Below, one piece after another: positions 1-64,000 of a stretch of DNA of 64,000 nt. A program made the translations under genes and the position numbers. Origin of the DNA: an uncultured bacterium (GTDB lineage: Bacteria; Patescibacteriota; Minisyncoccia; Moranbacterales; GWC2-37-73); NCBI GenBank assembly GCA_903851135.1, contig CAINNK010000012.1:4282-68281 (forward strand). Reading direction: 5' to 3'. Every line of letters starts with the position of its first letter. Position 1 is the first letter of the stretch. The notes beneath the pieces were generated by a model. It saw only the letters and a list, made by a program, of their open reading frames with translations, had not been told where the DNA came from and did not search any database.

Positions 1-372
1 TCTTCATAGGCATTCAAAATGGCTTTTTCAGTTTCAAGATAGCTGATTTTCGGGCGGTTGCCACGGCCGCCTATTGTCAGCAGCAATGGCAACATCTCAG
101 AAAAATTTCTGAGGGCGGTTTTTTTCAGACTGGCGATGATTTCTGGGCTAATTGCTTGATATTGATTTATTTTTTGATCAGGCAGTTCGGTGACATAACC
201 ATTTTTAATCAAATCGTCCAGGATTAAATAGATGGTTGGTCTTTTGAGACCAGACAGCTTGGCGATTTTACTCACCGTGCCTTGCTCCAACTCCAAAAGC
301 GCCAAATAGACTTTGGCTTCTTTTTGTTGCAAACCGATGGAGCTCAAAAGATTCAGGTAATCATTATCCATG
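1..372 (-). CDS. TrmB-like winged-HTH transcriptional regulator, N-terminal part (5' partial; gene continues beyond window start)
   Basis: Reverse-strand translation from ATG at 372 gives MDNDYLNLLSSIGLQQKEAKVYLALLELEQGTVSKIAKLSGLKRPTIYLILDDL..NFSEMLPLL.., near-collinear with the paralog at 37380..38123; runs off the window edge. Confidence 0.6.
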
Positions 373-562
373 CAACTAGCCTAACGCAACACTTAAAATT
401 TGTCAATATATCTGACAAATAAAAAAGCTTTTTTGCTCAAATAAAGCATTTTATCCAGCACTTTCTTTGACAATTTTCAAGATAGCTGTTTGAATAAGAG
501 GTCTTTTTGAAAAATCAGAAAGCCACAAGTGTTTTTTGACAACCTAAAAACCAACAAGGAGA

Positions 563-1540
563 ATGATTATGAAAAACGGCAGATTAGATGTGAAGGTATC
601 TATGCTGATGGGAGATGCCTATTTTGATAGCAAACTTTGGTGGGAAGAAAGCGTTCCATATTACATTAAGGCTGGAGCTAGCAGAGAAAAGCTCATTGCT
701 TGTGCAGAGAAAGCTTTTGCTAAGGGAAGCATCGAGGTTGCTATTGCGGCCTACAAAGCTGCTCAAGAAAAAATTCCTGAAGATAAATTCTTAGTCTATT
801 ATAAAGAAACCTTAGAAAAGGGTTATTGTAGTTTTGCTGATGAGGCTCTAATGGCAATTGGCAAAAGACTCACTCCAGCGGACTACACCCGTGCCTGTAA
901 AACATTGATGGAAAAAAAAGCCGAAGCCCCCTTTCTCTTGGTTGAAACTTATGAAAAATCTGACAAGAGCATTACTTTGGCTGAACTGTTGGCTTTTGCC
1001 TACAAAAGTCTTCAGGCCAAGGATAGCTGTGCTCGTTGGGTTAAGGATCTTTTTCTTTTTGTTGGCGACGAGAATGGGATAATCGCTTGCGCACAAAAAT
1101 ATGCCAACAATGGAGAACTGTCTGATGCCCTTGAGCTGTATAAAAGAGTAGAAAAAGAAATACCAAAGGCCGAAATCATTGCAGCTGGGAAAGCTTGTTT
1201 AACTAAAAAGGAGTTTGAGAAAATGACAGAAGCTTTTTTGGTTGCTAATGACAAGATTTGGCTCAAAAGGGGTGGAGATGCTTGTCTTAAAGAAGGTTTC
1301 ATTGAGTATGCTGTGAAACTTTTTGATAAAGGCGGCTTCAAAAAGAAACTTTTGGCTTGCGGCAAAATTTATCTTAAGCACTTTCGGTTTGTTGACTATG
1401 CAATTGAGCTTTTTGAAAAAATCGAAATGGTTCCAACAAAAAAGTTCCTTGCAAGGTGTGCGACTGAGATGATTGAAAACAGGTGTGAGGAGCAAGCAAA
1501 AAAGATTTTCACACTCCTGGTGCGAAGTGAAGTTGATTAA
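563..1540 (+). CDS. hypothetical alpha-helical protein (A/K/E-rich, possibly repeat-containing)
   Basis: 325-aa ORF preceded by GGAGA RBS; no recognisable catalytic motif. Confidence 0.45.
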   Translation: MIMKNGRLDVKVSMLMGDAYFDSKLWWEESVPYYIKAGASREKLIACAEKAFAKGSIEVAIAAYKAAQEKIPEDKFLVYYKETLEKGYCSFADEALMAIGKRLTPADYTRACKTLMEKKAEAPFLLVETYEKSDKSITLAELLAFAYKSLQAKDSCARWVKDLFLFVGDENGIIACAQKYANNGELSDALELYKRVEKEIPKAEIIAAGKACLTKKEFEKMTEAFLVANDKIWLKRGGDACLKEGFIEYAVKLFDKGGFKKKLLACGKIYLKHFRFVDYAIELFEKIEMVPTKKFLARCATEMIENRCEEQAKKIFTLLVRSEVD

Positions 1541-1653
1541 CAGTATTCATTGAAACATAAAGCGAGATGATCTTATCTCGCTTTATTATTTTTTATCATT
1601 AAATAGTTTTATTTTTTCTAAGAAGCTAAAAAGCTAAAGGCTAATAAGCTGTT

Positions 1654-4389
1654 CTATATTTCTCCCCAATTGTCCCCAATTTTGATGTCGGCAACCAGAG
1701 GCACGCGAAGTTGGTAGGCGTTTTCCATGAGCTGCTTGATTTCTTGGGCGATACTTTCAGCTAATTGACTTTTAACTTCAAAAATAATTTCATCATGGAC
1801 TTGCAAAATCATGTGAACATCGGGATTGTTTGCAAATTTGGCTGCAGTGTTGATCATGGCTATTTTCATGATGTCAGCAGTGAGGCCCTGGATAGGCATG
1901 TTGATGGCCATGCGTTCGGCGCCGGCGGCTACTTGAAAATTTGGCGAATTGATTTCAATCAGATTTCGTCTGCGTCCGAGCAGGGTTTCCACATATCCAT
2001 TAGTGCGTGCAAACTCCCGAGTTTCTTTCATATAACTAGCCACTCCGGAAAACTTTTCCATGTAGGCATTGATGAAATTTTGGGCGTCATTGCGAGCGAT
2101 GCCAGCGGATTGCGAAAAGCCGAAAGAACTCATGCCATAGATGATGCCGAAATTGAGAGCCTTGGCAGCCGAACGCATTTTTTCCGTGACTTGCGAGATG
2201 GTGACGTTGTTGATTTGGGCCGCAGTGATTTTGTGAATGTCATCGCCGCGATGAAAAGCTTCAATCAGTTTTTTGTCATTGCTAACGTGAGCCACGCAGC
2301 GCAAATCGATTTGAGAATAATCAGTGCTGATCAGCTTGCAATTTTCACTAGCCACAAAAGCGGTGCGCAAAAGTTGGCCGAGCTCAGTTTTGATGGGAAT
2401 GTTTTGCAGGTTTGGCTCGGTGGAAGAAAGTCGGCCAGTGGCAGTGACGGCTTGATTAAAAGTGGTGTGAATGTGAGAATTTTCATCCAGCAATTTTGGA
2501 ATTGCGTCGAGATAAGTCGTTTTTAATTTGAAAAGTTCGCGATATTGTTCGATTTTTTCAATAATCTCATGTGACGAGCGCAGTTTTTCCAGTTCAGCTG
2601 AAGCGGTCGAAAGTCCTTTTTTGGTTTTTTTGATGTCATTGGTTGGCAAGCCCATCACTGAAAAAAGAATTTCGGAAAGTTGCGAAGGAGAATTGATGTT
2701 AAAATCTCGACCAGCTAATTCGTGAATGGATTTTTCCAAGTGTTTAATGGTTTTGGTGATCTTTTCAGAAATGCCTTGAAAAATGATAGGGTTAAGCTCG
2801 ATGCCAGCAAGTTCCATGTCAGCCAAAATTTTCAGTAGCGGCATTTCCATTTGGGTGAAAATCGTTTCCAATGTTCCGTTAGTCAGGTCTGTTTTTTTCT
2901 GCTGCTCGCTGATTTCCAAAATTCTTTTCTCTAGAGTTGTCTTTAATTTCAAAACGTAGTCAGCTTTTTGGCAGAAAAGCAGTTTGGCATTTTCTTCTTC
3001 TTCGGGATCTGCGACGAGAGAAAGTTGGCCTTTGGATTTTTTTTCAAAAACAATTTCTTCGCCAAGTTCGGAAAAAATTATTTTTTCCAATTCCAATTTT
3101 CGTCCCGGATCCAAAACATAGGCAGCCAGCATGGAGTCCCAGCCCAGGGCTGGTCCGCCTTTGGCCGAGAAATCACCCAAATTTAAATTTATGTCGACAG
3201 CTTTTAGTTGCTTGTAAATCGTCTTTAGGTCATAGCCAACTTTTTGAATAACTGAATTTTCCAAAATATTTTTCAGTTGCGAAAAATATTTTTCTGAAGT
3301 TTCAAAAAAAGCGGCGCGGCCAGTTTTCCAAGATATTGCAATTCCAGAAATTTTTTCCTCATTTGTCTCGATGGCAATTGAAATTTCAGCAGCGCTTTCA
3401 ATTTCTTTCAATACTTCAATTTCATTTTTTTCATCAACAATAAAATATTTGAAATCTTTCACACCATTATTATCCGTATTTTTCTTGTCTATCTCTGTGT
3501 TTTCTCCGTTCGGAAGTCTTTTGATAAGACTGAAAAAATTTAGCTCGCTGAAAAGTTTCACGATGGTTTCGCGATTGAAATCATGAAGCACGGCTTTTTC
3601 CAGCTCAAGTTGCACTGGCGCGTCCAAGGAAATGGTGGCTAGTTCTTTGCTGAGATAAGCTTGAACTTTGTCACGCTCAAGCTTTTCCTTCACCGCACCT
3701 TTAATTTCCTCAATATTTGCATAGACGCCATCCAGCGTGGAATATTTTTGCAGCAGGGTGACAGCGGTTTTTTCACCGATGCCTTTGACGCCAGGAATGT
3801 TGTCTGATGGATCGCCTCGCAGAGCTTTGTAGTCAATGATTTGTGCCGGCGTTAGTCCATAACGCTCAAAAACTTTTTCGCTGTCATACATCACTGAATC
3901 GCTGAGGCCTCGGCGCATGGTATAGACACTAGTGGTGTCATTGACCAACTGTAAGGTGTCCATATCACCAGTGACGATGATGGTTTCAACATCCTCTTTG
4001 TTTTGTTTAATTTGGGTTGCAATTGTGCCAATCACATCGTCAGCCTCAAAGCCAGCTTGCTCATAAATTGGAATATTAAATGCTCTGACAACTTCTTTGA
4101 CGCGCGGAATTTGAGCATAAAGTTCATCGTCGCCTTTAACGCGAGTGGCCTTATATTCCTCGAATTTTTCATGACGAAAAGTCTTGCCTGCTAAATCGAA
4201 AGAAGCCACGACGTAGTCCGGCTGAAATTCGGCAATCACGCTGAGCAGAGTCGAGGCAAAGCCATAAACCGCATTGACCAATTCACCTTTCTTGGTCGTA
4301 AATGGTGGCAGCGCATGGTAGGCCCGATGAATGATGGCGTTGCCATCAATGAGAATGAGTTTTTTTGAATTTTTTGTGTTTTTTTCCAT
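1654..4389 (-). CDS. polA: DNA polymerase I
   Basis: N-terminal 5'-3' exonuclease region (LILIDGNAIIHRAYHA), polymerase motifs DYSQIDLRCVAH, RSAAKALNFGIIYGMS, LQVHDE; likely start is the second Met (MEKNTKN..) at 4389 rather than 4434. Confidence 0.95.
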   Translation of the reverse strand: MEKNTKNSKKLILIDGNAIIHRAYHALPPFTTKKGELVNAVYGFASTLLSVIAEFQPDYVVASFDLAGKTFRHEKFEEYKATRVKGDDELYAQIPRVKEVVRAFNIPIYEQAGFEADDVIGTIATQIKQNKEDVETIIVTGDMDTLQLVNDTTSVYTMRRGLSDSVMYDSEKVFERYGLTPAQIIDYKALRGDPSDNIPGVKGIGEKTAVTLLQKYSTLDGVYANIEEIKGAVKEKLERDKVQAYLSKELATISLDAPVQLELEKAVLHDFNRETIVKLFSELNFFSLIKRLPNGENTEIDKKNTDNNGVKDFKYFIVDEKNEIEVLKEIESAAEISIAIETNEEKISGIAISWKTGRAAFFETSEKYFSQLKNILENSVIQKVGYDLKTIYKQLKAVDINLNLGDFSAKGGPALGWDSMLAAYVLDPGRKLELEKIIFSELGEEIVFEKKSKGQLSLVADPEEEENAKLLFCQKADYVLKLKTTLEKRILEISEQQKKTDLTNGTLETIFTQMEMPLLKILADMELAGIELNPIIFQGISEKITKTIKHLEKSIHELAGRDFNINSPSQLSEILFSVMGLPTNDIKKTKKGLSTASAELEKLRSSHEIIEKIEQYRELFKLKTTYLDAIPKLLDENSHIHTTFNQAVTATGRLSSTEPNLQNIPIKTELGQLLRTAFVASENCKLISTDYSQIDLRCVAHVSNDKKLIEAFHRGDDIHKITAAQINNVTISQVTEKMRSAAKALNFGIIYGMSSFGFSQSAGIARNDAQNFINAYMEKFSGVASYMKETREFARTNGYVETLLGRRRNLIEINSPNFQVAAGAERMAINMPIQGLTADIMKIAMINTAAKFANNPDVHMILQVHDEIIFEVKSQLAESIAQEIKQLMENAYQLRVPLVADIKIGDNWGEI

Positions 4390-4588
4390 ATAAATATAGT
4401 ATAACGTTTGCTTAGAATAATACAAATTTCTCATCGGATGATTGTGTGCGTATTGTGCTTTTGTTAAAATGTCTTAATTTCGTAGCTATACCGGTGAATT
4501 AAAAGCAATATTAAATAATCATCATGATAATCGTTCTATTTGCTAGAAAATAGTTTAAGGAATAGACTAATGTTGAGCTTTTAAGCAT

Positions 4589-7500
4589 ATGAGACAAAAC
4601 CTATTTTATAAAATTTGTGGATTTTTACAATCCTGGAAGGTTCGGGAACTTTTTGATATGGCAGTGCGATCTGCCTTTTGGACTGCAATCTGGTTTTTTG
4701 TTATTGTTTTCACTTCAGATATTCTTCATACTATAGGATTAGACAAACTTTTTAAATTCTTTCTAATCCATTTTTCAATTTTATTAAAACATATTGGATT
4801 GTCACTTAACTTTCAAGAGGCAACCTTTAAATATTTAAGCGAAATACCTAGTAGATTTTATCTAAAAGAAGGACGCTTTTTGTGGGGCATTGTTATTGCT
4901 TCAACTTTTCTTATTATTTCTTATGATTCATTTCGCATTCCGAGAGTCATTTGGCAATTTCTGTTGAGTATCCTGAAAAATATTGTCGCTGTATATGTTT
5001 TCTCCGCAAGTCTATTGTTTTTTGTCACAACAGTTCAATCTGGAAATCGATACTTCGCTTTTTGGTATGCTTTCGGAGTCTGGATTATCTGGGTTGCACT
5101 GTATTTTATGTTTCAACTAATGCTTGTTCATAATTTTTTCATTCTAATTTGGCAAAAAGTTGAAAGTAAATGGAATAACTTACTTAAAAAATATCCCAAA
5201 ACAAAAGAATGTATTCTTCTTTTTCAAAAATCCCAATCTAAACCAATTTTTCTTAGTGACTGCGCACTTGGTGAGAATGGAAAAAATGCGATTGAAGATG
5301 ATGAACTGGACATAAAAAAAGATGCAAAAAATTTTGCAGAGGTTGTTCTTAATAATGGATCTAAAATTCCTATGGTCTTCGGAATTGATGCGCCGTGGGG
5401 GAGTGGTAAGTCGAGTTATCTTGCATTATGTAAGGAGCAAGTATGGGAAAATGAACCAGATGTCGTCGTTTTCCATTTCAATCCGACGCTCTATGATTTA
5501 AAAAGACAAGATCTTTTTGACGTATTTTCTGGAGAACTCATTGCGACTCTCAGGAAGAAAAGAATTCGAACAGGGTCACTCAAATCCAAACTGAAAAAGC
5601 TGGGGAATATCTTTCATGGCTCAACATATATGTTTGGCGGTTTCGACTTTAAATTTAACGGTTTTCAAAAGGAAACTACAAAGGATATTATTGATGGTTT
5701 AGGACAAGACATTAAACGTTCTGGTAAGCGAATTATTGTGATTATAGATGATCTTGACCGGCTTTATCTCGAAGATGTGAAAGATATGCTCAGCATTGTT
5801 CGGAATGTTTTTAATGTTTCAGGTATGTCATTTGTGTTGTGTTATGATTCCGAGACCGTAAATTCATTTGAGTTTGATCACAAGACAGTTCATCACTATT
5901 CCTATATTAAGGATGACAAAAATAAAAACAGTAAAGAGAATCAGGATAGAGAATCGGGATATTCCCAAGAAAGTCATGAGCCAAACAATCAAGCTATTAA
6001 TGCGTATTTTGAAAAAATGGTTCAGGTGAAGAAGACACTGATGCCTAAAAGAGAAAAACTTCAAAACTATTTTGTTGCAATGCTTAATAGTCTGGTTGAT
6101 AAAGAAACGAGAGAAAATTTTAAAGCTGATATTGATAAATTTATTGAGCAAGCCAAGGATTTTTTCAGTAAAGATCGTTTTCCTCAGTATGAATGCTATT
6201 TGGGCGATATTAGAAAGGTAAAAAGAGTGTTGAATGTTATTAGGGAGCGCGGTATTCTGGATCACGAATTTGAAAAGATTGATCCAAATCCAGAACAAAT
6301 TATCCAATTCATATTATTATACACTTATCATCCATCTGTTTTCAGAGAAGTTTATATAAAAGAGGCTAGTGGCGTTGGTGGAAAATACTTTTCTATTCCT
6401 TATTCATTTACTGATGATTCTGATAAAAATAAAAAGACCTCTAATTATTTTAAGAAATATATTCAAAGACTTGGAAAGAAAAATTCCTTCTTATTGGTTG
6501 AGTTATTTGATGTTGAGAGTGGTGAATTTGAAAAAATCGTTAAGGATCAAAAAGGAGATCGAATTTTTGAGACATCTAGCCCTATATTCAATGGTCCGTA
6601 TCCTTATGAAAAAAATTTGAAAGAGTATTTAGATTTAATTATAGATAAGAAAGAACTTGAAAAATGGACACAACACAAGTATCACTTATCCAACGTTAAG
6701 AAGCTTAAAAGTAAAGAGGTCTCTGAAATCTTGAATGATGAGCAGTATCCACTTCTAACTGGTGAGGGACCTAGAGATGTATTTTTTGCAGCTGCTAGAA
6801 AAGCTGATTTGCTCGACTTTAACATTGCGATGAAATTGACAGAGTATATTTTAGAAAATATAGCTTCATATTCAATGGTGGATGGCTTTCTTGAGGTGTA
6901 TCAAGGAAGACGAAGTAGTCTTGTATATGAAATTATTTTTTTGCTTGATAAGAAGGGTTGGAAGGATGAAAATAATGAAACATATAATAATAGTGATAAA
7001 AATGTTGCGCAAATTGCTGACAGGATTTTTGGAGAGGTTGAATATGAAGGTATCGGCATTTTTGAAAGGCTTATGGATCCCACTCGTGGCGTGCTTGGTT
7101 TGAACGATGCTTCGATATTTCTTCTAAGTTGTAAACGAAAAGGTGGAGGCTGTTTTAATCTTGAGCGAGCTTTGGAACAATATGGCGGGGATGATAAAAC
7201 AGCAGCGATTAGAAAATTGTCACAACGACTTTTTGCCGAATTTAAGTCTCAATATATTGAAACTGAGAAAAATTTTCTTGAAGACATAAAAAATTTAAAC
7301 GAAGCTGAACTGCTCGGAGATTTTATCGAGCCCATAAGAAAAGCCTTTGAAGAAAAAGGGCAAGATATTGATGAAGAATTGAAGCGTATTCGTGTTTCGC
7401 TTGCTGGCCATCTTATATGGCAATTGGCGAGCATAGACCAAGAAGCTGCTGGTAACATTAAGGTGGAAGAAGCGGCTAATGCATTAACTATATCGGATGA

Positions 7501-7861
7501 AACGAGGAAGTATCTTTTTAAGACCTGTTTCGCTGTTGATTCTGAAAGTGGTGATGACATTGGAAATGCCAAAAGGTTCGTTGATTATCTTCTTGCAGGG
7601 TTTGAGCATAGTTTTGAAAACAGAAAGAGGGATAACTACTGGTCTCCTGTGTGGAAAAAATACGTTTCTATTCTTGGGGAAGATAAGCTCTCTGAATATT
7701 GGAAAAGTTATGGTGAGAAAGTTAAGGAATATTGTCAAAACCTGCCAAACGATAATAAGGTTTATACATACAATTACGTCGCCATTTACCGAGAAGATCT
7801 TGAACAGCTATTTACTGAGTTGGACAAAAATCTCCCAATTATAGTCAATCAGAAACCGTAA
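4589..7861 (+). CDS. KAP-family P-loop NTPase, large (about 1090 aa) with N-terminal multi-TM region
   Basis: Walker A GIDAPWGSGKSS followed by VVVFHFNPTLYD (KAP-type strand after the P-loop), Walker B IIVIIDDLDRL; 4-5 hydrophobic helices in the first 200 aa; long helical C-terminal region; exact start uncertain. Confidence 0.7.
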   Translation: MRQNLFYKICGFLQSWKVRELFDMAVRSAFWTAIWFFVIVFTSDILHTIGLDKLFKFFLIHFSILLKHIGLSLNFQEATFKYLSEIPSRFYLKEGRFLWGIVIASTFLIISYDSFRIPRVIWQFLLSILKNIVAVYVFSASLLFFVTTVQSGNRYFAFWYAFGVWIIWVALYFMFQLMLVHNFFILIWQKVESKWNNLLKKYPKTKECILLFQKSQSKPIFLSDCALGENGKNAIEDDELDIKKDAKNFAEVVLNNGSKIPMVFGIDAPWGSGKSSYLALCKEQVWENEPDVVVFHFNPTLYDLKRQDLFDVFSGELIATLRKKRIRTGSLKSKLKKLGNIFHGSTYMFGGFDFKFNGFQKETTKDIIDGLGQDIKRSGKRIIVIIDDLDRLYLEDVKDMLSIVRNVFNVSGMSFVLCYDSETVNSFEFDHKTVHHYSYIKDDKNKNSKENQDRESGYSQESHEPNNQAINAYFEKMVQVKKTLMPKREKLQNYFVAMLNSLVDKETRENFKADIDKFIEQAKDFFSKDRFPQYECYLGDIRKVKRVLNVIRERGILDHEFEKIDPNPEQIIQFILLYTYHPSVFREVYIKEASGVGGKYFSIPYSFTDDSDKNKKTSNYFKKYIQRLGKKNSFLLVELFDVESGEFEKIVKDQKGDRIFETSSPIFNGPYPYEKNLKEYLDLIIDKKELEKWTQHKYHLSNVKKLKSKEVSEILNDEQYPLLTGEGPRDVFFAAARKADLLDFNIAMKLTEYILENIASYSMVDGFLEVYQGRRSSLVYEIIFLLDKKGWKDENNETYNNSDKNVAQIADRIFGEVEYEGIGIFERLMDPTRGVLGLNDASIFLLSCKRKGGGCFNLERALEQYGGDDKTAAIRKLSQRLFAEFKSQYIETEKNFLEDIKNLNEAELLGDFIEPIRKAFEEKGQDIDEELKRIRVSLAGHLIWQLASIDQEAAGNIKVEEAANALTISDETRKYLFKTCFAVDSESGDDIGNAKRFVDYLLAGFEHSFENRKRDNYWSPVWKKYVSILGEDKLSEYWKSYGEKVKEYCQNLPNDNKVYTYNYVAIYREDLEQLFTELDKNLPIIVNQKP

Positions 7862-8069
7862 AAGTGGTTTAGGGAGATTTGCCTTGGTCGCAGTCTCCCT
7901 TTTTTCATACTCAAAATCCGATATGTCGATTTTGGTATACTATATAGGAATTAGCATATGGGGTTAAAATGAGGTGGTTAATATTGATGGGTGGATATTA
8001 ACCCACGTAAGAATCTTCATAATATAACCCCGACATTGACAGGTTTTCTTAAGGTGGTATAGTGTGAAT

Positions 8070-9041
8070 ATGAACATAAACCACCTTAAGCAATTTATGC
8101 TAAATTTCGACAAAAAACTTCAAAAAAGAATTGATGACAAGTTGCTTTTGCTTAATTCATTTCGACCACTCCCAGTTTCTGCGGTGAAAAAACTCAGAGA
8201 GCAATTTGAAGTTGAGATGACCTATAACTCCAACGCTATTGAAGGAAACAGTCTGACCCTCAAGGAAACTTATTTGGTTATTAATGAAGGAATCACCATT
8301 AAAGGCAAGCCGCTCAAGGATCACCTGGAAGCCAAAAATCACAAAGAAGCCCTGGATTATTTGTACTCTTTGGTTGAGGCTGACAAAAAAAACACTGTTT
8401 CAGAAAGGTTCATTCGCTCACTAAATCAAATTGTGATGCAAGATATGGACAAGCTTTGGGCTGGACAATATCGAAATAGTGGCGTGATTATTGGTGGGGC
8501 AGATCACCAACCGCCAGAGGCACTTGAGATTCCCAGGTTGATGAGAAATTTGATTGCTTGGCTGGGCGAAAATCAGAAAAAAATGCACCCGATTGAATTG
8601 GCCAGCATTTTGCATCACAAACTAGTTTTTATTCATCCATTTTTTGATGGCAATGGCCGAACCTCACGCTTGGTGATGAATATTATTTTGATGCAAGCAG
8701 GCTTTCCCTTGGTTATTGTCCTTAAAAATGATCGCAAGCGATATTATCAAGCCCTAGCGCTTGCTGACAAGGGAGAATATGACAGCTTTGTGAATTTTAT
8801 TGCGCGGGCAGTGGAAAGGACTTTGAATATTTATTTAAAAGTTCTAAGTCCAAGCAAAAAAGGCAATGAAAAATATCTTTCGTTGGCTGAGTTGGCCAGA
8901 GATTCCAAGTTTACAGAAAAATATTTGAATAAATTAGCACGAAGTGGAAAAATGGAAGCTCACAAAGAAGGACGTAATTGGCTTTCTTCAAAAAGTGCGC
9001 TCAAGCAATACTTGGAAAGTCGTGAGAGGGTGAGAAAGTAA
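8070..9041 (+). CDS. Fic family protein (AMPylase-type, class II with internal SxxxEG inhibitory motif)
   Basis: Fic motif HPFFDGNGRTSRL; inhibitory helix TYNSNAIEGNSLT; promoter TTGACA(8036)-16nt-TATAGT(8058) places the TSS next to ATG 8070 (leaderless); ORF track starts at GTG 8064. Confidence 0.85.
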   Translation: MNINHLKQFMLNFDKKLQKRIDDKLLLLNSFRPLPVSAVKKLREQFEVEMTYNSNAIEGNSLTLKETYLVINEGITIKGKPLKDHLEAKNHKEALDYLYSLVEADKKNTVSERFIRSLNQIVMQDMDKLWAGQYRNSGVIIGGADHQPPEALEIPRLMRNLIAWLGENQKKMHPIELASILHHKLVFIHPFFDGNGRTSRLVMNIILMQAGFPLVIVLKNDRKRYYQALALADKGEYDSFVNFIARAVERTLNIYLKVLSPSKKGNEKYLSLAELARDSKFTEKYLNKLARSGKMEAHKEGRNWLSSKSALKQYLESRERVRK

Positions 9042-9065
9042 AAATTTTAAGCTAAAAAACTTTTT

Positions 9066-10073
9066 ATGCATTCAAAAAATTCACATGGGTCTTTGCCGGT
9101 GCTGGCGGCGCTGGCGGGAAATGTTTTGATTATGATTCTCAAATGGATTGGATTTTTTGTGACGGGCTCGGGCGCCCTTTTTTCGGAGGCGGTGCATAGT
9201 GTGGCGGATGTTTTCAACCAAATGCTTTTAATGGTGGGCATTAAAAAATCTCAACGGGTGGCCGATGAAGACTTTCATTATGGTTATAGCAATGAGCGAT
9301 TTTTCTGGGCGTTGATTAGCGCGTGCAGTATTTTCTTTTTGGGCGCTGGCGTCACCGTTTATCATGGAGTGATTGGAATTTTACATAAAGAAGTTTCGCA
9401 CATCAGCTCGATTGCCTTTGTGATTTTGGCGATTTCTTTTGTGGTTGAATCGGGGACATTTTTGTTGGCTTTGAGGGAATTGCGAGCACACAACAAAAAG
9501 AGAGATTGGCGCGAGACTTTGGAATATGGCGATCCGACCACGATTGCAGTTTTGTTGGAAGACAGTGTGGCAGTTTTTGGAGTTAGTATTGCCTTTGTCA
9601 GCATCCTACTTTCAAAATTGACAGGAAATTATCTTTGGGATTCAGTTGGCTCAATTGTGATTGGAGTGTTGCTTGGCGTGATGGCAATTGTTTTGATCAA
9701 TATCAATCGCGGTTTTTTGATGCGCAAATCAATTCCAGAGGAGACTGAAGAAAGAGTAATTGAAATTTTGGAAAGCGATCCGGCAATTGAGAAAGTTTTG
9801 GATTTCAAATCAGTGGTGATTGACATTGGAAAATATCACGTCAAATGCGAAGTGGAAATCAACGGCAGCGCTTTGATGCGAGGGATGTATCGGGGAATGG
9901 CGCTGAAAAATGAATTCAAAGAAATTGATGGTGACTATGGAGAATTTTTGCGTTTTTGCGTGGACTATGCGGATCGCGTGCCACGCATGATTGGAAACAG
10001 GATTGATGAGGTTGAAAAGAAAATCAAAGACGAAATTCCAGAAGTCAGACACATTGATATCGAGGTAAACTAA
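9066..10073 (+). CDS. cation diffusion facilitator (CDF) family divalent-cation efflux transporter
   Basis: TM helices with ALFSEAVHSVADVFNQ signature, 6 TM segments, C-terminal cytoplasmic domain. Confidence 0.8.
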   Translation: MHSKNSHGSLPVLAALAGNVLIMILKWIGFFVTGSGALFSEAVHSVADVFNQMLLMVGIKKSQRVADEDFHYGYSNERFFWALISACSIFFLGAGVTVYHGVIGILHKEVSHISSIAFVILAISFVVESGTFLLALRELRAHNKKRDWRETLEYGDPTTIAVLLEDSVAVFGVSIAFVSILLSKLTGNYLWDSVGSIVIGVLLGVMAIVLININRGFLMRKSIPEETEERVIEILESDPAIEKVLDFKSVVIDIGKYHVKCEVEINGSALMRGMYRGMALKNEFKEIDGDYGEFLRFCVDYADRVPRMIGNRIDEVEKKIKDEIPEVRHIDIEVN

Positions 10074-10336
10074 CCTAGTTAACTTTTCTTTTAGAAGAAA
10101 AGTTACAAAAGTCATCCAGAGGATGATCACCCTTTGGGTGAAAATCTCCCCGACACGTGCTCGTTGCTGGGGCAAAAACTTCACTCTTCGCTAAAATTCC
10201 CGCTGCACTTTTTCTGCTGAAAAAGCTCGCTGAAAATTTCTTAACGCTTATCACTCGTTTTTTGCCTACGCACTTCGCAATGTGCGGATGGGAATACTAA
10301 ATACTAACTATTAAAAAAGAGCTTTGTGGCTCTTTT

Positions 10337-10795
10337 TTATTTTGCATCAAAAGTTATTGCTCTCTCTTTTTCATTGATCCATTTAAAGGTTATCCAGACT
10401 GCGTTGGTGGGAATTATTTTTTTGACTTTTTCTGGCCACTCAATGATGACGACAGCGTTTTTTTGGCCAGCAAAATCTGCAAAACCCAGCTCAAGCAAAT
10501 CTTTTGAAGTGATGCGATAAGCATCGATGTGATAAATATCATGGAACGTGGAACGTGGAGCGCGAAGCATGCGTTTCACGTTTTGCGTTTTTTGATGGTA
10601 TTCTTTTAGAATTGCAAAGGTTGGACTAGTGTAGGGTCCTTTTATTTTCAAACCCTTGAGTAGTCCTTGAGTGAAGGTTGTCTTTCCAGCCCCAAGGTCG
10701 CCAGAAAGACAGATGATTTCGCCACCAGAAAGTTCCTGAGCCAAAAGTTGGCCGAGTTTTTTGGTTTGCAAAGATGAAGTGGAAATTATTTTCAT
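10337..10795 (-). CDS. tsaE: tRNA threonylcarbamoyladenosine biosynthesis ATPase TsaE
   Basis: P-loop GDLGAGKTTFTQGLLKGL typical of TsaE/YjeE; ATG at 10795 (MKIISTSS) preferred over upstream TTG at 10831. Confidence 0.8.
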   Translation of the reverse strand: MKIISTSSLQTKKLGQLLAQELSGGEIICLSGDLGAGKTTFTQGLLKGLKIKGPYTSPTFAILKEYHQKTQNVKRMLRAPRSTFHDIYHIDAYRITSKDLLELGFADFAGQKNAVVIIEWPEKVKKIIPTNAVWITFKWINEKERAITFDAK

Positions 10796-10934
10796 GTTAC
10801 TAATCGTAGCGAAAAAGGGAGAAAAACACAAATGGTAGTATTTAAAAAATATTTAATTTTGGCAATCTAACAATATAGCGATGTAACAATATAAATTTGC
10901 AATGACTAAAAAGGGCTTGTTTGTCAAGCAATTG

Positions 10935-10963
10935 TTGACACAGGTGGGAAAGGTTGCTAAGCT
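10935..10963 (+). promoter_or_regulatory. sigma70-like promoter TTGACA-17-TAAGCT with long downstream leader towards the DHH gene
   Basis: TTGACA 10935-10940, 17-nt spacer, TAAGCT 10958-10963; the same -10 variant recurs at 25507 and 26970. Confidence 0.4.
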
Positions 10964-11223
10964 AAAGAACTTTGGAAAGAGAAGGGGTCATACGCAATAT
11001 AGGGTTTTAGAAACTAAATTAGAAATTTTCATCTCGCTTGTTTACTTTTTAGGACACGCTCTTGGCCAGGATCTATAGCCAATCGCTCGCAGTTCGCTGT
11101 TGCTCGCAGTGGTCTAAAAAGCAAACAAGCTCATAAAAATTAGAATCACGAATTGCATTTGACCCAAGAGAAACATATACAATACCTTATACATTATACA
11201 AGATACCTTATACTATTTTTCAT

Positions 11224-12372
11224 ATGATTCTTGAGCCTAACCAACAATTTAAAAACGTTATTGATAGCGCAAAAAATGTGCTGATTTTCACGCCGCAAAA
11301 TGCGGGTGGGGATGCGTTGGGGGCTGCCTGGGCAACCTATTTTTTTCTCAAGAAAAAAAATATCGAAGCTACAATTGTGGTTGCCAACGAAAATCCACAT
11401 CTTGAACGTTTTGCTTTTTTAAGCAAACCAGAAAATATTATTGAAAGTTTGGCTGGCGCCAGAGATTTTGTGCTTTCTTTCAATACGAAATACAACAAAA
11501 TTACCAACGTGAAAACGGAGCGGGTCGAGGATGAGCTGCGAATTTTTATCACGCCAGAAAAAGGCTCAATTGATCCGCGAGATTTTTCTTTCATTCCGGC
11601 CAAGTTCAAATATGACCTCGTGATTGCGGTTGGCTGCGCCGACAAGGAATCCATTGGCAAGGTTTATGAAGAAAATCCGGATATTTTTTATGAGGTGCCA
11701 GTGGTCAATATTGATCAGCACACAGAAAATGATCAATTCGGCCAGATTAACGTGGTGGACATCAAGGCTTCTTGCACTTGCGAAATTTTGGCAGAAACTC
11801 TTTTGAGAATTGAAGAAAAAAACGTGGACGAAAACATCGCGGAGTGTTTGTTGACGGGACTTATTGATGAAACTAACAGCTTTCAAAATAAAAACACCAC
11901 GCCAAGGTCTTTGCAAATTGCGGCCGCTTTAATGACTAAGGGTGCCAAGCAGCAAAAAATTATTCGCTTTCTCTTTAAAACTCAACCTCTTCATTTACTC
12001 AAACTTTGGGGTCGGGTGATGGCGCGTCTGCAATGGGAAAGTGATTTGGAATTGGTTTGGGCGCCGGTTTTTCTGGAAGATTTTGTGCAAAGTCGCAGTA
12101 ATCCAAATGATGTGCCTTTTATTTTGGAAAAAATCAAAGAAAACTATTCGGCCGGAAAATTTTTCATGGTGCTTTATAGTGAAAACATTGGACAAGTTCA
12201 TGGCGTGATCAAGGGTGGCAATGATGAACAAATCAAGGCAGTGGCACAGCTTGTGGAGGGAAAATGTTTGGGCGATACTTGCGAATTCACTTTAAATTCA
12301 GATGACACTAACCAGGCCGGTATTTCTGTGGTGGAAAAAATCCGCAACTTGCTTGGAAGCAGAACAGAATAA
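11224..12372 (+). CDS. DHH-family phosphoesterase (NrnA/oligoribonuclease-pAp phosphatase-like)
   Basis: N-terminal DHH-like domain (NIDQHTEND, aspartate-rich motifs), C-terminal DHHA1-like region with GVIKGGND; TATACT box 8 nt before ATG. Confidence 0.55.
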   Translation: MILEPNQQFKNVIDSAKNVLIFTPQNAGGDALGAAWATYFFLKKKNIEATIVVANENPHLERFAFLSKPENIIESLAGARDFVLSFNTKYNKITNVKTERVEDELRIFITPEKGSIDPRDFSFIPAKFKYDLVIAVGCADKESIGKVYEENPDIFYEVPVVNIDQHTENDQFGQINVVDIKASCTCEILAETLLRIEEKNVDENIAECLLTGLIDETNSFQNKNTTPRSLQIAAALMTKGAKQQKIIRFLFKTQPLHLLKLWGRVMARLQWESDLELVWAPVFLEDFVQSRSNPNDVPFILEKIKENYSAGKFFMVLYSENIGQVHGVIKGGNDEQIKAVAQLVEGKCLGDTCEFTLNSDDTNQAGISVVEKIRNLLGSRTE

Positions 12373-12393
12373 ACTTTTTTTGGATATAAAAAG

Positions 12394-12428
12394 AACCCCG
12401 TCGTTATTCCGGCGGGGTTTTTGTTTGA
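12394..12428 (+). terminator. rho-independent terminator after DHH gene
   Basis: AACCCCGTCGTTATTCCGGCGGGGTT stem-loop followed by TTTGTTTG. Confidence 0.7.
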
Positions 12429-12886
12429 TAGGAGTTTTGGGCGACATGTTTGGGGAATTCTTTTTCCCATGCTTCGAGCGTGGAATGTAGCCAACTAATC
12501 AACCAGTTAATCATTGCATCATTAATTATTTCATAGCTGAAACTTTCATAAACGCTCTTGTACTCATAAAAATCCTTAAAGCATCCAGGAAAAGATATGC
12601 GAATGGAGAATTCAATTTTTTCGGACTCGAAAAGTAGTATTAGGCGGATACTGTTGTTTGTATTGATATCTAAAAAATCAAAAAAGAATTCTTCGCTTTC
12701 AAGTTTGCCTTTCAAACGCTCGATAAAATCGCCAATAATCCGAAATCGATGATATCCTCCCCAGTAAGTTAAGAAATGAGGTATGGAAGCCTCATACCAA
12801 CAATTTGAATCGAAGTCGCAAAGAGAGCCTCCTGTTGGTGGCTCTGCAATACAGACCGCAACTTTTGTTTGAATTTTAGTGCGCAT
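12404..12886 (-). CDS. hypothetical protein
   Basis: ORF with strong RBS AGGAGAG before ATG at 12886; no motif recognised. Confidence 0.45.
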   Translation of the reverse strand: MRTKIQTKVAVCIAEPPTGGSLCDFDSNCWYEASIPHFLTYWGGYHRFRIIGDFIERLKGKLESEEFFFDFLDINTNNSIRLILLFESEKIEFSIRISFPGCFKDFYEYKSVYESFSYEIINDAMINWLISWLHSTLEAWEKEFPKHVAQNSYQTKTPPE

Positions 12887-12931
12887 AGCCTTCTCTCCTT
12901 TTAATTTCACAATTGATTTGAAACTCCGTCG

Positions 12932-13450
12932 TCACTGCGACGTGTTTTTTGTTGTGTTCTCGTCGTATTTAATGATTTTTAATTCTGTAATTTTAATTGC
13001 AAGGCTACAATCTCCAGTTGCAAGATTAAGCATTGAGATGTTTAATTTTTCTCCTGCAGTCTTGGCATCAGATGAAGATACTACAAATGTGCCAAGCACA
13101 TTTTTTGTTTCAAGGTCTTTTTCCTTATCAAAGAAATTTTCTAAATATTTATCAAGAAGCCCTTCTGTTACTACCTTGGCCTTCGTTTGGATCATTCCCC
13201 CGCCTAAGTTTCCTTGCACATCAGAAATAGTAAATAGTACTAACTGGGTTAATTGGTATTTTATTATTAATTCCCCATTGGGAAAATATTTTGGTTGAAG
13301 CGCATATGTCGTCCTTGATTTTAAAGATAGAACTTCAATTTGGTGCGAGTATCTTCTTTTTTGATAAATCAATAAAGCGAGGGCTGCAATCAATAATAAA
13401 ATAATTAATGCCATAAAAAAGCATGCTGGTAATAGAGTCATTTGGTTCAT
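12932..13450 (-). CDS. hypothetical membrane-anchored protein (single N-terminal TM)
   Basis: RBS GGAGAAGGAG before ATG 13450; N-terminal LLPACFFMALIILLLIAALALLIY hydrophobic helix. Confidence 0.45.
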   Translation of the reverse strand: MNQMTLLPACFFMALIILLLIAALALLIYQKRRYSHQIEVLSLKSRTTYALQPKYFPNGELIIKYQLTQLVLFTISDVQGNLGGGMIQTKAKVVTEGLLDKYLENFFDKEKDLETKNVLGTFVVSSSDAKTAGEKLNISMLNLATGDCSLAIKITELKIIKYDENTTKNTSQ

Positions 13451-13679
13451 CTCCTTCTCCGTTTGATTATTAAATTTTCAAAACAACTATAACAACACAG
13501 GATAGGCTAAAAAGAGATAGTATTCAATGTAAGTCGACGATTTTTAAATGCTGAAAATAAAAAAGGCTTGGATATTGACAAAATAGGTGGTTTCGTGTTA
13601 ATTTTGCGTAGTCGGAAGATGACGACTAAAGGTGAGTAGAAAGTTGAAAGTTTAAAGGTTACAAAGAAAAATATAAAAA

Positions 13680-13766
13680 TGTCATCCTGAACTTGTTTCA
13701 GGATCTTCGTTGCAGAAAAGCTGGTGATTTTAATTAAGTAGATGCTGAAACAAGTTCAGCATGACA
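13680..13766. repeat. GTCATYC...GRATGAC inverted-repeat element, copy 1 (upstream of TrmB paralog)
   Basis: Left arm TGTCATCCTGAACTTGTTTCAGGATC, right arm GATGCTGAAACAAGTTCAGCATGACA; each arm carries its own CTGAA..TTCAG hairpin with compensatory G/C changes. Confidence 0.6.
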
Positions 13767-13779
13767 GAAAATTAATTAT

Positions 13780-14532
13780 ATGCGAACGGAAAAATTTTTG
13801 GAGGAAATTGGAATTGAAGGCAAGAAAGCGGAAATTTATCTGGCTTGTTTGGAGTTGGGCGGAGCCACGGCCTATTTGATTGCCAAAAAAGCTGGGATCA
13901 AAAGACCGACGGCCTATGATATCATCAACCAATTGCTTAGTGAGGGCTTGGTTCACAAGTCAATCAAGAGTGGGGCGACCCATTTTTCGCCGACTGATCC
14001 GCAGGTGCTTATCAACAAAACCAAGGAGCGAATGGCAAAAATTGAAAAAGTGATGCCGTTGCTGCAAAATTTGTACAATTCTCCCAAAACCAAACCTTTC
14101 ATTCAATATTTTGAAGGGCGTGAAGGAATTCGCGAAATGTATGAAGACAGTTTGCGGTCACTCAAGAAAGGCGAAGAAATTTTGGGTTATGTGGGCGAAG
14201 GAATCACGCAGCACTTACCAGAGTATACCCAGGATTATGTCCAAAGAAGAACTGAAAAGGGCATTGTTTTTCGGGGAATTTACAAAGCTGCGCCAGAAAT
14301 TGTGGCCTATATGCGGAAAAATAAAGAGCAACTCAGGGTTGGCAGAATTCTGAGTGAAAAAGCTTTTCCAGTTTCCAATGAAATTAATATTTACAAAAAC
14401 AAAATGGCCATTGCCAGTTATGGCCGCGAAATGTTTGGAATGTTGATTGAATCAGAAGAAATAGTGCGCACTCAAAAAGCCATTTTTGAATTGGCTTGGC
14501 GCGGAGCCGAGGGGTTGGAAATCACAGGCTAG
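13780..14532 (+). CDS. TrmB-like winged-HTH transcriptional regulator (paralog)
   Basis: N-terminal HTH EIYLACLELGGATAYLIAKKAGIKRPTAYDIINQLLSEGLV; C-terminal FEGREGIREMYED region shared with paralogs at 21696 and 37380. Confidence 0.7.
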   Translation: MRTEKFLEEIGIEGKKAEIYLACLELGGATAYLIAKKAGIKRPTAYDIINQLLSEGLVHKSIKSGATHFSPTDPQVLINKTKERMAKIEKVMPLLQNLYNSPKTKPFIQYFEGREGIREMYEDSLRSLKKGEEILGYVGEGITQHLPEYTQDYVQRRTEKGIVFRGIYKAAPEIVAYMRKNKEQLRVGRILSEKAFPVSNEINIYKNKMAIASYGREMFGMLIESEEIVRTQKAIFELAWRGAEGLEITG

Positions 14533-14535
14533 TTC

Positions 14536-14575
14536 CCGAAGGCTAAACCTTCGGTGCTCCGAAGGTTTAGCCTTC
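14536..14575 (+). terminator. perfect 17-bp inverted repeat hairpin after TrmB paralog
   Basis: GAAGGCTAAACCTTCGG tgct CCGAAGGTTTAGCCTTC; no clear T-run. Confidence 0.45.
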
Positions 14576-14782
14576 TTGAAATCAAACATTGCAAATTGAG
14601 TCATATGCGTATAATTGCAATGTTATAATGAAAATAAAAAAATTATTTTATTTAAATGTTCGTATGTTTATATGCTTGAATGATTGAATGTTTTTTTGCA
14701 CAATTGGTGCGCTTAAGGTAGAATAATGATATAGAAAAAAAATTCTTTACTCACTGTAAAAACAAAAATACATATTTAGTCT

Positions 14783-17700
14783 ATGGTTAAAATTATCAAT
14801 CAAAATAATCCTGCCAATCCTTCCGTTCAAATCGCAGCAGACAAACTGTTGCAGAAAATGCGAGGACAATCAGAAGAAGAGCAGGCAGCTTTGCTGGCCA
14901 ATGCTTATGGTTTGCCATATGTTGATTTGAACATTTTCCCAGTCAGTTCTGAAAAAATCAGAACCATCAGTGAAGAAGATTCTCGGCAATACAAAATGGC
15001 GGTGTTTCAAAAAGTTGGAAAGGAAACCAGGATCGGTGTGCTCGACCCGTCTAGCGAGGGCATGCTTTTGCATCTCGAAAAACTAAAGAAAGAAAATGGC
15101 TGGATGATAATCCTGTATGTCATCTCGCAATCATCGCTGGAAAAAATTTGGAAGAGATATCAAGAAGTTCCTTTGCTTGAAAACCTTGAAGCGATGCAAA
15201 TTTCTCTGAGCGGTGAAGACCTGGAACGATTTGATGAGGAATTTGGCAGCATGCTGGATTTGAAAAAACGCATCAAGGAAATTCCAACCACCCAGATAAT
15301 TTCCATTATCATGGCTGGCGCTGTCAAAATGAAAGCCAGTGACATTCACTTTGAACCTCAAGAAAAAGAAGTGCGGATGCGTTTTCGTGTGGATGGTATT
15401 TTGCAAAATATCGGAGATTTTCCAGCAGATGTTTATCATTTTATTCTCTCCAGAATCAAAATGATGGGCAAGATGAAAATCAACATCAAGGACATTGCTC
15501 AAGACGGTCATTTTTCAATTGACATGACGGATGGCAAAATCAATGTGCGTACCAGCATCATTCCCGGTAATCACGGAGAATCAGTAGTAATGAGGCTTTT
15601 GAGTCAAGCTGACACCCTTTTGTCTGTTGAAGATTTGGGCTTGCGAGGATTGGCCTATGAAAATGTGCAAAAAGAAATTACCAAGCCCCATGGCATGATT
15701 TTAACAACCGGACCAACCGGTAGCGGGAAAACTACCACCTTGTATGCTTTGGTAAACAAACTTAATACGCAAGGGGTCAAAATAATCACCATCGAAGATC
15801 CGATTGAATATGAAATTAAAAACATTTCCCAAACTCAAGTTGCCAAAGATCGTAACTATACTTTTGCGGAAGGGCTTCGCGCGATTGTGCGTCAAGATCC
15901 GGACGTTATTTTAGTGGGAGAAATTCGAGATGAAGAAACTTCTGACATTTCAATTAATGCAGCGCTTACTGGCCATTTGGTGCTTTCAACACTCCACACC
16001 AATAATGCGCCAGCTTCGATTCCGCGTTTTATTGAGTTGGGAGTTAAACCGAATTTGATCGCGCCTTCTGTTAATGCTTTTATCGCTCAGCGCTTAGTGC
16101 GAAAGCTTTGCCCGCATTGCAAAGAAAGCTATGAGCCAGCCAAGGAAACAATTGATTCCATGAAAAAAATTCTTTCGATTATTTCGCCGAAAGCCAAAAT
16201 CGAAATTCCCAAAGAGGTTAAATCGCTATATCGTCCAGTTGGTTGTGACAAATGTCACGGGCTTGGTTTCAAAGGACGAATTGGAATTTTCGAAGTTCTG
16301 ACAATCAGTGAAAGTGTGGAAAAATTGATTCTTGAAATGGGCAGCGAAAGAGAAATAACTCAAGCAGCGCTGGAAGATGGCATGATAACCATGGCGCAAG
16401 ACGGAATTCTCAAGGCGATTGAGGGCGTAACTTCAATGGAAGAAGTTTGGCGTGCCACTGGGCAAACTGATTTTCTGGAAGACATCTATGCCAAGCTCAT
16501 GGAGTCTTCACTTTCACGCTCGATTGAAGTGACCAAAGATGATTTGGATTTCGTTTTTGAAAACATGACGTCCATTGACTCACTTGGGGGCATGATTAAG
16601 GAGGCTAATCAAAAAAGTATAGCCAAATATTTATTTGCCAGTAGTTTGCTTTTAGATGTTGGTGATATTCACATTGAACCAGAAGAGCATGATGTTAAAA
16701 TTCGTTTTCGAATTGATGGAATTTTGCAAACAGTTGCCATGGTTCCCTTAAATGAATACCCAAGCATTCTGGGCGAAATAAAATTTTTGAGCGGCTTTGC
16801 CAGTGAAGTCCGCGGCGGAGTGATTGATGGTCGTTTCATGATTTCACTTGAAGAGCCTTTTAAAAATATTTCTGAAACTAAAATTGACGTGCGCGTTTCG
16901 ATTATTCTGGGTGGCTACGGCGAAACAGTTGTAATGCGAATTTTGAACAAGTCTTCCATCACGCTTGATATTGAAAAATTGGGCATTCGCCAGCAAAATT
17001 TGGAAAAAATTCTAAGAGAATCGAAAAAACCGCATGGTGTGTTCCTCAACACTGGTCCAACCGGCAGCGGAAAAACCACAACCTTGTACAGTCTTTTGAA
17101 AGTGCTTAACAAATCAGAAGTGAAAATTATCACCGTTGAAGATCCGATTGAATATCAATTGGAAGGGATTTTGCAAACTCCTGTTAATGACAAAGAAGGG
17201 TATACTTTTGCTACTGCCTTGAGAGCTTTGTTGCGTCAAAACCCTGACATTATGATGATTGGTGAAATTCGCGATGAAGAAACTGCCAACATCGCCGTGC
17301 AAGCGGCTCTGACTGGCCACTCAATCCTTTCAACTTTGCACACCAACGATGCAGCTGGCTCAATTGCGCGTTTGGCCAACATGGGCGTGCGTGGTGATGA
17401 CATGGCTACTGCTATCAATGCCTTGATGGCCCAGCGTCTGGTTAGAAAACTTTGTGATTGTCGAGAAAAACGCCAGGCTTCGCCTGAAGAAAAAAACAAA
17501 ATTGAAAAAATTCTCGCCAGTGTTTCTGCCAAGTCTGGTGTGACCATTCCTACTGCTGATTTTGTTTTCCAGCCAAAGGGCTGCGAGAAATGCAAGGGCC
17601 TTGGCTACAAAGGACGCACCACGATTAGCGAAGTTTTGGTGGTTGACCGCGAAATCGAAGAGCTTATCAATCAAGGTGCATCTTCTTCTCAACTTCAAGA

Positions 17701-17800
17701 CAAAGCCATTGAAAACGGAATGATCACCATGGAGCAAGACGGAATGGTTAAAGTGTTGGAAGGCGAAACAACATTGGACGAAGTGGAGAGAGTGGTGTAG
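14783..17800 (+). CDS. tandem-fused GspE/PilB-type secretion ATPase (two complete ATPase modules in one 1005-aa protein)
   Basis: GspE N-domain then two copies of the ATPase core: Walker A TGPTGSGKTTTLYA / TGPTGSGKTTTLYS, Asp-box DPDVILVGEIRD / NPDIMMIGEIRD, His-box TGHLVLSTLHTN / TGHSILSTLHTN, and two tetracysteine Zn-fingers (CPHC..CDKC and CDC..CEKC). Confidence 0.9.
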   Translation: MVKIINQNNPANPSVQIAADKLLQKMRGQSEEEQAALLANAYGLPYVDLNIFPVSSEKIRTISEEDSRQYKMAVFQKVGKETRIGVLDPSSEGMLLHLEKLKKENGWMIILYVISQSSLEKIWKRYQEVPLLENLEAMQISLSGEDLERFDEEFGSMLDLKKRIKEIPTTQIISIIMAGAVKMKASDIHFEPQEKEVRMRFRVDGILQNIGDFPADVYHFILSRIKMMGKMKINIKDIAQDGHFSIDMTDGKINVRTSIIPGNHGESVVMRLLSQADTLLSVEDLGLRGLAYENVQKEITKPHGMILTTGPTGSGKTTTLYALVNKLNTQGVKIITIEDPIEYEIKNISQTQVAKDRNYTFAEGLRAIVRQDPDVILVGEIRDEETSDISINAALTGHLVLSTLHTNNAPASIPRFIELGVKPNLIAPSVNAFIAQRLVRKLCPHCKESYEPAKETIDSMKKILSIISPKAKIEIPKEVKSLYRPVGCDKCHGLGFKGRIGIFEVLTISESVEKLILEMGSEREITQAALEDGMITMAQDGILKAIEGVTSMEEVWRATGQTDFLEDIYAKLMESSLSRSIEVTKDDLDFVFENMTSIDSLGGMIKEANQKSIAKYLFASSLLLDVGDIHIEPEEHDVKIRFRIDGILQTVAMVPLNEYPSILGEIKFLSGFASEVRGGVIDGRFMISLEEPFKNISETKIDVRVSIILGGYGETVVMRILNKSSITLDIEKLGIRQQNLEKILRESKKPHGVFLNTGPTGSGKTTTLYSLLKVLNKSEVKIITVEDPIEYQLEGILQTPVNDKEGYTFATALRALLRQNPDIMMIGEIRDEETANIAVQAALTGHSILSTLHTNDAAGSIARLANMGVRGDDMATAINALMAQRLVRKLCDCREKRQASPEEKNKIEKILASVSAKSGVTIPTADFVFQPKGCEKCKGLGYKGRTTISEVLVVDREIEELINQGASSSQLQDKAIENGMITMEQDGMVKVLEGETTLDEVERVV

Positions 17801-17804
17801 GGTA

Positions 17805-17945
17805 GCTTGTTAGGCATTAGCTTTTTAGCTTTTAGAAAAATACATAAATTAGCTTGTAGTCCCAGTGGCATTTGCCACGGGATAAACTTCGTTAGCTTTT
17901 AGGAAATACACAAACTAACTTTTAGTTTTTAGAAAAATAAAAAAA
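17805..17945. repeat. degenerate tandem direct repeats (TTAGCTTTTAG-AAAAATACA units) with embedded hairpin
   Basis: two to three copies of a roughly 40-nt unit (gcattagctttttagcttttagaaaaatacataaattagcttgtag / cgttagcttttaggaaatacacaaactaacttttagtttttagaaaaat); CCCAGTGGCATTTGCCACGGG hairpin between them. Confidence 0.55.
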
Positions 17946-17993
17946 GTTCACGGTTGTTAGTTTATAGTTCACAGTTGAAGTTAGAAAATAGAA

Positions 17994-18028
17994 AACAAAA
18001 AAACAGAACTTTCAAAAGTTCTGTTTTT
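17994..18028. terminator. bidirectional rho-independent terminator
   Basis: A-run, ACAGAACTTTCAAAAGTTCTGT palindrome, T-run; sits between convergent pilB-like gene and 18047 gene. Confidence 0.7.
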
Positions 18029-18046
18029 TTGATTATTTTTTTGGGA

Positions 18047-18595
18047 TTATTGTTTTTCGACAGGGACTTTTTCTCTGTCGTCTGGCAAAACAGTTTCCCT
18101 GCAAGCAACCATCAGCGCAAATTGATTAAAGAAAAGATGTTCTTTTTCAAGAAAATCCTTAAGAGTGTTTTCTGTTTCTGGAGCTAGATTTTCTCCAACT
18201 TGGTTCTTGATTTTTAACACATCTTTGACAGCTTTTTCAAACTCAGCGTGCCACAAAGATTGGTCCTCCTGCCAAGTTTCATCGCTGGCTTTTTCAAAAT
18301 CTTGATTAAATGCAACCGTGCAATCAGTAAAACATTTGGCAGTTTCAATTATACTATCCTTGAAATGCTCAATGTTTTTTGTGTATTCAGTTGGGCTTAA
18401 AAGGTTTTTTAATGAATCAAAATAATCCATCAAAACAAAATAATAATTGGAAAGTTCTTCAAACTTTTTCACATTATTTCTCAAACTTTTTTCTACTCCT
18501 TGATATTTTTCCAGCCTCTCTCCTTCTGAAAGTTCAAATGGGTGCAGTTTAGAAATTTCAATCCCTACATTTTCAAAGTGAAATTGTTCTGACAT
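18047..18595 (-). CDS. hypothetical protein
   Basis: 182-aa ORF, acidic/helical; no motif. Confidence 0.45.
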   Translation of the reverse strand: MSEQFHFENVGIEISKLHPFELSEGERLEKYQGVEKSLRNNVKKFEELSNYYFVLMDYFDSLKNLLSPTEYTKNIEHFKDSIIETAKCFTDCTVAFNQDFEKASDETWQEDQSLWHAEFEKAVKDVLKIKNQVGENLAPETENTLKDFLEKEHLFFNQFALMVACRETVLPDDREKVPVEKQ

Positions 18596-18816
18596 ATTTT
18601 TTTAATTAAGAAATATTCTTACTTTTTTATATCTACATTATATCTATATTTTTAAAATAAAAAAAGAGGCAAGATATATCCAATGTCTCGCTAATCTTTA
18701 AAGCTAATTTTAAAAAATATCCAGCAGGTCTTTAAAATTATTGTTTAAAATTTTTTACTCGCACAACCCATGAGAAGTAATGAGATAAAATTCTTATAAG
18801 TTTTGTTGGAAAAAAA

Positions 18817-19653
18817 TTAATCAATCAATTCGAGTGCTAATTTACTTAGTTGTTGTCTTCGATTCTTCATTTTGTCTGCGTAGTTATTTTTTTCTGTTTC
18901 ATTCTCTAGTTCTTGGCCCCATGAAACACTAAGAATGCTGGATTTATCAGAGGGATCAAAAACTCCAGAAGAGTCGCTCGAAAAAATATCAACATTAACG
19001 CAAGCAAGCTGAGGTGATTTTATTTCTGTTAGAATTTTGAAAAATTTTGATGTTTTTGGTCTGTACATATAACTAAACCATTCTCCGTAGACTTCACTTG
19101 ATGGACAAGCTTCCTTTATTAATCTGCAGGCTAGCAGTAAGGAATCTCCTTCATTGCAAAATTCATCTATTACACATATTTTTTTGTCGTTCAATTTCAT
19201 GCCAAAGATTTCCAATAGTTGACTTCTTTCGCTTTTGGTAATCTGGCTAAATTGTTCGGGATTAATTTCTGACAGTGGTGTGGCAAGCTGAGTTACTGTT
19301 TTTTCTCTACCAATGTTTAAAAAACTGAAACCAGGTTTAATGTTATTGGACGTGGTGGCATCCCAAATTTTAGATATGAAATACCCAAGTAACCTAGCAC
19401 TCTTATCTAAAAAAATAACCTCCTCAATTGATTCTTCTCTTAATTTGTCAACCACCTTTTTTGCTCGTAGCAATACATTATGACGGTCATTTTCACCTCT
19501 GAATGTTTGGTCGTATTGAATATTTTCTAGGGATCTTTTTTCTTGCATAATCCTTTCCAGTTCTTTGTTATCTGGAGCAATATTTTTTGTACATTCCTCC
19601 TCATGTGCAGTCTTTTTTTTGTAGTTTTCTTGATTTGTTGACATTGTTTCCAT
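18817..19653 (-). CDS. hypothetical protein with PRTase-like motif
   Basis: KICVIDEFCNEGDSLLLACRLI resembles the type I phosphoribosyltransferase PRPP-binding loop; promoter region carries ATGACA-N12-TGTCAT palindrome directly upstream of a TATAAT box (19705-19735). Confidence 0.45.
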   Translation of the reverse strand: METMSTNQENYKKKTAHEEECTKNIAPDNKELERIMQEKRSLENIQYDQTFRGENDRHNVLLRAKKVVDKLREESIEEVIFLDKSARLLGYFISKIWDATTSNNIKPGFSFLNIGREKTVTQLATPLSEINPEQFSQITKSERSQLLEIFGMKLNDKKICVIDEFCNEGDSLLLACRLIKEACPSSEVYGEWFSYMYRPKTSKFFKILTEIKSPQLACVNVDIFSSDSSGVFDPSDKSSILSVSWGQELENETEKNNYADKMKNRRQQLSKLALELID

Positions 19654-19751
19654 ATCATTAGGTCTTTATTTATTATCTAAATTTTTTAGCATTGGACTAG
19701 TGAATACTTATATTATATGACACATTATTAATAATGTCATTTCATAAAAAA

Positions 19752-19786
19752 GAGGTGAGACATATCTAATGTCTCACCTCTAACCA
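19752..19786 (-). terminator. rho-independent terminator downstream of radical SAM gene (minus strand)
   Basis: GAGGTGAGACATATCTAATGTCTCACCTC with A-run on + strand (T-run on minus). Confidence 0.7.
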
Positions 19787-19796
19787 CCTTGACTGC

Positions 19797-20927
19797 TTAG
19801 ACTTTCTTGCGAAAGTTCCAGCACCTGACGGTGTCGACAAACCCCTGCTCAAGCAGATGCTCGTTGTCGAGGTTTACTGCTCGGCGACCGAGGCAAGAAT
19901 GGCACGTTTCTTGGGCGAAGTTTGCGCATTCGTTGCCGCATTTCCCACCATACTTTCGGGCGCGTATGATGCGCATCTCGGTGCTGTTCCAGCAGTCACT
20001 TAGAGATGACGTGTGCATATTGCCAAGGATCAAATCCATAGCTCCAATGCAAGGGCGAACTTCACCGTATTGCGATACATACAAGTGATGCATATATCTG
20101 TCACAAACGGTGCCGACATAGCTTTGTGAAAGTTCCCAAGCGTTGCCAAACTCTTTTGCGTCAATTTCTTGAAGCTCAAGTAGTTTGTTTTTTAGTACTT
20201 GGTCAGATGCACAAAGTTGGCAATTTGTTCCGCGACCACGCTCTAGCAAGCTATCGCAATCAAAAATGATATTATTGATTCTGCAGTAGCGCAGAATTTC
20301 AACAACATCGCTCAGATTATCAAGCATGCCATCTTCGCCAAGCATGATGCTAGTCACCAACGCCATGCGAGATTTGCGACCAAACTTTTTCAAACACTCG
20401 GCTTCATTATTGAATCTCTTGCTCATCAAAAGTTTGATCGCTTCATTGCGTTTCGCCCCATAACCCTTGCGAACAAGGTTTTCAGCGGGATTGCTTGTGA
20501 ACTGATCCTGTTTTTCAGCATCAAGCGTGTTGCCCTTGAGCATGATTTCAATGGGCAGTTCATATAATTCAGCCGCCAATTGCTCAGTTATAAATTCACC
20601 TGTTGTAAACAAGGTGACAAATATCCCAAGTTCCTGGCACTTGCGGATAATCTTCATTGTGAGGTGAAGATTTTTCCCAAGCAATGGTTCACCAGCGCCA
20701 GGAATGCCGATTGAGTCGACACCAAGCTGCTTGGCTTGATTTAAAATTGATTCGTATTGCTCGCAGGAGAGCAATTTCTCCTTTTCAAGCCTCTCACCGC
20801 CACATGCGTAACAGTAGGAACAGAAAAGGTTACAATAACCAGGAATCTCCAACCACATGGTTTGGAGCTTGCCAGTGTTTGCTCTTTCTAATCCGTGCTG
20901 AACTGATTTTGTGCTGATGTTTTTCAT
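19797..20927 (-). CDS. radical SAM enzyme with C-terminal SPASM/twitch-type Cys-rich domain (peptide/protein-modifying maturase family, anSME-like)
   Basis: CNLFCSYCYA = CxxxCxxC radical SAM cluster motif near N-terminus; C-terminal CIGAM..C..CGNECANFAQETCHSC cysteine cluster; RBS GGGAGA before ATG 20927 (MKNIS). Confidence 0.85.
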   Translation of the reverse strand: MKNISTKSVQHGLERANTGKLQTMWLEIPGYCNLFCSYCYACGGERLEKEKLLSCEQYESILNQAKQLGVDSIGIPGAGEPLLGKNLHLTMKIIRKCQELGIFVTLFTTGEFITEQLAAELYELPIEIMLKGNTLDAEKQDQFTSNPAENLVRKGYGAKRNEAIKLLMSKRFNNEAECLKKFGRKSRMALVTSIMLGEDGMLDNLSDVVEILRYCRINNIIFDCDSLLERGRGTNCQLCASDQVLKNKLLELQEIDAKEFGNAWELSQSYVGTVCDRYMHHLYVSQYGEVRPCIGAMDLILGNMHTSSLSDCWNSTEMRIIRARKYGGKCGNECANFAQETCHSCLGRRAVNLDNEHLLEQGFVDTVRCWNFRKKV

Positions 20928-20950
20928 AGTTTTCTCCCTTAATTGATTGA

Positions 20951-20976
20951 TTATGCTTCCGGCCGGAAAGCACAAA
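20951..20976 (-). promoter_or_regulatory. palindromic operator TGCTTTCCGGCCGGAAGCA inside promoter spacer of radical SAM gene
   Basis: minus-strand reading TTTGTG-ctttccggccggaagca-TAATCA; near-identical element before the 100-aa gene at 21442. Confidence 0.6.
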
Positions 20977-21115
20977 GATCAAAAGGAGGAAACACTTCGA
21001 ATTTTTAAGGGACCTTTCCAAATCTCAGCCCACTATTGCTAATGAGCTAGGACAAGGGGTGGAATAATCAGATGATTATTCCACCTGCAAATTTTCAACT
21101 AGCTAAAATGATGTT

Positions 21116-21418
21116 CTACAACTTTTTTATTTCAACTATTTCTTCTGCTGGAACATTTTTTACCATAAAAATGGTGCAGCCCTTTTTGTTTTTCCATGAC
21201 CTTGCTTTTGTTGAATTAATGACGAGGATAATTGCGGTACCGCCTACCTGAGTCCTGCTTCTTCCTGCATAACCAACTGCGCTTTGGTAGTTAGTTGTGA
21301 GAAAAACTACATCAGTGTTTTTGGTCCTATTCTCCGTCAGATTAATTCCACCCACTAAGCCATTTTCCATTATGGAATGGAGATTTTCGCTGCTTGTTCC
21401 ATGAAAGAACTGTGCCAT
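21116..21418 (-). CDS. hypothetical 100-aa protein co-regulated with radical SAM enzyme (candidate substrate/partner)
   Basis: RBS AGGAGC; N-terminal MAQFFHGTSSENLHSIMENGLVGG then Thr/Ser/Asn-rich remainder; same operator as the rSAM gene. Confidence 0.5.
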   Translation of the reverse strand: MAQFFHGTSSENLHSIMENGLVGGINLTENRTKNTDVVFLTTNYQSAVGYAGRSRTQVGGTAIILVINSTKARSWKNKKGCTIFMVKNVPAEEIVEIKKL

Positions 21419-21441
21419 TTTCTGCTCCTTTTTTATAATTT

Positions 21442-21466
21442 ATGCTTCTGGCCAGATAGCATAAAT
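21442..21466 (-). promoter_or_regulatory. palindromic operator TGCTATCTGGCCAGAAGCA in promoter of 100-aa gene
   Basis: minus-strand TTTATG-ctatctggccagaagca-TAAATT; roughly 45 nt of upstream sequence conserved with the rSAM promoter. Confidence 0.6.
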
Positions 21467-21695
21467 TTTGCTAAAGGAGACATGCTAGTTGATTTTCAAG
21501 GAACTTGCTAACTGTGCTAATGTGTTGAGTAATCCATCTCAACATCAAAGCATATCATAAAATGTCAAACATGTCGATAGTAAGATTAGATAGTAATTAA
21601 AATATTGACACTTTATGGCTTGTATGATAGGATATATATGTCGAAACATTTTCCACAACATTTACACTGTCAAATAATTTTTTAAATCTTTTTCA

Positions 21696-22457
21696 ATGAT
21701 AAAAAACCTTCTTTCAGCTCTTAATTTTTCCGAGAAAGAATCGCTCGTCTACTTAGCGCTTCTTGAAGTTGGCAATGGAAAAGCCCAGGAAATTGCAAAA
21801 AAAACGGGACTCAATCGCACGACCGTGTATGATATTTTTGAAACTTTGATGCAAAAAGGTTTGGTGAGTAAATTCAAAAAAGGCTCCGCGACATTTTTCA
21901 ATGCTTTGGAACCAAAACATTTGTTGACCTATTTGGATCGTGAAAAAGAAGAACAATCCAAAAAGATTGAAAAGCAAAAACAAAAAGTCTCCGAGCTTTT
22001 GCCACAATTAATTTCACTTCAAAACATTTTTACCGACAAACCGAAAGTACAATTTTTCGAAGGTGAAAAGGGAATGCGAGAAGCCTATGAAGACACACTT
22101 ACTGCCGATGGAATTCTTTTGGGATATTCTAACTTAGAGACAATCCATGAGGGTTTGCCAAATTTTTTTCCTGAGTATTACAAGCGTCGAGTTGAAAAAA
22201 AGATTTTCGGTCGCGGAATTTTGCCAAGAAATAAAATATCACTCGAAAGAACCACCCATAATCAAGAGGAAATGCGCGACGTTCGTTTTCTGCCTGATGA
22301 GGACATGACCTTTTCACCAGAAGTGAACATTTACAATAACAAAATTTTGATAGTTTCCTGGAAAGAAAAAATGGCCATTCTGATTGAATCCAAAGAATTG
22401 GCTGACTTGCAAAGGCTAACTTTCAATCTTCTTTGGGAAACTTTGCCTAGGAAATAA
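21696..22457 (+). CDS. TrmB-like winged-HTH transcriptional regulator (paralog)
   Basis: ESLVYLALLEVGNGKAQEIAKKTGLNRTTVYDIFETLMQKGLV; FEGEKGMREAYEDTL; promoter TTGACA-17-TAGGAT at 21606. Confidence 0.7.
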   Translation: MIKNLLSALNFSEKESLVYLALLEVGNGKAQEIAKKTGLNRTTVYDIFETLMQKGLVSKFKKGSATFFNALEPKHLLTYLDREKEEQSKKIEKQKQKVSELLPQLISLQNIFTDKPKVQFFEGEKGMREAYEDTLTADGILLGYSNLETIHEGLPNFFPEYYKRRVEKKIFGRGILPRNKISLERTTHNQEEMRDVRFLPDEDMTFSPEVNIYNNKILIVSWKEKMAILIESKELADLQRLTFNLLWETLPRK

Positions 22458-22466
22458 CTTAGTGCC

Positions 22467-22588
22467 TGTCATTCCCGCGGAGGCGGGAATCCAGGTTTAA
22501 TGCAGATTTCTTCCTTTGATAATGGCTCTATAATAATATTTACAATCTTATTGTGATATTCTGGATTCCCGTTTTCACGGGAATGACA
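22467..22588. repeat. GTCATYC...GRATGAC inverted-repeat element, copy 2 (immediately downstream of TrmB paralog)
   Basis: arms TGTCATTCCCGCGGAGGCGGGAATCCAG / CTGGATTCCCGTTTTCACGGGAATGACA, roughly 65-nt AT-rich centre. Confidence 0.6.
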
Positions 22589-22657
22589 AGAAGGTAGCTT
22601 CGTGATAAAAATAAAATTAACACAGATTAAATTAACCTTGACTCAAGTGTTATGTAT

Positions 22658-23503
22658 TTATAAACTCTTTTGATGGATAGCAAAGTCCCTAGCAAGGGTC
22701 TTTTTTAGTTTGGTGGCTTTTTTGTGATTGCGAGAAATCACCAGGCGCATGCGTCCTTGGCGTGACAGAATTTTTTGAATCTTTTCTTTGGCATTTTCGT
22801 TAAAGCTGGTAGCGGTTTGATAAAGTTTTTCAACTTCGTTTGCAATTTCTTTGTCGAGCCAGACTTCAATTAAAAAATCTCCAAAGATGTTTAAATAATA
22901 ATTATTCTCCTTGAACATTGGTTTGGTCAGCATGTTGTATTGACTCCTTGCTCCATCGAAGCTGGAAGCAATGTGTTTGTCCAGTGGGGTGCTGCTTCCG
23001 GCAGTTAGTAAAAACGGATGATCCTTGTGGGCAAACGAATCGATGAAAGCTTGTTCATTTTTATTGCGTGCTAGCAAGAACCATTCATGCGGATTATAGA
23101 AAAAAATCGGCTCTTTTTCTTTAAGCTGTTCAATTAAAATGTAGATAGCGTGCGTCCAAAAGATGTCAGCCTTTTCAACTGTTTGAAAATAATATTTGAT
23201 TCTTTCTTTGTCTTCAAGCCTAAGAAAACTGCCATCGTTGGAATTTTTAACATAGTTTCCTTTCGCATTCTCAAAAAAGTTAGTCATTTCATTGAGCCAA
23301 GAAAGGTTGAGGGATGCTGCTCCCTTGGTGATGATGATACTTTCCTGATCTCGCAAAATTCGCAGAGCGCAGTAAACGGCTTGCTTGGTCGTCTGCGGGC
23401 GAATTTCTTTGATTTTAGCCACCAAATCGAGGCATTTTTGTGGTCCTCTTTTCAGTAAAGAAAGTAAATTTTCTTCAATATTTTTAGGCTTAACTAAAGA
23501 CAT
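22658..23503 (-). CDS. hypothetical protein with N-terminal wHTH-like segment
   Basis: 281-aa ORF; N-terminal CLDLVAKIKEIRPQTTKQAVYCALRILRDQ resembles a winged-helix DNA-binding segment. Confidence 0.4.
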   Translation of the reverse strand: MSLVKPKNIEENLLSLLKRGPQKCLDLVAKIKEIRPQTTKQAVYCALRILRDQESIIITKGAASLNLSWLNEMTNFFENAKGNYVKNSNDGSFLRLEDKERIKYYFQTVEKADIFWTHAIYILIEQLKEKEPIFFYNPHEWFLLARNKNEQAFIDSFAHKDHPFLLTAGSSTPLDKHIASSFDGARSQYNMLTKPMFKENNYYLNIFGDFLIEVWLDKEIANEVEKLYQTATSFNENAKEKIQKILSRQGRMRLVISRNHKKATKLKKTLARDFAIHQKSL

Positions 23504-23596
23504 AAGGCGATATTTTGATACTTATTAGTAAAAAATAATTTTACTGATAAATAAAATATAACACAAAAATAGCAAAATTGTCAAGGTTGGTGTAAT

Positions 23597-24469
23597 ATGA
23601 TTTGTTATGGGATGGGAAATGTTTTTAAACATAATAAAATTTTTATTTTTATGTGTAATTCAGACAAAAAAATTATTATTATAAACGGAGTCATGGGAGT
23701 AATAGGCTCACCGATTTTTTCATATTTTGCTGAACAAGGCGAGCATATTATTTATGGGATAAGCAGACGGGGTCTTTATTTTGAAGAATATTTAAATACA
23801 AATAGTGGAAAGCTTTTTGAAAAGAACTTGGTTTTTTCTGTGGCAGACTATAAAAAAGATAACTATGAAATCGACATTGATAATTTCGTTGAGGCACTTC
23901 CTGATTTGCCAATAGTTTTTATACACACAATGGGAGAATATGTTACTGAAATGAACAGAAGCGGAGAAATAAAAGTCAACAATGACAATGATGGTGATGG
24001 AATTGATGATAATGTGAAACGCTTGACCTATGATGTTTCAATGTCATTTTGCAAGAAATTGTCGCAATTGAAATCGCAGGTTACTTTTGTTCAAATAGGC
24101 TCTCTTTCGGACAAATATCGGATTGATATTCATGGATCATGGTTAAGGTCTATGGACTTATTAAAATGCGACTTGAAAAATCTTTGCGAGAAGTATCAAA
24201 ATTTTAATGCTTTAATTTTGAATGTTTCTTCTGTATTAACTCCGAAAGAACTTATTGATAGGCCGTTTGTTTCCTTGAAAACAAATGCTGATATGCGCTA
24301 TTGGCTACCCCCAGTTGAAATTGCAAGATTTATTGATGGATATACTGGCACAGAGAAAAAAAGGCTTAATGAGGAAGAGCTTTATAGGAAATGGCCAAAC
24401 ATAACTCAAGATCATTTTTCTTTAGAGTCTTATAAGATTAGGCGCAGTAAAGAACTTTTTAAGGACTAG
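23597..24469 (+). CDS. NAD(P)-binding Rossmann-fold protein (epimerase/reductase-like), start uncertain
   Basis: KIIIINGVMGVIGSPI (GxxGxxG) close to N-terminus; alternative Met starts at +6 and +19. Confidence 0.5.
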   Translation: MICYGMGNVFKHNKIFIFMCNSDKKIIIINGVMGVIGSPIFSYFAEQGEHIIYGISRRGLYFEEYLNTNSGKLFEKNLVFSVADYKKDNYEIDIDNFVEALPDLPIVFIHTMGEYVTEMNRSGEIKVNNDNDGDGIDDNVKRLTYDVSMSFCKKLSQLKSQVTFVQIGSLSDKYRIDIHGSWLRSMDLLKCDLKNLCEKYQNFNALILNVSSVLTPKELIDRPFVSLKTNADMRYWLPPVEIARFIDGYTGTEKKRLNEEELYRKWPNITQDHFSLESYKIRRSKELFKD

Positions 24470-24521
24470 AAAGTAATAGATTGATGGTTTTAAAGGAATA
24501 ATAAATTTAGAAATTTTTTAT

Positions 24522-25181
24522 ATGAAGAAAAGGAATGAATCAATAATAAATGAATTGAATTTATTGTTAAGACGGGATTTTTGTTCTGAGGACTTGATAA
24601 TAATCCTAGAGCAATTATACCCAGATACATATGAAAAAAGTGTTGGAGTCTGGGAGAAATATACTCTAAAGCAACATACTTTAATGGTAATGGGGCAGTT
24701 TGAAAAATATTTTAGTTGTAAGGATTTACCTTTGGATTTTAACAGAGGAATTTTCAGACTGTTTCTTGCTTTGCATGACATAGGGAAACCTATGGCAATA
24801 AGCAAAGAGGGTAAGCACTTGCAACATAAATATACCCAAGAATATATCTCGAAACTATTTAAAGAGTTGGGTATTGATAGTAAGCATTTCAATTTAGTTA
24901 TGTCTTTAGTGTCGAGCGATCCAATAGGCGGATATTTAACTGAAAAATTAGATGAAGAAAAAACAAAAGAAGTTGTCCGACAGATGGCAGAATGTGCAGG
25001 GGTTAATGCGCGTGATTTTTTTAAACTGCTTTGCATATATTATAAGGTTGATGCAGGTAGTTATACTGAAAATGCTGGAGGTCTTAAATCTCTCGATCAC
25101 TTATTTGTTTTCGATGAAGATAATCGTGAATTGAATTTTGCAATTAATATTCAGCATAAAATGGATAGAATAGATCTGTGA
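24522..25181 (+). CDS. HD-domain phosphohydrolase-like protein
   Basis: H..H...LALHDIGKP metal-binding HD signature (HTLMVMGQ...FLALHDIGKPMAI). Confidence 0.6.
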   Translation: MKKRNESIINELNLLLRRDFCSEDLIIILEQLYPDTYEKSVGVWEKYTLKQHTLMVMGQFEKYFSCKDLPLDFNRGIFRLFLALHDIGKPMAISKEGKHLQHKYTQEYISKLFKELGIDSKHFNLVMSLVSSDPIGGYLTEKLDEEKTKEVVRQMAECAGVNARDFFKLLCIYYKVDAGSYTENAGGLKSLDHLFVFDEDNRELNFAINIQHKMDRIDL

Positions 25182-25261
25182 GAAATTTTATCTCCTCAAA
25201 TTTTGCTGCTTATTCATTTGTGTGAAGAAAAAAATAGACCGGTCTAAAAGAGAAATCTTAT

Positions 25262-25320
25262 AAGTCGGCCTCCATCCTTGAGAGTATGAAAAGTTCGTGC
25301 TTTCAAAAAGTGGAGAAGAC
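25262..25320 (+). repeat. conserved 3' cassette-end element, copy A
   Basis: GTCGGCC..CCATCCTTGAGAGTATGAAAAGTTCGTGCTTTCAAAAAGTGGAGAA, 21-62 nt after stop of upstream gene. Confidence 0.6.
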
Positions 25321-25483
25321 AGAGCGATGCGGTTTTTCCTCCAAAGGCGGACAATTGGGTTACAGACACTGAACCGACAAGGAAGATTTCAGCAAAAACT
25401 AGCTTATTTGTCAACATTTTTGATAAATAATTTTAATTATCCTATTTTTAAGCTATTTATTGGGGTATATGTGTATTATGTTA

Positions 25484-25586
25484 TTGATAATTTTGACGAA
25501 ATAGTGTAAGATAGCTTGTTATAGTTCATTTACATCACAACGCTTATCATAAAAAAATGATGAGCACAACCAAGGAGGATATTATG
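25484..25586 (+). promoter_or_regulatory. conserved promoter plus leader (extended -10) shared with 26947..27027
   Basis: TTGATA-17-TGtTAAGAT then AGCTTGTTATAGTTCATTTACA...AGGAGGATATTATGG; about 80% identical over roughly 70 nt to the region before 27025. Confidence 0.6.
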
Positions 25587-25892
25587 GAAAAAATAGCAAG
25601 CATTTTAACGCAAGGAACGATTGAGAATTTACTCGATGTATTCGGTTGGAAGGGTTTTGTACCCTATAACGCTTGTATATTTTTTGATGCGTGGAAAGAG
25701 ATTCAGGGCGATTCCGTTAATCTTGAATGCTCAATTTCCGAAAAAGAACACTGTTTTGATGTACATCTTCATCGAATAGGGTTTGTTTCCCCTAGAATAA
25801 TAGATGTGCAAGGATTAAGTGTGCAACAAATCATACGGCTCCTCATTGCAGATGACACGTATAAAGAACTTCGTAAGATAAAACCGGAGTAA
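25584..25892 (+). CDS. hypothetical small protein (102 aa)
   Basis: AGGAGG RBS 7 nt before ATG 25584 (MEKIASILTQ..); ORF track starts it 27 nt earlier. Confidence 0.5.
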   Translation: MEKIASILTQGTIENLLDVFGWKGFVPYNACIFFDAWKEIQGDSVNLECSISEKEHCFDVHLHRIGFVSPRIIDVQGLSVQQIIRLLIADDTYKELRKIKPE

Positions 25893-25923
25893 GTTGTACT
25901 TTAATCCTGCTTTACAAAAAAGC

Positions 25924-25998
25924 TGCCGACCCAGAAATCCTTCTGAGTCGGCCCCATCCTTGAAGACATAAAAGTTTGTGTTTTCAAGAAATGGATAA
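25924..25998 (+). repeat. conserved 3' cassette-end element, copy B (hairpin plus motif)
   Basis: hairpin CCGACCCAGAAATCCTTCTGAGTCGG then CCATCCTTGAAGACATAAAAGTTTGTGTTTTCAAGAAATGGATAA. Confidence 0.65.
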
Positions 25999-26073
25999 AC
26001 TGAGAACAGTGCAGTTCAAGTCATAGACGTTGAACCAATAAGTAGGTTATTTTTATTGAATTGGTTACTCTTT

Positions 26074-26847
26074 TTATTTTTTCTTTATCTCACTCCATAA
26101 ATTGCTAAAAACTTCACGCAAATTATGTGCCATGACCGGATTATAAATTTCAATCAGATAAAATGGGCGATTCTGCGTATAAATCATGATAATATAATCT
26201 CCAATAATCCAAAAAGAGGAAGTGAAATTTTTGCCAGTGCCCCAAAAATTGATTTCTCGTTGGGCGATTTTTTTTTCCACCATTTTCTTTTCAATTTCTG
26301 AAGCGTTGCTAAACATTTTCAATTGAATATTCTGAGTCGAAGGAGTTTTTAGCCAAAAAGCATCAATCCATTTTTTGTAGTGAGCCACAAGCGTATGGTC
26401 TTGAAAACCCCACCAGGTACTATCATACTTTTTTGCACTTTTGTTCCAGTCATTAGTTTGTTTATACAAATAATCTTCTAAATCAGCTTCTTCGATAAAT
26501 CTAATCTTTGGCATTGCATATTGCTGATTGGTTGGTAATTTCGATAATTCCTCCATCGCTTGTGTAATGAGTTTCTCTTCTTCCTTGAGTGACTGTTTCT
26601 TTTTTTCCAGCATATTGGTGAGTTGTTCTGGCGGAAGCGCCACTAAATAGATATACTTTTGGCCGATATCTTCAATTAAAACGCCCTTTTGGATTAAGCT
26701 CTTGGCGACGCTATAAACCGTTGTTCTATTGATGCCTGTATTCTTGGCAATTCTAACCGGAGTTGATCGCCCTAGGCGTAAAGCTTCAAGATAGATTTCT
26801 ACCTCTTTATCATTAAAGCCAATTTTTTTGAGTATTTCTTGAATCAT
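26074..26847 (-). CDS. TrmB-like winged-HTH transcriptional regulator (paralog)
   Basis: EIYLEALRLGRSTPVRIAKNTGINRTTVYSVAKSLIQKGVL; minus-strand promoter TTGACT-17-TATAAT ends 8 nt before the ATG (leaderless). Confidence 0.7.
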   Translation of the reverse strand: MIQEILKKIGFNDKEVEIYLEALRLGRSTPVRIAKNTGINRTTVYSVAKSLIQKGVLIEDIGQKYIYLVALPPEQLTNMLEKKKQSLKEEEKLITQAMEELSKLPTNQQYAMPKIRFIEEADLEDYLYKQTNDWNKSAKKYDSTWWGFQDHTLVAHYKKWIDAFWLKTPSTQNIQLKMFSNASEIEKKMVEKKIAQREINFWGTGKNFTSSFWIIGDYIIMIYTQNRPFYLIEIYNPVMAHNLREVFSNLWSEIKKK

Positions 26848-26946
26848 ATAGCTTTATTATAGCATGTTGTTGAAGACTAGTCAACAGTATTTTATTGCTT
26901 AAATAAAGCAATAAGTCCTTATAAAAATTAAACTGTTGCCAATATT

Positions 26947-27027
26947 ATTGACAGTTTGTCAAAAACAGTGTAAGCTTACTTGTTATAGTTCATTTACAAT
27001 TCACAATTTAATTAGGAGGATATTATG
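26947..27027 (+). promoter_or_regulatory. conserved promoter plus leader, second copy
   Basis: TTGACA(26947)-17-TGtTAAGCT, leader AGCTTACTTGTTATAGTTCATTTACAATTCACAA, AGGAGGATATTATGG. Confidence 0.6.
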
Positions 27028-27267
27028 GATATTCGTTTCGTGCAGACTTGTGGTTGCTGTCCCGAACAGTACGATGCTTATCTCGGGGATAAGTATGTCG
27101 GATATGTCCGTGAGCGAGGGGGTAGCTTTACAGTCGAGTATCCCGGAAAGGATGACTGTGAAAGAGAGTTACTTTTTTCTGCATATTCTGACGAGGGTTT
27201 TTCAAGTCAGTGGATGCTTAAAAAGGCAAGGAGGGCGATATGGAAAAAAATCATATCAATTCTCTAA
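27025..27267 (+). CDS. hypothetical small Cys-containing protein (80 aa)
   Basis: strong RBS; MDIRFVQTCGCCPEQYDAY.. ; followed by perfect hairpin CTGCCGATAGAATGGTTTTCTATCGGC and a degenerate copy of the 3' element. Confidence 0.5.
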   Translation: MDIRFVQTCGCCPEQYDAYLGDKYVGYVRERGGSFTVEYPGKDDCERELLFSAYSDEGFSSQWMLKKARRAIWKKIISIL

Positions 27268-27505
27268 CTTTCCGGACGGGAATACTTCACCCGTTGGCAA
27301 CAGAACCTCTGCAAAGAGGAAACGAAGGAGACCTGCACCGAACAGGTCGAAACGAGTCTGAAAGTCTCGAAAAAACTTTCAACAACTGCCGATAGAATGG
27401 TTTTCTATCGGCTCAATCCTCAGGAATATATTTTTGCAAAATGTATTTCTAAGGGATGAAAAAAGTTCATTACGAATAAAGCAGTTGAAAACAAGGAGAT
27501 AGAAA

Positions 27506-27958
27506 ATGAAATTGTTAGCAGAAAATGCAATTTTAAAATCAGTTAAAGGTAAGGGCGAGAACAAGCGGAATTGCTATTATCTTTATCTTGATGATCTGCC
27601 CAAAATAAAATTGGGAAATCTCGAGAGGACGCGAGGCAAGAAGAAACTTTTCATCATCGAGGATGAAGCTCTTGAGTCAGTTGAAACATTCATTGATAAG
27701 CTCTCGCTTTCAATTGAAGATGCGGCCCAAGACTCGGCAGTGGAGAGATTTTTTCATAGTCTTGTTTCTTGTAGAGGTAAAGAGGGAGAAGTGGCAATCA
27801 TCCTTGAACCACGTATGTGGCCCCTTACGGGATTATACAAGGTATTTGCTGGTGATCCTGATTACATCAAGGAGGATTTGAGCACACCGTGCCTCGCTTC
27901 GTATTATAAGGGGCAAATGCCATATCCATATGGCAAAATCAAAAAAAGCCTTTTTTGA
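27506..27958 (+). CDS. hypothetical protein (150 aa)
   Basis: ORF with GGAGA RBS; no motif recognised. Confidence 0.45.
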   Translation: MKLLAENAILKSVKGKGENKRNCYYLYLDDLPKIKLGNLERTRGKKKLFIIEDEALESVETFIDKLSLSIEDAAQDSAVERFFHSLVSCRGKEGEVAIILEPRMWPLTGLYKVFAGDPDYIKEDLSTPCLASYYKGQMPYPYGKIKKSLF

Positions 27959-27963
27959 TTCAA

Positions 27964-28040
27964 CTGGCTGATTTAGAAATCTTTTTAAATCAGCCCCATC
28001 CTTGAAGACATAAAAGTTTGTGTTTTCAAGAAATGGAGAA
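27964..28040 (+). repeat. conserved 3' cassette-end element, copy C
   Basis: palindrome GGCTGATTTAGAAATCTTTTTAAATCAGCC then CCATCCTTGAAGACATAAAAGTTTGTGTTTTCAAGAAATGGAGAA (44/45 identical to copy B). Confidence 0.65.
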
Positions 28041-28090
28041 ATTAATAATTAACAAGTTTTGTAGCTTAAAAAATAAACAAGGAGATTAAA

Positions 28091-28432
28091 ATGGTAGACG
28101 TTAGAAGAGAAGTAAGACTTATTAAAATTATTACAATCATTTGCTTGCTCATGATTTTAATTTGTATAGTAGTCTGTCCCGAAGTAATTGTTTGGCTGGC
28201 TATTTTGATTTTTGCCGGGTATGTTTCCTGGCTAATCGATATGAAAGTTTGGTTGGAGGATAAAAAAATTTGGCTTGGTTATGATGAAGAAGCATTTCCT
28301 AGACCAGATGAAACCTGGGGAGAAGGCTTTTCCAGGCCGGATGACGTTTGGGAAGCAGTTTTTATAGACCTGAGTATTTTTTATTCGGTATATGAAAAAT
28401 TCTTAAGGCATAAAAAAATCCAAAAGTTATGA
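28091..28432 (+). CDS. hypothetical small membrane protein (2 TM)
   Basis: IKIITIICLLMILICIVVCPEVIVWLAILIFAGYVSWLI hydrophobic segments. Confidence 0.4.
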   Translation: MVDVRREVRLIKIITIICLLMILICIVVCPEVIVWLAILIFAGYVSWLIDMKVWLEDKKIWLGYDEEAFPRPDETWGEGFSRPDDVWEAVFIDLSIFYSVYEKFLRHKKIQKL

Positions 28433-28514
28433 GGAGACTTTTGGTTGCAGGATTGGCTGTTGCTGTCCTGATGGCGCTGGCACACTTTGTTATTCAGTGT
28501 CAGCAAAACAACCT

Positions 28515-28553
28515 TAGCGCAAGCGGAAAATCTTTTCCCTTGCGCTTTTTTTA
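28515..28553 (+). terminator. rho-independent terminator
   Basis: AGCGCAAGCGGAAAATCTTTTCCCTTGCGCT followed by TTTTTTT. Confidence 0.7.
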
Positions 28554-28562
28554 TAAACAAAA

Positions 28563-28592
28563 AACCTTCCCAAATAAATGGGAAGGTTTTTT
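28563..28592 (+). terminator. second rho-independent terminator
   Basis: AACCTTCCCAAATAAATGGGAAGGTT followed by TTTT. Confidence 0.7.
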
Positions 28593-28620
28593 CGGAAGCA
28601 ACCGCTAAGTTTTGCGTTGA

Positions 28621-28771
28621 TTGTTCTGTAGACAAGTCCCAGGAAACGGATCCCCCGGGGAAGGAGCAGTGTCGAGGAGGAGCGCAGCCGAAACCACCCA
28701 ACCCATGTCTGGACAAAAAAGCACCCGATACTGAGGACAAAAGATAGAAGCCCCCAGCTGTCTACAGGACA
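28621..28771 (+). ncRNA. candidate structured ncRNA (GC-rich island with 15-bp terminal helix; SRP-RNA-like GGAAGGAGCAG motif); identity unresolved
   Basis: 5' TTGTTCTGTAGACAAG pairs with 3' GCTGTCTACAGGACAA (15 bp, 1 wobble, 1 mismatch), enclosing about 118 nt of markedly higher G+C than the flanks; contains CCCAGG...GGGGAAGGAGCAG reminiscent of SRP RNA helix 8 (CAGG..GGAAGGAAGCAGC); strand not established. Confidence 0.25.
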
Positions 28772-29122
28772 ATAAACACAAAATTTCAAAAAAACAAACT
28801 AAATCTCTTTTTTCACTTGATTAAGGAGTCTAGCATGCCTTGGTTTTTTTGTCAAGGGGTGCTATACTTGGAACGTAAAGCGTGAAACGCGGAGCGTTTA
28901 ATTCGGAGCTTGTAAGGCTTAATCTAAGTGAAAAATCACCACACTGAGAGATTTGTGGTATTCTGTAAAGTAATACGTTTTAAATGGTTGTTTGTTTCAA
29001 TAAAGCCGAGAAAGGTTCTAAATGTTATAGATGTTCTATTTGTTGTAAGTGCTCTAGGTGCGATAGTCGTTTCAGTTATTGTAAATTTTCTGCTAGTTAC
29101 TAGTTACTGGCTACTATAGAAT

Positions 29123-30133
29123 ATGATTACTAACTCAGAAGAACAGGTTGAAGATGTTTCGTTGGACAACACATTGCGCCCGCAAAGGCTTTCGGAATAT
29201 GTTGGTCAAGAGAAAATTCGCAAAAATTTGCAGATGTTTATTGATGCTGCCAAAAAACGAGGTGAATCAATTGAGCATGTGCTGCTTTATGGCCCGGCTG
29301 GGCTTGGCAAGACCACGCTAGCGCATATTATTGCTAATGAGATGGGGGTCAACATTAAGATTACTTCCGGGCCAGCCATTGAAAGAGTGGGTGACCTGGG
29401 TTCAATTTTGACCAATTTGCAAGATGGTGACGTGCTTTTCATTGATGAGATTCATCGACTGAACAAATTGATCGAAGAAGTGCTTTATCCCGCCATGGAA
29501 GATTACAAATTGGATGTGATCATTGGCAAAGGACCATCAGCCAGAACTTTGCAACTTGATTTGCCAAAATTCACTTTGATTGGAGCAACCACTAGGTTGG
29601 GCAGTTTGTCCAATCCACTTCGCAACCGATTCGGCGCAATTCATCGTTTGGAATTTTATAATGACGAGGAAATGAAAAAAATCATCTCTCGCAGTGGCAA
29701 AATTTTGGGTATTTCTTTGGATGAGAGCGGCTCTGGCGAAATTGCGCGCTCTAGTCGCAAGACTCCTCGCGTTGGCAATCGAATCATCAAGCGCGTGCGC
29801 GACTATGCTCAAATCAATGATCACCAAACCATTGACAGTGCAATTGCCAGAAAAGCTCTTGATATGATGGATGTGGATCAACTTGGATTGGAACCGACCG
29901 ACCGCTTTATTTTGGAAACGATTATTAAGAAATTTGGTGGTGGCCCGGTGGGCATTCAAACGATTGCGGCAGCTACTTCGGAAGAAGTTGAAACTATTGA
30001 GGATGTCTATGAACCATTTTTGATTCAATTGGGTTTTTTGACTCGCACGCCGAGGGGACGCGTGGTGACTGAAAGCGGATTTTTGCATTTGGGTTTTCAA
30101 CCGCCTGTTGAAAATCAAAATAAATTGCTATAA
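29123..30133 (+). CDS. ruvB: Holliday junction branch migration ATPase RuvB
   Basis: [22 protein letters not shown] Walker A, DEIHRL Walker B, RuvB C-terminal winged helix. Confidence 0.95.
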
Positions 30134-30375
30134 TAATGGTGCAAGTCAAAGGACGCCAGAGAATAAAATTTTTTTCAAATATCCTCACCGCTCTTTCTTT
30201 TTTAACTAAAATTTTCCCTCACTCTATGGCAACCAATGGAAAATTTTAGAAAAAAGAAAGGCTCGCTCAAGCAATATATTTTTCAAAAAATTTTATTCTC
30301 TGGTATCCTTTGTATAGTGGTTTTTTGCTCGAATGCATTTTTCTTTTTTATTTTAGTTAAGAAGAAAAAGTATGC

Positions 30376-30654
30376 TTGCTCAATATCCCAAAAGACAAAA
30401 TTAATTTGATATGTAAAATAAGTGTAAATATGTTAGTTGCGATTTTTCAAATTCTCTACTTAATTGTCTTTTTCATTATGCTGCTGATGAGCGCCTTTGT
30501 TATTTTTCATATTGTTTTTTATTCCTATAACGCCTTTTCAAAATTAGTTATGTTGTCAATTTTTGTTCCGGTGGCTGCGGTGTTGCTTTTTACTAATTTC
30601 ATTTTGTTTATGCAAATACCTCTTAGTGAGGTGCTGCCGAAGATTTCAATTTAA
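30376..30654 (+). CDS. hypothetical small membrane protein
   Basis: three hydrophobic helices; weak coding evidence. Confidence 0.35.
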   Translation: MLNIPKDKINLICKISVNMLVAIFQILYLIVFFIMLLMSAFVIFHIVFYSYNAFSKLVMLSIFVPVAAVLLFTNFILFMQIPLSEVLPKISI

Positions 30655-30659
30655 AAGAT

Positions 30660-31238
30660 ATGAATGATTTTTCAAAATTTCATTTTAAAGGTGTTGGAGA
30701 AAACGAGGAAATTGTTAGAGTTATTCATCGCAATTGGTTTTATATTTTCCAGCAATTTTTGTTGCTTTTTGTTTTGACAGTAATCTTTTTTACGGCGATT
30801 ATTTTTGTGCCGATTTTCTTCCCAGACTTTATCAGTGCTGGTTCAAGGGAATTCGTGTCTTTTTTTGAAAATTTCTTTCTCTTGGTTATTTGGATGTATG
30901 GTTTTATGATTTGGATTGACTATTATTTCGACGTTTGGATAATCACCACTCAGCGTATTGTTAACATCGAACAGCAAGGGATGTTTTCCAGAAGAGTTAG
31001 TGAAATGGAATATTCAAAAATGCAAGATATCACCGCAGAAGTTGTCGGATTTTTCCCCACAGTGATAAATTATGGAGATGTCAAAGTTCAGACAGCTGGT
31101 GGAGATGAAGAATTTATTTTTAGAACAGTTTCTGATCCGTATAATGTCAAAAATATAATTTTTAATATGCAAAAGAAAGATTCTTTGCAAAATACTGAGG
31201 AGCTTGGAGAGATGATTAAGGAGAAAATGGAAGGCTGA
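30660..31238 (+). CDS. membrane protein with bacterial PH (YdbS/YdbT-like) domain
   Basis: two N-terminal TM helices after HFKGVGENEEIVRVIHRNWFYIF, then soluble beta-rich domain; pattern typical of the DUF304/bPH_2 family. Confidence 0.5.
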   Translation: MNDFSKFHFKGVGENEEIVRVIHRNWFYIFQQFLLLFVLTVIFFTAIIFVPIFFPDFISAGSREFVSFFENFFLLVIWMYGFMIWIDYYFDVWIITTQRIVNIEQQGMFSRRVSEMEYSKMQDITAEVVGFFPTVINYGDVKVQTAGGDEEFIFRTVSDPYNVKNIIFNMQKKDSLQNTEELGEMIKEKMEG

Positions 31239-31383
31239 TTTAAAGTTGTACTGAAGAAATTTCGCTTGCATGCTTTTTATTTTTATCTTTATCTCAGTGA
31301 AAAAAATAAAAAGCATGTGCGCTCAATTTGAAAAGTTCGCTATTAATCTAAGTGTGCTAAGCGTTTAGGGGGGGTAAATTCAG

Positions 31384-33393
31384 GTGATAACAAAGAAAAA
31401 AACAGAATACTTGCGGGTATTTTCATCGCTGGCACTGCCAATTTTTTTGGCAGTGTTTTTTGTTTTCAAATCGCACGTTTTTGCTGCCGGTCCCAGCGTT
31501 GTTATTAATGAAATTATGACGGCAGACCAAAATTCCACAAAAAATGAATTTATCGAATTATATAATCAAGGTAGTCAGGATGTTGACTTGGCAGGCTTCA
31601 GGTTGGTGAAAAAAACCGCAAGCGGCAGTGAGAGCACTTTAGTTGGTAGTGCAAAGTTTGTTGGAATAATCAAGTCGCATGGATATTTTGTGATTGCATA
31701 CCCTGATTTTAAAAACAGTGTTGAGACAGATTTGGTATATTCCAGCGCCTCGTATTCAATAGCAGACGACAATACAGTGCTTCTTTACGATGAAAATGGA
31801 GAAATGATAGATAAGGTTGGCTATGGCGGAGCAAGTGATTTTGAAACAAAGGCTGCGCAAAATCCTGAGGCAGGGTTTAGTCTTGGCAGGCTTGAGGGAA
31901 AAGACACAGCTGACAATAGCCAAGATTTTGCAGTGCAAAATCCATCGCCAGGAAAAGAAAACAAAAAATTGGCAGAAAAAATTTCAGATCCATTGAAAAC
32001 CTATTCAAACAAAATTCAAATCACCGAGCTTTTTCCGAATCCTTTTCAGGCTAAATATGAAGAATACGTTGAGCTTTACAATGGAACAGGGGAAGATATT
32101 GATTTGCTGGGTTGGACTTTGCACGATGCTTCAAAGTCCGGAAAATACACTTTTCCGGAAAGTCTCATTTTGAAAGCCAAGAAGTATTTGGCGGTCTTCA
32201 AAAAAGATTTCAAATTTGCGCTCAACAATTCCGGGCAGGAAAGTGTGACATTGTTTGATCCAAATGGTAAAGAAGTTTTCAAAGTGCAGTATGATGGAAG
32301 CAAAAAAGATGTTTCATATAATTTCGATGGAAATCGCTGGCGCTGGAGCAAATTTTTGACGCCAGGCACGGAAAATATTTTCAATAATGAGCCATATGGC
32401 ACCGTGAAAATGGATGAAGACATTTTTGTGAACGTTTATGCAAATTTTTCCGTTTCAATTGGCGACCTTGATGGTGATAAAATCAGTGTCACTTGGGATT
32501 TTGGCGATGGACATAAAAGCTACTTGGCAAAAACCAAACATAAATATGTTAAAGAAGGAAAATATTCAGTCAGAGTGAAATTGTCTGATAGCAGTGAAGA
32601 TGTGGTGAAGAATTTCACAGTTGAAGTTGGTCAGGTGCCGCATCCAAAAGTTCGGATCGTGGCCATCAACGCCAATCCTAAGGGCGCAGATACCGGCGAA
32701 GAATCACTGACTATTGAAAATCAGTCCAAGAAAAAAATAAATTTAAATGGCTGGAGCATTGCCACTGGTTGGAAGAAATTCGTTAATCATCCCATCAAAG
32801 AAGATGTGATTATCAAAAAAGACAAAACGGCGCAGGTGACGTCTGACGTTTCGAGCTTTTCTTTGAACAACACCAAGGCCAGGATTCAGCTGCGTTATCC
32901 AGATGGCAAAGTGGCGCAGGAAGTAAAATATAAAAAAGCCGAAGGAATTCAGGATGGGGAAGTTTATCAGAAAGTAAAGGGAGGATGGGTTTGGAAAATA
33001 GTAATCAGTAATCAGGAACTAGTAACTAGCAATAAAAATATAAAAGTCAGTGAACAGGAAGCAGTGGACGATAATCAAAAGGCAATAAGCAATGAACAGG
33101 AAGCAAAAGATAATAATCAAAACACACTAGACCTGACTACCGGACAGTCAGGCAATGTACAAGATGACAAGAGGGAAAATAAGATTTTAACTGGCGAAGA
33201 TGATTTGGTGAAAATTGAGTTGCTGAAAAATCAGCCAGCCGTGTTGGGGGCAGAAACTGTGCGGGAAGTCGGCGGGCAATATTTGTTCACTCCGCAGATT
33301 GAGCAGAAGCACTATTTAGTTTCGTTTTGGGAAAAACTCTTTACAAATTTAAATGCAGATATTACTTTTTTATTAAATTCTTTCTTAAAATAA
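31384..33393 (+). CDS. secreted/surface protein with three lamin-tail (LTD) domains and a PKD-like domain
   Basis: signal/TM LALPIFLAVFFVF; LTD signatures VVINEIMTAD..EFIELYNQGSQDVDLAGFRL, IQITELFPNP..EYVELYNGTGEDIDLLGWTL, VRIVAINANP..ESLTIENQSKKKINLNGWSI; PKD-like VTWDFGDGHKS. Confidence 0.75.
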   Translation: MITKKKTEYLRVFSSLALPIFLAVFFVFKSHVFAAGPSVVINEIMTADQNSTKNEFIELYNQGSQDVDLAGFRLVKKTASGSESTLVGSAKFVGIIKSHGYFVIAYPDFKNSVETDLVYSSASYSIADDNTVLLYDENGEMIDKVGYGGASDFETKAAQNPEAGFSLGRLEGKDTADNSQDFAVQNPSPGKENKKLAEKISDPLKTYSNKIQITELFPNPFQAKYEEYVELYNGTGEDIDLLGWTLHDASKSGKYTFPESLILKAKKYLAVFKKDFKFALNNSGQESVTLFDPNGKEVFKVQYDGSKKDVSYNFDGNRWRWSKFLTPGTENIFNNEPYGTVKMDEDIFVNVYANFSVSIGDLDGDKISVTWDFGDGHKSYLAKTKHKYVKEGKYSVRVKLSDSSEDVVKNFTVEVGQVPHPKVRIVAINANPKGADTGEESLTIENQSKKKINLNGWSIATGWKKFVNHPIKEDVIIKKDKTAQVTSDVSSFSLNNTKARIQLRYPDGKVAQEVKYKKAEGIQDGEVYQKVKGGWVWKIVISNQELVTSNKNIKVSEQEAVDDNQKAISNEQEAKDNNQNTLDLTTGQSGNVQDDKRENKILTGEDDLVKIELLKNQPAVLGAETVREVGGQYLFTPQIEQKHYLVSFWEKLFTNLNADITFLLNSFLK

Positions 33394-33395
33394 AA

Positions 33396-33430
33396 ATACT
33401 CCACTTAAGCTGGTTGCCTAAGTGGAGTAT
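33396..33430. terminator. bidirectional hairpin terminator
   Basis: ATACTCCACTTAAG ctggttgc CTTAAGTGGAGTAT between convergent genes. Confidence 0.6.
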
Positions 33431-33456
33431 AAAGATGGCAGTGATGCGAGCGAGGT

Positions 33457-33867
33457 TTATTTTTTACCACGGCTTGCAATTTTGAGTCTGCCGGAATCGG
33501 TGACAGTTAGAATTCCTTTGCGGATAAGGTCCGATCCTTTTAGTGCAATGAATGCCAGTATGTCCTTTGACGGAACTTCTGCAGATGTTTTGTGAATTCT
33601 GTCGATAATCTCGAGCTTATCTGCACCAGCTGGTCTGCAATGAAAAGAATGCTTTCCGATATCAATCGGACGGGCGAAACCAAGCTGCTGGTTGAGGCTT
33701 TTCTTCGAGCTACTTCCTGGCTTGCTTGAGCCCTGGCTGCCGGTTTTTTGTCCATGCAGGGTGGAAACGATTTTAAGTTTTCCGCTGTTTAATCCTGCAG
33801 CAAGCTGGTCAAGTTCATTTTGGTCAATGCAGCGTCCACCACGTCCGGTGATTTTTTTCTGATTCAT
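33457..33867 (-). CDS. hypothetical protein (136 aa)
   Basis: start at internal Met MNQKKITGRGG with AAGGA RBS; the upstream extension in the track reads as non-coding. Confidence 0.45.
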   Translation of the reverse strand: MNQKKITGRGGRCIDQNELDQLAAGLNSGKLKIVSTLHGQKTGSQGSSKPGSSSKKSLNQQLGFARPIDIGKHSFHCRPAGADKLEIIDRIHKTSAEVPSKDILAFIALKGSDLIRKGILTVTDSGRLKIASRGKK

Positions 33868-34421
33868 TGGAGTGTTCCTTGTTTTGGTATTTTTCAAAGA
33901 AAGAAATATCACCTTGGTCCAAAATTTTAAGGACTTTAGTGAATACAAAAAGGTTAATTCCTCTAGGTACCAAAACATTTTAGCAAAGTGTGAAAATATG
34001 TCAAGGGGTCTCAGAAACCCGATTTTATCGGCCTATTTGATTGTTATTTTGAAATAAAAAAGCCACCTCGCACGAATTATGCAAGGTGGTGAAACATTAT
34101 ACTCATTAAAGATATTTGTTTATTGCCGAGAGTGACCCCAAAAATAAAGAGCGGATGATTCGCTTTGTTTTGCAATTGCTGAAGAAATAAAAAATTGATA
34201 TGAAAAAAGCGCAAGAGGAAAATATTTTCCAATTGCGCTAGAAATTCTTTTTGCTTTTAATTAATATGCTGTAGATACAGATAATACAAAAGCAGAGTCA
34301 AGCCTGCCCCTAAGCAGCTCCATTTAAAATTAACCCAAGCCACTTTGGGATCCTGTGAAAATACTCTGGCAAAGATCTTTTTCATGTTTTTCTCCGTTTT
34401 TTTTGTTTTAATGTTTGGTTT

Positions 34422-34497
34422 TTCCATCTCTTGAAAGTACGAATTTTCATACTCTCAATGATGGGGCCGAGGTGGAAAGATTTCCAAATCGGCCAGG
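34422..34497 (-). repeat. conserved 3' cassette-end element, copy D (minus orientation)
   Basis: reverse complement reads hairpin GGCCGATTTGGAAATCTTTCCACCTCGGCC then CCATCATTGAGAGTATGAAAATTCGTACTTTCAAGAGATGGAAAAACC, directly downstream of the minus-strand gene 34505..34996. Confidence 0.6.
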
Positions 34498-34504
34498 TTA
34501 TTGT

Positions 34505-34996
34505 TTACTCCTGCAGTGACTTTGGGATTGCTGGTATTGTGTTGACAGAGACCATAAGATTATTGAGCGCCATCAACTTTAAAGTTACTTCCTCCCAGGT
34601 GCCTTTGAATCCAAGAAAATCTGAAAATGTGTTTTTTGCGATCTTTTCATATTCTTCATCCTTGGTTCTATCCGAAGATGTGCACCATGTGCAATCACCT
34701 ATGTATGCCTCATTATTATTTCTAAAGACAGCGGATAAACACCAGCGCGAGAAATCGCTGGAAAACAGATCAAGATCCAAGATTACATTAAATGGAATGT
34801 CAGGATCAGGGTCGTCATCTTCTGAACAGCACTCTATGGAATCATTAAGCGGTACGTTAGGAAGAATAATATCAAGAATAGAGAGTTTGTTAAATAGTAG
34901 ACACCACTCTTCCATAATTCCTACATTTGTATGATAGTCAAAATTACTCACTTCGGAAGCGATGCTTTTGATAATTGAATCGGAAGGCTTTTCCAT
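34505..34996 (-). CDS. hypothetical acidic protein (163 aa)
   Basis: compositionally protein-like (mixed, acidic, Cys pairs); preferred over the overlapping Ser-rich + strand ORF 34431..34934. Confidence 0.4.
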   Translation of the reverse strand: MEKPSDSIIKSIASEVSNFDYHTNVGIMEEWCLLFNKLSILDIILPNVPLNDSIECCSEDDDPDPDIPFNVILDLDLFSSDFSRWCLSAVFRNNNEAYIGDCTWCTSSDRTKDEEYEKIAKNTFSDFLGFKGTWEEVTLKLMALNNLMVSVNTIPAIPKSLQE

Positions 34997-35085
34997 GACT
35001 TTGTTTTTTTGATTGTTGTTGAATAGCTGTTTTTATAAATAGATGCGAAGTTTTGACCAAGGATAACTTCGCAAACCTTATTCTT

Positions 35086-35394
35086 CTAACAAACAATAGG
35101 GTTCATAATAATTTTTATGTCAAACAATCTATCGTTATGTCCCCTAAGAGAAGCATTTTGGGCATGAAGCTCCTCAATCTCTAGCTTCAAACTCTCTAGA
35201 GTTTCTACTTCTCCGCATTCTTCTGCGGACTTTTCTGCACTTTCGATGGGTTTGTATTTGGTGATTTCTTCGCCTGTTTCATTAAGCAATTCATCATTGT
35301 ATTCCCTAAGGGAAATACTTTGGGCGCGAAGTGACTTGATCTCGAGCTTCAAGCTCGCTAGAGTTTCTTCGTGTCCGCATTTTTCTGTTTTCAT
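35086..35394 (-). CDS. hypothetical coiled-coil protein with internal 2x roughly 45-aa repeat
   Basis: GGAGA RBS; repeats EETLASLKLEIKSLRAQSISLREYND / VETLESLKLEIEELHAQNASLRGHND. Confidence 0.4.
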   Translation of the reverse strand: MKTEKCGHEETLASLKLEIKSLRAQSISLREYNDELLNETGEEITKYKPIESAEKSAEECGEVETLESLKLEIEELHAQNASLRGHNDRLFDIKIIMNPIVC

Positions 35395-35545
35395 TTTTTC
35401 TCCGTTGGTTGCGTTTTTAAATAACTTTTTGTTAGATGATAGGTTATTCCTAATTCATCTTAACGAGCAAGTATATACTATTTTTGGTATTTTATCAATA
35501 GTAAAAAATGATAATATGCCTAAAAATAGCTTAAAAATAGGATAA

Positions 35546-35594
35546 TTAAAATTATTTATCAAGAATGTTGACAAATATGGTGGTTTTTGGTGGG
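35546..35594 (+). repeat. 51-bp direct repeat copy 1 (contains promoter-like TTGACAAATATGGTGGTTTTTGG)
   Basis: AATTAAAATTATTTATCAAGAATGTTGACAAATATGGTGGTTTTTGGTGGG; 48/51 identical to 37137..37187; the two copies bracket the methyltransferase plus PRTase pair. Confidence 0.6.
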
Positions 35595-35682
35595 CTATAG
35601 AGATAAAGAAGCTAAGTCTCCAAGGGGAGGCTTAGCTTCTAAAACTTTATTGTGATGTTCGGTTAGTTAAAGAAAAACAAAT

Positions 35683-36375
35683 CTATTTTTTCTTCGCCCT
35701 AAACAGAAAATAACCAGGATAGTTTTCTCCGTCAATGCACTCAGTGCATTCCTTTGTGTCAGCTTTTTCATGAAATTGTTCAATGATAAAATTATCAAAG
35801 AGCATATTTGAAAAGTAATCATTAAATGTATGGCTCCATTCTTTCAGAGGTAATGTATGCTCATATATCCATGAAACAACCACTTCCTTTTTGAAATAAT
35901 CTCTTGGTCGCTCAGGTTTTTCCAGAAAGTGCCTGACTGGATGAGTTGCTAAGACAATGAAATAACCGCCAGGCTTTAAAACCCTAATGACTTCATTGTA
36001 AAAATGTTCAATACTTTCAAACGCTTGTGGCGCATATTTTGAAACAACGACATCAAAAGTCTTATCTTCAAATGGAATAGCGTCAGATAGTCCAATTTTT
36101 ACGGAAGCTTCACCTAGTCTTTTGTTTGCAAATGCAACTTCCTTATCAGATGCATCAATACCACTAACCTTAAAGCCAAAAGTATCTCTATAATGTAAAA
36201 GATCATGTCCGCTGCCACAGGCCACGTCAAGTAATTTTTTTCCTTTTGTTTCAAAATTTAAAAATGTATAAAATAAGGCTCTGCTTTCCTTATCATACTT
36301 GAGCGTCTTCCAATCATGTTCATCTGCCCAGCTATTATATTGATCAACTGTATATATGCTTTTATTGCTAATCAT
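35683..36375 (-). CDS. class I SAM-dependent methyltransferase
   Basis: motif I LLDVACGSGHDLLHY, motif post-I/II FDVVVS, motif III RVLKPGGYFIV. Confidence 0.8.
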   Translation of the reverse strand: MISNKSIYTVDQYNSWADEHDWKTLKYDKESRALFYTFLNFETKGKKLLDVACGSGHDLLHYRDTFGFKVSGIDASDKEVAFANKRLGEASVKIGLSDAIPFEDKTFDVVVSKYAPQAFESIEHFYNEVIRVLKPGGYFIVLATHPVRHFLEKPERPRDYFKKEVVVSWIYEHTLPLKEWSHTFNDYFSNMLFDNFIIEQFHEKADTKECTECIDGENYPGYFLFRAKKK

Positions 36376-36395
36376 ATTTTTTAATTTAATTTAAT

Positions 36396-37028
36396 TTAAT
36401 TCTGCTTGATTCTGCTTGTTACTTTTGACCTATTTCCATTTGAAAGGAAGCTTACTAGAACTTTTGGCATAATTCCAGTTTCTCTTGCTATTCTTTCTCT
36501 TCCTTTGTAATCAGATTTTTCAGCAACTGAGAATATGTCAACAACTTCCACTCCAGCGCTTCTGAGCAACTTAACCATCGCTATGATAGTGCCGCCAGTA
36601 TCTATGATGTCGTCGACGATGATTGCTCTTTTTAAATTTGTCGAAAGACCATTTAGATACAATTTTCCATCCGTGTAGGCATTTTTAAAATCCACATGTA
36701 TTTCTCCTTCAAAACCAGCTGGATTCCATTTTGTTAGGGTGAAGGGTTTGTTAAATTGCATAGACAATATCGCGCAGAGATAGCCGCCCCTGTCTTCTTC
36801 ACCAACAATAAAATCAATATCATCGAAATTCACAATGCGAGAAGTTTCTTCTGCTATTTGTCTTAATAATTCAGGCCTTGTAATGGGAGCATGATCCGTT
36901 AAAGAGTTGACGCAGTATTTTTTGCCAGAAACCAATTTAATAGGTTTTTCGTTGAAAGTTTCAAAGATGTAATCACGCGCAGTATCTTTTTTTGAGGATA
37001 TAATACTTTTTTGATTCATATTTAGCAT
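36396..37028 (-). CDS. phosphoribosyltransferase (type I PRTase) family protein
   Basis: PRPP-binding motif RAIIVDDIIDTGGTIIAMVKLL. Confidence 0.75.
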   Translation of the reverse strand: MLNMNQKSIISSKKDTARDYIFETFNEKPIKLVSGKKYCVNSLTDHAPITRPELLRQIAEETSRIVNFDDIDFIVGEEDRGGYLCAILSMQFNKPFTLTKWNPAGFEGEIHVDFKNAYTDGKLYLNGLSTNLKRAIIVDDIIDTGGTIIAMVKLLRSAGVEVVDIFSVAEKSDYKGRERIARETGIMPKVLVSFLSNGNRSKVTSRIKQN

Positions 37029-37136
37029 ATTTTAGTTGGTTTAAATAAAGCATAACAAAATAATATACAACATTTCGACAAAATTATCAATAGTTATTTA
37101 CATGTATATGCCTTTGAAAGGCTTATAAAATGCAAA

Positions 37137-37187
37137 ATTAAAATTATTTGTCAAAGATGTTGACAAATATGGTGGTTTTTGGTAGGA
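37137..37187 (+). repeat. 51-bp direct repeat copy 2 (promoter TTGACA-17-TAGGAT driving the IR element and TrmB paralog)
   Basis: AATTAAAATTATTTGTCAAAGATGTTGACAAATATGGTGGTTTTTGGTAGG. Confidence 0.6.
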
Positions 37188-37212
37188 TTTAGGTAAGCTA
37201 ATTTTGTAATCA

Positions 37213-37318
37213 TGTCATTCTGAATTTATTTCAGGATCTCGGTTACAGGCAGTGTTGTGAAATAAAGAAAGTAGATTATGAAACCCTCCAAAGGCGGACA
37301 GGCAAGTTCAGAATGACA
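37213..37318. repeat. GTCATYC...GRATGAC inverted-repeat element, copy 3 (upstream of TrmB paralog)
   Basis: TGTCATTCTGAATTTATTTCAGGATCTCGGTTACAG ... GTTCAGAATGACA; left arm 30/35 identical to copy 1. Confidence 0.6.
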
Positions 37319-37332
37319 GCGGGATATGATAA

Positions 37333-37367
37333 AAAATCTAAAATCTAAAATCTAAAATCTAAAATCT
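37333..37367. repeat. (AAAATCT)x5 microsatellite immediately upstream of TrmB paralog start
   Basis: five perfect heptamer repeats. Confidence 0.8.
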
Positions 37368-37379
37368 ATTTAAAAATTT

Positions 37380-38123
37380 ATGGATCAAGACTTAATAAAA
37401 CTTTTGGAAACGACGGGTTTCACGGAAAAAGAGGCACAAGTGTATTTGGCGCTGGTTGAGCTTGGGACGGGAAACGTGACGGATATTTCGAAAACAACCA
37501 AGCTCAAGCGCTCGATTATTTATGTTATTTTGGAAGGCTTGATGAAAAGGGGCTATGCTAGTGAACTGCCAAATTTGAAAATCAACACCTATCAAGCGAC
37601 TGACCCGACTGTGATTTTGTCGCAACTCAAAAATGTGGCCAAAAATTTTTCAGAAATGCTCCCAATGATTCGCACGCTCGGCAGCAAGGGTAAGAGCAGA
37701 CCGAAAATCAGTTATTACGACACGAAAGAAGCAATCTTGAAGGCCTGGGAGATTATGGGTAACGAGGATGATATCTTTTATATTTATTCCTGCGAGAGAA
37801 GCGAACAGCATTATCCTGGCATAACTGATAAATGGGCTAAGGGATATAACAAAAAGATTTATCCTTTGGGAAATCGACATTTGGTGCCGAACAATAAAAG
37901 CGAAGTTGAAATAGCTCAAAAGTTTTTAGCAGTCGGCGAAAGAGTACGCTCGCTAGATGATTTAAATGGCATGAATATGGACTTTACTCTTTTCTCCAAT
38001 AAAATTTCAATTGTTTCACTTGAGGAAAATCCTTTTATTGTGGTCATTGAATCTGAGGAATTGGTCAAATCCATCCGGCCGATTTTTGAAATTGCCTGGG
38101 CGAAGGGAAAAGAGGTAAAATAG
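37380..38123 (+). CDS. TrmB-like winged-HTH transcriptional regulator (paralog)
   Basis: EAQVYLALVELGTGNVTDISKTTKLKRSIIYVILEGLMKRGY; collinear with the partial paralog at 1..372. Confidence 0.7.
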   Translation: MDQDLIKLLETTGFTEKEAQVYLALVELGTGNVTDISKTTKLKRSIIYVILEGLMKRGYASELPNLKINTYQATDPTVILSQLKNVAKNFSEMLPMIRTLGSKGKSRPKISYYDTKEAILKAWEIMGNEDDIFYIYSCERSEQHYPGITDKWAKGYNKKIYPLGNRHLVPNNKSEVEIAQKFLAVGERVRSLDDLNGMNMDFTLFSNKISIVSLEENPFIVVIESEELVKSIRPIFEIAWAKGKEVK

Positions 38124-38273
38124 TTTTGCTTGAAATGAAAAGTTTAGGGTGTTAGGATGAAATTAAGTTAAAAAGCCACAAAGTCGCAAGTTATAAAGTT
38201 ATAAAGTTAAAAAGGTATTGGGCATTTTGAATTTACACCATAATACATAATACTCGATACATCATACAAAGAC

Positions 38274-38990
38274 ATGAGCGGACATTCACATTGGGCGGGT
38301 ATTAAACAACGTAAAGGGGTTAATGATGCCAAACGGGCGAAAGTCTTTACGAGGCACGGCCGGCTTATTACAATTGCAGCTAAAGAAGGTGGTGGCAAGC
38401 CGGAAATGAACTTTAAACTGCAAATGGCTATTGATAGTGCCCGTTACATGAATATGCCAAAGGAAACTATTGAACGCGCAATTAAAAAAGGTACGGGCGA
38501 ACTCAAAGACGGGGCTGAGATTGAAGAAATTATCTATGAAGGCTATGGTCCTGGCAATGTGGCAATGCTCATTAAAACGGCCACGGACAATCGCAATCGC
38601 ACGGGCAGTGAAATCAGAAGCGTGCTGACCAAGGGCGGCGGCAAGCCTGCTAGTGAAGGCGGCGTGAAATTCATGTTCAAATTAGTTGGCAGCATTGCAG
38701 TTGCGGTTGGCGATAAAACAGTTGATGAATTGGAAATGTTGGCTATTGAAGCTGGAGCGGAAGATATGATTTTGGAAGAAGAAATTTTTGTGGTCTATAC
38801 CAAGGTTGAAGATTTGAAAACTGTGAAAGAACAGCTTGAGAAAGTTGGTCTCAAAATTGAAGGCGCCGAACTGGTCTATGTGGCCTTGCAAAAAACCGAA
38901 TTGGCAGAAAGCTCAAGAGTTGAATATGAAAAACTTTTGGAAAAACTTGATGAACATGAGGACGTGCAGGAAGTGTATGACAACCTATAA
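38274..38990 (+). CDS. yebC: YebC/PmpR family DNA-binding transcriptional regulator
   Basis: MSGHSHWAGIKQRKGVNDAKRAKVFTRHGRLITIAAKEGGG N-terminal signature. Confidence 0.9.
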   Translation: MSGHSHWAGIKQRKGVNDAKRAKVFTRHGRLITIAAKEGGGKPEMNFKLQMAIDSARYMNMPKETIERAIKKGTGELKDGAEIEEIIYEGYGPGNVAMLIKTATDNRNRTGSEIRSVLTKGGGKPASEGGVKFMFKLVGSIAVAVGDKTVDELEMLAIEAGAEDMILEEEIFVVYTKVEDLKTVKEQLEKVGLKIEGAELVYVALQKTELAESSRVEYEKLLEKLDEHEDVQEVYDNL

Positions 38991-39125
38991 AAAATTAAAA
39001 TGTAAATCTCAAAAATAAAAATGACAATTAAAAATTAAAAATGCATTCAGGTTAATAGTTTTGCATTTTTCTTTGTCATTTTCCATTTTGATTTTTTATT
39101 TTTACAATTTCTTTTTTAATATAGA
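38991..39125. repeat. AT-rich inverted-repeat element (family shared with 50692..50820 and 55744..55845)
   Basis: AATGTAAATCTCAAAAATAAAAATGACAAT ... and reverse-complement AAAATCAAAATGGAAAATGACAA (22-mer identical to 50705). Confidence 0.5.
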
Positions 39126-39130
39126 AAATA

Positions 39131-39661
39131 ATGCACAAACAAAAAGATATTTTAGCTCCCCAAGCACTGCGTGTTTTGGGCATTGACCCAGGAACTGCTA
39201 TCGTGGGCTGGGCTGTTTTGGAAGAATGCAAAGGTTGCGTCAAACCAATAGCCTATGGACATATCACAACTTCGCCAAAAAACAGCACAGCTGAGCGACT
39301 TTTGGAAGTGGTGAGGGATTTGGAAGAGATAATCCAAAAATTTGAGCCGCATGAGGCGGCGGTGGAAGATTTGTTCTTTTTCAAGAATCTCAAGACTGTG
39401 ATGAAAGTCAGCCAAGCTAGAGGCTCGATACTCTTGACACTCGAGCGATTTTGTGTTAGCATTTTTGAATATACACCGCTCCAAGTTAAGCAGGCAATTA
39501 CTGGTTACGGACGAGCTGAAAAAAAGCAAATTCAGATTATGACTCAGAAAATTTTAAATCTTAAAAGTATTCCCAAGCCAGACGACACGGCCGACGCGAT
39601 TGCGATTGCGCTTTGCCATTTGAATAGTCGAAAAATGACTTCGGTCAAAAAAGGTTGTTAA
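39131..39661 (+). CDS. ruvC: crossover junction endodeoxyribonuclease RuvC
   Basis: LRVLGIDPGTAIVGWAVLE catalytic Asp region, RNase H-like fold motifs. Confidence 0.9.
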   Translation: MHKQKDILAPQALRVLGIDPGTAIVGWAVLEECKGCVKPIAYGHITTSPKNSTAERLLEVVRDLEEIIQKFEPHEAAVEDLFFFKNLKTVMKVSQARGSILLTLERFCVSIFEYTPLQVKQAITGYGRAEKKQIQIMTQKILNLKSIPKPDDTADAIAIALCHLNSRKMTSVKKGC

Positions 39662-39682
39662 CTATTTTATAAAAGTATCTTT

Positions 39683-40339
39683 ATGGATAACATCAGTCCT
39701 ATCATTAGTTTTTTTGTCCGTCAGGGCGTGCCACTGGAAACTGTTATTTTGCTTTTAATTTTGCCAATCATTGTGACATTGATTGCTTTTTTTCGTCAGG
39801 TGGTCGGAATTAAGGCTTTCGGTATCTACACGCCGGCGATTGTGACTTTTGCTTTCTTGGCCGTGCCACAACTTCGCTATGGCGTGATTGTTTTTATCAG
39901 TGTGATTTTGGTTGGAATGTTAATGCGGGTCGCACTTAAGGGGCTGCGAATTCTTTATCTTCCGCGTGTGGCAATCACTCTAAGCGTGATTGCTTTTTCA
40001 ATTTTGATGCTGCTAGCTCTAGGGGGATACATGCAAAGAACTGGGCTTGCTAGTGTGACGATTTTTCCAATTTTGATTATGATTACAATTGTGGAGAAAT
40101 TCGTAGTAGTTCAAATTGAAAAAGGAAACAAAGCTGCTGTTATTTTAGCCATAGAGACTCTGGTTATTTCATTGGCCGGGTATTATTTGGCCAGTTGGCC
40201 CTTGTTGATCAGGGGTATCGTGGCTTTCCCATGGATGATTTTAATCACTATTCCGATTAACATTTTTCTTGGGAAATGGGATGGCCTGCGCTTGACCGAA
40301 TATGTCAGGTTTAAAGATGTTTTGAAGAATTTGAAGTAA
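39683..40339 (+). CDS. seven-TM membrane protein (7TM partner of ATP-grasp system)
   Basis: seven hydrophobic helices across 218 aa; 22 nt after ruvC stop. Confidence 0.55.
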   Translation: MDNISPIISFFVRQGVPLETVILLLILPIIVTLIAFFRQVVGIKAFGIYTPAIVTFAFLAVPQLRYGVIVFISVILVGMLMRVALKGLRILYLPRVAITLSVIAFSILMLLALGGYMQRTGLASVTIFPILIMITIVEKFVVVQIEKGNKAAVILAIETLVISLAGYYLASWPLLIRGIVAFPWMILITIPINIFLGKWDGLRLTEYVRFKDVLKNLK

Positions 40340-40485
40340 AAGCCCTACAAATTTTCAAATTAACTACAAATCTACAAATAAAATGCACAGTTAATAAATT
40401 TTTGTAAAAATGGTAGTTCCTTAATTTGTAGATTTGTGGAAACTATGAAAGATAATAAAATTAAAGTAATGATATATCGTCAATT

Positions 40486-41916
40486 ATGTTTGAGCAGTTC
40501 AAAAACGCACGAAAACTTTTGGGACTTAATGCTAGGAATCTGAACTATATTCGTCCGTACAACAAGAAAAAATCCAAACGGCTTGCTGATGACAAGCTTT
40601 TAAGCAAGCGCGCTTTGCGCAAAGGTGGAATTCCAGTGCCAAAACTTTTGGCTAAAATAAAATCAGCTGAAGAGTTGGAAAATTTCGATTGGGCAAGTTT
40701 GCCAGCCACTTTTGCGCTTAAGCCTAATCGAGGTTTTGGTGGGGGCGGAATTCTGGTTGTTTATGGTCGGAAAAAAGTTTCAAAAAAAATTCTTCAAGCT
40801 GATGAGCAAGCAATTTCTGAGCCAGTTTGGATCAAATCGGATGGCTCAAAAGTCACGGTTAGCGATTTGAAAAGTCATATTTTGAATATTTTGGACGGGG
40901 CATTTTCACTTTCAAACATGCCGGACATCGCTTTTTTTGAAGAGCGGTTAACGTTGCTGAAACTTTTCAAGCCCTATGCCTACAAAGGCATTCCAGATAT
41001 CCGCGTGATTGTTTTTAATCGTATTCCGGTGATGGCAATGCTAAGATTACCAACCAAGGAATCTGGTGGCAAAGCCAACTTGCAACAAGGTGGAATCGGA
41101 GTTGGGATTGACCTAAGTTCAGGGGTCACGACCACCGCCGTGCTTGGCAAGGGAAAAATTGTCGATTACGTTCCGGGAACCAGAATGCTTTTATCTGGAA
41201 TTAGGATTCCATATTGGAAAGAGATTTTGCTTTTGGCAGTCAAAGCACAAGAAATTTCTGGGATGGGATTTTTAGGCGCCGATGTGGCAATCGACAGGGA
41301 ACGTGGGCCGGTATTTTTGGAAATCAACGCGCGTCCTGGGCTTGGGATTCAAGTTGCCAACTTGGCTGGGCTGCGAGAAAGACTGGAGAGAATCAAAGGT
41401 TTGAAAATAAAAACAGCTGCCCGCGGAGTGCGCGTGGGAAGAGATTTGTTTGGTGGAGAAGTAGAAGAAGAAGTCGAGGAAATTTCTGGGCGAAAAGTGA
41501 TTGGAACGATTGAGAAAGTGAAATTGATTGGTAGAAATGAAAAAACGGTTGAAATTGAAGCCAAAGTCGACACTGGAGCTGGTTTTACTTCGATTGACAC
41601 TGATTTAGCTGAGCAACTTGGTTTTGAAGATACAGTGACGGAATTCCAAAAAATCGAGGCAACCTATCAAGACATTAAGCATCTGAGTAAAAAAGAGCGT
41701 TGGGATATCTATAAACATATCCCTCACCTTGAAAGCACAGTGGTGATTAATTCTGCTAGCGGCTCAACATATCGCCCAACTATTAAAATCACCGTAGTGA
41801 TGGATGGGGTGGTGATTCCAACGAAAGTCACTTTGATTAATCGGGCTCATTTGAAATATCCAATCATTGTTGGTAAAAGAAATTTGAAAAAGTTTTTGAT
41901 TGACGTAAATAAATAA
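40486..41916 (+). CDS. RimK-like ATP-grasp ligase fused to C-terminal retropepsin-like aspartyl peptidase
   Basis: N-terminal alpha-L-glutamate-ligase-like region (GFGGGGILVV, FLEINARPG); C-terminal EIEAKVDTGAGFTSID = D(T/S)GA aspartic protease signature. Confidence 0.75.
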   Translation: MFEQFKNARKLLGLNARNLNYIRPYNKKKSKRLADDKLLSKRALRKGGIPVPKLLAKIKSAEELENFDWASLPATFALKPNRGFGGGGILVVYGRKKVSKKILQADEQAISEPVWIKSDGSKVTVSDLKSHILNILDGAFSLSNMPDIAFFEERLTLLKLFKPYAYKGIPDIRVIVFNRIPVMAMLRLPTKESGGKANLQQGGIGVGIDLSSGVTTTAVLGKGKIVDYVPGTRMLLSGIRIPYWKEILLLAVKAQEISGMGFLGADVAIDRERGPVFLEINARPGLGIQVANLAGLRERLERIKGLKIKTAARGVRVGRDLFGGEVEEEVEEISGRKVIGTIEKVKLIGRNEKTVEIEAKVDTGAGFTSIDTDLAEQLGFEDTVTEFQKIEATYQDIKHLSKKERWDIYKHIPHLESTVVINSASGSTYRPTIKITVVMDGVVIPTKVTLINRAHLKYPIIVGKRNLKKFLIDVNK

Positions 41917-42876
41917 GTGTATATGAAAAATATTATCATAATGTATGCAGGGGATGATTGGAAAAAGACAGTCCCAATTTCCAATGAAGGAACCAGGATT
42001 GCGATTCAAGATTGGATGGTGCGAGCAGAGAAGGCGGGGGTTATGCTATATCGTGCTAGTATGAAATGGTACGACTGCGAAAAGAATCAATTCGAAAAAG
42101 CCTGGACATTTAAGAATGGAAGTTGGTTGAAAATTGAAAAGAGCATTCAGGCAGACCTGATTTATGATAAAGTATTGAGTAAATATGACTATTCTTTGTT
42201 AGATTTTAAATTAAAGATAGCGCAAAAAACAATTCTTTTTAATTCGCCACTTTTTCGAGCAATTTTTAATAGTAAACTTTCTCAATATGTTATGTTTGGC
42301 CAATTTATGCCATTTTCGCAAATTGCGAATGACGAAAGTGAACTGAAAATTGCAATAGCGCAAAGTCCGGCAGAAAAAATTGTAGTCAAGCCCCTGTATG
42401 GTTGCGGCGGGCAAGGCATTTTTATTGGAAAGAAAAGCGAGGCTCTTAATCAGGAATATAAATATCCAGTTTTAGCTCAGGAATTCATTGTGAGCGAAAA
42501 AGGTATTCCTGGAGTTTCTGAGAATGATGAAATCGCAGATCTGCGTCTTGTCTATCAGGGTGGCAAGATGGCTTATGCTCTTTCAAGGATTGCCGCCCAA
42601 GGGTCTTTCTTTACTAATCTGCATCAGGGTGCAACTGGAAAAATGATTCTCAATGAAATGATTCCGAATAGTTTAATGAAAATAGCAAAAGAGCTTAATC
42701 AAAAAATTTCTATTTTTCCTGGCGCGCAGTATTCTTTAGATTTTATTTTTGATAATTCTGGAAGACCTTATTTTATAGAAATGAACACAACTCCTGGCAT
42801 CGATCTTGTTACGTTGTTGGCGGATGAAAAAGTAAAGCAAGCTAACTTTGATTTTATAATTGATTTATTGAAATGA
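41917..42876 (+). CDS. ATP-grasp family ligase (second, stand-alone)
   Basis: VVKPLYGCGGQGIFIG, DLRLVYQGGK, SLDFIFDNSGRPYFIEMNTTPG (ATP-grasp catalytic E/N region); start abuts the preceding stop. Confidence 0.7.
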   Translation: MYMKNIIIMYAGDDWKKTVPISNEGTRIAIQDWMVRAEKAGVMLYRASMKWYDCEKNQFEKAWTFKNGSWLKIEKSIQADLIYDKVLSKYDYSLLDFKLKIAQKTILFNSPLFRAIFNSKLSQYVMFGQFMPFSQIANDESELKIAIAQSPAEKIVVKPLYGCGGQGIFIGKKSEALNQEYKYPVLAQEFIVSEKGIPGVSENDEIADLRLVYQGGKMAYALSRIAAQGSFFTNLHQGATGKMILNEMIPNSLMKIAKELNQKISIFPGAQYSLDFIFDNSGRPYFIEMNTTPGIDLVTLLADEKVKQANFDFIIDLLK

Positions 42877-43901
42877 AAAATAAAACTCCGCGTATTGCTA
42901 TGGTTGCACCACCTTTTGGTGATACGGGAGGTCCGGAAATTGTTGCTCAAAACTTGACAGATGCTTTTTTGGAGTTAGGCGTGGACGTAACCTTGTTTGC
43001 GCCAGCTGATTGGAATACTGATGCCAGGCACGTTGTGTCGCTCGAGAAAAGCATTTGGAATATGAAAAATATTCGGCAGCTTGGCTCGAAAGAATTTAGA
43101 AAAATTAAGATTTCCAGTCAGGAAAAAGTTCTGGATTCTCAGAAGGATTTTGATATTATCCATCTCCATTCGCAGCGATATGCTGCCGGTGTTTGCGAAA
43201 AAGCTGAAATTCCTTGTGTTATTTCATTTCACAATAGGATTTCTAAAGATGCTTTCGACAAAATGACAGATGTGAATCTTTATACAGTCGCGCTTAGCCA
43301 GTCTCAGCGTGGAGCTCTTGCGACCTCGGCCGTAATATACAACGGTGTTCCGACAAAAAAAATTCAGTATTCATTCGAAGCTGGAAAATATCTAATATTT
43401 GTTGGAAGGCTAACCGATCAAAAGGGAATTGACACTGCTATTGAAATTGCAAGAGAGGCAAAACAAAAACTTTTGATTTTTGGCAGAATTGGTAACACGC
43501 AAGACAGAAAAGACTTTTTCGCTGAAAAGATAGAGCCATTTCTAAGTGAGGATATTATATATAAAGGAGAGGTTGAGCATAGTCAAGTATATGAATATTT
43601 AAAAGGTGCCTCAGCGTTGCTTTTTCCAATTAGACGGCCCGAAGTTTGTCCGATGGTTGTAGCTGAAGCACTAGCGTGCGGAACGCCCATTATAGGCACA
43701 ACGATAGGACCGTTGCCGGAGCTTCTAAATAACCAGAAAGTTGCATTTCTTTCCGATAATTTTGCTGAGCTGGTTAATGCTGTAAAGAATACACATCTTT
43801 TTGATAGAAGAGCTTGCAGGAAATATGCCGAGGAAAATTTCGACAGCACTGTCATGGCTAAAAAATATCTGAAACTTTATGAGCAAATTCTCGGAAAATA
43901 A
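42873..43901 (+). CDS. GT4-family glycosyltransferase
   Basis: N-terminal PFGDTGGPEIVAQNL and C-terminal EVCPMVVAEALACGTPIIGT (GT4 EX7E-type region); 4-nt overlap with upstream gene. Confidence 0.8.
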   Translation: MKNKTPRIAMVAPPFGDTGGPEIVAQNLTDAFLELGVDVTLFAPADWNTDARHVVSLEKSIWNMKNIRQLGSKEFRKIKISSQEKVLDSQKDFDIIHLHSQRYAAGVCEKAEIPCVISFHNRISKDAFDKMTDVNLYTVALSQSQRGALATSAVIYNGVPTKKIQYSFEAGKYLIFVGRLTDQKGIDTAIEIAREAKQKLLIFGRIGNTQDRKDFFAEKIEPFLSEDIIYKGEVEHSQVYEYLKGASALLFPIRRPEVCPMVVAEALACGTPIIGTTIGPLPELLNNQKVAFLSDNFAELVNAVKNTHLFDRRACRKYAEENFDSTVMAKKYLKLYEQILGK

Positions 43902-44011
43902 ACAACATTTTTCAAGAAGTAGTTATTTTAAGACAACGCAAAGTAATGATTTTCGTTTGGAATATTTTTTCAAGGTGATATAATTACGAAATATCCATAA
44001 AGAAACAAATT

Positions 44012-44401
44012 ATGAGTTTTGAATTTTCAGGAAATCACATATCGGAAAACAAGAAAGAATCAAAGCCTTTTGATGAGCAATGGTATGAAAGATTTGAAAA
44101 AATCGGGGAGTTTAAAATTATTGGAATGTTTAATGGAGATAAGGATTGGCGCGAAAATCAAAAAAGTGATTTTTTAAATCAAAAGATTGAAAATCCGAAG
44201 CTGGACTATCCTGAATTAGAAAATTTCGATTTCAATAAAAAGGAGGAAGAGCTATTGACTCTTAAGGTAGACGTCTTGAAATTTGAGAATAATGAAATTG
44301 TTAAGCAAATCTATCGCTGGAAAATAAATGAAAAAATAGCAAGCGTGAGAATGTTGAGGTGCTCGAAAGAGGGAGATTCGCATAGGTTTAAAAGATATTA
44401 A
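44012..44401 (+). CDS. hypothetical protein; possibly N-terminal part of the downstream DUF1704-like gene (same frame, separated by one TAA)
   Basis: ORF in frame 2 ending TAA at 44399-44401; the downstream ORF continues in the same frame. Confidence 0.35.
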   Translation: MSFEFSGNHISENKKESKPFDEQWYERFEKIGEFKIIGMFNGDKDWRENQKSDFLNQKIENPKLDYPELENFDFNKKEEELLTLKVDVLKFENNEIVKQIYRWKINEKIASVRMLRCSKEGDSHRFKRY

Positions 44402-44437
44402 GAATATGTTTTTGGCAAGCCGGAAAAGGAAATTTTC

Positions 44438-45346
44438 TTGCAATCCCTTATTAAAGTTAAGCACGTGATTGATGGAAAAAGATCAGATTCTGATCAAAGA
44501 ATTATTGAGGCGATTGCAAGACTTGATCAAAATATAAACATACCAGAGGAAATTGAGACCTCTATTGATATAAACAGTTATGATTTTCCGAAATTAAAAT
44601 CAACTAAAAATGAGCCAGAATATTCCGCTGAAGAAATTAAAGTTGCTTTTCAGCGGGCATTATTGGAATGCAATGCTCAGGGGTGGTCGGTTGTTCTTGA
44701 CGAATCGGGAAACACTGCCATAAACGTCAATCAAGAAAATAAGACCGTCTATGTCCCAGCTGAGAGGAAGGTTAAGGAAACAAAACTCAAGGCGCTCATT
44801 GCCCATGAAATAGGTACGCATGCCCTAAGAAGAGAGAATGGCGAAAGGTCAAAACTAAAATTATTAGGTCTTGGGCTTGATCGCTATTTGAAAGGTGAAG
44901 AAGGTTTAGCCAGATATAAGGAACAAGAAATTATTGGCGCAACGGACTTCGCTGGTTTTGATTGTCATTTGGCAATTTCCCTGGCAATGGGGCTGGATGG
45001 CAAAAAAAGAGATTTCAGGGAAGTTTTTGACATTTTGCGTGATTATTATTTTGTGAAATCAAAAAATGCAAACAGGGATGAATCCTGGAAAAACGCGGAA
45101 GAATTAGCTTGGAAAAGATGCCTTAGAGCTTTTCGAGGTACAACCTGTGACATTCCAGGTGCTTGTTTCACCCAAGATATCGCTTATAGAGAGGGGAATA
45201 TTGGTATTTGGAATTTAGTCAAAAAAGATGACGATGAAATGCGAAGGGTAATGGTTGGAAAATATGACCCTACCAGTGAGCGTCACATCTGGATTCTTGA
45301 CCAACTTGGAATTTCAGATAGTGACCTGGAAACCCTTGCTAATTAA
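44438..45346 (+). CDS. DUF1704/QEGLA-motif HExxH metallopeptidase-like protein (possibly C-terminal part of a split gene)
   Basis: ALIAHEIGTHALRRE (HExxH) and GEEGLARYKEQE (QEGLA-like); track start is a TTG codon. Confidence 0.5.
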   Translation: MQSLIKVKHVIDGKRSDSDQRIIEAIARLDQNINIPEEIETSIDINSYDFPKLKSTKNEPEYSAEEIKVAFQRALLECNAQGWSVVLDESGNTAINVNQENKTVYVPAERKVKETKLKALIAHEIGTHALRRENGERSKLKLLGLGLDRYLKGEEGLARYKEQEIIGATDFAGFDCHLAISLAMGLDGKKRDFREVFDILRDYYFVKSKNANRDESWKNAEELAWKRCLRAFRGTTCDIPGACFTQDIAYREGNIGIWNLVKKDDDEMRRVMVGKYDPTSERHIWILDQLGISDSDLETLAN

Positions 45347-45554
45347 TTAGACTCTTGTATACTAGAGCAACTTTGAAAATAAGAGTATAATTAATTTTAG
45401 AACTTATGCATTTACTCTCAAATTCCTAGAGCGTAATTTGTTTACCAAGAAAGGTCCTAATGGTCTACTTAGCGCTTTGCTTGCCAAAAAAGTAAGTTGT
45501 AAGTAATTTTCGATTAAGCACATAAGTCCTAAGATTATATTTATCAGATATATT

Positions 45555-48068
45555 ATGAAACCAATATTTATCTCACAAAATTTTAAGAAACTCAAGAACA
45601 TGTCTGCCAAGGACAAATGGAAACTGGCTGGAAAAATTGCAGCTGGTCTTTTTGCGGCTGGAATCCTTTTTGTGGTGGGAACTTTTCTTTATTTTTCCAA
45701 GGATTTGCCAAGTGCTAACTCAGTGGATGCAAAATTAGTCATTCAATCGACAAAAATCTATGATCGTAGCGGACAGCATCTTTTGTATGATGTGCATGGA
45801 GAAGAAAAAAGGACCATCGTGCCATTTAATCAGATTCCTGATAATGTGAAATATGCGGCGATTGCGCTGGAAGATCAAACTTTCTACACTCATCACGGCA
45901 TAGATCTGAAGTCGATTTTGCGTTCGGCTTATAATGATATTCTTAAGCGAGGAGCAGCTCAGGGTGGCAGCACAATCACACAGCAGTTTATTAAAAATTC
46001 TTTTTTGACTAACGAAAAAACAATAACTCGCAAAATCAAAGAGTTGATTTTAACAATTGAACTTGAACAAAAATATTCCAAAGATGATATTTTGGGGATG
46101 TATTTGAATCAAATTCCTTATGGCTCGAGTGCTTATGGGGTTGAAGCCGCCGCCCAAACTTTTTTTGCCAAATCAGCCAAGGATTTGACACTTGCTCAGG
46201 CCGCTTTACTGGCTTCACTTCCAAATGCTCCGACTTATTATTCTCCATTCGGTTCTCATACTAAGGATTTGATAGTTAGGCAGAAATCAGCTTTGCAGAA
46301 AATGGCCAATCAGGGTTATATTACGCAAGCGCAAGCGGATGAAGCAAAAAATGAAGATGTACTTTCAGAAGTGACCCCAAAGCAGGATAATATTTCAGCT
46401 CCGCACTTTGTGATGTATGTGAAGGATTATTTAAATCAGAAATATGGCGAGCAGGCGGTTGAGCAGGGAGGCTTAAGAGTTTATACAACGCTTGATTGGG
46501 ACAAACAACAGGCAGCTGAAAAAGCAGTTAGTGATGGTGCTGCAAAAAATGTTGTTAATAAAGCAAGTAACGCGGCGCTAGTTGCGATGGATCCAAAAAC
46601 TGGGCAAATTTTGGCAATGGTGGGGTCAAAAAATTATTTTGACAAATCCATTGATGGACAAGTAAACGTAGCCTTGGCGAACCGACAACCAGGATCTTCT
46701 TTCAAACCGTATGTCTATCTAACAGCTTTCACAAAGGGTTATACGCCGGAAACCTTGCTTTATGATGTGCCGACAAATTTTAGTACTGATTCTGGCAAGG
46801 ATTATACTCCGCAAAATTATGATGGAACTTTTCATGGTCCGCTTCAGATGAAAAATGCGCTGGCCATGTCACTTAATATTCCTGCCGTGAAAACTCTTTA
46901 TTTGGCTGGTGTTAATGATTCGATTACATTGGCAAAAAATCTTGGAATTAAGGGGCTTAACCAGCCGGATCGTTATGGTTTGTCGCTTGTTTTGGGTGGA
47001 GGTGAGGTTACTTTACTTGATCACGTCGATGCTTATGGCGCTTTAGCGACAGGTGGAGTTCATCACAATGAAACTGCGATTTTGAAAATTCAAGATAAAG
47101 ACGGGACAGTATTAGAAGAATATAAACAAGATGAAGGTCAGCGCGCAGTGGATGAAAAATATGTAGCCATGCTTGATTATATTATGTCAACCAATGATTT
47201 CAGGGCGCCAGTTTTCGGGGATAATAATCCCTTTAAATTCACTGATCGTCCGGTGGCGGCAAAAACCGGAACCACAAATGAATTCAGAGATGGTTGGGCG
47301 ATGGGATTTACGCCGTCGATCGTGGTTGGCGTTTGGGCTGGCAACAATGACAATTCTCCAATGAAGGCAGGCGCTGATGGAATTGTGGTGGCGGCTCCAA
47401 TTTGGCGAGCTTTCATGAATCAAGCGCTGGCAAACACACCCGTAGAGCAGTTTCCGAAATATGAAAAAGAAGACGCCGGGAAAGCGGTTTTAAATGGCGA
47501 GGTTGATAAGCAAAGCAATTTAAAGGTTTGTAAAATTCCAGGAAGTAAAGGTGATTACTGCTTGGCAAATGATGCTTGTCCGCCTTCGGACGTTGAAAAA
47601 AAGGATTTTGCCGATATTCATGATATTCTTTATTATGTTAATAAGGATGATCCAAGAGGTGATGCGCCAAAAGATCCGACGAGCGATCCTCAGTTTAAAA
47701 ACTGGGAAAAGGGCGTTCAAGAGTGGCTCAAAAATGATGGAAAAGGCAACAAGAATAATGGTCCGGCGCCGACAGCTGACTGCAAAAAATCAGATTTCTC
47801 TTCTGCTAATCAACCAAAGATTTCCGTTTCAGCTTCTGGCAGTGTTTCCGGCGGTGTGACAATCAAGGCGGATGTAAATGCGCCATACGAAGTGGACAAA
47901 GTTTCTTTTTCAGTAAATGGTGATGATGCCGGATCGTCCGGGTCTGTTCCATACCAAGTTTCTTATTCTCCAGCTGTCGGCACAACTTCAATTGAAGTCA
48001 AGGCGACTGTCACTGACAAGCAGGGAAATCAGGCAAGTGATTCAAAAACGGTTTCGGTGAATCCATAA
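45555..48068 (+). CDS. class A penicillin-binding protein (transglycosylase plus transpeptidase, PBP1A-type)
   Basis: GT51 motifs EDQTFYTHHGID, RGAAQGGSTITQQF; transpeptidase GSSFKP, KTGTT; Ig-like C-terminal extension. Confidence 0.9.
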   Translation: MKPIFISQNFKKLKNMSAKDKWKLAGKIAAGLFAAGILFVVGTFLYFSKDLPSANSVDAKLVIQSTKIYDRSGQHLLYDVHGEEKRTIVPFNQIPDNVKYAAIALEDQTFYTHHGIDLKSILRSAYNDILKRGAAQGGSTITQQFIKNSFLTNEKTITRKIKELILTIELEQKYSKDDILGMYLNQIPYGSSAYGVEAAAQTFFAKSAKDLTLAQAALLASLPNAPTYYSPFGSHTKDLIVRQKSALQKMANQGYITQAQADEAKNEDVLSEVTPKQDNISAPHFVMYVKDYLNQKYGEQAVEQGGLRVYTTLDWDKQQAAEKAVSDGAAKNVVNKASNAALVAMDPKTGQILAMVGSKNYFDKSIDGQVNVALANRQPGSSFKPYVYLTAFTKGYTPETLLYDVPTNFSTDSGKDYTPQNYDGTFHGPLQMKNALAMSLNIPAVKTLYLAGVNDSITLAKNLGIKGLNQPDRYGLSLVLGGGEVTLLDHVDAYGALATGGVHHNETAILKIQDKDGTVLEEYKQDEGQRAVDEKYVAMLDYIMSTNDFRAPVFGDNNPFKFTDRPVAAKTGTTNEFRDGWAMGFTPSIVVGVWAGNNDNSPMKAGADGIVVAAPIWRAFMNQALANTPVEQFPKYEKEDAGKAVLNGEVDKQSNLKVCKIPGSKGDYCLANDACPPSDVEKKDFADIHDILYYVNKDDPRGDAPKDPTSDPQFKNWEKGVQEWLKNDGKGNKNNGPAPTADCKKSDFSSANQPKISVSASGSVSGGVTIKADVNAPYEVDKVSFSVNGDDAGSSGSVPYQVSYSPAVGTTSIEVKATVTDKQGNQASDSKTVSVNP

Positions 48069-48236
48069 TTGCAAATAGAATTTCGCAAGTATACATTTTT
48101 CTTTTTATCCTAGTGAAAGTTTTTTACGACTTTTTGAGATGTTGACATCAAAGCGAATCACTTTCAAACGAAAAAAGAAAAAGCCTGCTTGTTCAAAGCT
48201 AAGATATCTAAAAAAGAAAATTATTAAATTTAAAAT

Positions 48237-48812
48237 ATGATTGCTAAACTAAAAGGTACGATTGATTTTTTGCGCGACTCTTATGTAGTTGTTGATGTTG
48301 GCGGCGTTGGATACAAGGTTTTCTTGACTACTCACACCTTCGGTATGATTGCCGGAAAAACCAATGTTGAGCTTTATATTCACACTTATGTACGTGAAGA
48401 TATTTTAGCGCTGTATGGTTTCGTGGATTTTGAAGAACTTGAAATGTTTGAACTTTTGATTTCAATTTCTGGAATTGGGCCTAAAGCCGCTTTGGGCATT
48501 CTTTCAATTGCTGATCCTAAGACAGTTCGAACTGCAGTTTTGAATGAAGACCCAGCTATTTTGACCAGAGTCTCTGGTGTTGGCAAAAAAACAGCGCAAA
48601 GAGTCATCTTGGAATTAAAAAATAAAATTTCAGATATTCCTATGCACGAGAAAGCCCAAGTGGTTTCCGATAGCGATGCGCTGGAAGCCTTGGTCACAAT
48701 GGGTTATTCCGTCTCGCAAGCGCGCGAAACTCTAAAAGAAATTTCTCCGGAAATAAAAGATGTTGGACAGCGAGTTAAATTAGCTTTGAAAAATCTAGGC
48801 AGAAGGGGCTAA
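48237..48812 (+). CDS. ruvA: Holliday junction DNA helicase RuvA
   Basis: MIAKLKGTI..VVVDVGGVGYKV OB-fold N-terminus, HhH ISISGIGPKAALGILS. Confidence 0.9.
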   Translation: MIAKLKGTIDFLRDSYVVVDVGGVGYKVFLTTHTFGMIAGKTNVELYIHTYVREDILALYGFVDFEELEMFELLISISGIGPKAALGILSIADPKTVRTAVLNEDPAILTRVSGVGKKTAQRVILELKNKISDIPMHEKAQVVSDSDALEALVTMGYSVSQARETLKEISPEIKDVGQRVKLALKNLGRRG

Positions 48813-48943
48813 ACTTGTTCGAATTTTTAAAATAGTCGCGCGCTCTTTTATTTGTGGTATAATTTAAACAAAGTTTTTGATTGAAACATAAAAAATAAAA
48901 AGCGCTTGCCAAATGTTTGGCAACCTGGCAATTCACAACATAA

Positions 48944-49426
48944 ATGGTTAAACAAAAAATATCAATAAAAAATAATTTGGCAGCGAAAAGAAGAGTCACG
49001 AAAGGTTCAACATTGGCTTTTTCATTGATAATTTTGGCTATGATGTTGACAATTGCAATGGGAATAGCGTCAGTGGAATTGATTCAGAAAAAAAATGCCA
49101 GTTCAACTCAATTTTCAGTTCAAGCCTATCAAGTTGCGGACGGTGGAACCTTGTACGCATTCAAAAAAATAGACAATGCGCGAAAAACTAGTGCTGACAT
49201 CAAATCTGAATTTAGCACCTGCACCTTTCCTGGGGACGTTAAAGATGTTGTAGAGTTTGGTGGCGACACTTCTTTTGATCTTTCTTTTTATGACGCTGAT
49301 GGTTTGCAGCTCGGATGCGACGCTTCTTCTATGGATGTTGCTAACATTAAATCAGTAGGCAGGTTTCACAATACGGTTCGTGCAGTTAATATCGGAGTAG
49401 AGGCGGCCACTCCGCCAACCCCATAG
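48944..49426 (+). CDS. hypothetical membrane-anchored protein (weakly pilin-like N-terminus)
   Basis: KG|STLAFSLIILAMMLTIAMGIASV hydrophobic segment; lacks the canonical Glu+5, so a pilin call is not supported. Confidence 0.4.
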   Translation: MVKQKISIKNNLAAKRRVTKGSTLAFSLIILAMMLTIAMGIASVELIQKKNASSTQFSVQAYQVADGGTLYAFKKIDNARKTSADIKSEFSTCTFPGDVKDVVEFGGDTSFDLSFYDADGLQLGCDASSMDVANIKSVGRFHNTVRAVNIGVEAATPPTP

Positions 49427-49566
49427 GATTGTCTTTTATTGTCTAAGAAAAGAAGTTTTTTTCTTGAGACTTTAGCAAAAATCAAATTCAAAACAAAAAC
49501 AAAAGAGCATTTTTCTTTAAATATGCTCTTTTGTTTTTGTTTTGTTTTATTGCTATAATTAGGCTT

Positions 49567-50691
49567 ATGGATAATAAAAATTCAGTTTCGCACAATCTTG
49601 AAAAGCATGGTCAAATTGAGCATGGCGACTTTTTGCAGTCTCAACCCTGGCGAAAATTCCAAGAAAATACCGGCAAAAAAACATTTCAGCTGGAAAGTGA
49701 GGGTTTTTCGGTTGTTCTCATTCAACATGTTTTACCAATGGTAGGGAAATATTTCTATGCACCCAGGGGACCAATAGCCTCACTTGAAGGCGAGGAATTT
49801 CCAATTTCCAACTCGTCTGCCGACGAGGCAGGTTTTCAATTTCCAACCAATGGACAAAATCCAAAATTCAAAAATAATATAAAAAAGGGGATGCGGGATT
49901 TGGTTGAATTGGCTAAAAAAGAAAAAGCGGGATGGATTAGAGTTGAACCGGAAAATGAGGAAAGTCTGGAATATGCAAGGGATGTGCTTGAAGAAATCCG
50001 CCCAAGGCGGACTGATTACAGAATTGTTAAAGCTCCGCATGACATGCAGCCAAGAGAAATTTTTGTGGTGGATATTTCAAAGTCAGCCCAGCAGCTGTTG
50101 GCTGAAATGAAAAGCAAGACGCGATATAATATTGGAATTGCCCAAAAGAAAGGAGTAGTTGTTCATGCTGGTAACAAAGAAGAGTATATTGAAGCATTTT
50201 TGAAATTAACGAAAGAAATGGCAGCCAGACACGGAATTACAGCCCATCCGGAGCAATATTATTTAAAGATGATTGAAAGTTTACCAGCTGAGATGCTTAA
50301 AATTTATGTGGCGCAGTTTGAAGGAAAAATCATTGCAGCTAATCTGGTTTTATTTTTTGGAAAGACTGCAACCTATTTGCACGGCGCGTCGGGCAATGAA
50401 AATCGCAACGTGATGGCCCCTTTTTTGTTGCAATGGCAAGCAATGCTGGACGCGAAAGAATTGGGTTTTGAAAAATATGATTTCGGAGGGATCTCTACGA
50501 ATTACGAACCAGGTACGAATGTACGAATTACAAATAGAAACTCTTCATGGAGCGGAATTACTGATTTTAAATTAGGTTTTTCGCCACAGACCTTGCCGGT
50601 TGAATTTCCAGGAAGTTATGATATAGTGGTTAATCCAAGGAAATATGGAGCCTATAGGATATTACAGAAATTAAAAATGATTTTTCATTGA
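49567..50691 (+). CDS. FemAB-family peptidoglycan peptide-bridge transferase (FemX-like)
   Basis: TATAAT box just upstream of ATG 49567 (MDNKNS); Fem-type acyltransferase features incl. LQWQAMLDAKELGFEKYDFGG. Confidence 0.75.
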   Translation: MDNKNSVSHNLEKHGQIEHGDFLQSQPWRKFQENTGKKTFQLESEGFSVVLIQHVLPMVGKYFYAPRGPIASLEGEEFPISNSSADEAGFQFPTNGQNPKFKNNIKKGMRDLVELAKKEKAGWIRVEPENEESLEYARDVLEEIRPRRTDYRIVKAPHDMQPREIFVVDISKSAQQLLAEMKSKTRYNIGIAQKKGVVVHAGNKEEYIEAFLKLTKEMAARHGITAHPEQYYLKMIESLPAEMLKIYVAQFEGKIIAANLVLFFGKTATYLHGASGNENRNVMAPFLLQWQAMLDAKELGFEKYDFGGISTNYEPGTNVRITNRNSSWSGITDFKLGFSPQTLPVEFPGSYDIVVNPRKYGAYRILQKLKMIFH

Positions 50692-50820
50692 TAAAATTAA
50701 AAATTGAAAAATCAAAATGGAAAATGACATTGAAAAATGTAAAATTTTAAAAGCAGCTACTATTTTTAATTTTAAATTGTCATTTTGATTTTTGAGATTT
50801 GCATTTTACATTCATAATTA
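50692..50820. repeat. AT-rich inverted-repeat element (same family as 38991..39125)
   Basis: AAAATCAAAATGGAAAATGACATTGAAAAATGTAAAAT ... ATTGTCATTTTGATTTTTGAGATTTGCATTTTACATT. Confidence 0.5.
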
Positions 50821-52271
50821 TGCACAAACTAAAAAAAATCATTCCTCAACAATTAAAAAATGTCTATCATCTTCTCCAAGCCATCTTGGCGAATTTTCGC
50901 TATAGTTTTCCCGCCTGCAACGCTATGCGTAGCATTGCGGGCAGGCCTTCTAAAAAAATAAAAGTTATTGGAGTTACTGGCACGGATGGAAAAACCACTA
51001 CTGTTCAGATGATTGTTAGGATTTTGGAAGAAGCCGGAAAAAAGGTGGCAGTTGCTTCCACGATAAATTTCAAAATCAATGGCAAGGAGGAAAATAATTT
51101 GTCGCACTACACGACCGAGTCTTCCTTTGCTTTGCAAAAATTTATTCGCCAGGCGGTTGAAGCTGGTTGTGAGTATCTGGTCTTGGAAGTTTCTTCGCAC
51201 GCCCTTGATCAATACCGGGTTTGGGGTGTTGAGTTCCAGACGGCGGTAATCACAAATGTAACCAGGGAACATTTAGATTATCATAAGACGATGGAGAAAT
51301 ACCGCCAAGCAAAAAAAATCCTTTTTAAAAATGTTGCAAAAAACAAAGGAAACTTAGTTGTCAATTTGGATATGGAAAATCCAGAAGATTTTTTGGATTT
51401 CGAGGCTGATAAAAAGTTTGGATACACAGCAGATAGTTCACGGTCAACAGTTGATGGTTCACGGAAAAATGTAGATTTAAACGTTGTTAAGGCTGAAGAT
51501 ATTGAACTTGGAATTGATGGATCTTCATATAAAATACAAGATACCTGCCTACCGGACAGGCAGGCAATTTCTAATAAAATCCAAATGACCAATGTTGAAA
51601 TCATAAATGCGGAGGAAATTGAGCTTGAAATTTCTGGTTCAGTCTATAAGCTAAAAGCTACATCCTATAAGCTAAATTTGCCTGGTTTGTTTAATATCGA
51701 GAATGCGCTGGCAGCCACTTGTGTGGCCCTAGGTGAGGGGATTGATTTACAAGTAGCAAGTGAAGCTCTTTCGCAAATTAAAGGCGTGGCAGGGAGAATG
51801 GAGGCCGTAGCAAACGATTTAGGGGTCAATATTTTGGTTGATTTTGCCCTGACCCCAAATGCGCTGGAAAAACTCTACAGTTTGCTTTATAGCGTGAAAA
51901 AAGAAGGTTCAAAAATCATTGCTATTTTGGGTTCCTGCGGGGACCGCGACAAAGGGAAAAGGCCACTGATGGGCGAAATTGTGGCAAAATATGCAGACGT
52001 GGTCATTCTTACCAATGAAGAGCCCTACCACGAAAACCCCCAAGATATTATTGATGCAATTTTTGTCGGGATTAAAAACAAAACTGAAAATGAAAATCTC
52101 TGGCGCATTCTTGATCGTCGCGAGGCGATTGCCAAAGCGCTTTCGATTGCGCAAAAAGATGACATCATATGCATCACCGGCATGGGCAGCTTCGAAACGA
52201 TGGTGGTCGGGGACAAAAAATTGCCTTGGAATGACAGGGGAGTGATTGAGGAGGAATTGAGGAAAATTTAG
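50799..52271 (+). CDS. murE: Mur ligase, MurE-like (UDP-MurNAc-tripeptide synthetase), start uncertain (50799 or 50925)
   Basis: IGVTGTDGKTTT P-loop, central domain, C-terminal GSCGDRDKGKRPLMGEIVAKYADVVILTNEEP closely matching the MurE DRDKGKRP signature; short N-terminal domain. Confidence 0.8.
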   Translation: MHFTFIIMHKLKKIIPQQLKNVYHLLQAILANFRYSFPACNAMRSIAGRPSKKIKVIGVTGTDGKTTTVQMIVRILEEAGKKVAVASTINFKINGKEENNLSHYTTESSFALQKFIRQAVEAGCEYLVLEVSSHALDQYRVWGVEFQTAVITNVTREHLDYHKTMEKYRQAKKILFKNVAKNKGNLVVNLDMENPEDFLDFEADKKFGYTADSSRSTVDGSRKNVDLNVVKAEDIELGIDGSSYKIQDTCLPDRQAISNKIQMTNVEIINAEEIELEISGSVYKLKATSYKLNLPGLFNIENALAATCVALGEGIDLQVASEALSQIKGVAGRMEAVANDLGVNILVDFALTPNALEKLYSLLYSVKKEGSKIIAILGSCGDRDKGKRPLMGEIVAKYADVVILTNEEPYHENPQDIIDAIFVGIKNKTENENLWRILDRREAIAKALSIAQKDDIICITGMGSFETMVVGDKKLPWNDRGVIEEELRKI

Positions 52272-52319
52272 TGATCAATATTCAATAGACAATAGGCAGT
52301 ATACAATTTTTTCCATCTC

Positions 52320-52336
52320 TGTCATCCGAAATGACA
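52320..52336. promoter_or_regulatory. short TGTCATCC-GAAATGACA palindrome (same half-sites as the large IR elements)
   Basis: TGTCATCCGAAATGACA in the intergenic region before 52479. Confidence 0.4.
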
Positions 52337-52478
52337 ACATTTTTATTAGACATAAGCATGAGTCATTGCTGAGCTGGACAAAAGTTTAATTTGTCGCTAT
52401 ACTATATTGTTATGATTAAAAAAGAATTTGAAACATCATAACAATGTTTTTTGAAAAATTATTTAACGGGAGACTATC

Positions 52479-53063
52479 ATGAGCAACAAAAACACGGATT
52501 CTCGGAAATTGGTTGATGTTATACTTGCGCTGGGGATACCCAGTCACGTTATTCAAAAATGGCTAAAGAAGGAGAATAGTGAAGAATTTAGGAAGAGACT
52601 GATGTCTCCAACAAAGGATGATGGGCTGAAATATTTTTTAACAGAGCCAAAGACTATCAAGGCTTGTAGCATTGATAGAAATAAATTTAGAGACAAGTGG
52701 GTGAATGATTGTCTGATTGATTATCAAGGTGGCGTTCAAGTTGCGAAATTTGCAGAAATTATTGAAAGTGGCTTAGGACAATATCTTTTGGATTCTGAAG
52801 ATATTGAAAAATTTGTGGTGAATGTTCAGCAAGCTATCTTATTTGCTGGACAATTTTTCCTAGGGGACCACGGAAAATTTATCGCTTTTGTTAAGGATAG
52901 CGAGGATTACAAGCTTTTTGTTTCCAAAGATAACTACATGAATGAAGGAGAGACAATTGATTGTAAGTTAATACCTTTTTCCGAAAACATGGGGATGTTG
53001 TCACCTTCTATTTCTATCGCAGGCGAGACGTTGCTGCTGTTACCAGAAGGCAGTGTTTTGTAG
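52479..53063 (+). CDS. hypothetical protein
   Basis: 194-aa ORF; no motif. Confidence 0.4.
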   Translation: MSNKNTDSRKLVDVILALGIPSHVIQKWLKKENSEEFRKRLMSPTKDDGLKYFLTEPKTIKACSIDRNKFRDKWVNDCLIDYQGGVQVAKFAEIIESGLGQYLLDSEDIEKFVVNVQQAILFAGQFFLGDHGKFIAFVKDSEDYKLFVSKDNYMNEGETIDCKLIPFSENMGMLSPSISIAGETLLLLPEGSVL

Positions 53064-53129
53064 GGTTTATCGTTTTGCTAACCCTTCCAAGTTTCGCATC
53101 GTCGGACTGGTTTTTTTCATTCTAAAATT

Positions 53130-53156
53130 AAAAGCATACTTAAATAGTATGCTTTT
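53130..53156. terminator. bidirectional palindromic terminator
   Basis: AAAAGCATACT taaat AGTATGCTTTT. Confidence 0.65.
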
Positions 53157-53176
53157 AAAATTTATTCAAAAAACCT

Positions 53177-53620
53177 TTACTTGAAAAATTGGATTAGAAG
53201 CATTGTTAAAATAAAACCGAGGATGGCGCCGACGATGACTTCACTGACGCGGTGGCCGGTGCGTTCTTTCAGGCGTGGGTATTTGTCGGTGTCGATGTTG
53301 AGTTGTTCAACCAGCATATTGAGATAGCGTCCTTGATCTCCAAGGTGCATGCGCAGACGAGTGGCATCGTCGATAATCAAAAAAGCCAACGCGATGGCGA
53401 CCGCAAATGAGCCATCATTGATACCCTCATAATATCCAACCGAAGTGATGATGGAAATTGCAAAAGCCGTGTGGGCGCTGGGCATGTGTCCGTGGGTAAA
53501 AACATAGCGAACATCCCAACCATGCTTTAAGCTATATAAAACGAACTTAACGATTTGCACCAGAATGCCAACAACAATAGGAATGATAAAAATTGCGTGA
53601 GGTGTGATAAATTTCATCAT
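53177..53620 (-). CDS. divergent PAP2-family membrane protein (YuiD/DUF212-like)
   Basis: THGHMPSAHTAFAISIIT and IIDDATRLR motifs typical of the acid phosphatase/vanadium haloperoxidase-related family; 4 TM. Confidence 0.8.
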   Translation of the reverse strand: MMKFITPHAIFIIPIVVGILVQIVKFVLYSLKHGWDVRYVFTHGHMPSAHTAFAISIITSVGYYEGINDGSFAVAIALAFLIIDDATRLRMHLGDQGRYLNMLVEQLNIDTDKYPRLKERTGHRVSEVIVGAILGFILTMLLIQFFK

Positions 53621-53831
53621 AAATTTTTCTTAATTAGTTAGCTATTTGCTATCAGTATAGCATATTTTTGCCAGTCTGAAGTTGACGAAAGATTTTCCCT
53701 AAAAAGACGTATTAAATAGGCTTATTCAGTCGCTTCTTTCTGGACAAAGAAAAATGAGGTATAATGAACTCAATTAATTTTGCCGCTAGTGAGGTAATAA
53801 TCATTACAACATCGGTTGGCATAAAATTGTT

Positions 53832-54383
53832 ATGACAAGTGGATTAATTATTATCATAATTTTGGTGGTTCTCGTGCTCGCCTTGGTTGGAATGTATAAC
53901 GGACTTATAACTTTGAAAAATAGAGTTGATGAGGCCTGGAGTGATATTGATGTTCAGCTCAAACGCAGACATGATTTGATTCCAAATTTGGTCAGCACCG
54001 TGAAGGGCTATGCGACTCACGAAAAAGAATTGTTTGAAAAAGTGACCCAAGCAAGAACGGCTGCGATGGGAGCAACTGGCCCAGTTGAAAAGGAGGCCGC
54101 TGAGAATGCGCTTTCTGGAACTTTGAAAACTTTGTTTGCAGTTTCGGAAAATTATCCTGATTTGAAAGCTAATCAAAACTTTTTGGAACTTCAAAGAGAA
54201 TTGACTGACACCGAAGACAAAATCCAGGCTTCTCGAAGATTTTATAACGGCAATGTTCGCGATTTTAACACTAAAATTGAAGTTTTCCCAACCAACATCA
54301 TTGCTGGCATGCTAGGATTTGCCAAAAGAGAGTTCTTCGAAGCCAATGCGACTGAGAAGGAAAATGTGGAAGTAAAGTTTTAG
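53832..54383 (+). CDS. LemA family protein
   Basis: N-terminal TM then YNGLITLKNRVDEAWSDIDVQLKRRHDLIPNLV LemA signature. Confidence 0.85.
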   Translation: MTSGLIIIIILVVLVLALVGMYNGLITLKNRVDEAWSDIDVQLKRRHDLIPNLVSTVKGYATHEKELFEKVTQARTAAMGATGPVEKEAAENALSGTLKTLFAVSENYPDLKANQNFLELQRELTDTEDKIQASRRFYNGNVRDFNTKIEVFPTNIIAGMLGFAKREFFEANATEKENVEVKF

Positions 54384-54419
54384 CTGTTCTATATGTTCTA
54401 GTTGTCGTAATTGATGTAA

Positions 54420-54806
54420 TTGCCTCAATTAAATTGTATGGGAAAGGTTGAATATGGATTTTATCGTTTAGAGGTTTGGAAACTTGGAATGGAATTGGTT
54501 GATTTTGTTTATGAAATTACGAAAAAGTTTCCAAGTGATGAGAAGTTTTCTTTGGTTTCTCAAATGAGGAGAGCGGCAGTGTCTGTTCCGTTAAACATTG
54601 CAGAAGGAAGCATCAAAAGAACGAAGAAAGATTTCGCGTCCTTTGTGAGGATTGCGCTAGGGTCATTAATGGAAACAATGACTTGTCTCGAAATTTCCTT
54701 GAGACAAAAATATATCGTAGCTGAGGATTTTGAAAAAGGGCAAGAAATTATTCAGAACATATATTTTAAATTAATTGCCTTGGATAAGTTTTTAACAAAA
54801 AAATAA
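54420..54806 (+). CDS. four-helix-bundle protein (23S rRNA intervening-sequence protein family)
   Basis: YRLEVWKLGMELVDFVYEITKKFPSDEKFSLVSQMRRAAVSVPLNIAEG. Confidence 0.6.
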   Translation: MPQLNCMGKVEYGFYRLEVWKLGMELVDFVYEITKKFPSDEKFSLVSQMRRAAVSVPLNIAEGSIKRTKKDFASFVRIALGSLMETMTCLEISLRQKYIVAEDFEKGQEIIQNIYFKLIALDKFLTKK

Positions 54807-54846
54807 CAATTACAACATATATAACACCTAGAACATTTAGAACAAT

Positions 54847-55743
54847 ATGACCTTATACGATCAAGCAGATAAAAACACCCGATTAACCTGGATTTATATC
54901 ACAGGTTTTTTGGTTTTTGTGATTGGGGTTGGCTATGTTTTTGCAGGCGCGATGGGCAACAGCGCCATTTTGTATGGTGCCGTTATTTTTTCAATTCTGA
55001 TGAGTTTTGGTTCATATTGGTGGAGCGACAAAATTGTGCTAGCAATGAGCAAGGCCAAAGAAGTGACCCATGAAGACGGCAGAGAAATCTATCACTTGGT
55101 TGAAAATCTTTGCATCACGGCCGGACTGCCAACGCCAAAAATTTATATTATTGAAGATAGCGCCCCGAATGCTTTTGCAACCGGTCGTGACAAAGAGCAC
55201 GGGGTGATTTGTTTGACCACTGGGATAATTGATAAATTAGAGAAAGCTGAATTGGAGGGCGTGCTGGCACATGAACTTTCGCACATTGGCAATCGCGACA
55301 TTTTGCTTTCAACTATTGTGGTCGTTTTGGTCGGGTTTATCACTTTGATGGCGGATTGGTTTCGCAATTGGACGATTTTTGGCGGACGCGACAGAGACAA
55401 TGATCGTGAAGGTGGACAATTGCAAATGATTTTGATGATTGTGGCCATCGTGCTTTCGATTTTGGCTCCGATTGCAGCGATGTTGATGCAATTGGCCATT
55501 TCCCGCAAGCGCGAATTTTTGGCTGATGCTGATGGGGCATTGCTAACACGTTATCCTGAAGGACTGGCGCGCGCGTTGGAAAAAATTTCCGCCGACAGCG
55601 AGCCACTTGAATCTGCCAATCGAGCCACCGCTCATCTTTTTATCGTCAATCCATTTAAGGGCAAAAAAATTTCTAAGCTTTTCATGACCCATCCGCCGAT
55701 TGAGGATCGCGTGGCGGCATTGAGGGGAATGAAAATTAAATAA
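54847..55743 (+). CDS. htpX: M48 zinc metalloprotease HtpX
   Basis: HELSHIGNRD (HExxH), 4 TM, downstream Glu; typical HtpX architecture. Confidence 0.85.
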   Translation: MTLYDQADKNTRLTWIYITGFLVFVIGVGYVFAGAMGNSAILYGAVIFSILMSFGSYWWSDKIVLAMSKAKEVTHEDGREIYHLVENLCITAGLPTPKIYIIEDSAPNAFATGRDKEHGVICLTTGIIDKLEKAELEGVLAHELSHIGNRDILLSTIVVVLVGFITLMADWFRNWTIFGGRDRDNDREGGQLQMILMIVAIVLSILAPIAAMLMQLAISRKREFLADADGALLTRYPEGLARALEKISADSEPLESANRATAHLFIVNPFKGKKISKLFMTHPPIEDRVAALRGMKIK

Positions 55744-55845
55744 ATTAAAATTTAAAAATCAAAAATTAAAATTATGGAGTCCTGTTTTGCAGGACAAAAT
55801 CCTTAAATTTTTCATTTTGAAATTTACATTTTCCATTTTTATCAT
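55744..55845. repeat. AT-rich inverted-repeat element with central GC hairpin (third family member)
   Basis: AAATTTAAAAATCAAAAATTAAAATT..AGTCCTGTTTTGCAGGAC..TTGAAATTTACATTTTCCATTTTTATCAT. Confidence 0.45.
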
Positions 55846-56344
55846 GCAATGGAAAACCCCCAAAAACACTGACAAATATCATTGGACGGCGCACGTGACT
55901 GAAAAGATGCATTATTATGGTCTTTCCGAGCAAAAAGTTTTGGGCGTGATCAGAAATCCCAAGAGAACTGAAACGGGCATTGCTGAAAATACGGTGGCGG
56001 TAATGTTGCCGGTGGGCTCAATTAAAAAAGGAAACGCCAAGCCAAAGTGGGGCAGACCAGTTTTTGGCGATTTTAATAATGAGCAAGAAAATTCTGAAGA
56101 AAAAAATGAAAAGGAAAGTTGGAATCAAGAAATTTGGGTGATGTACCAAATAAAATGTAAAAATCAAAAATCAAAAATCAAAATTTCAATTCAAAATAAA
56201 AATTTAGAAAAGCTTCAAAAACAAATTAATTCAAATAAGCAGTTAATTATCATTTCTGCTTGGCGGTATCCTGGAGTCAGCCCTAAAAATAATCCGATTC
56301 CGGAGGAGATTTTGAGGGAGCTTGAAGAAATTTCATGGAAATAA
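55844..56344 (+). CDS. hypothetical protein (start moved to internal Met after the repeat element)
   Basis: MQWKTPKNTDKYHWTAHVTE..; contains low-complexity (AAAATCA)n-encoded KNQKSKIK stretch. Confidence 0.4.
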   Translation: MQWKTPKNTDKYHWTAHVTEKMHYYGLSEQKVLGVIRNPKRTETGIAENTVAVMLPVGSIKKGNAKPKWGRPVFGDFNNEQENSEEKNEKESWNQEIWVMYQIKCKNQKSKIKISIQNKNLEKLQKQINSNKQLIIISAWRYPGVSPKNNPIPEEILRELEEISWK

Positions 56345-56469
56345 GCCTGGAGCTTATTGGTTGCTCATTTTCTAAAAAGTGGTAAAATATAAATACAAGG
56401 AAAGTGATAATATTATATGGTAAATTAATCAGTTTTCAATATCTTAATTTAATTTTAAATCACAAATTT

Positions 56470-57000
56470 ATGTCAGAAACAAAACATGAGGAAAAAAAGG
56501 ATTCGCAGCACAAAGCGCAAGGTAGTTCAGATATCAAGAGTCTTTTGTCTCAACTCGAGGCATTGTTAGATGAGTATATGGTGAAAAAAGCACCGTTTAC
56601 TTTGCCGAAAGACGCCAAGGAATTTATTGCCAAGGTCTCGCCATATTTGATAATCATTTTTGCAATTATGGCTCTGTCGTTTATATTCTTCACGCTTGGT
56701 CTTTCTGCCTTTGTTGCGCCATTTGCAATGATGGGCGGTTATGGTTACGGACTTGGCTTAAGTTGGAGTTTTGGCACAATTATTGCATTGGTAGTTTCTA
56801 TTATCTCTGTTGTCATTGAATTGATGGCTGTGCCAGGCTTGTTTAAACGCACTAAGAGTTCATGGAGGTTGCTTTTTTATGCCAGCATTGTTAGTTTGAT
56901 CGGAGGTATTCTGTCCATAAATGGTCTCGTTGGCGCAATTATCGGCGCAATTATTGGTTGGTATATCTTGTTTCAAGTTAAAGAACTTTACAAAAAATAG
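56470..57000 (+). CDS. hypothetical membrane protein
   Basis: MSETKHEEKK start; 3-4 TM helices with Gly-rich loops. Confidence 0.45.
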   Translation: MSETKHEEKKDSQHKAQGSSDIKSLLSQLEALLDEYMVKKAPFTLPKDAKEFIAKVSPYLIIIFAIMALSFIFFTLGLSAFVAPFAMMGGYGYGLGLSWSFGTIIALVVSIISVVIELMAVPGLFKRTKSSWRLLFYASIVSLIGGILSINGLVGAIIGAIIGWYILFQVKELYKK

Positions 57001-57022
57001 CATTCAATGCGCTTTTTCCAGT

Positions 57023-57047
57023 AAAAACAGGCCTTGGGCCTGTTTTT
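57023..57047 (+). terminator. rho-independent terminator
   Basis: AAAAACAGGCCTTGGGCCTGTTTTT. Confidence 0.75.
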
Positions 57048-57178
57048 ACTTTTTGAAACAAGTTTTTTGCAGAGTTGATTTTTTTGTTTTAATATGAGAA
57101 CATAAAGTGTAATTAATGATTCAAAAGATTTGAAAGAACATGCTTAAATGAGCTTTCAAGGTCTTAAATTCAAACAAT

Positions 57179-58645
57179 ATGGTGAAAAAAACAAAAATCG
57201 TGGCAACTTTGGGTTTGGTTTCTGACACTAAAGAAACTTTGCGAGCGATGATTGAAAATGGCATGAACGTGGCGAGACTTAATTTTTCCCATGGCGATCA
57301 TGAGTGGCACGGAAAAGCAATTAAAACTATTCGAGAGTTGTCGGCTGAAATGAATGTGCCAATTGGAATTTTGGGTGACCTGCAGGGACCACGTATCAGG
57401 ACAATGATGGAAGCTCCGATTGAAATCAAAACTGGGGAGTTTATTTTGATCAGTGACGTTGCTAAGGCTCCAAATTTTCAATTTCCAATTTCCAGCTTCC
57501 AAACAATTTCCAATGAACAAATTTCTAGTGATAAGAAGTTGACTTTAGATGCTGGCAACATTGTCGATGATATTGAAGTGGGACATGAGATTTTGATTGA
57601 GGACGGGCTAATGAAGTTGGTGGTGCGCGAAAAAAATGGCGGTGTGATGCTGGGCGAGGTAATTGATGGTGGCACAGTGAAGAATCGCAAGGGAGTTAAT
57701 GTGCCAGATTCACAACTTAAAATCAGCGCCGTGACCGAGAAAGATGAGCGAGATTTGAAATTTTTGATGGAAAATGAAGTTGATTTTATTGGGCTTTCTT
57801 TTGTTGGCTCAGGCGAGGACGTGGAATATTTGCGAGGAAAAATGAAAGAATTTTTGGGAAGAGAGGATAATTTGCCCCAGATCATTGTCAAAGTTGAACG
57901 CAAAGAAGCCATCAAAAACTTGGATGATATTATCGCTAAGACTGATGCAGTCATGGTGGCGCGCGGAGATTTGGGCATTGAAATTGAAGGTACGCGAGTT
58001 GCGGTTTTGCAAAAAGAAATTGTCAAAAAAAGTTTGCAGCACATGAAGCCAGTGATTGTGGCTACTCAAATGCTAGATTCAATGATTGTTAATCCTCGTC
58101 CAACTCGCGCAGAAATTTCCGATGTGACCAATGCCGTGGTTGATCACGCTGACGCTGTGATGCTTTCCGGGGAAAGCGCCGGCGGAAAATATCCGGTGGA
58201 AAGTGTACGCACCATGCGAGATATCATTCAGCACACTGAAGCTTCACCATTTGATGATGTGACGCATTTGCTGGAGCTTGATGGCAATGATGATTTCAAA
58301 AATTTAGTCAAAAGCGCTTTCAGTTTGGCAAGAAATAGTGAATCAAAGGCTATTGTTTTGGCTAGTGTTTCAGGATTTACGGCCAGAATGATGTCACACT
58401 TTAGATCTGAAAAACCACTTTTCGTGGCAACGAACAATGAAAAGACTTATCACCAATTGGCACTGGTTTGGGGAGCTCAGCCATATTTCACCCAGGAAAA
58501 AGAATTGTCAAAAGTTTTGGAAGAAATGATTGACTATCGCAAAAGTACTGGAGAGTTGAAAGATGGAGACAAAGTCATCGCCATCTTTGGCAGTGCCCAT
58601 GATAACAAAGAAAAGATGCAGTTGGTGGGAGTGAAAACAATCTAA
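57179..58645 (+). CDS. pyk: pyruvate kinase
   Basis: KTKIVATLGLVSDTKETLRAMIENGMNVARLNFSHGDHEWH, MVARGDLGIEI, C-terminal regulatory domain. Confidence 0.95.
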   Translation: MVKKTKIVATLGLVSDTKETLRAMIENGMNVARLNFSHGDHEWHGKAIKTIRELSAEMNVPIGILGDLQGPRIRTMMEAPIEIKTGEFILISDVAKAPNFQFPISSFQTISNEQISSDKKLTLDAGNIVDDIEVGHEILIEDGLMKLVVREKNGGVMLGEVIDGGTVKNRKGVNVPDSQLKISAVTEKDERDLKFLMENEVDFIGLSFVGSGEDVEYLRGKMKEFLGREDNLPQIIVKVERKEAIKNLDDIIAKTDAVMVARGDLGIEIEGTRVAVLQKEIVKKSLQHMKPVIVATQMLDSMIVNPRPTRAEISDVTNAVVDHADAVMLSGESAGGKYPVESVRTMRDIIQHTEASPFDDVTHLLELDGNDDFKNLVKSAFSLARNSESKAIVLASVSGFTARMMSHFRSEKPLFVATNNEKTYHQLALVWGAQPYFTQEKELSKVLEEMIDYRKSTGELKDGDKVIAIFGSAHDNKEKMQLVGVKTI

Positions 58646-58746
58646 GAATATATGTAGAATGTATTATGTAGAAAGTATAAAGTATGGCATTTTGTAATTA
58701 TGTATTTATACATAATACCTTATACAAAATACATGATACTAGTAAC

Positions 58747-58817
58747 GGAGGGGTCGCAGTGTGGGCCGGATGTGAGCAAGTACGAGCATTCGGCGGGTCA
58801 CAAAAGTGACCCAGGCA
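58747..58817 (+). other. tRNA-like 5' fragment (GGAGGGGTCGCAGTGTGG) fused to a structured repeat; homologous to 59427..59478
   Basis: first 18 nt mimic the tRNA-Ser 5' end; followed by hairpins GCCGGATG..CATTCGGC and GGGTCAC aaaa GTGACCC; GATGYGAG-AAKTACGAGCATTC...CCCAGGC shared with region after the tRNA. Confidence 0.45.
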
Positions 58818-58904
58818 AAAATTTAAAACCATTTTTTGTGGAGGCTTTGCCGACATATGAAGTATTGAATTTTTGAGTGCACCATGCAAATTCAGTTTCA
58901 AAGT

Positions 58905-58968
58905 GGAGGAGTCGCATAGTGGTCGAGTGCACCACCTTGTTCGCCCAAGGCGGATGCGCCTTGGGCGC
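58905..58968 (+). pseudogene. tRNA-Ser 5'-half fragment (acceptor, D-arm, anticodon-stem 5' strand) ending in anticodon loop, then unrelated 11-bp hairpin
   Basis: GGAGGAGTCGCATAGTGGTCGAGTGCACCACCTTG is 32/35 identical to positions 1-35 of the intact tRNA at 59310; followed by CGCCCAAGGCG gat CGCCTTGGGCG. Confidence 0.6.
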
Positions 58969-58985
58969 AGAAAGGTACCAATTAT

Positions 58986-59252
58986 ATGTTTTATATTTAT
59001 ATTATTTACAGTAAAAAACTGAATAAGAAATATATTGGATATTGTGAGAATCTAAAAAATAGAGTTAAGGAGCATAACAATGGAGAATCCAAATTTACTT
59101 CAAGAGGCGTTCCTTGGAGCCTGGTTTATTATCAAGTTTTTTTAAGTGAAGCTGATGCGCGTAACGAGGAAAGATTTTTGAAATCTGGAAAAGGAAGGGA
59201 TAGATTGAAATTCTTATTAAATGATACAATGAATAAAATCAAGCAATTTTAA
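58986..59252 (+). CDS. GIY-YIG nuclease family small protein (YhbQ/UPF0213-like)
   Basis: MFYIYIIYSKKLNKKYIGYCENLKNRVKEHNNG ... W.LVYYQVF..EADARNEERFLK. Confidence 0.8.
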   Translation: MFYIYIIYSKKLNKKYIGYCENLKNRVKEHNNGESKFTSRGVPWSLVYYQVFLSEADARNEERFLKSGKGRDRLKFLLNDTMNKIKQF

Positions 59253-59309
59253 TATTATTTTTGTCTGTTTGTGGTTACTATCTAATGAAATAATACATTA
59301 AAGTAATTT

Positions 59310-59399
59310 GGAGAGGTCGCATAGTGGTCTAGTGCACCACCTTGGAAAGGTGGCATACTGTAAAAGGTATCGGGGGTTCAAATCCCCCTCTCTCCTCCA
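59310..59399 (+). tRNA. tRNA-Ser (anticodon GGA), class II with long variable arm, CCA encoded
   Basis: acceptor GGAGAGG/TCTCTCC, D-stem GCA/TGC, anticodon stem CCACC/GGTGG loop TTGGAAA, variable arm, T-arm GGGGG TTCAAAT CCCCC, 3' TCCA. Confidence 0.85.
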
Positions 59400-59498
59400 A
59401 ATTCAAAAATGTGAAAGGGGATTAGAAGGGCGCGAGTGGGATGCGAGGAATACGAGCATTCTGTGTGTAGCGCCCAGGCTTCGAGTCGGAGCGAGAAG

Positions 59499-59517
59499 AA
59501 ATCCCCCTCTCTCCTCA
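59499..59517 (+). other. duplicated tRNA-Ser 3'-end fragment (T-stem 3' strand plus acceptor 3' strand)
   Basis: AAATCCCCCTCTCTCCTCA, 100 nt downstream of the intact tRNA, preceded by the repeat homologous to 58765..58817. Confidence 0.55.
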
Positions 59518-59672
59518 ATGAAGTTAAGAAAGAGAGCAAGCAAATGATTTTGCTTGTGTGGGGATTTGAACGCCGGAGCATATTTTTATCAGTGGATGAA
59601 AATGCGAGGCGGTGGTGCGAATATAAAAATAAATTATATTTAAAATTGTTCCAATCTTTATTTATAAAGAAT

Positions 59673-60740
59673 ATGAGTATAGAACAACCCAATTTTACTC
59701 CACAGTTTGAGAAAAAAAATGAAATCAAGGAAGCAGAAAAGCAACGCACCTACGCCGAAGTCCAGGCGGAAGTCAGTTCATTTCAGAAGCAATTTGGAGA
59801 AATGCAAAGTGAAATTAGAAAAACTCTGGAACTAGGGCAGATACCAGACGATGAGTATGAAAAAGTCCAATTGAGAAGAAAATTAGTGGAGGAAAAATAC
59901 GGGCAACTTATAGAAGAATTCACAACGTCTATGCAACGAGAGGCTGAGATTAACCGCACTCGTTACGAAAATGATTTTTTGACAACGTTGCCTCCCGAAA
60001 GAAGAAAATTAATAGAAAACCAAATAAGGGAAATATATAATAGTCATCCATTGTGGCATGGCACTGGAAAATCACGCTATACTTCGATTGGAGCATCGAA
60101 ATATGAAGGCATAGATCATGGCAAAGAGATAACGCAAGTATTGAGAAAAATTTTACAAGAAGGCATAGTGCCAGCCTACGATCCTTACGCAGAGCAATCA
60201 ATTGGAACACCAAAAAGTACTTCGCTCACAAAGCAAAGAATGCTAGCCAGGGCATTTTCTGATGTCAGCCTAGCAAAGGGCGATGAATTAAAGTTTACAT
60301 ACGGTGCTACTCTTTATTGGCATTCTCTATTATTGTTGAGGCAGGAAAAATTGGAAGAAATTTTACAGGGTAAGCCCAGCACCACAAAGCAGACCCAACT
60401 TTGGATTAATGATACGAACAATGAGACCATCATTATGGACGGTAGTGATGTTATTGAGACTTTGAGAAAAACGCGCTCAACCATTAAGGATAATTTTCCA
60501 GTTATTTTCGGGATTGATCCAATTAAAATTGTAACCAAAGATCTTAAAAAAATTGATATCAGTGCGGAAACTGAGATACGATCAATTGAGCCTATCCCAG
60601 TAGCGGCATTTACTCATATTGAAGTTCCTTGGAAAAATTTGGAAGAAGTGGAAGCATTGCTTAAAGAATTAAACATTGATTTGCCTGTCATTCCCATTGA
60701 GGAGGGAGAGCGGTGGATGAGTTATCATAAAGTTCAATAA
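59673..60740 (+). CDS. hypothetical protein (355 aa)
   Basis: start at MSIEQPNF; the upstream part of the track ORF overlaps tRNA-derived repeats. Confidence 0.45.
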   Translation: MSIEQPNFTPQFEKKNEIKEAEKQRTYAEVQAEVSSFQKQFGEMQSEIRKTLELGQIPDDEYEKVQLRRKLVEEKYGQLIEEFTTSMQREAEINRTRYENDFLTTLPPERRKLIENQIREIYNSHPLWHGTGKSRYTSIGASKYEGIDHGKEITQVLRKILQEGIVPAYDPYAEQSIGTPKSTSLTKQRMLARAFSDVSLAKGDELKFTYGATLYWHSLLLLRQEKLEEILQGKPSTTKQTQLWINDTNNETIIMDGSDVIETLRKTRSTIKDNFPVIFGIDPIKIVTKDLKKIDISAETEIRSIEPIPVAAFTHIEVPWKNLEEVEALLKELNIDLPVIPIEEGERWMSYHKVQ

Positions 60741-60792
60741 AGATTGCTCTATTCTTTTATCCTTTTGAAGCACAGTGCATAGCCATTTTGTG

Positions 60793-60844
60793 TAACTTTA
60801 TAAAGTTTGCAATTATTGACAAACTTTATAAAGTTTGATAATAT
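60793..60844 (+). promoter_or_regulatory. promoter TTGACA-17-TAATAT with two copies of perfect palindrome AAACTTTATAAAGTTT (one filling the spacer)
   Basis: taACTTTATAAAGTTTg caattaTTGACA AACTTTATAAAGTTTGA TAATAT tggggc ATG; -10 ends 6 nt before the start codon. Confidence 0.65.
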
Positions 60845-60850
60845 TGGGGC

Positions 60851-61774
60851 ATGAATACTCAAGACAAGCTCAAAATCATTCAAAAGCTTTCAGGACTGAC
60901 TCAAACTGAAATTGCTGCCAAGGTAGGCGTGTCTTTTGTGGCGTTTAACAATTGGTGGAATGAAAAAGCTAAACCGAGAAAGAAACAAGTTGAGGCGATT
61001 GATGAGCTGTATCGGCTTTATACAGGACAAAAAGAAATTCCAGCAAGTGTTTTGGCTTCTAAAAAACAACTTTTACAAAAAAGATCAACAAGATTCAAAA
61101 GTGTGATTGAGGTGATTTTGAAAAATTCTGACATCTATGATCAGTTTTTATTGTCGCTGACCTATAATTCCAACAAGATTGAAGGTTCAACGCTTTCTGA
61201 GGACGAAACAGCGGACATTATTTTCAATAATAAATCGATTCCTAATAAAAGTATCATTGAACAACTTGAGGTCAAGAATCATCAAGCTGCGTTGCAATAT
61301 CTTTTTCAGTACCTCAAAAATTCCAAGAAAATTAATGAGGAGCTGATTTTGAAACTGCATAGCATCTTGATGAATGGAATCAGGGAGGATGCAGGCATGT
61401 ATCGAAATCACGGTGTGCGCATTGTGGGGTCAAATGTTCCAACTGCCAATTTTTTGAAAGTGCCAGTGTTAATGAAGGACATTGTTGAAAAGATAAGTCA
61501 AAAGAAAAAAGACGAAGTTGAACATATTTCTCAAATTCATGCCAGTTTCGAGCAAATTCATCCTTTTTCTGATGGTAATGGTCGGGTTGGCAGAATGATT
61601 TTAACAGCGATGCTTTTGAAAAGCAATTTTGCGCCAGCCGTCATCAAGCAAGAAGAAAAGCAAATCTATTATGCGTGCTTGCGCAAGGCGCAGCTTCAGG
61701 ATGATTCAACTCAATTGGAAGATTTCATTTGTGAAGCTGTTGAATTTGGATTTGAAATTATCGAGAGGAAATAA
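60851..61774 (+). CDS. Fic family protein with N-terminal XRE-type HTH domain (class II inhibitory motif present)
   Basis: HTH LSGLTQTEIAAKVGVSFVAFNNWWNEKAKP; inhibitory YNSNKIEGSTLS; Fic motif HPFSDGNGRVGRM. Confidence 0.8.
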   Translation: MNTQDKLKIIQKLSGLTQTEIAAKVGVSFVAFNNWWNEKAKPRKKQVEAIDELYRLYTGQKEIPASVLASKKQLLQKRSTRFKSVIEVILKNSDIYDQFLLSLTYNSNKIEGSTLSEDETADIIFNNKSIPNKSIIEQLEVKNHQAALQYLFQYLKNSKKINEELILKLHSILMNGIREDAGMYRNHGVRIVGSNVPTANFLKVPVLMKDIVEKISQKKKDEVEHISQIHASFEQIHPFSDGNGRVGRMILTAMLLKSNFAPAVIKQEEKQIYYACLRKAQLQDDSTQLEDFICEAVEFGFEIIERK

Positions 61775-61857
61775 ATAATTACCAATTAATATTTTTTCCA
61801 ATTGCGTTTTAGTAAAAATGTTATTTAATTGGATTAATTATTGTCTAGTTAAATTTT

Positions 61858-62625
61858 ATGCCAGAATTACCAAAAAATACTTTTTATGATGTCAACAAAT
61901 TTCCAGCCGTGGAGGGCATGTTGGTATTCCCGATTTCCATGAGCAGGATTAGTAATGAATCTCAAAATGCTAAAAAATATTGGCAGTATCTTGAACACAT
62001 AAATCCAAATAAAATAAACAAAAATGTGCCCAACTCTAAAGTTGGTGCAATATTTGTGTATGGTGATTATCTTTATTTGTATTCAGATGAAAAAGCCGGC
62101 ACCTTGAAGCGAAGATATATGGACTTGGTGGCTTCTCACAAAAATTCATTTGGCAATTTATTAAAAGGTGACCCGCATCTGATTAGCGATAGTATTTCTT
62201 ACAAAGTATGGAATCAACTTTATTTGGATTGCGACAAATTCGTCTTTTATCTTGATAGTCTTAAAAAAATTTATGACGAAGATGAAAAATTCCAGAGTTA
62301 TATAAAAAAAGATTTTGAAAAATTGGATAATCCAAAAAGATTATTGGATGAAAATCAATTATGTTTTTTTCTTGAAGAACATTTGATGTTGTATCTCATA
62401 GCCAAAGGTCAAATGAAACTAGAAAACAGCTTTATCAATGGTCATGAGAAATGGATATTAGTGGCTTATCCCGGCAAACCCTTAAAAGCCCATGTCTATC
62501 TGCATCAGAAGAATTTTTTTAATTTGGATAATCCTCAAAATGCCTATCAAAACTCTTGGTATGATTTAGAAGGCAAAAAACTTTACGATTTCAATCGTAT
62601 TGATCTGGAAACGTTTGATCTTTAA
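61858..62625 (+). CDS. hypothetical protein
   Basis: 255-aa ORF; no motif. Confidence 0.45.
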   Translation: MPELPKNTFYDVNKFPAVEGMLVFPISMSRISNESQNAKKYWQYLEHINPNKINKNVPNSKVGAIFVYGDYLYLYSDEKAGTLKRRYMDLVASHKNSFGNLLKGDPHLISDSISYKVWNQLYLDCDKFVFYLDSLKKIYDEDEKFQSYIKKDFEKLDNPKRLLDENQLCFFLEEHLMLYLIAKGQMKLENSFINGHEKWILVAYPGKPLKAHVYLHQKNFFNLDNPQNAYQNSWYDLEGKKLYDFNRIDLETFDL

Positions 62626-62672
62626 ATGTAGTTTGCACATAAAGCAAATATCACACTTTACAATTTAAAAAT

Positions 62673-62996
62673 ATGGCAACCAAACAAGCAACCGTCGATT
62701 ATATTTTGGATCAGTTAGCATCTTTGAATGGTGTGCACGCTCGCAAAATGTTTGGGGAATATGCGCTCTACTTCGACGGGAAAGTGGTGGGTCTGATTTG
62801 CGATGACACGCTTTTTGTCAAAATCACTGAGGGCGGCAAGCAATTTGTCGGCGGCTTTTATCAGGAAGGTTTTGCCTATCCCGGCGCCAAGGCTTCAGTG
62901 GAAATTTCCGGAGACCTGCTTGAGGATCATCGTTGGCTCTGCGAACTTATTCTGATCACCGCTAGTGAGTTGCCATTGCCAAAAAAGAAAAAATAA
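62673..62996 (+). CDS. TfoX/Sxy N-terminal domain protein
   Basis: ARKMFGEYALYFDGKVVGLICDDTLFVKI matches the TfoX_N pattern (MFGGxxLYxDGxhFAhhxDDxLYLK). Confidence 0.7.
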   Translation: MATKQATVDYILDQLASLNGVHARKMFGEYALYFDGKVVGLICDDTLFVKITEGGKQFVGGFYQEGFAYPGAKASVEISGDLLEDHRWLCELILITASELPLPKKKK

Positions 62997-63025
62997 AAAT
63001 TGAATATATTTTGTGAAATAAAAAT

Positions 63026-63055
63026 AAGGCAGAACATTGGATATGTTCTGCCTTT
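63026..63055. terminator. bidirectional hairpin terminator
   Basis: AAGGCAGAACAT tggat ATGTTCTGCCTTT. Confidence 0.65.
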
Positions 63056-63063
63056 AACCGTTT

Positions 63064-63633
63064 TTACTTTTTCATTGCGAAGCGGTAAGCATCGATAATG
63101 AAAAGTAAGGATGCTAATTGCTGTGCGGCAAGCATTGGGAAACCTTGGTTGGCTGTCAGCCATGCACATGAGATATGCATTGCGATATACCAGAGGTAAC
63201 CGTTCGCATTTTTCTTTGCAAGAAAGTATGTTCCTGCAAGGAAAGTGCTGGCCAGCACTATTTCTAACCACTGACTAAGGCTCCTAAATCCTCCAAGGTC
63301 ATAGATGCTATAACCTAAGCCTAGGACTATAGCGACTATTGAAAGACGATCCAGTAGCTTGTAAGCCTTGCTACTACCTTTCAAAGCAGTAATAATTCCA
63401 AGTACGATACTTGGAACGGCACTTGATTCCAGGCAAGCTGCGATCCAATCGTGACGAATCACGAATAGAATTACCCAAGCTGGCAAACCTATCAAGCAAG
63501 CTAGCCAAGAAGCAACACGCAGCCACTTCTTTAAATCTTTACTACCGCTTTTCTCTGCTCGCTCAGAAAGCGAAAAGAGAATTTTATTGAGGAGATAAAA
63601 AACTCCTCCCAATATCTGCAATAACGCTTCCAT
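63064..63633 (-). CDS. hypothetical multi-pass membrane protein
   Basis: 5-6 hydrophobic helices. Confidence 0.45.
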   Translation of the reverse strand: MEALLQILGGVFYLLNKILFSLSERAEKSGSKDLKKWLRVASWLACLIGLPAWVILFVIRHDWIAACLESSAVPSIVLGIITALKGSSKAYKLLDRLSIVAIVLGLGYSIYDLGGFRSLSQWLEIVLASTFLAGTYFLAKKNANGYLWYIAMHISCAWLTANQGFPMLAAQQLASLLFIIDAYRFAMKK

Positions 63634-63665
63634 TTTATTCCTAGGTTTTATTTTTGGAATTTTTT

Positions 63666-63977
63666 TTACTTTTCTTCAACTGTCGTTCCTGGTACAAGGG
63701 CAACTCTCTCAAAATGTCCGTCCACATACTCTATGTGGACGGTTGCAATGAAATTTTTTGTGCCCTGTACGGGTACAGATTTTAGTGATACCTCTTTTGT
63801 CATCTCAAAATTTTTGAGCTGGTGTGCTCCATAAATGGAACAAAATATCAAACTTGTTGCCACAAGTCCAATAAGTTTATGCTTTAAGGGGATATCGAAA
63901 TCGAAAAGTGATATTGCAGCAACTAAAAAGCATACAAATATCACAATCATTATTACTGCGTAGTAAATATTTTCCAT
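63666..63977 (-). CDS. hypothetical small membrane protein
   Basis: two TM helices; 103 aa. Confidence 0.4.
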   Translation of the reverse strand: MENIYYAVIMIVIFVCFLVAAISLFDFDIPLKHKLIGLVATSLIFCSIYGAHQLKNFEMTKEVSLKSVPVQGTKNFIATVHIEYVDGHFERVALVPGTTVEEK

Positions 63978-64000
63978 GGTCGTAGTTATTTGGTTTTCAA

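What the first reader, a model, noticed from the sequence alone, without database searches (positions are those of the whole stretch)
39683..45346. 7TM + ATP-grasp::retropepsin fusion + second ATP-grasp + GT4 + split DUF1704/QEGLA HExxH protein: candidate amino-acid-ligase/peptidase surface-modification system
Four tightly packed genes run 39683-43901: a seven-helix membrane protein, a RimK-like ATP-grasp whose C-terminus carries a clear D(T/S)GA retropepsin signature (KVDTGAGFTSID), a stand-alone ATP-grasp with abutting start/stop, and a GT4 glycosyltransferase overlapping it by 4 nt. A DUF1704-like protein (HEIGTH plus EEGLA) follows after an intergenic gap. From established knowledge: RimK-type ligases partner with retropepsin-like peptidases (Pfam Zn_protease, RimB in rimABK). 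Comparative genomics (Iyer, Abhiman, Burroughs, Aravind 2009) links ATP-grasp peptide ligases to 7TM proteins and to DUF1704 HExxH peptidases as ligase/reversal pairs. The fusion of ligase and aspartyl peptidase in one chain, the two ligases plus a sugar transferase in one operon, and placement right after ruvC are unusual. By inference the module could build and trim a peptide or glycopeptide tag on an envelope substrate.
Basis: partly seen in the sequence, partly recalled or inferred. Interest (0 to 1): 0.7.

Follow-up and report, generated by a model that had tools for sequence, protein, structure and literature searches.

The report
Rlo-like peptide ligase/peptidase module, fused form
This is a variant, from tiny uncultured Patescibacteria, of the recently described bacterial rloABC system: a membrane protein, an ATP-driven amino-acid ligase and the protease that undoes its work, here with ligase and protease joined in one protein; the kind is known, this form is undescribed, and nobody yet knows what the system makes.

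Summary
A non-conserved 146-nt spacer separates gene 1 from gene 2. The DUF1704 metal motif is HExxxH (HEIGTH), not HExxH. The "split" DUF1704 is one gene cut by a single in-frame TAA, which two other assemblies reproduce.

The core is a Patescibacteria (Candidatus Moranbacteria) version of the Pseudomonas rloABC system (mBio 2025). It has an RloB-type 7TM protein without the transglutaminase domain. It also has an RloC-type ATP-grasp ligase (PF14397/TIGR02291) fused at its C-terminus to an RloA-type retropepsin. That domain keeps the catalytic DTGA and the Lys/Arg residues that bind poly-glutamate in RloA.

7TM followed by ligase is nearly universal (69 of 73 species-level loci), and the retropepsin fusion is common (59 of 80). 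Other lineages fuse the same ligase to DUF1704/MATCAP, to a second ATP-grasp, or to the 7TM. These fusions tie the parts into one system. Extra ATP-grasps, GT4 and DUF1704/DUF3541 are variable accessories. The ruvC/PBP1A setting is lineage synteny.

Best reading: a membrane-docked ligase builds a Glu-rich peptide, and built-in peptidases trim it. The product and target are unknown. Verdict: new variant of a known kind, moderate interest.

The parts
39683..40339 (+). RloB-like 7TM membrane protein (218 aa) that lacks the N-terminal inactive transglutaminase domain
   Evidence: PF14402 E 3.1e-29, profile positions 58-247 only. NCBIfam RloB model positions 308-508 of 508. Lies directly upstream of the ligase in 69 of 73 loci. 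7TM::ATPgrasp_ST fusions exist, for example P0263. Many invariant polar residues in 35 homologues.
40486..41916 (+). 476-aa fusion of an RloC-type ATP-grasp ligase with an RloA-type retropepsin
   Evidence: AF2 model mean pLDDT 77.4. Foldseek PDB top hits are ArgX/LysX, RimK, PsnB and CphA1. No N-terminal signal peptide, read directly from the sequence.
40534..41397 (+). ATPgrasp_ST (PF14397/TIGR02291) ligase domain, aa 17-304
   Evidence: PF14397 216.6 bits; TIGR02291 263.6 bits. D266, E279 and N281 are invariant. Identifying them as the Mg/ATP ligands is from general knowledge of ATP-grasp enzymes. 42-45% identical to RloC of canonical rloABC operons.
41452..41490 (+). Conserved Glu-rich linker GGEVEEEVEEISG (aa 323-335)
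   Evidence: Nearly invariant E325, E327, E328, E329 and invariant E331 in 41 homologues. Low-pLDDT segment 325-339. Its role is unknown.
41497..41910 (+). Retropepsin-like (PF05618, RloA/RimB-like) peptidase domain, aa 338-475
   Evidence: Profile A2 against PDB: 9G59 1.5e-10, 9G58 4.3e-9, 2PMA 1.2e-6, Ddi1 3e-3. Structural hits to phage and retroviral aspartic proteases. pLDDT about 72-94 across the domain.
41569..41580 (+). Catalytic motif D362-T-G-A
   Evidence: Invariant in A1 (41 sequences). In A2 (24 diverse sequences) D, G and A are invariant and T is in at least 90%. Aligned with DTGA of the RloA structures. K360, R430 and R453 correspond to RloA K46, R114 and R137, the poly-Glu contacts.
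41917..42876 (+). Stand-alone second ATP-grasp ligase (probable start ATG 41923)
Evidence: RimK 1e-12, GSH-S 4.5e-12, YheCD 9.8e-13. Best PDB matches are RimK 5e-5 and GshB 4e-4. Always paired with the GT4 when the GT4 is present.
42873..43901 (+). GT4 glycosyltransferase, overlapping the previous gene by 4 nt
   Evidence: PF00534 and PF13439. Closest solved relative is glucosylsucrose synthase TeGSS 7FG9, E 2.4e-39 over the full length, followed by tetrahydrobiopterin glucosyltransferase and BshA. Orthologues at 53% identity or more sit after the second ATP-grasp in all 11 loci with readable context.
44012..45346 (+). DUF1704/MATCAP-family metallocarboxypeptidase gene (444 codons) interrupted by one nonsense codon
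   Evidence: Read-through product scores 89.1 bits on PF08014 with 2 matched stretches. HEIGTH at 44804-44821 and EEGLA at 44897-44911. Intact orthologues occupy the same slot in L029 and L099/L100.
44399..44401 (+). In-frame TAA that splits the DUF1704 gene
   Evidence: Homologues have Ser or Gly at this position inside a conserved block (window KRY*EYVFGKP; L039 KRYSEFIYGKP; L071 KRYGEFVYGKP; L099 ARYSSFIYGEP). Identical TAA in L091 (ENA) and L092 (Logan), 0 mismatches over 5664 nt.

Best explanation
This is a Patescibacteria (Candidatus Moranbacteria) form of the Rlo system.

Proposed mechanism:
1. A cytoplasmic RloC-type ATP-grasp ligase works docked on a 7TM partner (RloB-like, here without the transglutaminase ectodomain).
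2. Using ATP, it builds an acidic peptide, most probably alpha-linked and Glu-rich, either free or as a tail on a membrane-proximal acceptor.
3. The retropepsin domain fused to the ligase is a poly-Glu-type endopeptidase. It trims or limits that product at the site of synthesis, and may also regulate the ligase, as RimB does for RimK.
4. The DUF1704/MATCAP-type carboxypeptidase is a second, exo-acting reversal enzyme. In this organism it is knocked out by a nonsense codon, leaving the retropepsin as the working peptidase.
5. The extra ATP-grasp plus GT4 cassette is an optional decoration or extension module.

Shown: domain identities, intact catalytic motifs, conservation of the poly-Glu-contact residues, gene linkage and gene fusions.

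Inferred: the chemistry (Glu), the acceptor, any export through the 7TM protein, and the physiological role (envelope or osmotic homeostasis, by analogy with Rlo phenotypes).
For: - Domain hits.
- The ligase is 42-45% identical to RloC encoded in canonical rloA-rloB-rloC operons that the same query retrieved.
- The 7TM gene lies directly upstream in 69 of 73 species-level loci, and the retropepsin is fused in 59 of 80.
- Fusions link the parts: 7TM::ligase (P0263); ligase::retropepsin::DUF1704 (P0121, P0127); ligase::retropepsin::second ATP-grasp (P0144).
- There are 44 ligase proteins of 740-830 aa, and 42 carry HExxxH...EGLA. In 40 of those 42 the DTGA motif is lost. An alignment of 13 members shows that a retropepsin-derived domain remains. 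This looks like one peptidase being replaced by the other.
- The retropepsin profile matches the RloA crystal structures over their full length, with DTGA aligned. D, R430 and R453 are invariant, and K360 is in at least 90% of sequences.
- The R430-R453 spacing of 23 residues equals that of RloA R114-R137. Those are poly-Glu contacts, and their mutation strongly reduces activity in vitro and abolishes complementation in vivo.
- Both peptidase families have characterised members that act on Glu-rich or polyglutamylated substrates and oppose ATP-grasp ligases: RimB/RloA and MATCAP/TMCP.
- In Pseudomonas, loss of rloB or rloC suppresses the loss of the RloA proteases. That is, the protease removes something that RloB and RloC make.
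- The fusion protein has no signal peptide, and the protease domain has no Cys pair. This fits a cytosolic location, as with RimB.
Against: - No product or substrate is known for any RloC-family ligase, so Glu specificity is extrapolated from the peptidases and from RimK.
- The retropepsin is cytoplasmic here but periplasmic in Pseudomonas, so the logic of the system may differ.
- The 7TM model (pLDDT 70) has no significant structural neighbour in the PDB, so its role as dock, exporter or acceptor is untested.
- No ORF in the window has an acidic tail or a poly-D/E run that could be a target.
- The GT4's closest solved relatives use small soluble acceptors, which fits a peptide-tag model poorly.
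- Both NCBIfam matches are below the curated cut-offs: TIGR02291 263.6 against 314.2, and RloA3 42.7 against 210.
Confidence: 0.5

Rival explanations
1. A RimK/RimB-like cytoplasmic protein-tail modifier. The ligase polyglutamylates the C-terminus of a soluble protein such as ribosomal protein S6, and the fused retropepsin and DUF1704 reverse it. The 7TM protein only tethers or regulates the enzyme.
For: Ligase and protease are both cytoplasmic, as with RimK/RimB. RimB stimulates RimK, and an active RimB-RimK hybrid exists. The ATP-grasp fold is closest to RimK and LysX/ArgX, which act on protein C-termini. MATCAP-family enzymes act on protein C-terminal tails.
Against: The ATP-grasp belongs to the RloC family, not RimK (TIGR00768 52.5 bits against a cut-off of 143.4). 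The retropepsin hits the RloA models, and the RimB model is not among the matches at E 0.01 or better. The near-obligate 7TM partner and the 7TM::ligase fusions point to a membrane site. No candidate acidic-tailed protein is encoded nearby.
Confidence: 0.15
2. A small-molecule or glycoconjugate pathway. The ATP-grasp enzymes amidate a sugar acid or build a short peptide on a glycoside made by the GT4, for example a compatible solute or a low-molecular-weight thiol-like compound. The peptidases recycle it.
For: The GT4's closest solved relatives act on small soluble acceptors: glucosylsucrose synthase 2.4e-39, tetrahydrobiopterin glucosyltransferase, BshA. The second ATP-grasp's best NCBIfam hits are glutathione synthases. 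One relative fuses a YdjC-type sugar deacetylase to the ligase-retropepsin protein (P0122). Pfam names PF14397 'sugar-transfer associated'.
Against: The GT4 orthologue is present in only 5 of 59 loci and extra ATP-grasps in 27 of 59, so they are not core. The constant partners are two peptidase families whose characterised members cut Glu-rich peptides or protein tails. Endopeptidase residues for an 8-residue poly-Glu substrate are conserved.
Confidence: 0.12
3. A peptidoglycan-precursor modifier. The ATP-grasp ligases add side-chain or bridge amino acids to the stem peptide, like the ATP-grasp D-Asp ligase of enterococci. The peptidases edit the result, coupled to the adjacent PBP1A, FemAB and Mur-ligase genes.
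For: In this window the module is followed by PBP1A (45555-48068), a FemAB-family gene (49531-50691) and a Mur ligase (50799-52271). PBP1A lies downstream in 16 of 18 Moranbacteria-clade loci. Pseudomonas rlo mutants have cell-shape, beta-lactam and hypo-osmotic phenotypes.
Against: The link to PBP1A disappears outside the clade (1 of 33), as does the link to ruvC (4 of 43), while 7TM, ligase and peptidase persist. So this is lineage synteny. Nothing ties a poly-Glu-type endopeptidase to stem peptides.
Confidence: 0.1

Closest known systems
rloABC operon of Pseudomonas aeruginosa and other Proteobacteria (Lormand et al., mBio 2025, PMC12239564)
   Same: The same three families are linked genetically: a PF14402 7TM protein, a PF14397/TIGR02291 ATP-grasp and a PF05618 retropepsin with DTGA. 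The Lys/Arg residues that contact poly-Glu are conserved. The protease presumably removes what the ligase and 7TM protein make.
   Different: Here the 7TM protein lacks the inactive transglutaminase ectodomain (218 aa against about 506-533 aa in L088 and L090). The retropepsin is fused to the C-terminus of the ligase, has no signal peptide or disulfide Cys pair, and so is cytoplasmic rather than secreted. Gene order is B then C::A instead of A-B-C. There are extra ATP-grasp, GT4 and DUF1704/DUF3541 accessories. The host is Patescibacteria, whereas that paper found 96% of RloB hits in Proteobacteria.
RimK/RimB (rimABK) and the RimBK hybrid of Desulfotalea psychrophila (JBC 2025, PMC11957791)
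   Same: An ATP-grasp alpha-L-glutamate ligase is paired, and sometimes fused, with a cytoplasmic retropepsin that cleaves poly-Glu and modulates the ligase.
   Different: In RimBK the retropepsin is N-terminal to a RimK-family domain. Here it is C-terminal to an RloC-family domain, which implies an independent fusion event. There is no 7TM partner in rim loci. The target, RpsF, is known there and unknown here.
TTL/TTLL ligases opposed by MATCAP/TMCP (KIAA0895L, PF08014) on tubulin tails
   Same: An ATP-grasp ligase is opposed by a DUF1704-family HExxxH + EEG metallocarboxypeptidase that acts on acidic tails and deglutamylates. In some Patescibacteria the two are one polypeptide.
   Different: That system is eukaryotic and cytoskeletal, and its enzymes are separate proteins. 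The bacterial substrate is unknown, and in this window the gene carries a nonsense codon.
ATP-grasp / 7TM-transglutaminase / acid-peptidase and ATP-grasp / DUF1704 gene neighbourhoods predicted by Iyer, Abhiman, Burroughs and Aravind 2009 (recalled from memory; the paper could not be retrieved)
   Same: The same families are predicted to act as peptide ligase and reversal peptidase pairs.
   Different: That work was a prediction from gene context. Whether it already listed the Patescibacteria fusion forms could not be checked here.

Membership tests
Rlo system (RloA/RloB/RloC) | RloC: cytoplasmic ATP-grasp of the TIGR02291/PF14397 family | tested here: met
   PF14397 216.6 bits (cut-off 31.4). 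TIGR02291 E 2e-78 and 263.6 bits, below the equivalog cut-off of 314.2. 42-45% identical to RloC in canonical operons.
Rlo system (RloA/RloB/RloC) | [quoted passage not shown] | tested here: not met
   Only the 7TM half is present (RloB model positions 308-508 of 508; 83.4 bits against a cut-off of 900). All Patescibacteria homologues listed are about 217-233 aa.
Rlo system (RloA/RloB/RloC) | RloA: retropepsin fold with a catalytic DTG(A) motif and a basic substrate channel | tested here: met
   Profile hits to 9G59 and 9G58 at 1.5e-10 and 4.3e-9. DTGA invariant in A1. K360, R430 and R453 align with RloA K46, R114 and R137. Structural hits to aspartic proteases.
Rlo system (RloA/RloB/RloC) | RloA is secreted (signal peptide, conserved disulfide) | tested here: not met
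   The domain is C-terminal to an ATP-grasp. There is no hydrophobic N-terminus and no Cys in the domain (criterion).
Rlo system (RloA/RloB/RloC) | The three functions are encoded together | tested here: met
   7TM upstream in 69 of 73 loci and retropepsin fused in 59 of 80.
Rlo system (RloA/RloB/RloC) | Role in hypo-osmotic tolerance, cell shape and antibiotic tolerance; rloB/rloC loss suppresses protease loss | not testable with these tools
   This needs genetics, and the host is uncultured.
RimK/RimB (RimBK) | RimK-family ATP-grasp (TIGR00768/PRK10446) | tested here: not met
   TIGR00768 52.5 bits against a cut-off of 143.4. The RloC-family model scores far higher.
RimK/RimB (RimBK) | RimB-type retropepsin; in hybrids it lies N-terminal to RimK | tested here: not met
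   The RimB model NF052261 is not among the hits at E 0.01 or better, whereas RloA1-3 are. The domain order is the reverse of RimBK.
RimK/RimB (RimBK) | Polyglutamylation of RpsF | not testable with these tools
   Biochemical property.
DUF1704 / MATCAP (PF08014) | Family profile match plus the HExxxH and EEG metal and catalytic motifs | tested here: met
   68.7 bits for the C-terminal ORF and 89.1 bits read through, against a cut-off of 27. HEIGTH and EEGLA present. Motif definition.
DUF1704 / MATCAP (PF08014) | Uninterrupted coding sequence | tested here: not met
   TAA at 44399-44401, reproduced in L091 and L092. Orthologues are intact in L029 and L099.
GT4 glycosyltransferase | GT-B fold with Glyco_transf_4 N-terminal domain and Glycos_transf_1 C-terminal domain | tested here: met
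   PF13439 5.7e-10 and PF00534 1.4e-22. Full-length match to TeGSS 7FG9 at 2.4e-39.

The most novel reading that the evidence does not exclude
The 7TM-plus-ligase pair is a coupled synthase and exporter for a poly-alpha-glutamate-like polyanion. This polyanion sets envelope charge and osmotic balance, a peptide counterpart of osmoregulated glucans or teichoic acids. The fused retropepsin acts as a built-in ruler or safety valve. This would explain why loss of the Rlo proteases is lethal in hypo-osmotic medium and is suppressed by loss of rloB or rloC. It would also explain why Patescibacteria alternately hard-wire one of two Glu-directed peptidases onto the ligase. The conserved Glu-rich linker could be a pseudo-substrate or a self-cleavage site.
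Probability: 0.2. Interest if true: 0.7.

Novelty: new variant of a known kind. Interest (0 to 1): 0.45.

Why it matters
The product of the Rlo system is still unknown, even though the system affects antibiotic tolerance, biofilm formation and cell shape in Pseudomonas.

The Patescibacteria forms give independent genomic evidence about it:
- The same ligase is repeatedly fused to its 7TM partner.
- It is also fused, alternately, to two unrelated peptidase families. Characterised members of both act on Glu-rich or polyglutamylated substrates.

This narrows the hypothesis to a Glu-rich peptide made at the membrane. It also offers compact single-chain enzymes for biochemistry.

The finding extends the Rlo system well beyond Proteobacteria, into organisms with minimal genomes. 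That suggests a basic envelope or homeostatic role.

Tried and rejected
- **Rfam scan of 37000-49500, both strands:** no match at E 1 or better. The 146-nt 7TM-ligase spacer is not conserved among close relatives, so no RNA element is proposed.
- **7TM structure:** AF2 model with pLDDT 70. Foldseek against the PDB gave nothing significant (best E 0.54, RnfA). The afdb50 library was not available.
- **Foldseek PDB with the whole fusion:** only ATP-grasp hits. The protease domain was recovered through the viral library and a profile search.
- **Acidic-tail or poly-D/E ORFs in the window as candidate substrates:** none found.
- **Promoter and terminator scan:** promoter-like sites exceeded shuffles (36 against 22.9 ± 3.7), but no operon boundary could be drawn. 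The only notable site is a promoter-like match at 43957-43984, before DUF1704.
- **DUF3541, which replaces DUF1704 in relatives:** no solved homologue.
- **Iyer et al. 2009:** could not be retrieved. Literature searches for the Pfam/TIGRFAM names found nothing on the Patescibacteria form.
- **TAA as an assembly error:** made unlikely by two other assemblies that are identical. Recoding was rejected because TAA also ends the fusion gene.
- **PBP1A/ruvC as part of the system:** rejected, because the linkage is clade-specific.

Full report
**1. What is in the sequence**

Profile searches confirm every domain call.

| Coordinates | Length | Best matches |
|---|---|---|
| 39683-40339 | 218 aa | PF14402 7TM_transglut, E 3.1e-29. 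Matches only the C-terminal 7TM half of the NCBIfam RloB model |
| 40486-41916 | 476 aa | PF14397 ATPgrasp_ST, E 5e-64, aa 17-304; TIGR02291, E 2e-78; PF05618 retropepsin-like, E 5.6e-10, aa 338-475; RloA3 model, E 4.5e-11 |
| 41917-42876 | 319 aa | Generic RimK/GshB/YheCD-type ATP-grasp |
| 42873-43901 | 342 aa | GT4; overlaps the previous gene by 4 nt |
| 44438-45346 | 302 aa | PF08014 (DUF1704, now called MATCAP), E 5.9e-19 |

Four corrections apply.
- A 146-nt AT-rich spacer lies between the 7TM gene and the fusion gene. It is not conserved even among close relatives.
- The second ATP-grasp probably starts at ATG 41923.
- The DUF1704 metal motif is HEIGTH, that is HExxxH, followed by EEGLA. 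This is the signature of the MATCAP/TMCP family.
- The "split" is one in-frame TAA at 44399-44401.

Best hits name the organism as Candidatus Moranbacteria, in the Patescibacteria/CPR group.

**2. The DUF1704 gene is a nonsense allele, not two genes**

- Read through the TAA, the 444-codon product scores 89.1 bits on PF08014 with two matched stretches. The downstream ORF alone scores 68.7 bits.
- Relatives with the same gene order (L029, L099/L100) have an uninterrupted DUF1704 of about 450 aa in that slot.
- They carry Ser where the window has TAA, inside a conserved block: window KRY*EYVFGKP, L099 ARYSSFIYGEP, L039 KRYSEFIYGKP.
- Two other assemblies from different samples, one from ENA and one from Logan, are identical over all 5664 nt of the module, including the TAA.
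- The stop therefore seems real in this population. The catalytic motifs downstream are intact. Whether the two pieces still work is unknown.

**3. The fusion protein**

- In 41 homologues at 66-93% identity, D362-T-G-A is invariant. So are D266, E279 and N281, which I read from general knowledge of ATP-grasp enzymes as the Mg/ATP ligands.
- AF2 gives mean pLDDT 77.4, and about 72-94 across the C-terminal domain.
- Foldseek against the PDB finds ArgX/LysX, RimK, PsnB and cyanophycin synthetase for the N-terminal part.
- A profile of 24 diverse C-terminal domains matches the RloA crystal structures over their full length, with DTGA aligned. E-values are 1.5e-10 for 9G59 and 4.3e-9 for 9G58. These two entries are P. 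fluorescens RloA and P. aeruginosa RloA2.
- The same profile then matches Legionella 2PMA (1.2e-6) and Ddi1 (3e-3).
- Foldseek against viral models returns several aspartic proteases:
  - a phage acid protease (E 3.3e-7, TM 0.71);
  - another phage aspartic protease (rmsd 2.0 Å over 136 columns);
  - DDI1-type, caulimovirid and HTLV-3 Gag-Pro proteases.
- K360, R430 and R453 align with RloA K46, R114 and R137. The 23-residue spacing between the two Arg residues is the same.
- In RloA these residues contact a modelled octa-glutamate. R114A and R137A had the strongest effects on activity and failed to complement in vivo.
- In the diverse alignment the two Arg residues are invariant and the Lys is in at least 90% of sequences.
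- The protein has no signal peptide, and the protease domain has no cysteine. Periplasmic RloA proteins have both a signal peptide and a conserved disulfide, which cytosolic RimB lacks. The protease here is therefore cytoplasmic.

**4. Comparative genomics**

The fusion is abundant. More than 120 clusters at 65-95% identity have the same architecture.

One scan of species-representative genomes returned 80 loci:

| Feature | Loci with it / loci assessable |
|---|---|
| 7TM gene directly upstream of the ligase | 69 / 73 |
| Retropepsin fused to the ligase | 59 / 80 |
| DUF1704 fused to the ligase | 8 / 80 |
| DUF1704 fused or nearby | 14 / 59 |
| At least one extra ATP-grasp | 27 / 59 |
| GT4 orthologue | 5 / 59 |
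| DUF3541 | 3 / 59 |

- The loci come from Moranbacteria and from genomes labelled Paceibacteria, Dojkabacteria, Saccharibacteria, Nomurabacteria, Kaiserbacteria, Woesebacteria, Levybacteria, Shapirobacteria, Peregrinibacteria and Gracilibacteria.
- Close relatives carry one to three extra ATP-grasps. The last slot holds DUF3541, DUF1704 or nothing.
- GT4 orthologues at 53% identity or more sit immediately after the second ATP-grasp in all 11 metagenome loci with readable context. The second ATP-grasp and GT4 thus form a two-gene cassette.
- The order ruvC, module, PBP1A, ruvA holds in the Moranbacteria-like clade: ruvC in 22 of 24 loci and PBP1A in 16 of 18.
- It vanishes outside that clade: ruvC in 4 of 43 and PBP1A in 1 of 33. 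It is lineage synteny, not part of the system.
- Proteobacterial loci retrieved by the same query show the canonical order rloA, then full-length rloB (about 506-533 aa), then rloC.

**5. Fusions tie the parts together**

A search of 1.84 billion representative proteins, followed by Pfam scans and motif counts, shows these architectures:
- ligase::retropepsin, about 430-500 aa;
- 7TM::ligase (P0263);
- ligase::retropepsin::second ATP-grasp (P0144);
- ligase::retropepsin::YdjC (P0122);
- a large class of 740-830 aa, with 44 representatives among the top 150. Of these, 42 carry HExxxH...(E/Q)EGLA.

In that last class an alignment of 13 members shows a retropepsin-derived domain still sitting between the ligase and DUF1704. 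In 40 of the 42 motif-bearing proteins DTGA is lost. In the aligned members it has decayed (for example DTSR, NTTR, NLNQ, DPGQ) and the two Arg residues are mostly gone. A few proteins (P0121, P0127, P0153) keep DTGA.

I read this as one peptidase replacing another on the same ligase. In the window the reverse holds: the retropepsin is intact and DUF1704 carries a stop codon.

**6. What is known**

- Lormand et al. (mBio 2025) named the Pseudomonas operon rloABC.
  - RloA proteases are secreted retropepsins that cleave runs of eight or more glutamates.
  - Loss of all three RloA proteases causes hypo-osmotic lethality and defects in cell shape, biofilm formation and antibiotic tolerance.
  - Deleting rloB or rloC suppresses these defects.
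  - The ligase product is unknown. That paper found 96% of RloB hits in Proteobacteria.
- The JBC 2025 paper on RimB shows a cytoplasmic retropepsin that removes poly-Glu from RpsF and stimulates RimK.
  - It also describes a RimB-RimK hybrid in which the protease is N-terminal. That is the opposite order, on a different ATP-grasp family.
- MATCAP/TMCP enzymes are HExxxH + EEG carboxypeptidases that process acidic tubulin tails and remove polyglutamylation.
- Searches found no paper on the Patescibacteria form.
- Iyer et al. 2009 could not be read. What I say about it is from memory.

**7. Mechanism**

Best-supported reading, with confidence about 0.5:
- A cytoplasmic RloC-type ligase docked on the 7TM protein builds an acidic, probably alpha-Glu-rich peptide.
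- The fused retropepsin, an endopeptidase, trims or limits it. So does DUF1704, a carboxypeptidase, where it is intact.
- Extra ATP-grasps and the GT4 extend or decorate the product.

Shown: domains, motifs, conserved substrate-contact residues, gene linkage and gene fusions.

Inferred: Glu chemistry, the acceptor, export, and physiology.

Rivals:
- a RimK-like modifier of a soluble protein, about 0.15;
- a small-molecule or glycoconjugate pathway, about 0.12. This is prompted by three observations:
  - the GT4's closest solved relatives are glucosylsucrose synthase, tetrahydrobiopterin glucosyltransferase and BshA;
  - the second ATP-grasp has glutathione-synthase-like hits;
  - one relative carries a YdjC fusion;
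- a peptidoglycan-precursor modifier, about 0.1. This is prompted by PBP1A, FemAB and Mur ligase downstream, but weakened by the clade-limited linkage.

**8. Verdict**

The ligase/peptidase logic holds. "Envelope tag" remains inference. The claims of unusualness are weaker than stated.
- This is a new variant of a known kind (Rlo-like), of moderate interest. Its main value is as comparative evidence about what Rlo systems make.

Noticed in passing
window 41452-41490 (aa 323-335 of the fusion): A conserved Glu-rich linker, GGEVEEEVEEISG, sits immediately before a protease domain whose relatives cleave poly-Glu. It could be a pseudo-substrate or a self-cleavage site. It is also kept in relatives whose retropepsin motif has decayed.
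   Followed up: partly
window 41623-41730 (aa about 380-415): Moranbacteria-type retropepsin domains, and some other lineages, carry a helical insertion of about 40 residues between the DTGA strand and the flap-like hairpin. Many other Patescibacteria lineages lack it.
   Followed up: no
L007:8116-9036, L097:7040-7936, L001:11359-12270: In close relatives the slot held here by DUF1704 is occupied by a DUF3541 (PF12060) protein of about 305 aa. It has no recognisable catalytic motif and no solved homologue. It may be a functional alternative.
   Followed up: partly
L057, L062, L065, L067, L069, L074, L081, L086; proteins P0127-P0170: In loci labelled Peregrinibacteria, Peribacteria, Gracilibacteria, Altimarinota and others, the ligase is an ORF of about 750-810 aa. 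It ends in a DUF1704/MATCAP domain, with a mostly inactivated retropepsin-like domain in between.
   Followed up: yes
L058:2416-3313; L035:6695-7628: Some loci have a fused retropepsin followed by a separate free retropepsin gene. In L058 the fused copy has DTGL and the free copy has DTGA. In L035 both are intact. A fused/free heterodimer is possible.
   Followed up: partly
L097 (Ga0194047_10000487): Here the fusion protein is 98-99% identical to the window's, while flanking genes are about 86-92% identical. The second ATP-grasp and GT4 are only about 80% identical, and the last slot holds DUF3541 instead of DUF1704. The core looks unusually conserved and the accessory cassette looks fast-evolving or exchanged.
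   Followed up: no
window 45555-52271 and 53832-55743: Downstream lie PBP1A, ruvA, a FemAB-family gene (49531-50691) and a Mur ligase (50799-52271), followed by LemA (53832-54383) and an M48 peptidase (54847-55743). This is a cell-wall and membrane gene cluster interleaved with ruvC and ruvA.
   Followed up: partly
L007:4440-4650: In this relative the 7TM-ligase spacer contains tandem heptamer repeats (AAGAATC and AAGATAC runs) that are absent from the window.
   Followed up: no
L014, L017, L020, L044, L046 and others: Several 'binchicken' and SRP co-assembly MAGs are labelled Bdellovibrionales, Gammaproteobacteria or Pseudomonadales. Yet they carry loci 44-66% identical to the Moranbacteria fusion protein, some of them with Moranbacteria-type synteny. 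The record titles look taxonomically unreliable.
   Followed up: no
window 43957-43984: A sigma-70-like match (TTGGAA, 16 nt, TATAAT, with an upstream TG) lies in the 110-nt gap before the DUF1704 start. It hints that DUF1704 is transcribed separately from the four upstream genes.
   Followed up: no

Follow-up and report, generated by a model that had tools for sequence, protein, structure and literature searches.

How does an intact tRNA gene come to stand among broken copies of itself, with a small nuclease gene in their midst? The window analysed here, that is, the whole 64-kb stretch of DNA from a member of the Moranbacteria (CPR), raises this question at its tRNA-Ser(GGA) gene. A preliminary description had listed tRNA 5′ fragments, a hairpin, a GIY-YIG gene, an intact tRNA and a copy of the tRNA 3′ end, and all of these parts are indeed found where it had placed them. 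In the following sections we argue, with moderate confidence, that the locus would be a stack of nested small selfish insertions in the tRNA-Ser(GGA) gene, spread by nuclease-stimulated copying of the homing type. The existence of a mobile cassette family is well supported, and the mode in which its members move is what we infer.

Anatomy of the tRNA-Ser(GGA) locus

The intact tRNA-Ser(GGA) gene occupies positions 59310-59399 (ARAGORN; Rfam tRNA, 54.3 bits) and lies on the + strand, as do the other features described below, except for module M, to which no strand is assigned. Two relics of the tRNA 5′ part are found upstream. The first of them, relic (i), corresponds to nt 1-18 of the native tRNA-Ser allele and stands at the start of the original gene (58747-58764), matching the tRNA of an empty-site relative (L094) at 12 of 12 positions. 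Its D-loop is interrupted by a double hairpin, module X (58765-58816), composed of hairpin A (58766-58793) and hairpin B (58795-58812) followed by AGGC, with a fold z of -3.7. Relic (i) also occurs in the relative L090, where the same module comes after it; the module is kept in L090 and L092, and its hairpin B carries compensatory changes (GGGTCAC/GTGACCC vs GGGTTTC/GAAACCC). The AT-rich spacer that follows (58817-58904) is 90-95% identical to the spacers of L090 and L093, which in those genomes lie 5′ of an imported tRNA with no GIY gene, and we assign it to an older, protein-less tRNA-replacement unit.

Relic (ii) copies tRNA-Ser nt 1-35 and stops in the anticodon loop (58905-58939). By BLAST, it matches the native L094 allele at 34 of 35 positions, versus 33 of 36 for the window's own tRNA (a 36-nt copy at 58904-58939, 92% identity). 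Module M comes next (58940-58969), a 30-nt segment made of two 15-nt GC palindromes, ttCGCCcaaGGCGga and tGCGCCttgGGCGCa, that occurs a single time in the 64-kb window where none would be expected. The preliminary description had reported a 35-nt copy that stops inside the anticodon loop; the copy is there, but homology picks up again on the far side of the module, where tRNA nt 36-42 (gaaaggt; 58970-58976) can be read directly before the relic ends. Elsewhere in the window, a solo 15-nt unit (49997-50011) lies in frame within the gene of a 386-aa protein (49531-50691).

The 88-aa stand-alone GIY-YIG nuclease gene (Pfam PF01541), of Slx1/UPF0213-like type, extends from 58986 to 59252, and a spacer (59253-59309) separates its stop codon from the tRNA. 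Relic nt 1-35, module, nt 36-42, GIY-YIG gene and imported tRNA constitute the core unit, 58905-59399.

On the other side of the intact gene, a 3′ relic (AAATCCCCCTCTCTCCTCA; 59499-59517) covers the tRNA sequence between T-loop and 3′ end, and its positions 59499-59516 reproduce 18 nt of the tRNA 3′ end without a mismatch (BLAST). A structured insert, module X′, sits in the T-loop of this relic (59417-59498). It contains a T-arm piece in inverted orientation (59417-59423); 59428-33 pairs with 59470-75 as an outer stem, and hairpin A′ (59438-59463) shares homology with hairpin A of module X. Module X′ folds no better than shuffled sequences (z -1.7) and finds no match in the syntenic relatives compared. 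X′-like inserts exist at L015, L060 and L074, each with an inverted T-arm piece, GGGNNC...GNNCCC, AGGAC and then the 3′ relic. The direct repeat of about 55 nt previously proposed to bracket the locus shrinks to a shared 24-nt core (21 identities with one gap, a score reached by 0 of 2000 shuffles) and a separate CCCAGGC, the remainder of both segments being unalignable.

Five assemblies, independent of one another, have contigs that match the 1027-nt locus at 100% identity over as much of it as each contig spans; an assembly artefact is thereby excluded. An exact-match metagenome scan with the tRNA sequence recovered the same strain alone (L089). A second tRNA, tmRNA, RNase P or SRP RNA, formed by relic (i) plus X or by X′ plus the 3′ copy, was looked for with ARAGORN and Rfam, and both came back empty.

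A 5′ fragment ending in an anticodon loop brings to mind a group I or other self-splicing intron carrying a homing endonuclease ORF, the more so as GIY-YIG ORFs are common in group I introns and the protein matches TIGR01453 weakly, under the model's cut-off (E 4e-4). However, the Rfam scan, both at gathering threshold and at E<=10, yielded the tRNA alone, with no group I intron (Intron_gpI), tmRNA or other family; weak matches to sX4, RtT and permuted tmRNA are far under threshold and driven by the tRNA. Moreover, an uninterrupted tRNA follows, about 140 nt of non-coding sequence are available outside the ORF, and at other loci the break falls in the D or T loop. An intron, which had already been judged unlikely, is refuted as far as sequence analysis reaches, and we give it next to no credence.

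The site in syntenic relatives

Syntenic relatives were located through their pyk homologues (77-95% identity). In one of them, L094, the site is empty: the native tRNA is intact and there is no GIY gene. The arrangement is thus not a conserved one devoid of empty-site variants, and the site varies among relatives. The proposal that insertions into a tRNA gene have left these fragments as scars is supported. L091 and L088 contain the relic of nt 1-35, module M, the GIY gene and the tRNA, and nothing more. In L090, L092 and L093 the units are of the X type, the imported tRNA belongs to a different sequence type and there is no GIY gene; native 3′ relics are kept in L090 and L093. Downstream of pyk, the GIY gene is therefore present in the window, L091 and L088, and missing from L090, L092, L093 and L094, which is the presence/absence polymorphism that characterizes GIY-YIG homing endonucleases.

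The window's intact tRNA is an imported allele, with 97-99% identity to the GIY-linked tRNAs of L091 and L088 versus 88% to the native allele of L094. The cassette has 89-97% nucleotide identity to L091 and L088 and the adjacent pyk gene 78-80%, from which one may argue that the cassette is younger than its flank, an argument that could reflect mosaic recombination, as orf255 also exceeds pyk (90% vs 76%, window vs L093).

The 3′ side of the locus has to be weighed against another explanation, put forward in the preliminary description, in which the partial copies are attL/attR-type scars left by an integrase during integration and excision of an island, with the GIY-YIG gene as a passenger and the downstream genes as decayed cargo. 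The exact 18-nt copy of the tRNA 3′ end does lie downstream, and the 2.3 kb after it (59518-61812) form a strain-specific insertion at the tRNA 3′ end that contains a 355-aa ORF (59673-60740) and an HTH-Fic gene (60851-61774), whose protein matches PADLOC PDC-S04/SoFic. From 59518 to about 61812 the sequence is unmatched in L088 and L090-L094, and synteny with L093 resumes at about 61813. Furthermore, in L091 and L094 a large serine recombinase abuts the 3′ end of this same tRNA, outside the GIY unit, so this end is also an integration hot spot.

Nevertheless, a hot spot at the 3′ end does not explain the features inside the locus. What lies between the two 18-nt repeats (59380-59397 and 59499-59516) is no island but about 100 nt of structured non-coding DNA, and the far end of the supposed island (about 61812) bears no tRNA copy. 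As first reported, no integrase or other recombinase domain is present in the neighbouring window ORFs scanned (55787-63633). The cargo is only in part what it was held to be: the 355-aa ORF and HTH-Fic are strain-specific, but TfoX_N and the 255-aa gene are conserved neighbours in L093 and L090, and the 2.3-kb segment lies outside the GIY cassette. The principal duplications copy the 5′ part from nt 1 onward, are broken at a loop by double-hairpin modules and stand beside the start of a GIY-YIG gene, a layout seen in dozens of unrelated genomes with no integrase nearby. The GIY-YIG gene is the hallmark of a recurrent cassette and not its passenger. On the 5′ side the integrase explanation is largely refuted and, taken as a whole, we consider it improbable.

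A minimal GIY-YIG protein

The 88-aa protein is a member of the GIY-YIG superfamily (PF01541, E 4.3e-14, residues 1-69). Residues Y3, Y5, Y16, G18, R26, H30, E61 and E62 are invariant among 14 homologues and, at the level of sequence, the catalytic motif set is intact. The AlphaFold2 model (pLDDT 92.8) presents the order strand-strand-helix-strand-helix-helix. A profile search against the PDB retrieved 1zg2 (E 3.6e-6), 1ywl (3.2e-4) and then SLX1, and Foldseek likewise placed 1zg2 at the top and Slx1 next (TMq 0.62-0.64, rmsd about 2 Å), versus a TM of only 0.45-0.50 for the I-TevI catalytic domain.

At its full length the protein consists of the catalytic fold plus one helix, a separate DNA-binding domain being absent. 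It is a single-domain protein of the UPF0213, or stand-alone bacterial Slx1-like, type, and does not have the catalytic plus C-terminal DNA-binding domain arrangement of the I-TevI/Seg type. The UPF0213/Slx1-like proteins BH0048 (1zg2) and EF2693 (1ywl), from COG2827, have the same single-domain size and fold and are the best match both in sequence and in structure, at an identity of about 30%. UPF0213-type GIY-YIG proteins have been regarded as a minimal, possibly ancestral form whose function is not known (PMC1564403).

A phage origin was considered and rejected, as the viral contig collection contained no relatives and the protein has no PHROG match. The same applies to a defence role of the GIY gene, for which a marginal PADLOC match (E 0.005) is all that exists.

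The same arrangement at other tRNA genes

The homologue set comprises 91 mini-genes at 83 loci, from Patescibacteria and some Bacteroidota. Eighty of these loci are the best 80 of at least 496 relatives, and it is for that subfamily alone that the association with tRNA genes holds: 78 of the 91 genes abut a same-strand tRNA, 61 of them sitting -45 to +150 nt upstream of it and 17 within 150 nt downstream. Among the 61 upstream genes, an exact 11-mer relic of the tRNA 5′ part is found in 33 and an exact 3′ relic in 12, whereas the reversed-tRNA control gave 0 and 0. In the usual case, the regenerated tRNA is identical to the relic across the part that they share.

The geometry is recurrent as well. 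In 55 of the 61 genes the 120 nt before the start codon include a hairpin module, whose modal length is exactly 30 nt, and the 30-nt type is located 8-39 nt upstream of that codon (55/61). The loci contain 134 GC palindromes of 15 nt, versus about 12 in shuffles, and the palindromes cluster immediately 5′ of the start codon. Modules are inserted after tRNA nt 12-14, 20-23, 34-36 or 57-58, i.e., in the D, anticodon and T loops, and at other loci too the tRNA sequence runs on for about 6 nt after the module. L053, at a tRNA-Tyr, and L051, at a tRNA-Ser(TGA), share an identical 30-mer; the module travels with the gene. Finally, for 37 of 78 genes the nearest protein neighbour is found at the same anticodon, a number that averages 7.7 and never exceeds 21 in permutations, which reveals a target specialisation of the genes by anticodon.

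Such a constant partnership could also be that of a host factor, in which case the mini GIY-YIG protein would not be selfish at all and would serve at tRNA genes in processing, in repair or protection of heavily transcribed tRNA DNA, or in RNA cleavage of the co-transcript, the relics and hairpins being by-products of local recombination or expression signals. The gene is always co-oriented with the tRNA and often overlaps it (the gap is -15 to +20 nt in most related loci), which suggests co-transcription, and the catalytic residues are conserved. In addition, prokaryotic Slx1-like domains occur fused to a tRNA methyltransferase, which to the authors hinted at an involvement in RNA metabolism (PMC1564403). 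However, a host factor hardly accords with a gene that close relatives may have or lack at one site, that exists in tandem or multiple copies (L007, L008, L012, L051, L078) and that occupies different tRNAs in different genomes, each copy coming with a dead tRNA fragment, nor with a cassette that is more alike between genomes than the adjacent pyk gene. We regard a host function as quite improbable.

The modules deserve to be considered on their own. Both-side changes affect 7 of 12 stem pairs across 25 modules (43 cells vs 11.8 in shuffles), so that the palindrome is retained while its sequence varies, as in the double hairpins of small palindromic mobile repeats, although the modules were gathered by a palindrome finder and their 100% pairing is partly there by construction. 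Modules are nested in the loops of other modules (L015, L078, L019), solo modules exist in 3′ relics (L005, L017, L093), and unrelated modules share one geometry, loop insertion with a relic that ends about 6 nt further on, with a GIY gene or without one (L092). The closest solved relatives of the protein, for their part, cut branched DNA.

These observations, and the solo unit within a protein gene, have led us to consider modules M, X and related ones as the primary mobile agents, namely tiny non-autonomous palindromes that would insert in the hairpin loops of tRNA genes and of other modules. A Slx1-like GIY-YIG protein acting in trans would bind the module or its cruciform and cut about 6 nt away, and the tRNA duplications would be selected repair products. 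Yet GIY-YIG enzymes are hydrolases with no known strand transfer, and insertion would still need host repair. Nor are there the many dispersed copies typical of such repeats: in the 64-kb window there is a single full module, besides the solo 15-nt unit. M-type modules, besides, are placed almost exclusively beside the GIY start codon, where a cis element (an operator, a 5′-UTR structure or a homology arm) would fit equally. A primary role of the modules thus seems unlikely to us. We would grant slightly more, and only tentatively, to the idea that modules and minimal Slx1-like nuclease together form an unrecognised mobile system, with neither transposase nor recombinase, that reads DNA shape instead of sequence. 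It would target hairpin loops that tRNA genes or modules can extrude, cut about 6 nt off and rebuild the tRNA by templated duplication, and protein-less units would be its non-autonomous derivatives.

How the cassette might move

The core unit, which has the look of an active element, belongs to a large family of mini GIY-YIG cassettes linked to tRNA genes. Each of them combines a 30-nt GC-rich double-hairpin module and an 80-90-aa Slx1/UPF0213-like GIY-YIG gene with a tRNA gene that corresponds in kind to the target, or with the 5′ part of such a gene. In the selfish-cassette explanation that we favour, a cassette would land in a resident tRNA gene, at a loop, and leave the resident 5′ part behind as a dead relic (nt 1..p, module, about 6 more nt), sometimes with a 3′ relic too, while the imported tRNA would keep the cell viable. 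Most likely, the cassette would home by nuclease-stimulated, recombination-dependent copying, together with its own tRNA. The nuclease would break a tRNA gene that has no cassette, or a structure that the DNA of this gene adopts, and repair would copy the cassette from a donor, with the conserved tRNA sequence and the relic as portable homology, in a form of free-standing homing. We infer here the nuclease activity, its target and the copying pathway. The relic would keep the native tRNA promoter, and relic, module, GIY gene and tRNA would probably make up one transcript.

The locus could then be seen as the record of four events. An earlier protein-less unit (module X, spacer and tRNA) would have left relic (i), and the GIY cassette, arriving next, relic (ii); a mirror-image unit on the 3′ side (X′) would have left the 3′ relic, and the 2.3-kb Fic-bearing segment would have been inserted at the tRNA 3′ end.

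Several observations are difficult to reconcile with this scheme. The protein has 88 aa and no DNA-binding domain, so that site-specific cleavage of the tRNA gene is hypothetical, and its nearest structural relatives are structure-specific nucleases (Slx1) and not I-TevI. No immunity is visible, nothing in the sequence shielding the regenerated tRNA from re-cleavage. The target-derived stretch of about 6 nt between module and gene is left unexplained by a simple homing model, and many relics, at 12-14 nt, are too short to provide RecA with homology arms. The same geometry is moreover seen in protein-less units (L090, L092, L093), so that the GIY gene is not needed in cis.

Two more conventional routes were examined and discarded. 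However the unit is phased, the approximately 6 nt that follow the module do not become an ordinary target-site duplication flanking it. A circular form recombining by a single, Campbell-type crossover would yield this layout, but neither such a form nor a recombinase is in evidence.

Relation to known systems

Integrative elements that target tRNA genes encode a recombinase, are of kb size and usually duplicate the 3′ part of the tRNA, at both ends. Islands and prophages of this kind share with the cassettes a tRNA gene as target, partial tRNA copies and an element-borne part that restores the gene. The cassette units, in contrast, have no recombinase, measure 0.1-0.5 kb, break the tRNA in any of three loops and are marked by a hairpin module.

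The modules may resemble double-hairpin elements, yeast mitochondrial GC clusters and cyanobacterial small dispersed repeats, in which short GC-rich double hairpins are found at the borders of elements and within hairpin loops. Hosts (organelles and cyanobacteria) and target genes are different, there is no sequence homology and the modules described here are not dispersed in the genome. At the atp6 gene of Allomyces, a mobile mitochondrial endonuclease ORF brings a replacement gene part, and the old part is displaced as a relic. A model of tRNA disruption has been advanced for archaea, and Caldiarchaeum has a 5′ tRNA fragment upstream of a mobile element at a polymorphic locus (PMC3293823).

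SegB, a free-standing GIY-YIG homing endonuclease of phage T4, recognises a conserved motif in the T-arm of tRNAs and is passed on along with the tRNA genes next to it (PMC2330249). It resembles the present system in that a GIY-YIG gene is located among tRNA genes, the recipient tRNA region is replaced and presence varies between related genomes. Nonetheless, SegB has two domains, including a DNA-binding part, whereas our protein is a catalytic domain alone, structurally nearer to Slx1/UPF0213. SegB belongs to a phage, and the cassettes are chromosomal in CPR and Bacteroidota, with no relatives in viral contigs. Relics with a conserved double-hairpin module, which accompany the cassettes, are not described for Seg genes.

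The literature searched yielded no report tying the UPF0213/Slx1-like family to tRNA genes, relics or mobility. Likewise, tRNA-linked mini GIY-YIG genes with relics found no description in the full text searched, in which subscription journals are thinly covered, and a prior description is possible. Within these bounds, the cassette family, common in ultra-small (CPR) bacteria, appears without an earlier description.

Implications

The structures of UPF0213-type proteins, an orphan family, have been available since 2005 from structural genomics. The cassettes would give these stand-alone bacterial Slx1-like proteins a concrete biological context, and the invariant 30-nt module with its fixed offset of about 6 nt would offer a direct route to the substrate of the enzyme.

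The cassettes would also show how a selfish nuclease gene can settle in essential single-copy tRNA genes of tiny CPR genomes while the host survives: the old gene is reduced to a relic, and the tRNA that the cassette brings takes its place. The tRNA loci of these genomes are graveyards of fragments, which may mislead tRNA annotation. Furthermore, tRNA alleles may move horizontally, so that the sequence of a tRNA would be decoupled from the phylogeny of its host.

A tRNA-Ser gene among fragments of itself

The sole tRNA gene of the 64-kb window, a tRNA-Ser(GGA) at 59310-59399 (54.3 bits; ARAGORN, Rfam), is accompanied by partial copies detected with a repeat finder: a 36-nt copy of the 5′ end at 58904-58939 (92% identity), an 18-nt 5′-like piece at 58747-58764, and, at 59499-59516, 18 nt identical to the 3′ end. 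Between the longer 5′ copy and the intact gene lies an ORF (58986-59252) encoding a GIY-YIG domain (PF01541, E 4e-14). These copies, the intact gene, the ORF and a hairpin behind the longer 5′ fragment had been listed in the preliminary description, and all were recovered. Two of its details need adjustment. The fragment was said to stop at nt 35 of the tRNA; a 30-nt hairpin module does follow there (58940-58969, a single occurrence in the window vs. zero by chance), but beyond it the tRNA sequence resumes with nt 36-42 (gaaaggt, 58970-58976) and only then ends. The “55-nt direct repeat” bracketing the locus comprises a 24-nt hairpin core (21 identities, a score attained in 0 of 2000 shuffles) and, outside it, a separate CCCAGGC match, rather than 55 nt of continuous repetition. 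The 1027-nt locus is 100% identical in contigs of five independent assemblies, each across its covered part, and is therefore not an assembly artefact.

A predicted minimal GIY-YIG nuclease

The ORF encodes an 88-aa protein in which every canonical GIY-YIG position is invariant among homologues, the latter being annotated as Candidatus Moranbacteria (Patescibacteria/CPR). Among proteins of solved structure, the UPF0213 members BH0048 and EF2693 come closest to it in sequence, and Slx1 is next. The AlphaFold2 model is confident (pLDDT 92.8), and its top structural match is 1zg2 (UPF0213), with Slx1 (TMq 0.62-0.64, rmsd ~2 Å) and the I-TevI catalytic domain (TM 0.45-0.50) also matched. On account of these sequence and structure matches, the predicted protein is a minimal Slx1-like nuclease domain lacking a DNA-binding domain; in a 2006 survey the Slx1-like/UPF0213 class is presented as the minimal GIY-YIG form (PMC1564403). 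It belongs to the GIY-YIG superfamily and to its stand-alone Slx1/UPF0213-like branch.

At many loci (L006, L015, L016, L030, L035 and others) the homologous ORF stops 10-15 nt inside the tRNA, whose sequence supplies the stop codon, and some ORFs have been prolonged upstream through relic and hairpin by gene callers (e.g., P0007, P0012); database proteins therefore carry translated tRNA and hairpin sequence at their ends.

The arrangement recurs at many tRNA genes

Scanning one genome per species yielded at least 496 relatives, of which the best 80 were kept; the counts that follow are based on 91 genes at 83 loci. In 61 of the 91 genes the end lies -45 to +150 nt before a same-strand tRNA, chiefly one of the four Ser isoacceptors, but also Thr, Tyr, Asp, Met, Arg, Trp and Lys. 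A further 17, the more distant homologues, start at most 150 nt after a tRNA, and of the remaining 13, five sit where a contig ends and three belong to tandem arrays as upstream members. An exact 11-mer of the tRNA 5′ end occurs within 200 nt upstream in 33 of the 61 genes, and an exact copy of the tRNA 3′ end downstream in 12, reversed-tRNA controls giving 0 in both cases. A protein and its nearest-neighbour protein sit at tRNAs of the same anticodon in 37/78 cases (permutations: mean 7.7, maximum 21). In locus L005, nt 1-35 of tRNA-Ser(GGA) lead into a near-identical hairpin and the GIY-YIG gene, after which the intact tRNA is followed by an inverted hairpin and by a 3′ copy of 18 nt. In L006 the nuclease gene and the tRNA come after a 5′ fragment of tRNA-Ser(GCT), 14 nt long and accompanied by hairpins; L007 carries two GIY-YIG genes of the same layout, one at tRNA-Thr and one at tRNA-Ser(CGA). 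Bacteroidota members (L074, L082) follow the same plan with different hairpins.

Some loci present more elaborate forms. L008 (507-1152) contains a tandem pair of units made of relic 1-14, module and GIY-YIG gene, 323 nt each and 100% identical, which could reflect a very recent re-insertion, unequal crossover or an assembly effect; in L078, nested hairpin insertions distinguish the two units. L007 (3258-3447) has, just behind a GIY-YIG gene, a complete tRNA-Ser(CGA) placed inside the anticodon loop of a second tRNA-Ser(CGA)-like gene that is complete apart from this interruption; 13-bp inverted repeats lie on both sides of the inner one (CCCCGTTAGAAAA / TTTTCTAACGGGG). In some relics (L082 324-400 and 747-811; L020 1394-1451), a hairpin TCCCGAC...GTCGGGA of similar size stands in place of the whole anticodon arm, a replacement common to two distant phyla, since the hosts are Chitinophagaceae and Magasanikbacteria genomes.

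Double-hairpin modules

The loci contain 134 GC-rich 15-nt palindromes vs. ~12 in shuffles, 82 of them at most 100 nt upstream of a GIY-YIG start codon. A module is found within 120 nt upstream of the start codon in 55 of the 61 genes, ending 8-39 nt from it; the modal length is exactly 30 nt, that is, two 15-nt palindromes with the consensus TCCGCCCAAGGCGGA + CCCGCCTTGGGCGGG. Modules are inserted after tRNA nt 12-14, 20-23, 34-36 or 57-58, corresponding to the D, anticodon and T loops, and past them the tRNA goes on for ~6 nt. Compensatory stem changes occur in 7 of 12 pairs (43 cells vs. 11.8 in shuffles), the 100% pairing being partly by construction, as the modules were collected with a palindrome finder. 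An identical 30-mer is shared by L053, where the tRNA is a tRNA-Tyr, and L051, where it is a tRNA-Ser(TGA); the module is therefore part of the travelling unit, not of the target. Elsewhere in the window, a solo palindrome identical to the TCCGCCCAAGGCGGA half of the consensus (49997-50011) sits in frame within a 386-aa ORF (49531-50691) and lengthens it by 5 codons, perhaps as a mini-insertion of the palindromic unit into the gene.

Occupied and empty sites in close relatives

Comparison with the same tRNA-Ser locus in related genomes, proposed in the preliminary description, was made on six contigs anchored on the upstream neighbour, the pyruvate kinase gene (pyk). One of them, L094 (pyk 77%), is empty: the native tRNA-Ser(GGA) stands intact after pyk, and relic, module and GIY-YIG gene are all missing. 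L091 (pyk 90%) has only relic 1-35, the module, gaaaggt, the GIY-YIG gene and the tRNA, and L088 (pyk 81%) only relic 1-35, module, GIY-YIG gene and tRNA. The others concern the outer 5′ structures of the window, i.e., the piece at 58747-58764, the double hairpin X (58765-58816) and the AT-rich spacer at 58817-58904. L090 (pyk 95%) agrees with the window in these three; behind them come another relic with X, the imported tRNA and the native 3′ relic, and the GIY-YIG gene is lacking. L093 (pyk 79%), also without it, has relic 1-20, a double hairpin, the same spacer and an imported tRNA of another sequence type, followed by a native 3′ relic that covers the tRNA from nt 39 on and whose T loop holds a double hairpin; in L092 (pyk 86%), two successive units of X, spacer and tRNA nt 1-20 precede the tRNA. 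This is direct evidence of presence and absence at one site, of repeated insertion, of protein-less units that replace the tRNA, and of X units independent of the GIY-YIG unit. The site is mobile and polymorphic, as had been anticipated.

The longer 5′ relic matches the native L094 allele at 34 of 35 positions, and the intact window tRNA is 97-99% identical to the GIY-linked tRNAs of L091 and L088 but only 88% to the native allele; the functional tRNA therefore came with the cassette. Nucleotide identity of the cassette between the window, L091 and L088 is 89-97%, with pyk at 78-80%, which points to a cassette ancestry shared more recently than that of pyk, with the caveat that, when the window is compared with L093, the downstream 255-aa gene likewise exceeds pyk in conservation.

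The integrase-type agent initially proposed for the 5′ scars, and the integrase island that it implies, do not hold: the ORFs scanned between 55787 and 63633 include no recombinase, and the repeats do not have the geometry of such an island. A group I intron, already judged unlikely, is excluded for this locus.

The 3′ side

None of the syntenic relatives has anything corresponding to the structured insert X′ (59417-59498) or to the 3′ relic. Similarly designed inserts do lie downstream of the tRNAs in L015, L060 and L074, made up in turn of an inverted T-arm piece, a hairpin within a stem, AGG(A)C and a 3′ relic that starts in the T loop. The order is a mirror image of that in the 5′ units, with the new tRNA end first, the old relic last, and spacer and then module in between. 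X and X′ have only hairpin A in common. At its 3′ end (compared over 59389-59399), the window tRNA has a U discriminator, a G7-U66 wobble and an encoded CCA; at the corresponding stretches, a G discriminator is found in the otherwise near-identical tRNAs of L088 (2196-2207) and L091 (4541-4552) and in the native L094 tRNA (4078-4089). The last ~12 nt of the window tRNA appear to have been exchanged jointly with the X′/3′-relic unit.

Synteny with L093 picks up again at ~61813, so that 59518-61812, with a 355-aa ORF and an HTH-Fic gene, is a strain-specific insertion at the tRNA 3′ end. Both genes are absent from all syntenic relatives, and HTH-Fic (60851-61774) has PADLOC matches to two candidate defence families, PDC-S04 (E 9e-49) and SoFic (E 7e-33). 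The earlier suggestion of cargo in the downstream segment reached too far: the 255-aa gene and TfoX_N are conserved neighbours. A Fic gene of 307 aa is also present in L006, behind the GIY/tRNA-Ser(GCT) unit.

In L091 (4511-6049) and L094 (4048-5574), on the minus strand, genes for large serine recombinases (Resolvase, Recombinase, Zn_ribbon) reach up to or into the 3′ end of the corresponding tRNA-Ser(GGA), the downstream flank being identical. They represent a conventional integrated element, and this 3′ end is also a conventional integration hot spot, separate from the GIY-YIG unit. The window region 59537-59615, with a terminator-like hairpin on the minus strand (59537-59556), an inverted T-arm-like piece GGGGATTTGAAC (59560-59571) and then GCCGGAGC...GCGAGGCGGTGG, may be a third type of tRNA-end insert; the last element resembles one downstream of the L020 tRNA-Asp, GAACGCCGGAGC...GCGAGGCGGTGGC.

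A proposed homing cassette and a possible role of DNA shape

A compact unit of module, mini-nuclease gene and tRNA occupies tRNA genes, carries its own tRNA allele, leaves parts of the resident gene as relics and is polymorphic among close relatives. That these units constitute a family of mobile cassettes is very probable; a specific homing mechanism is proposed with moderate confidence, and the interpretation as a whole we consider somewhat probable. The observation first reported stands; the reading given with it finds support in part.

The locus behaves like a putative free-standing homing endonuclease cassette, although it departs from the architecture that defines the I-TevI/Seg enzymes. 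Of the characterised systems, T4 SegB comes closest: this GIY-YIG enzyme recognises the tRNA T-arm motif and drives the inheritance of its own gene together with that of neighbouring tRNA genes (PMC2330249). No cassette relatives were found in viral contigs, nor any description in a full-text literature search whose reach excluded many subscription-journal papers; the locus would be a free-standing homing cassette of a variant not found described in the literature searched.

Under homing, the nuclease would make or provoke a break in a cassette-free tRNA gene, and repair would copy the cassette from a donor, with conserved tRNA sequence and the relic as homology. The imported tRNA would compensate for the destroyed one, and the native promoter retained in the relic would drive GIY-YIG gene and tRNA as a single transcript. 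Against this stand a protein without a DNA-binding domain that resembles the structure-specific Slx1, no visible immunity of the regenerated tRNA to re-cleavage, ~6 nt of target sequence between two cassette parts, and protein-less units with the same geometry. These four problems are the reason why we still consider a second model, in which the entities that move or are recognised would be the double hairpins, and DNA shape would be what the nuclease acts on, as the nested modules of L015, L019 and L078 and the solo 15-nt unit within a coding gene would favour. Should recognition of shape hold, these elements might turn out to represent a novel type of mobile system.
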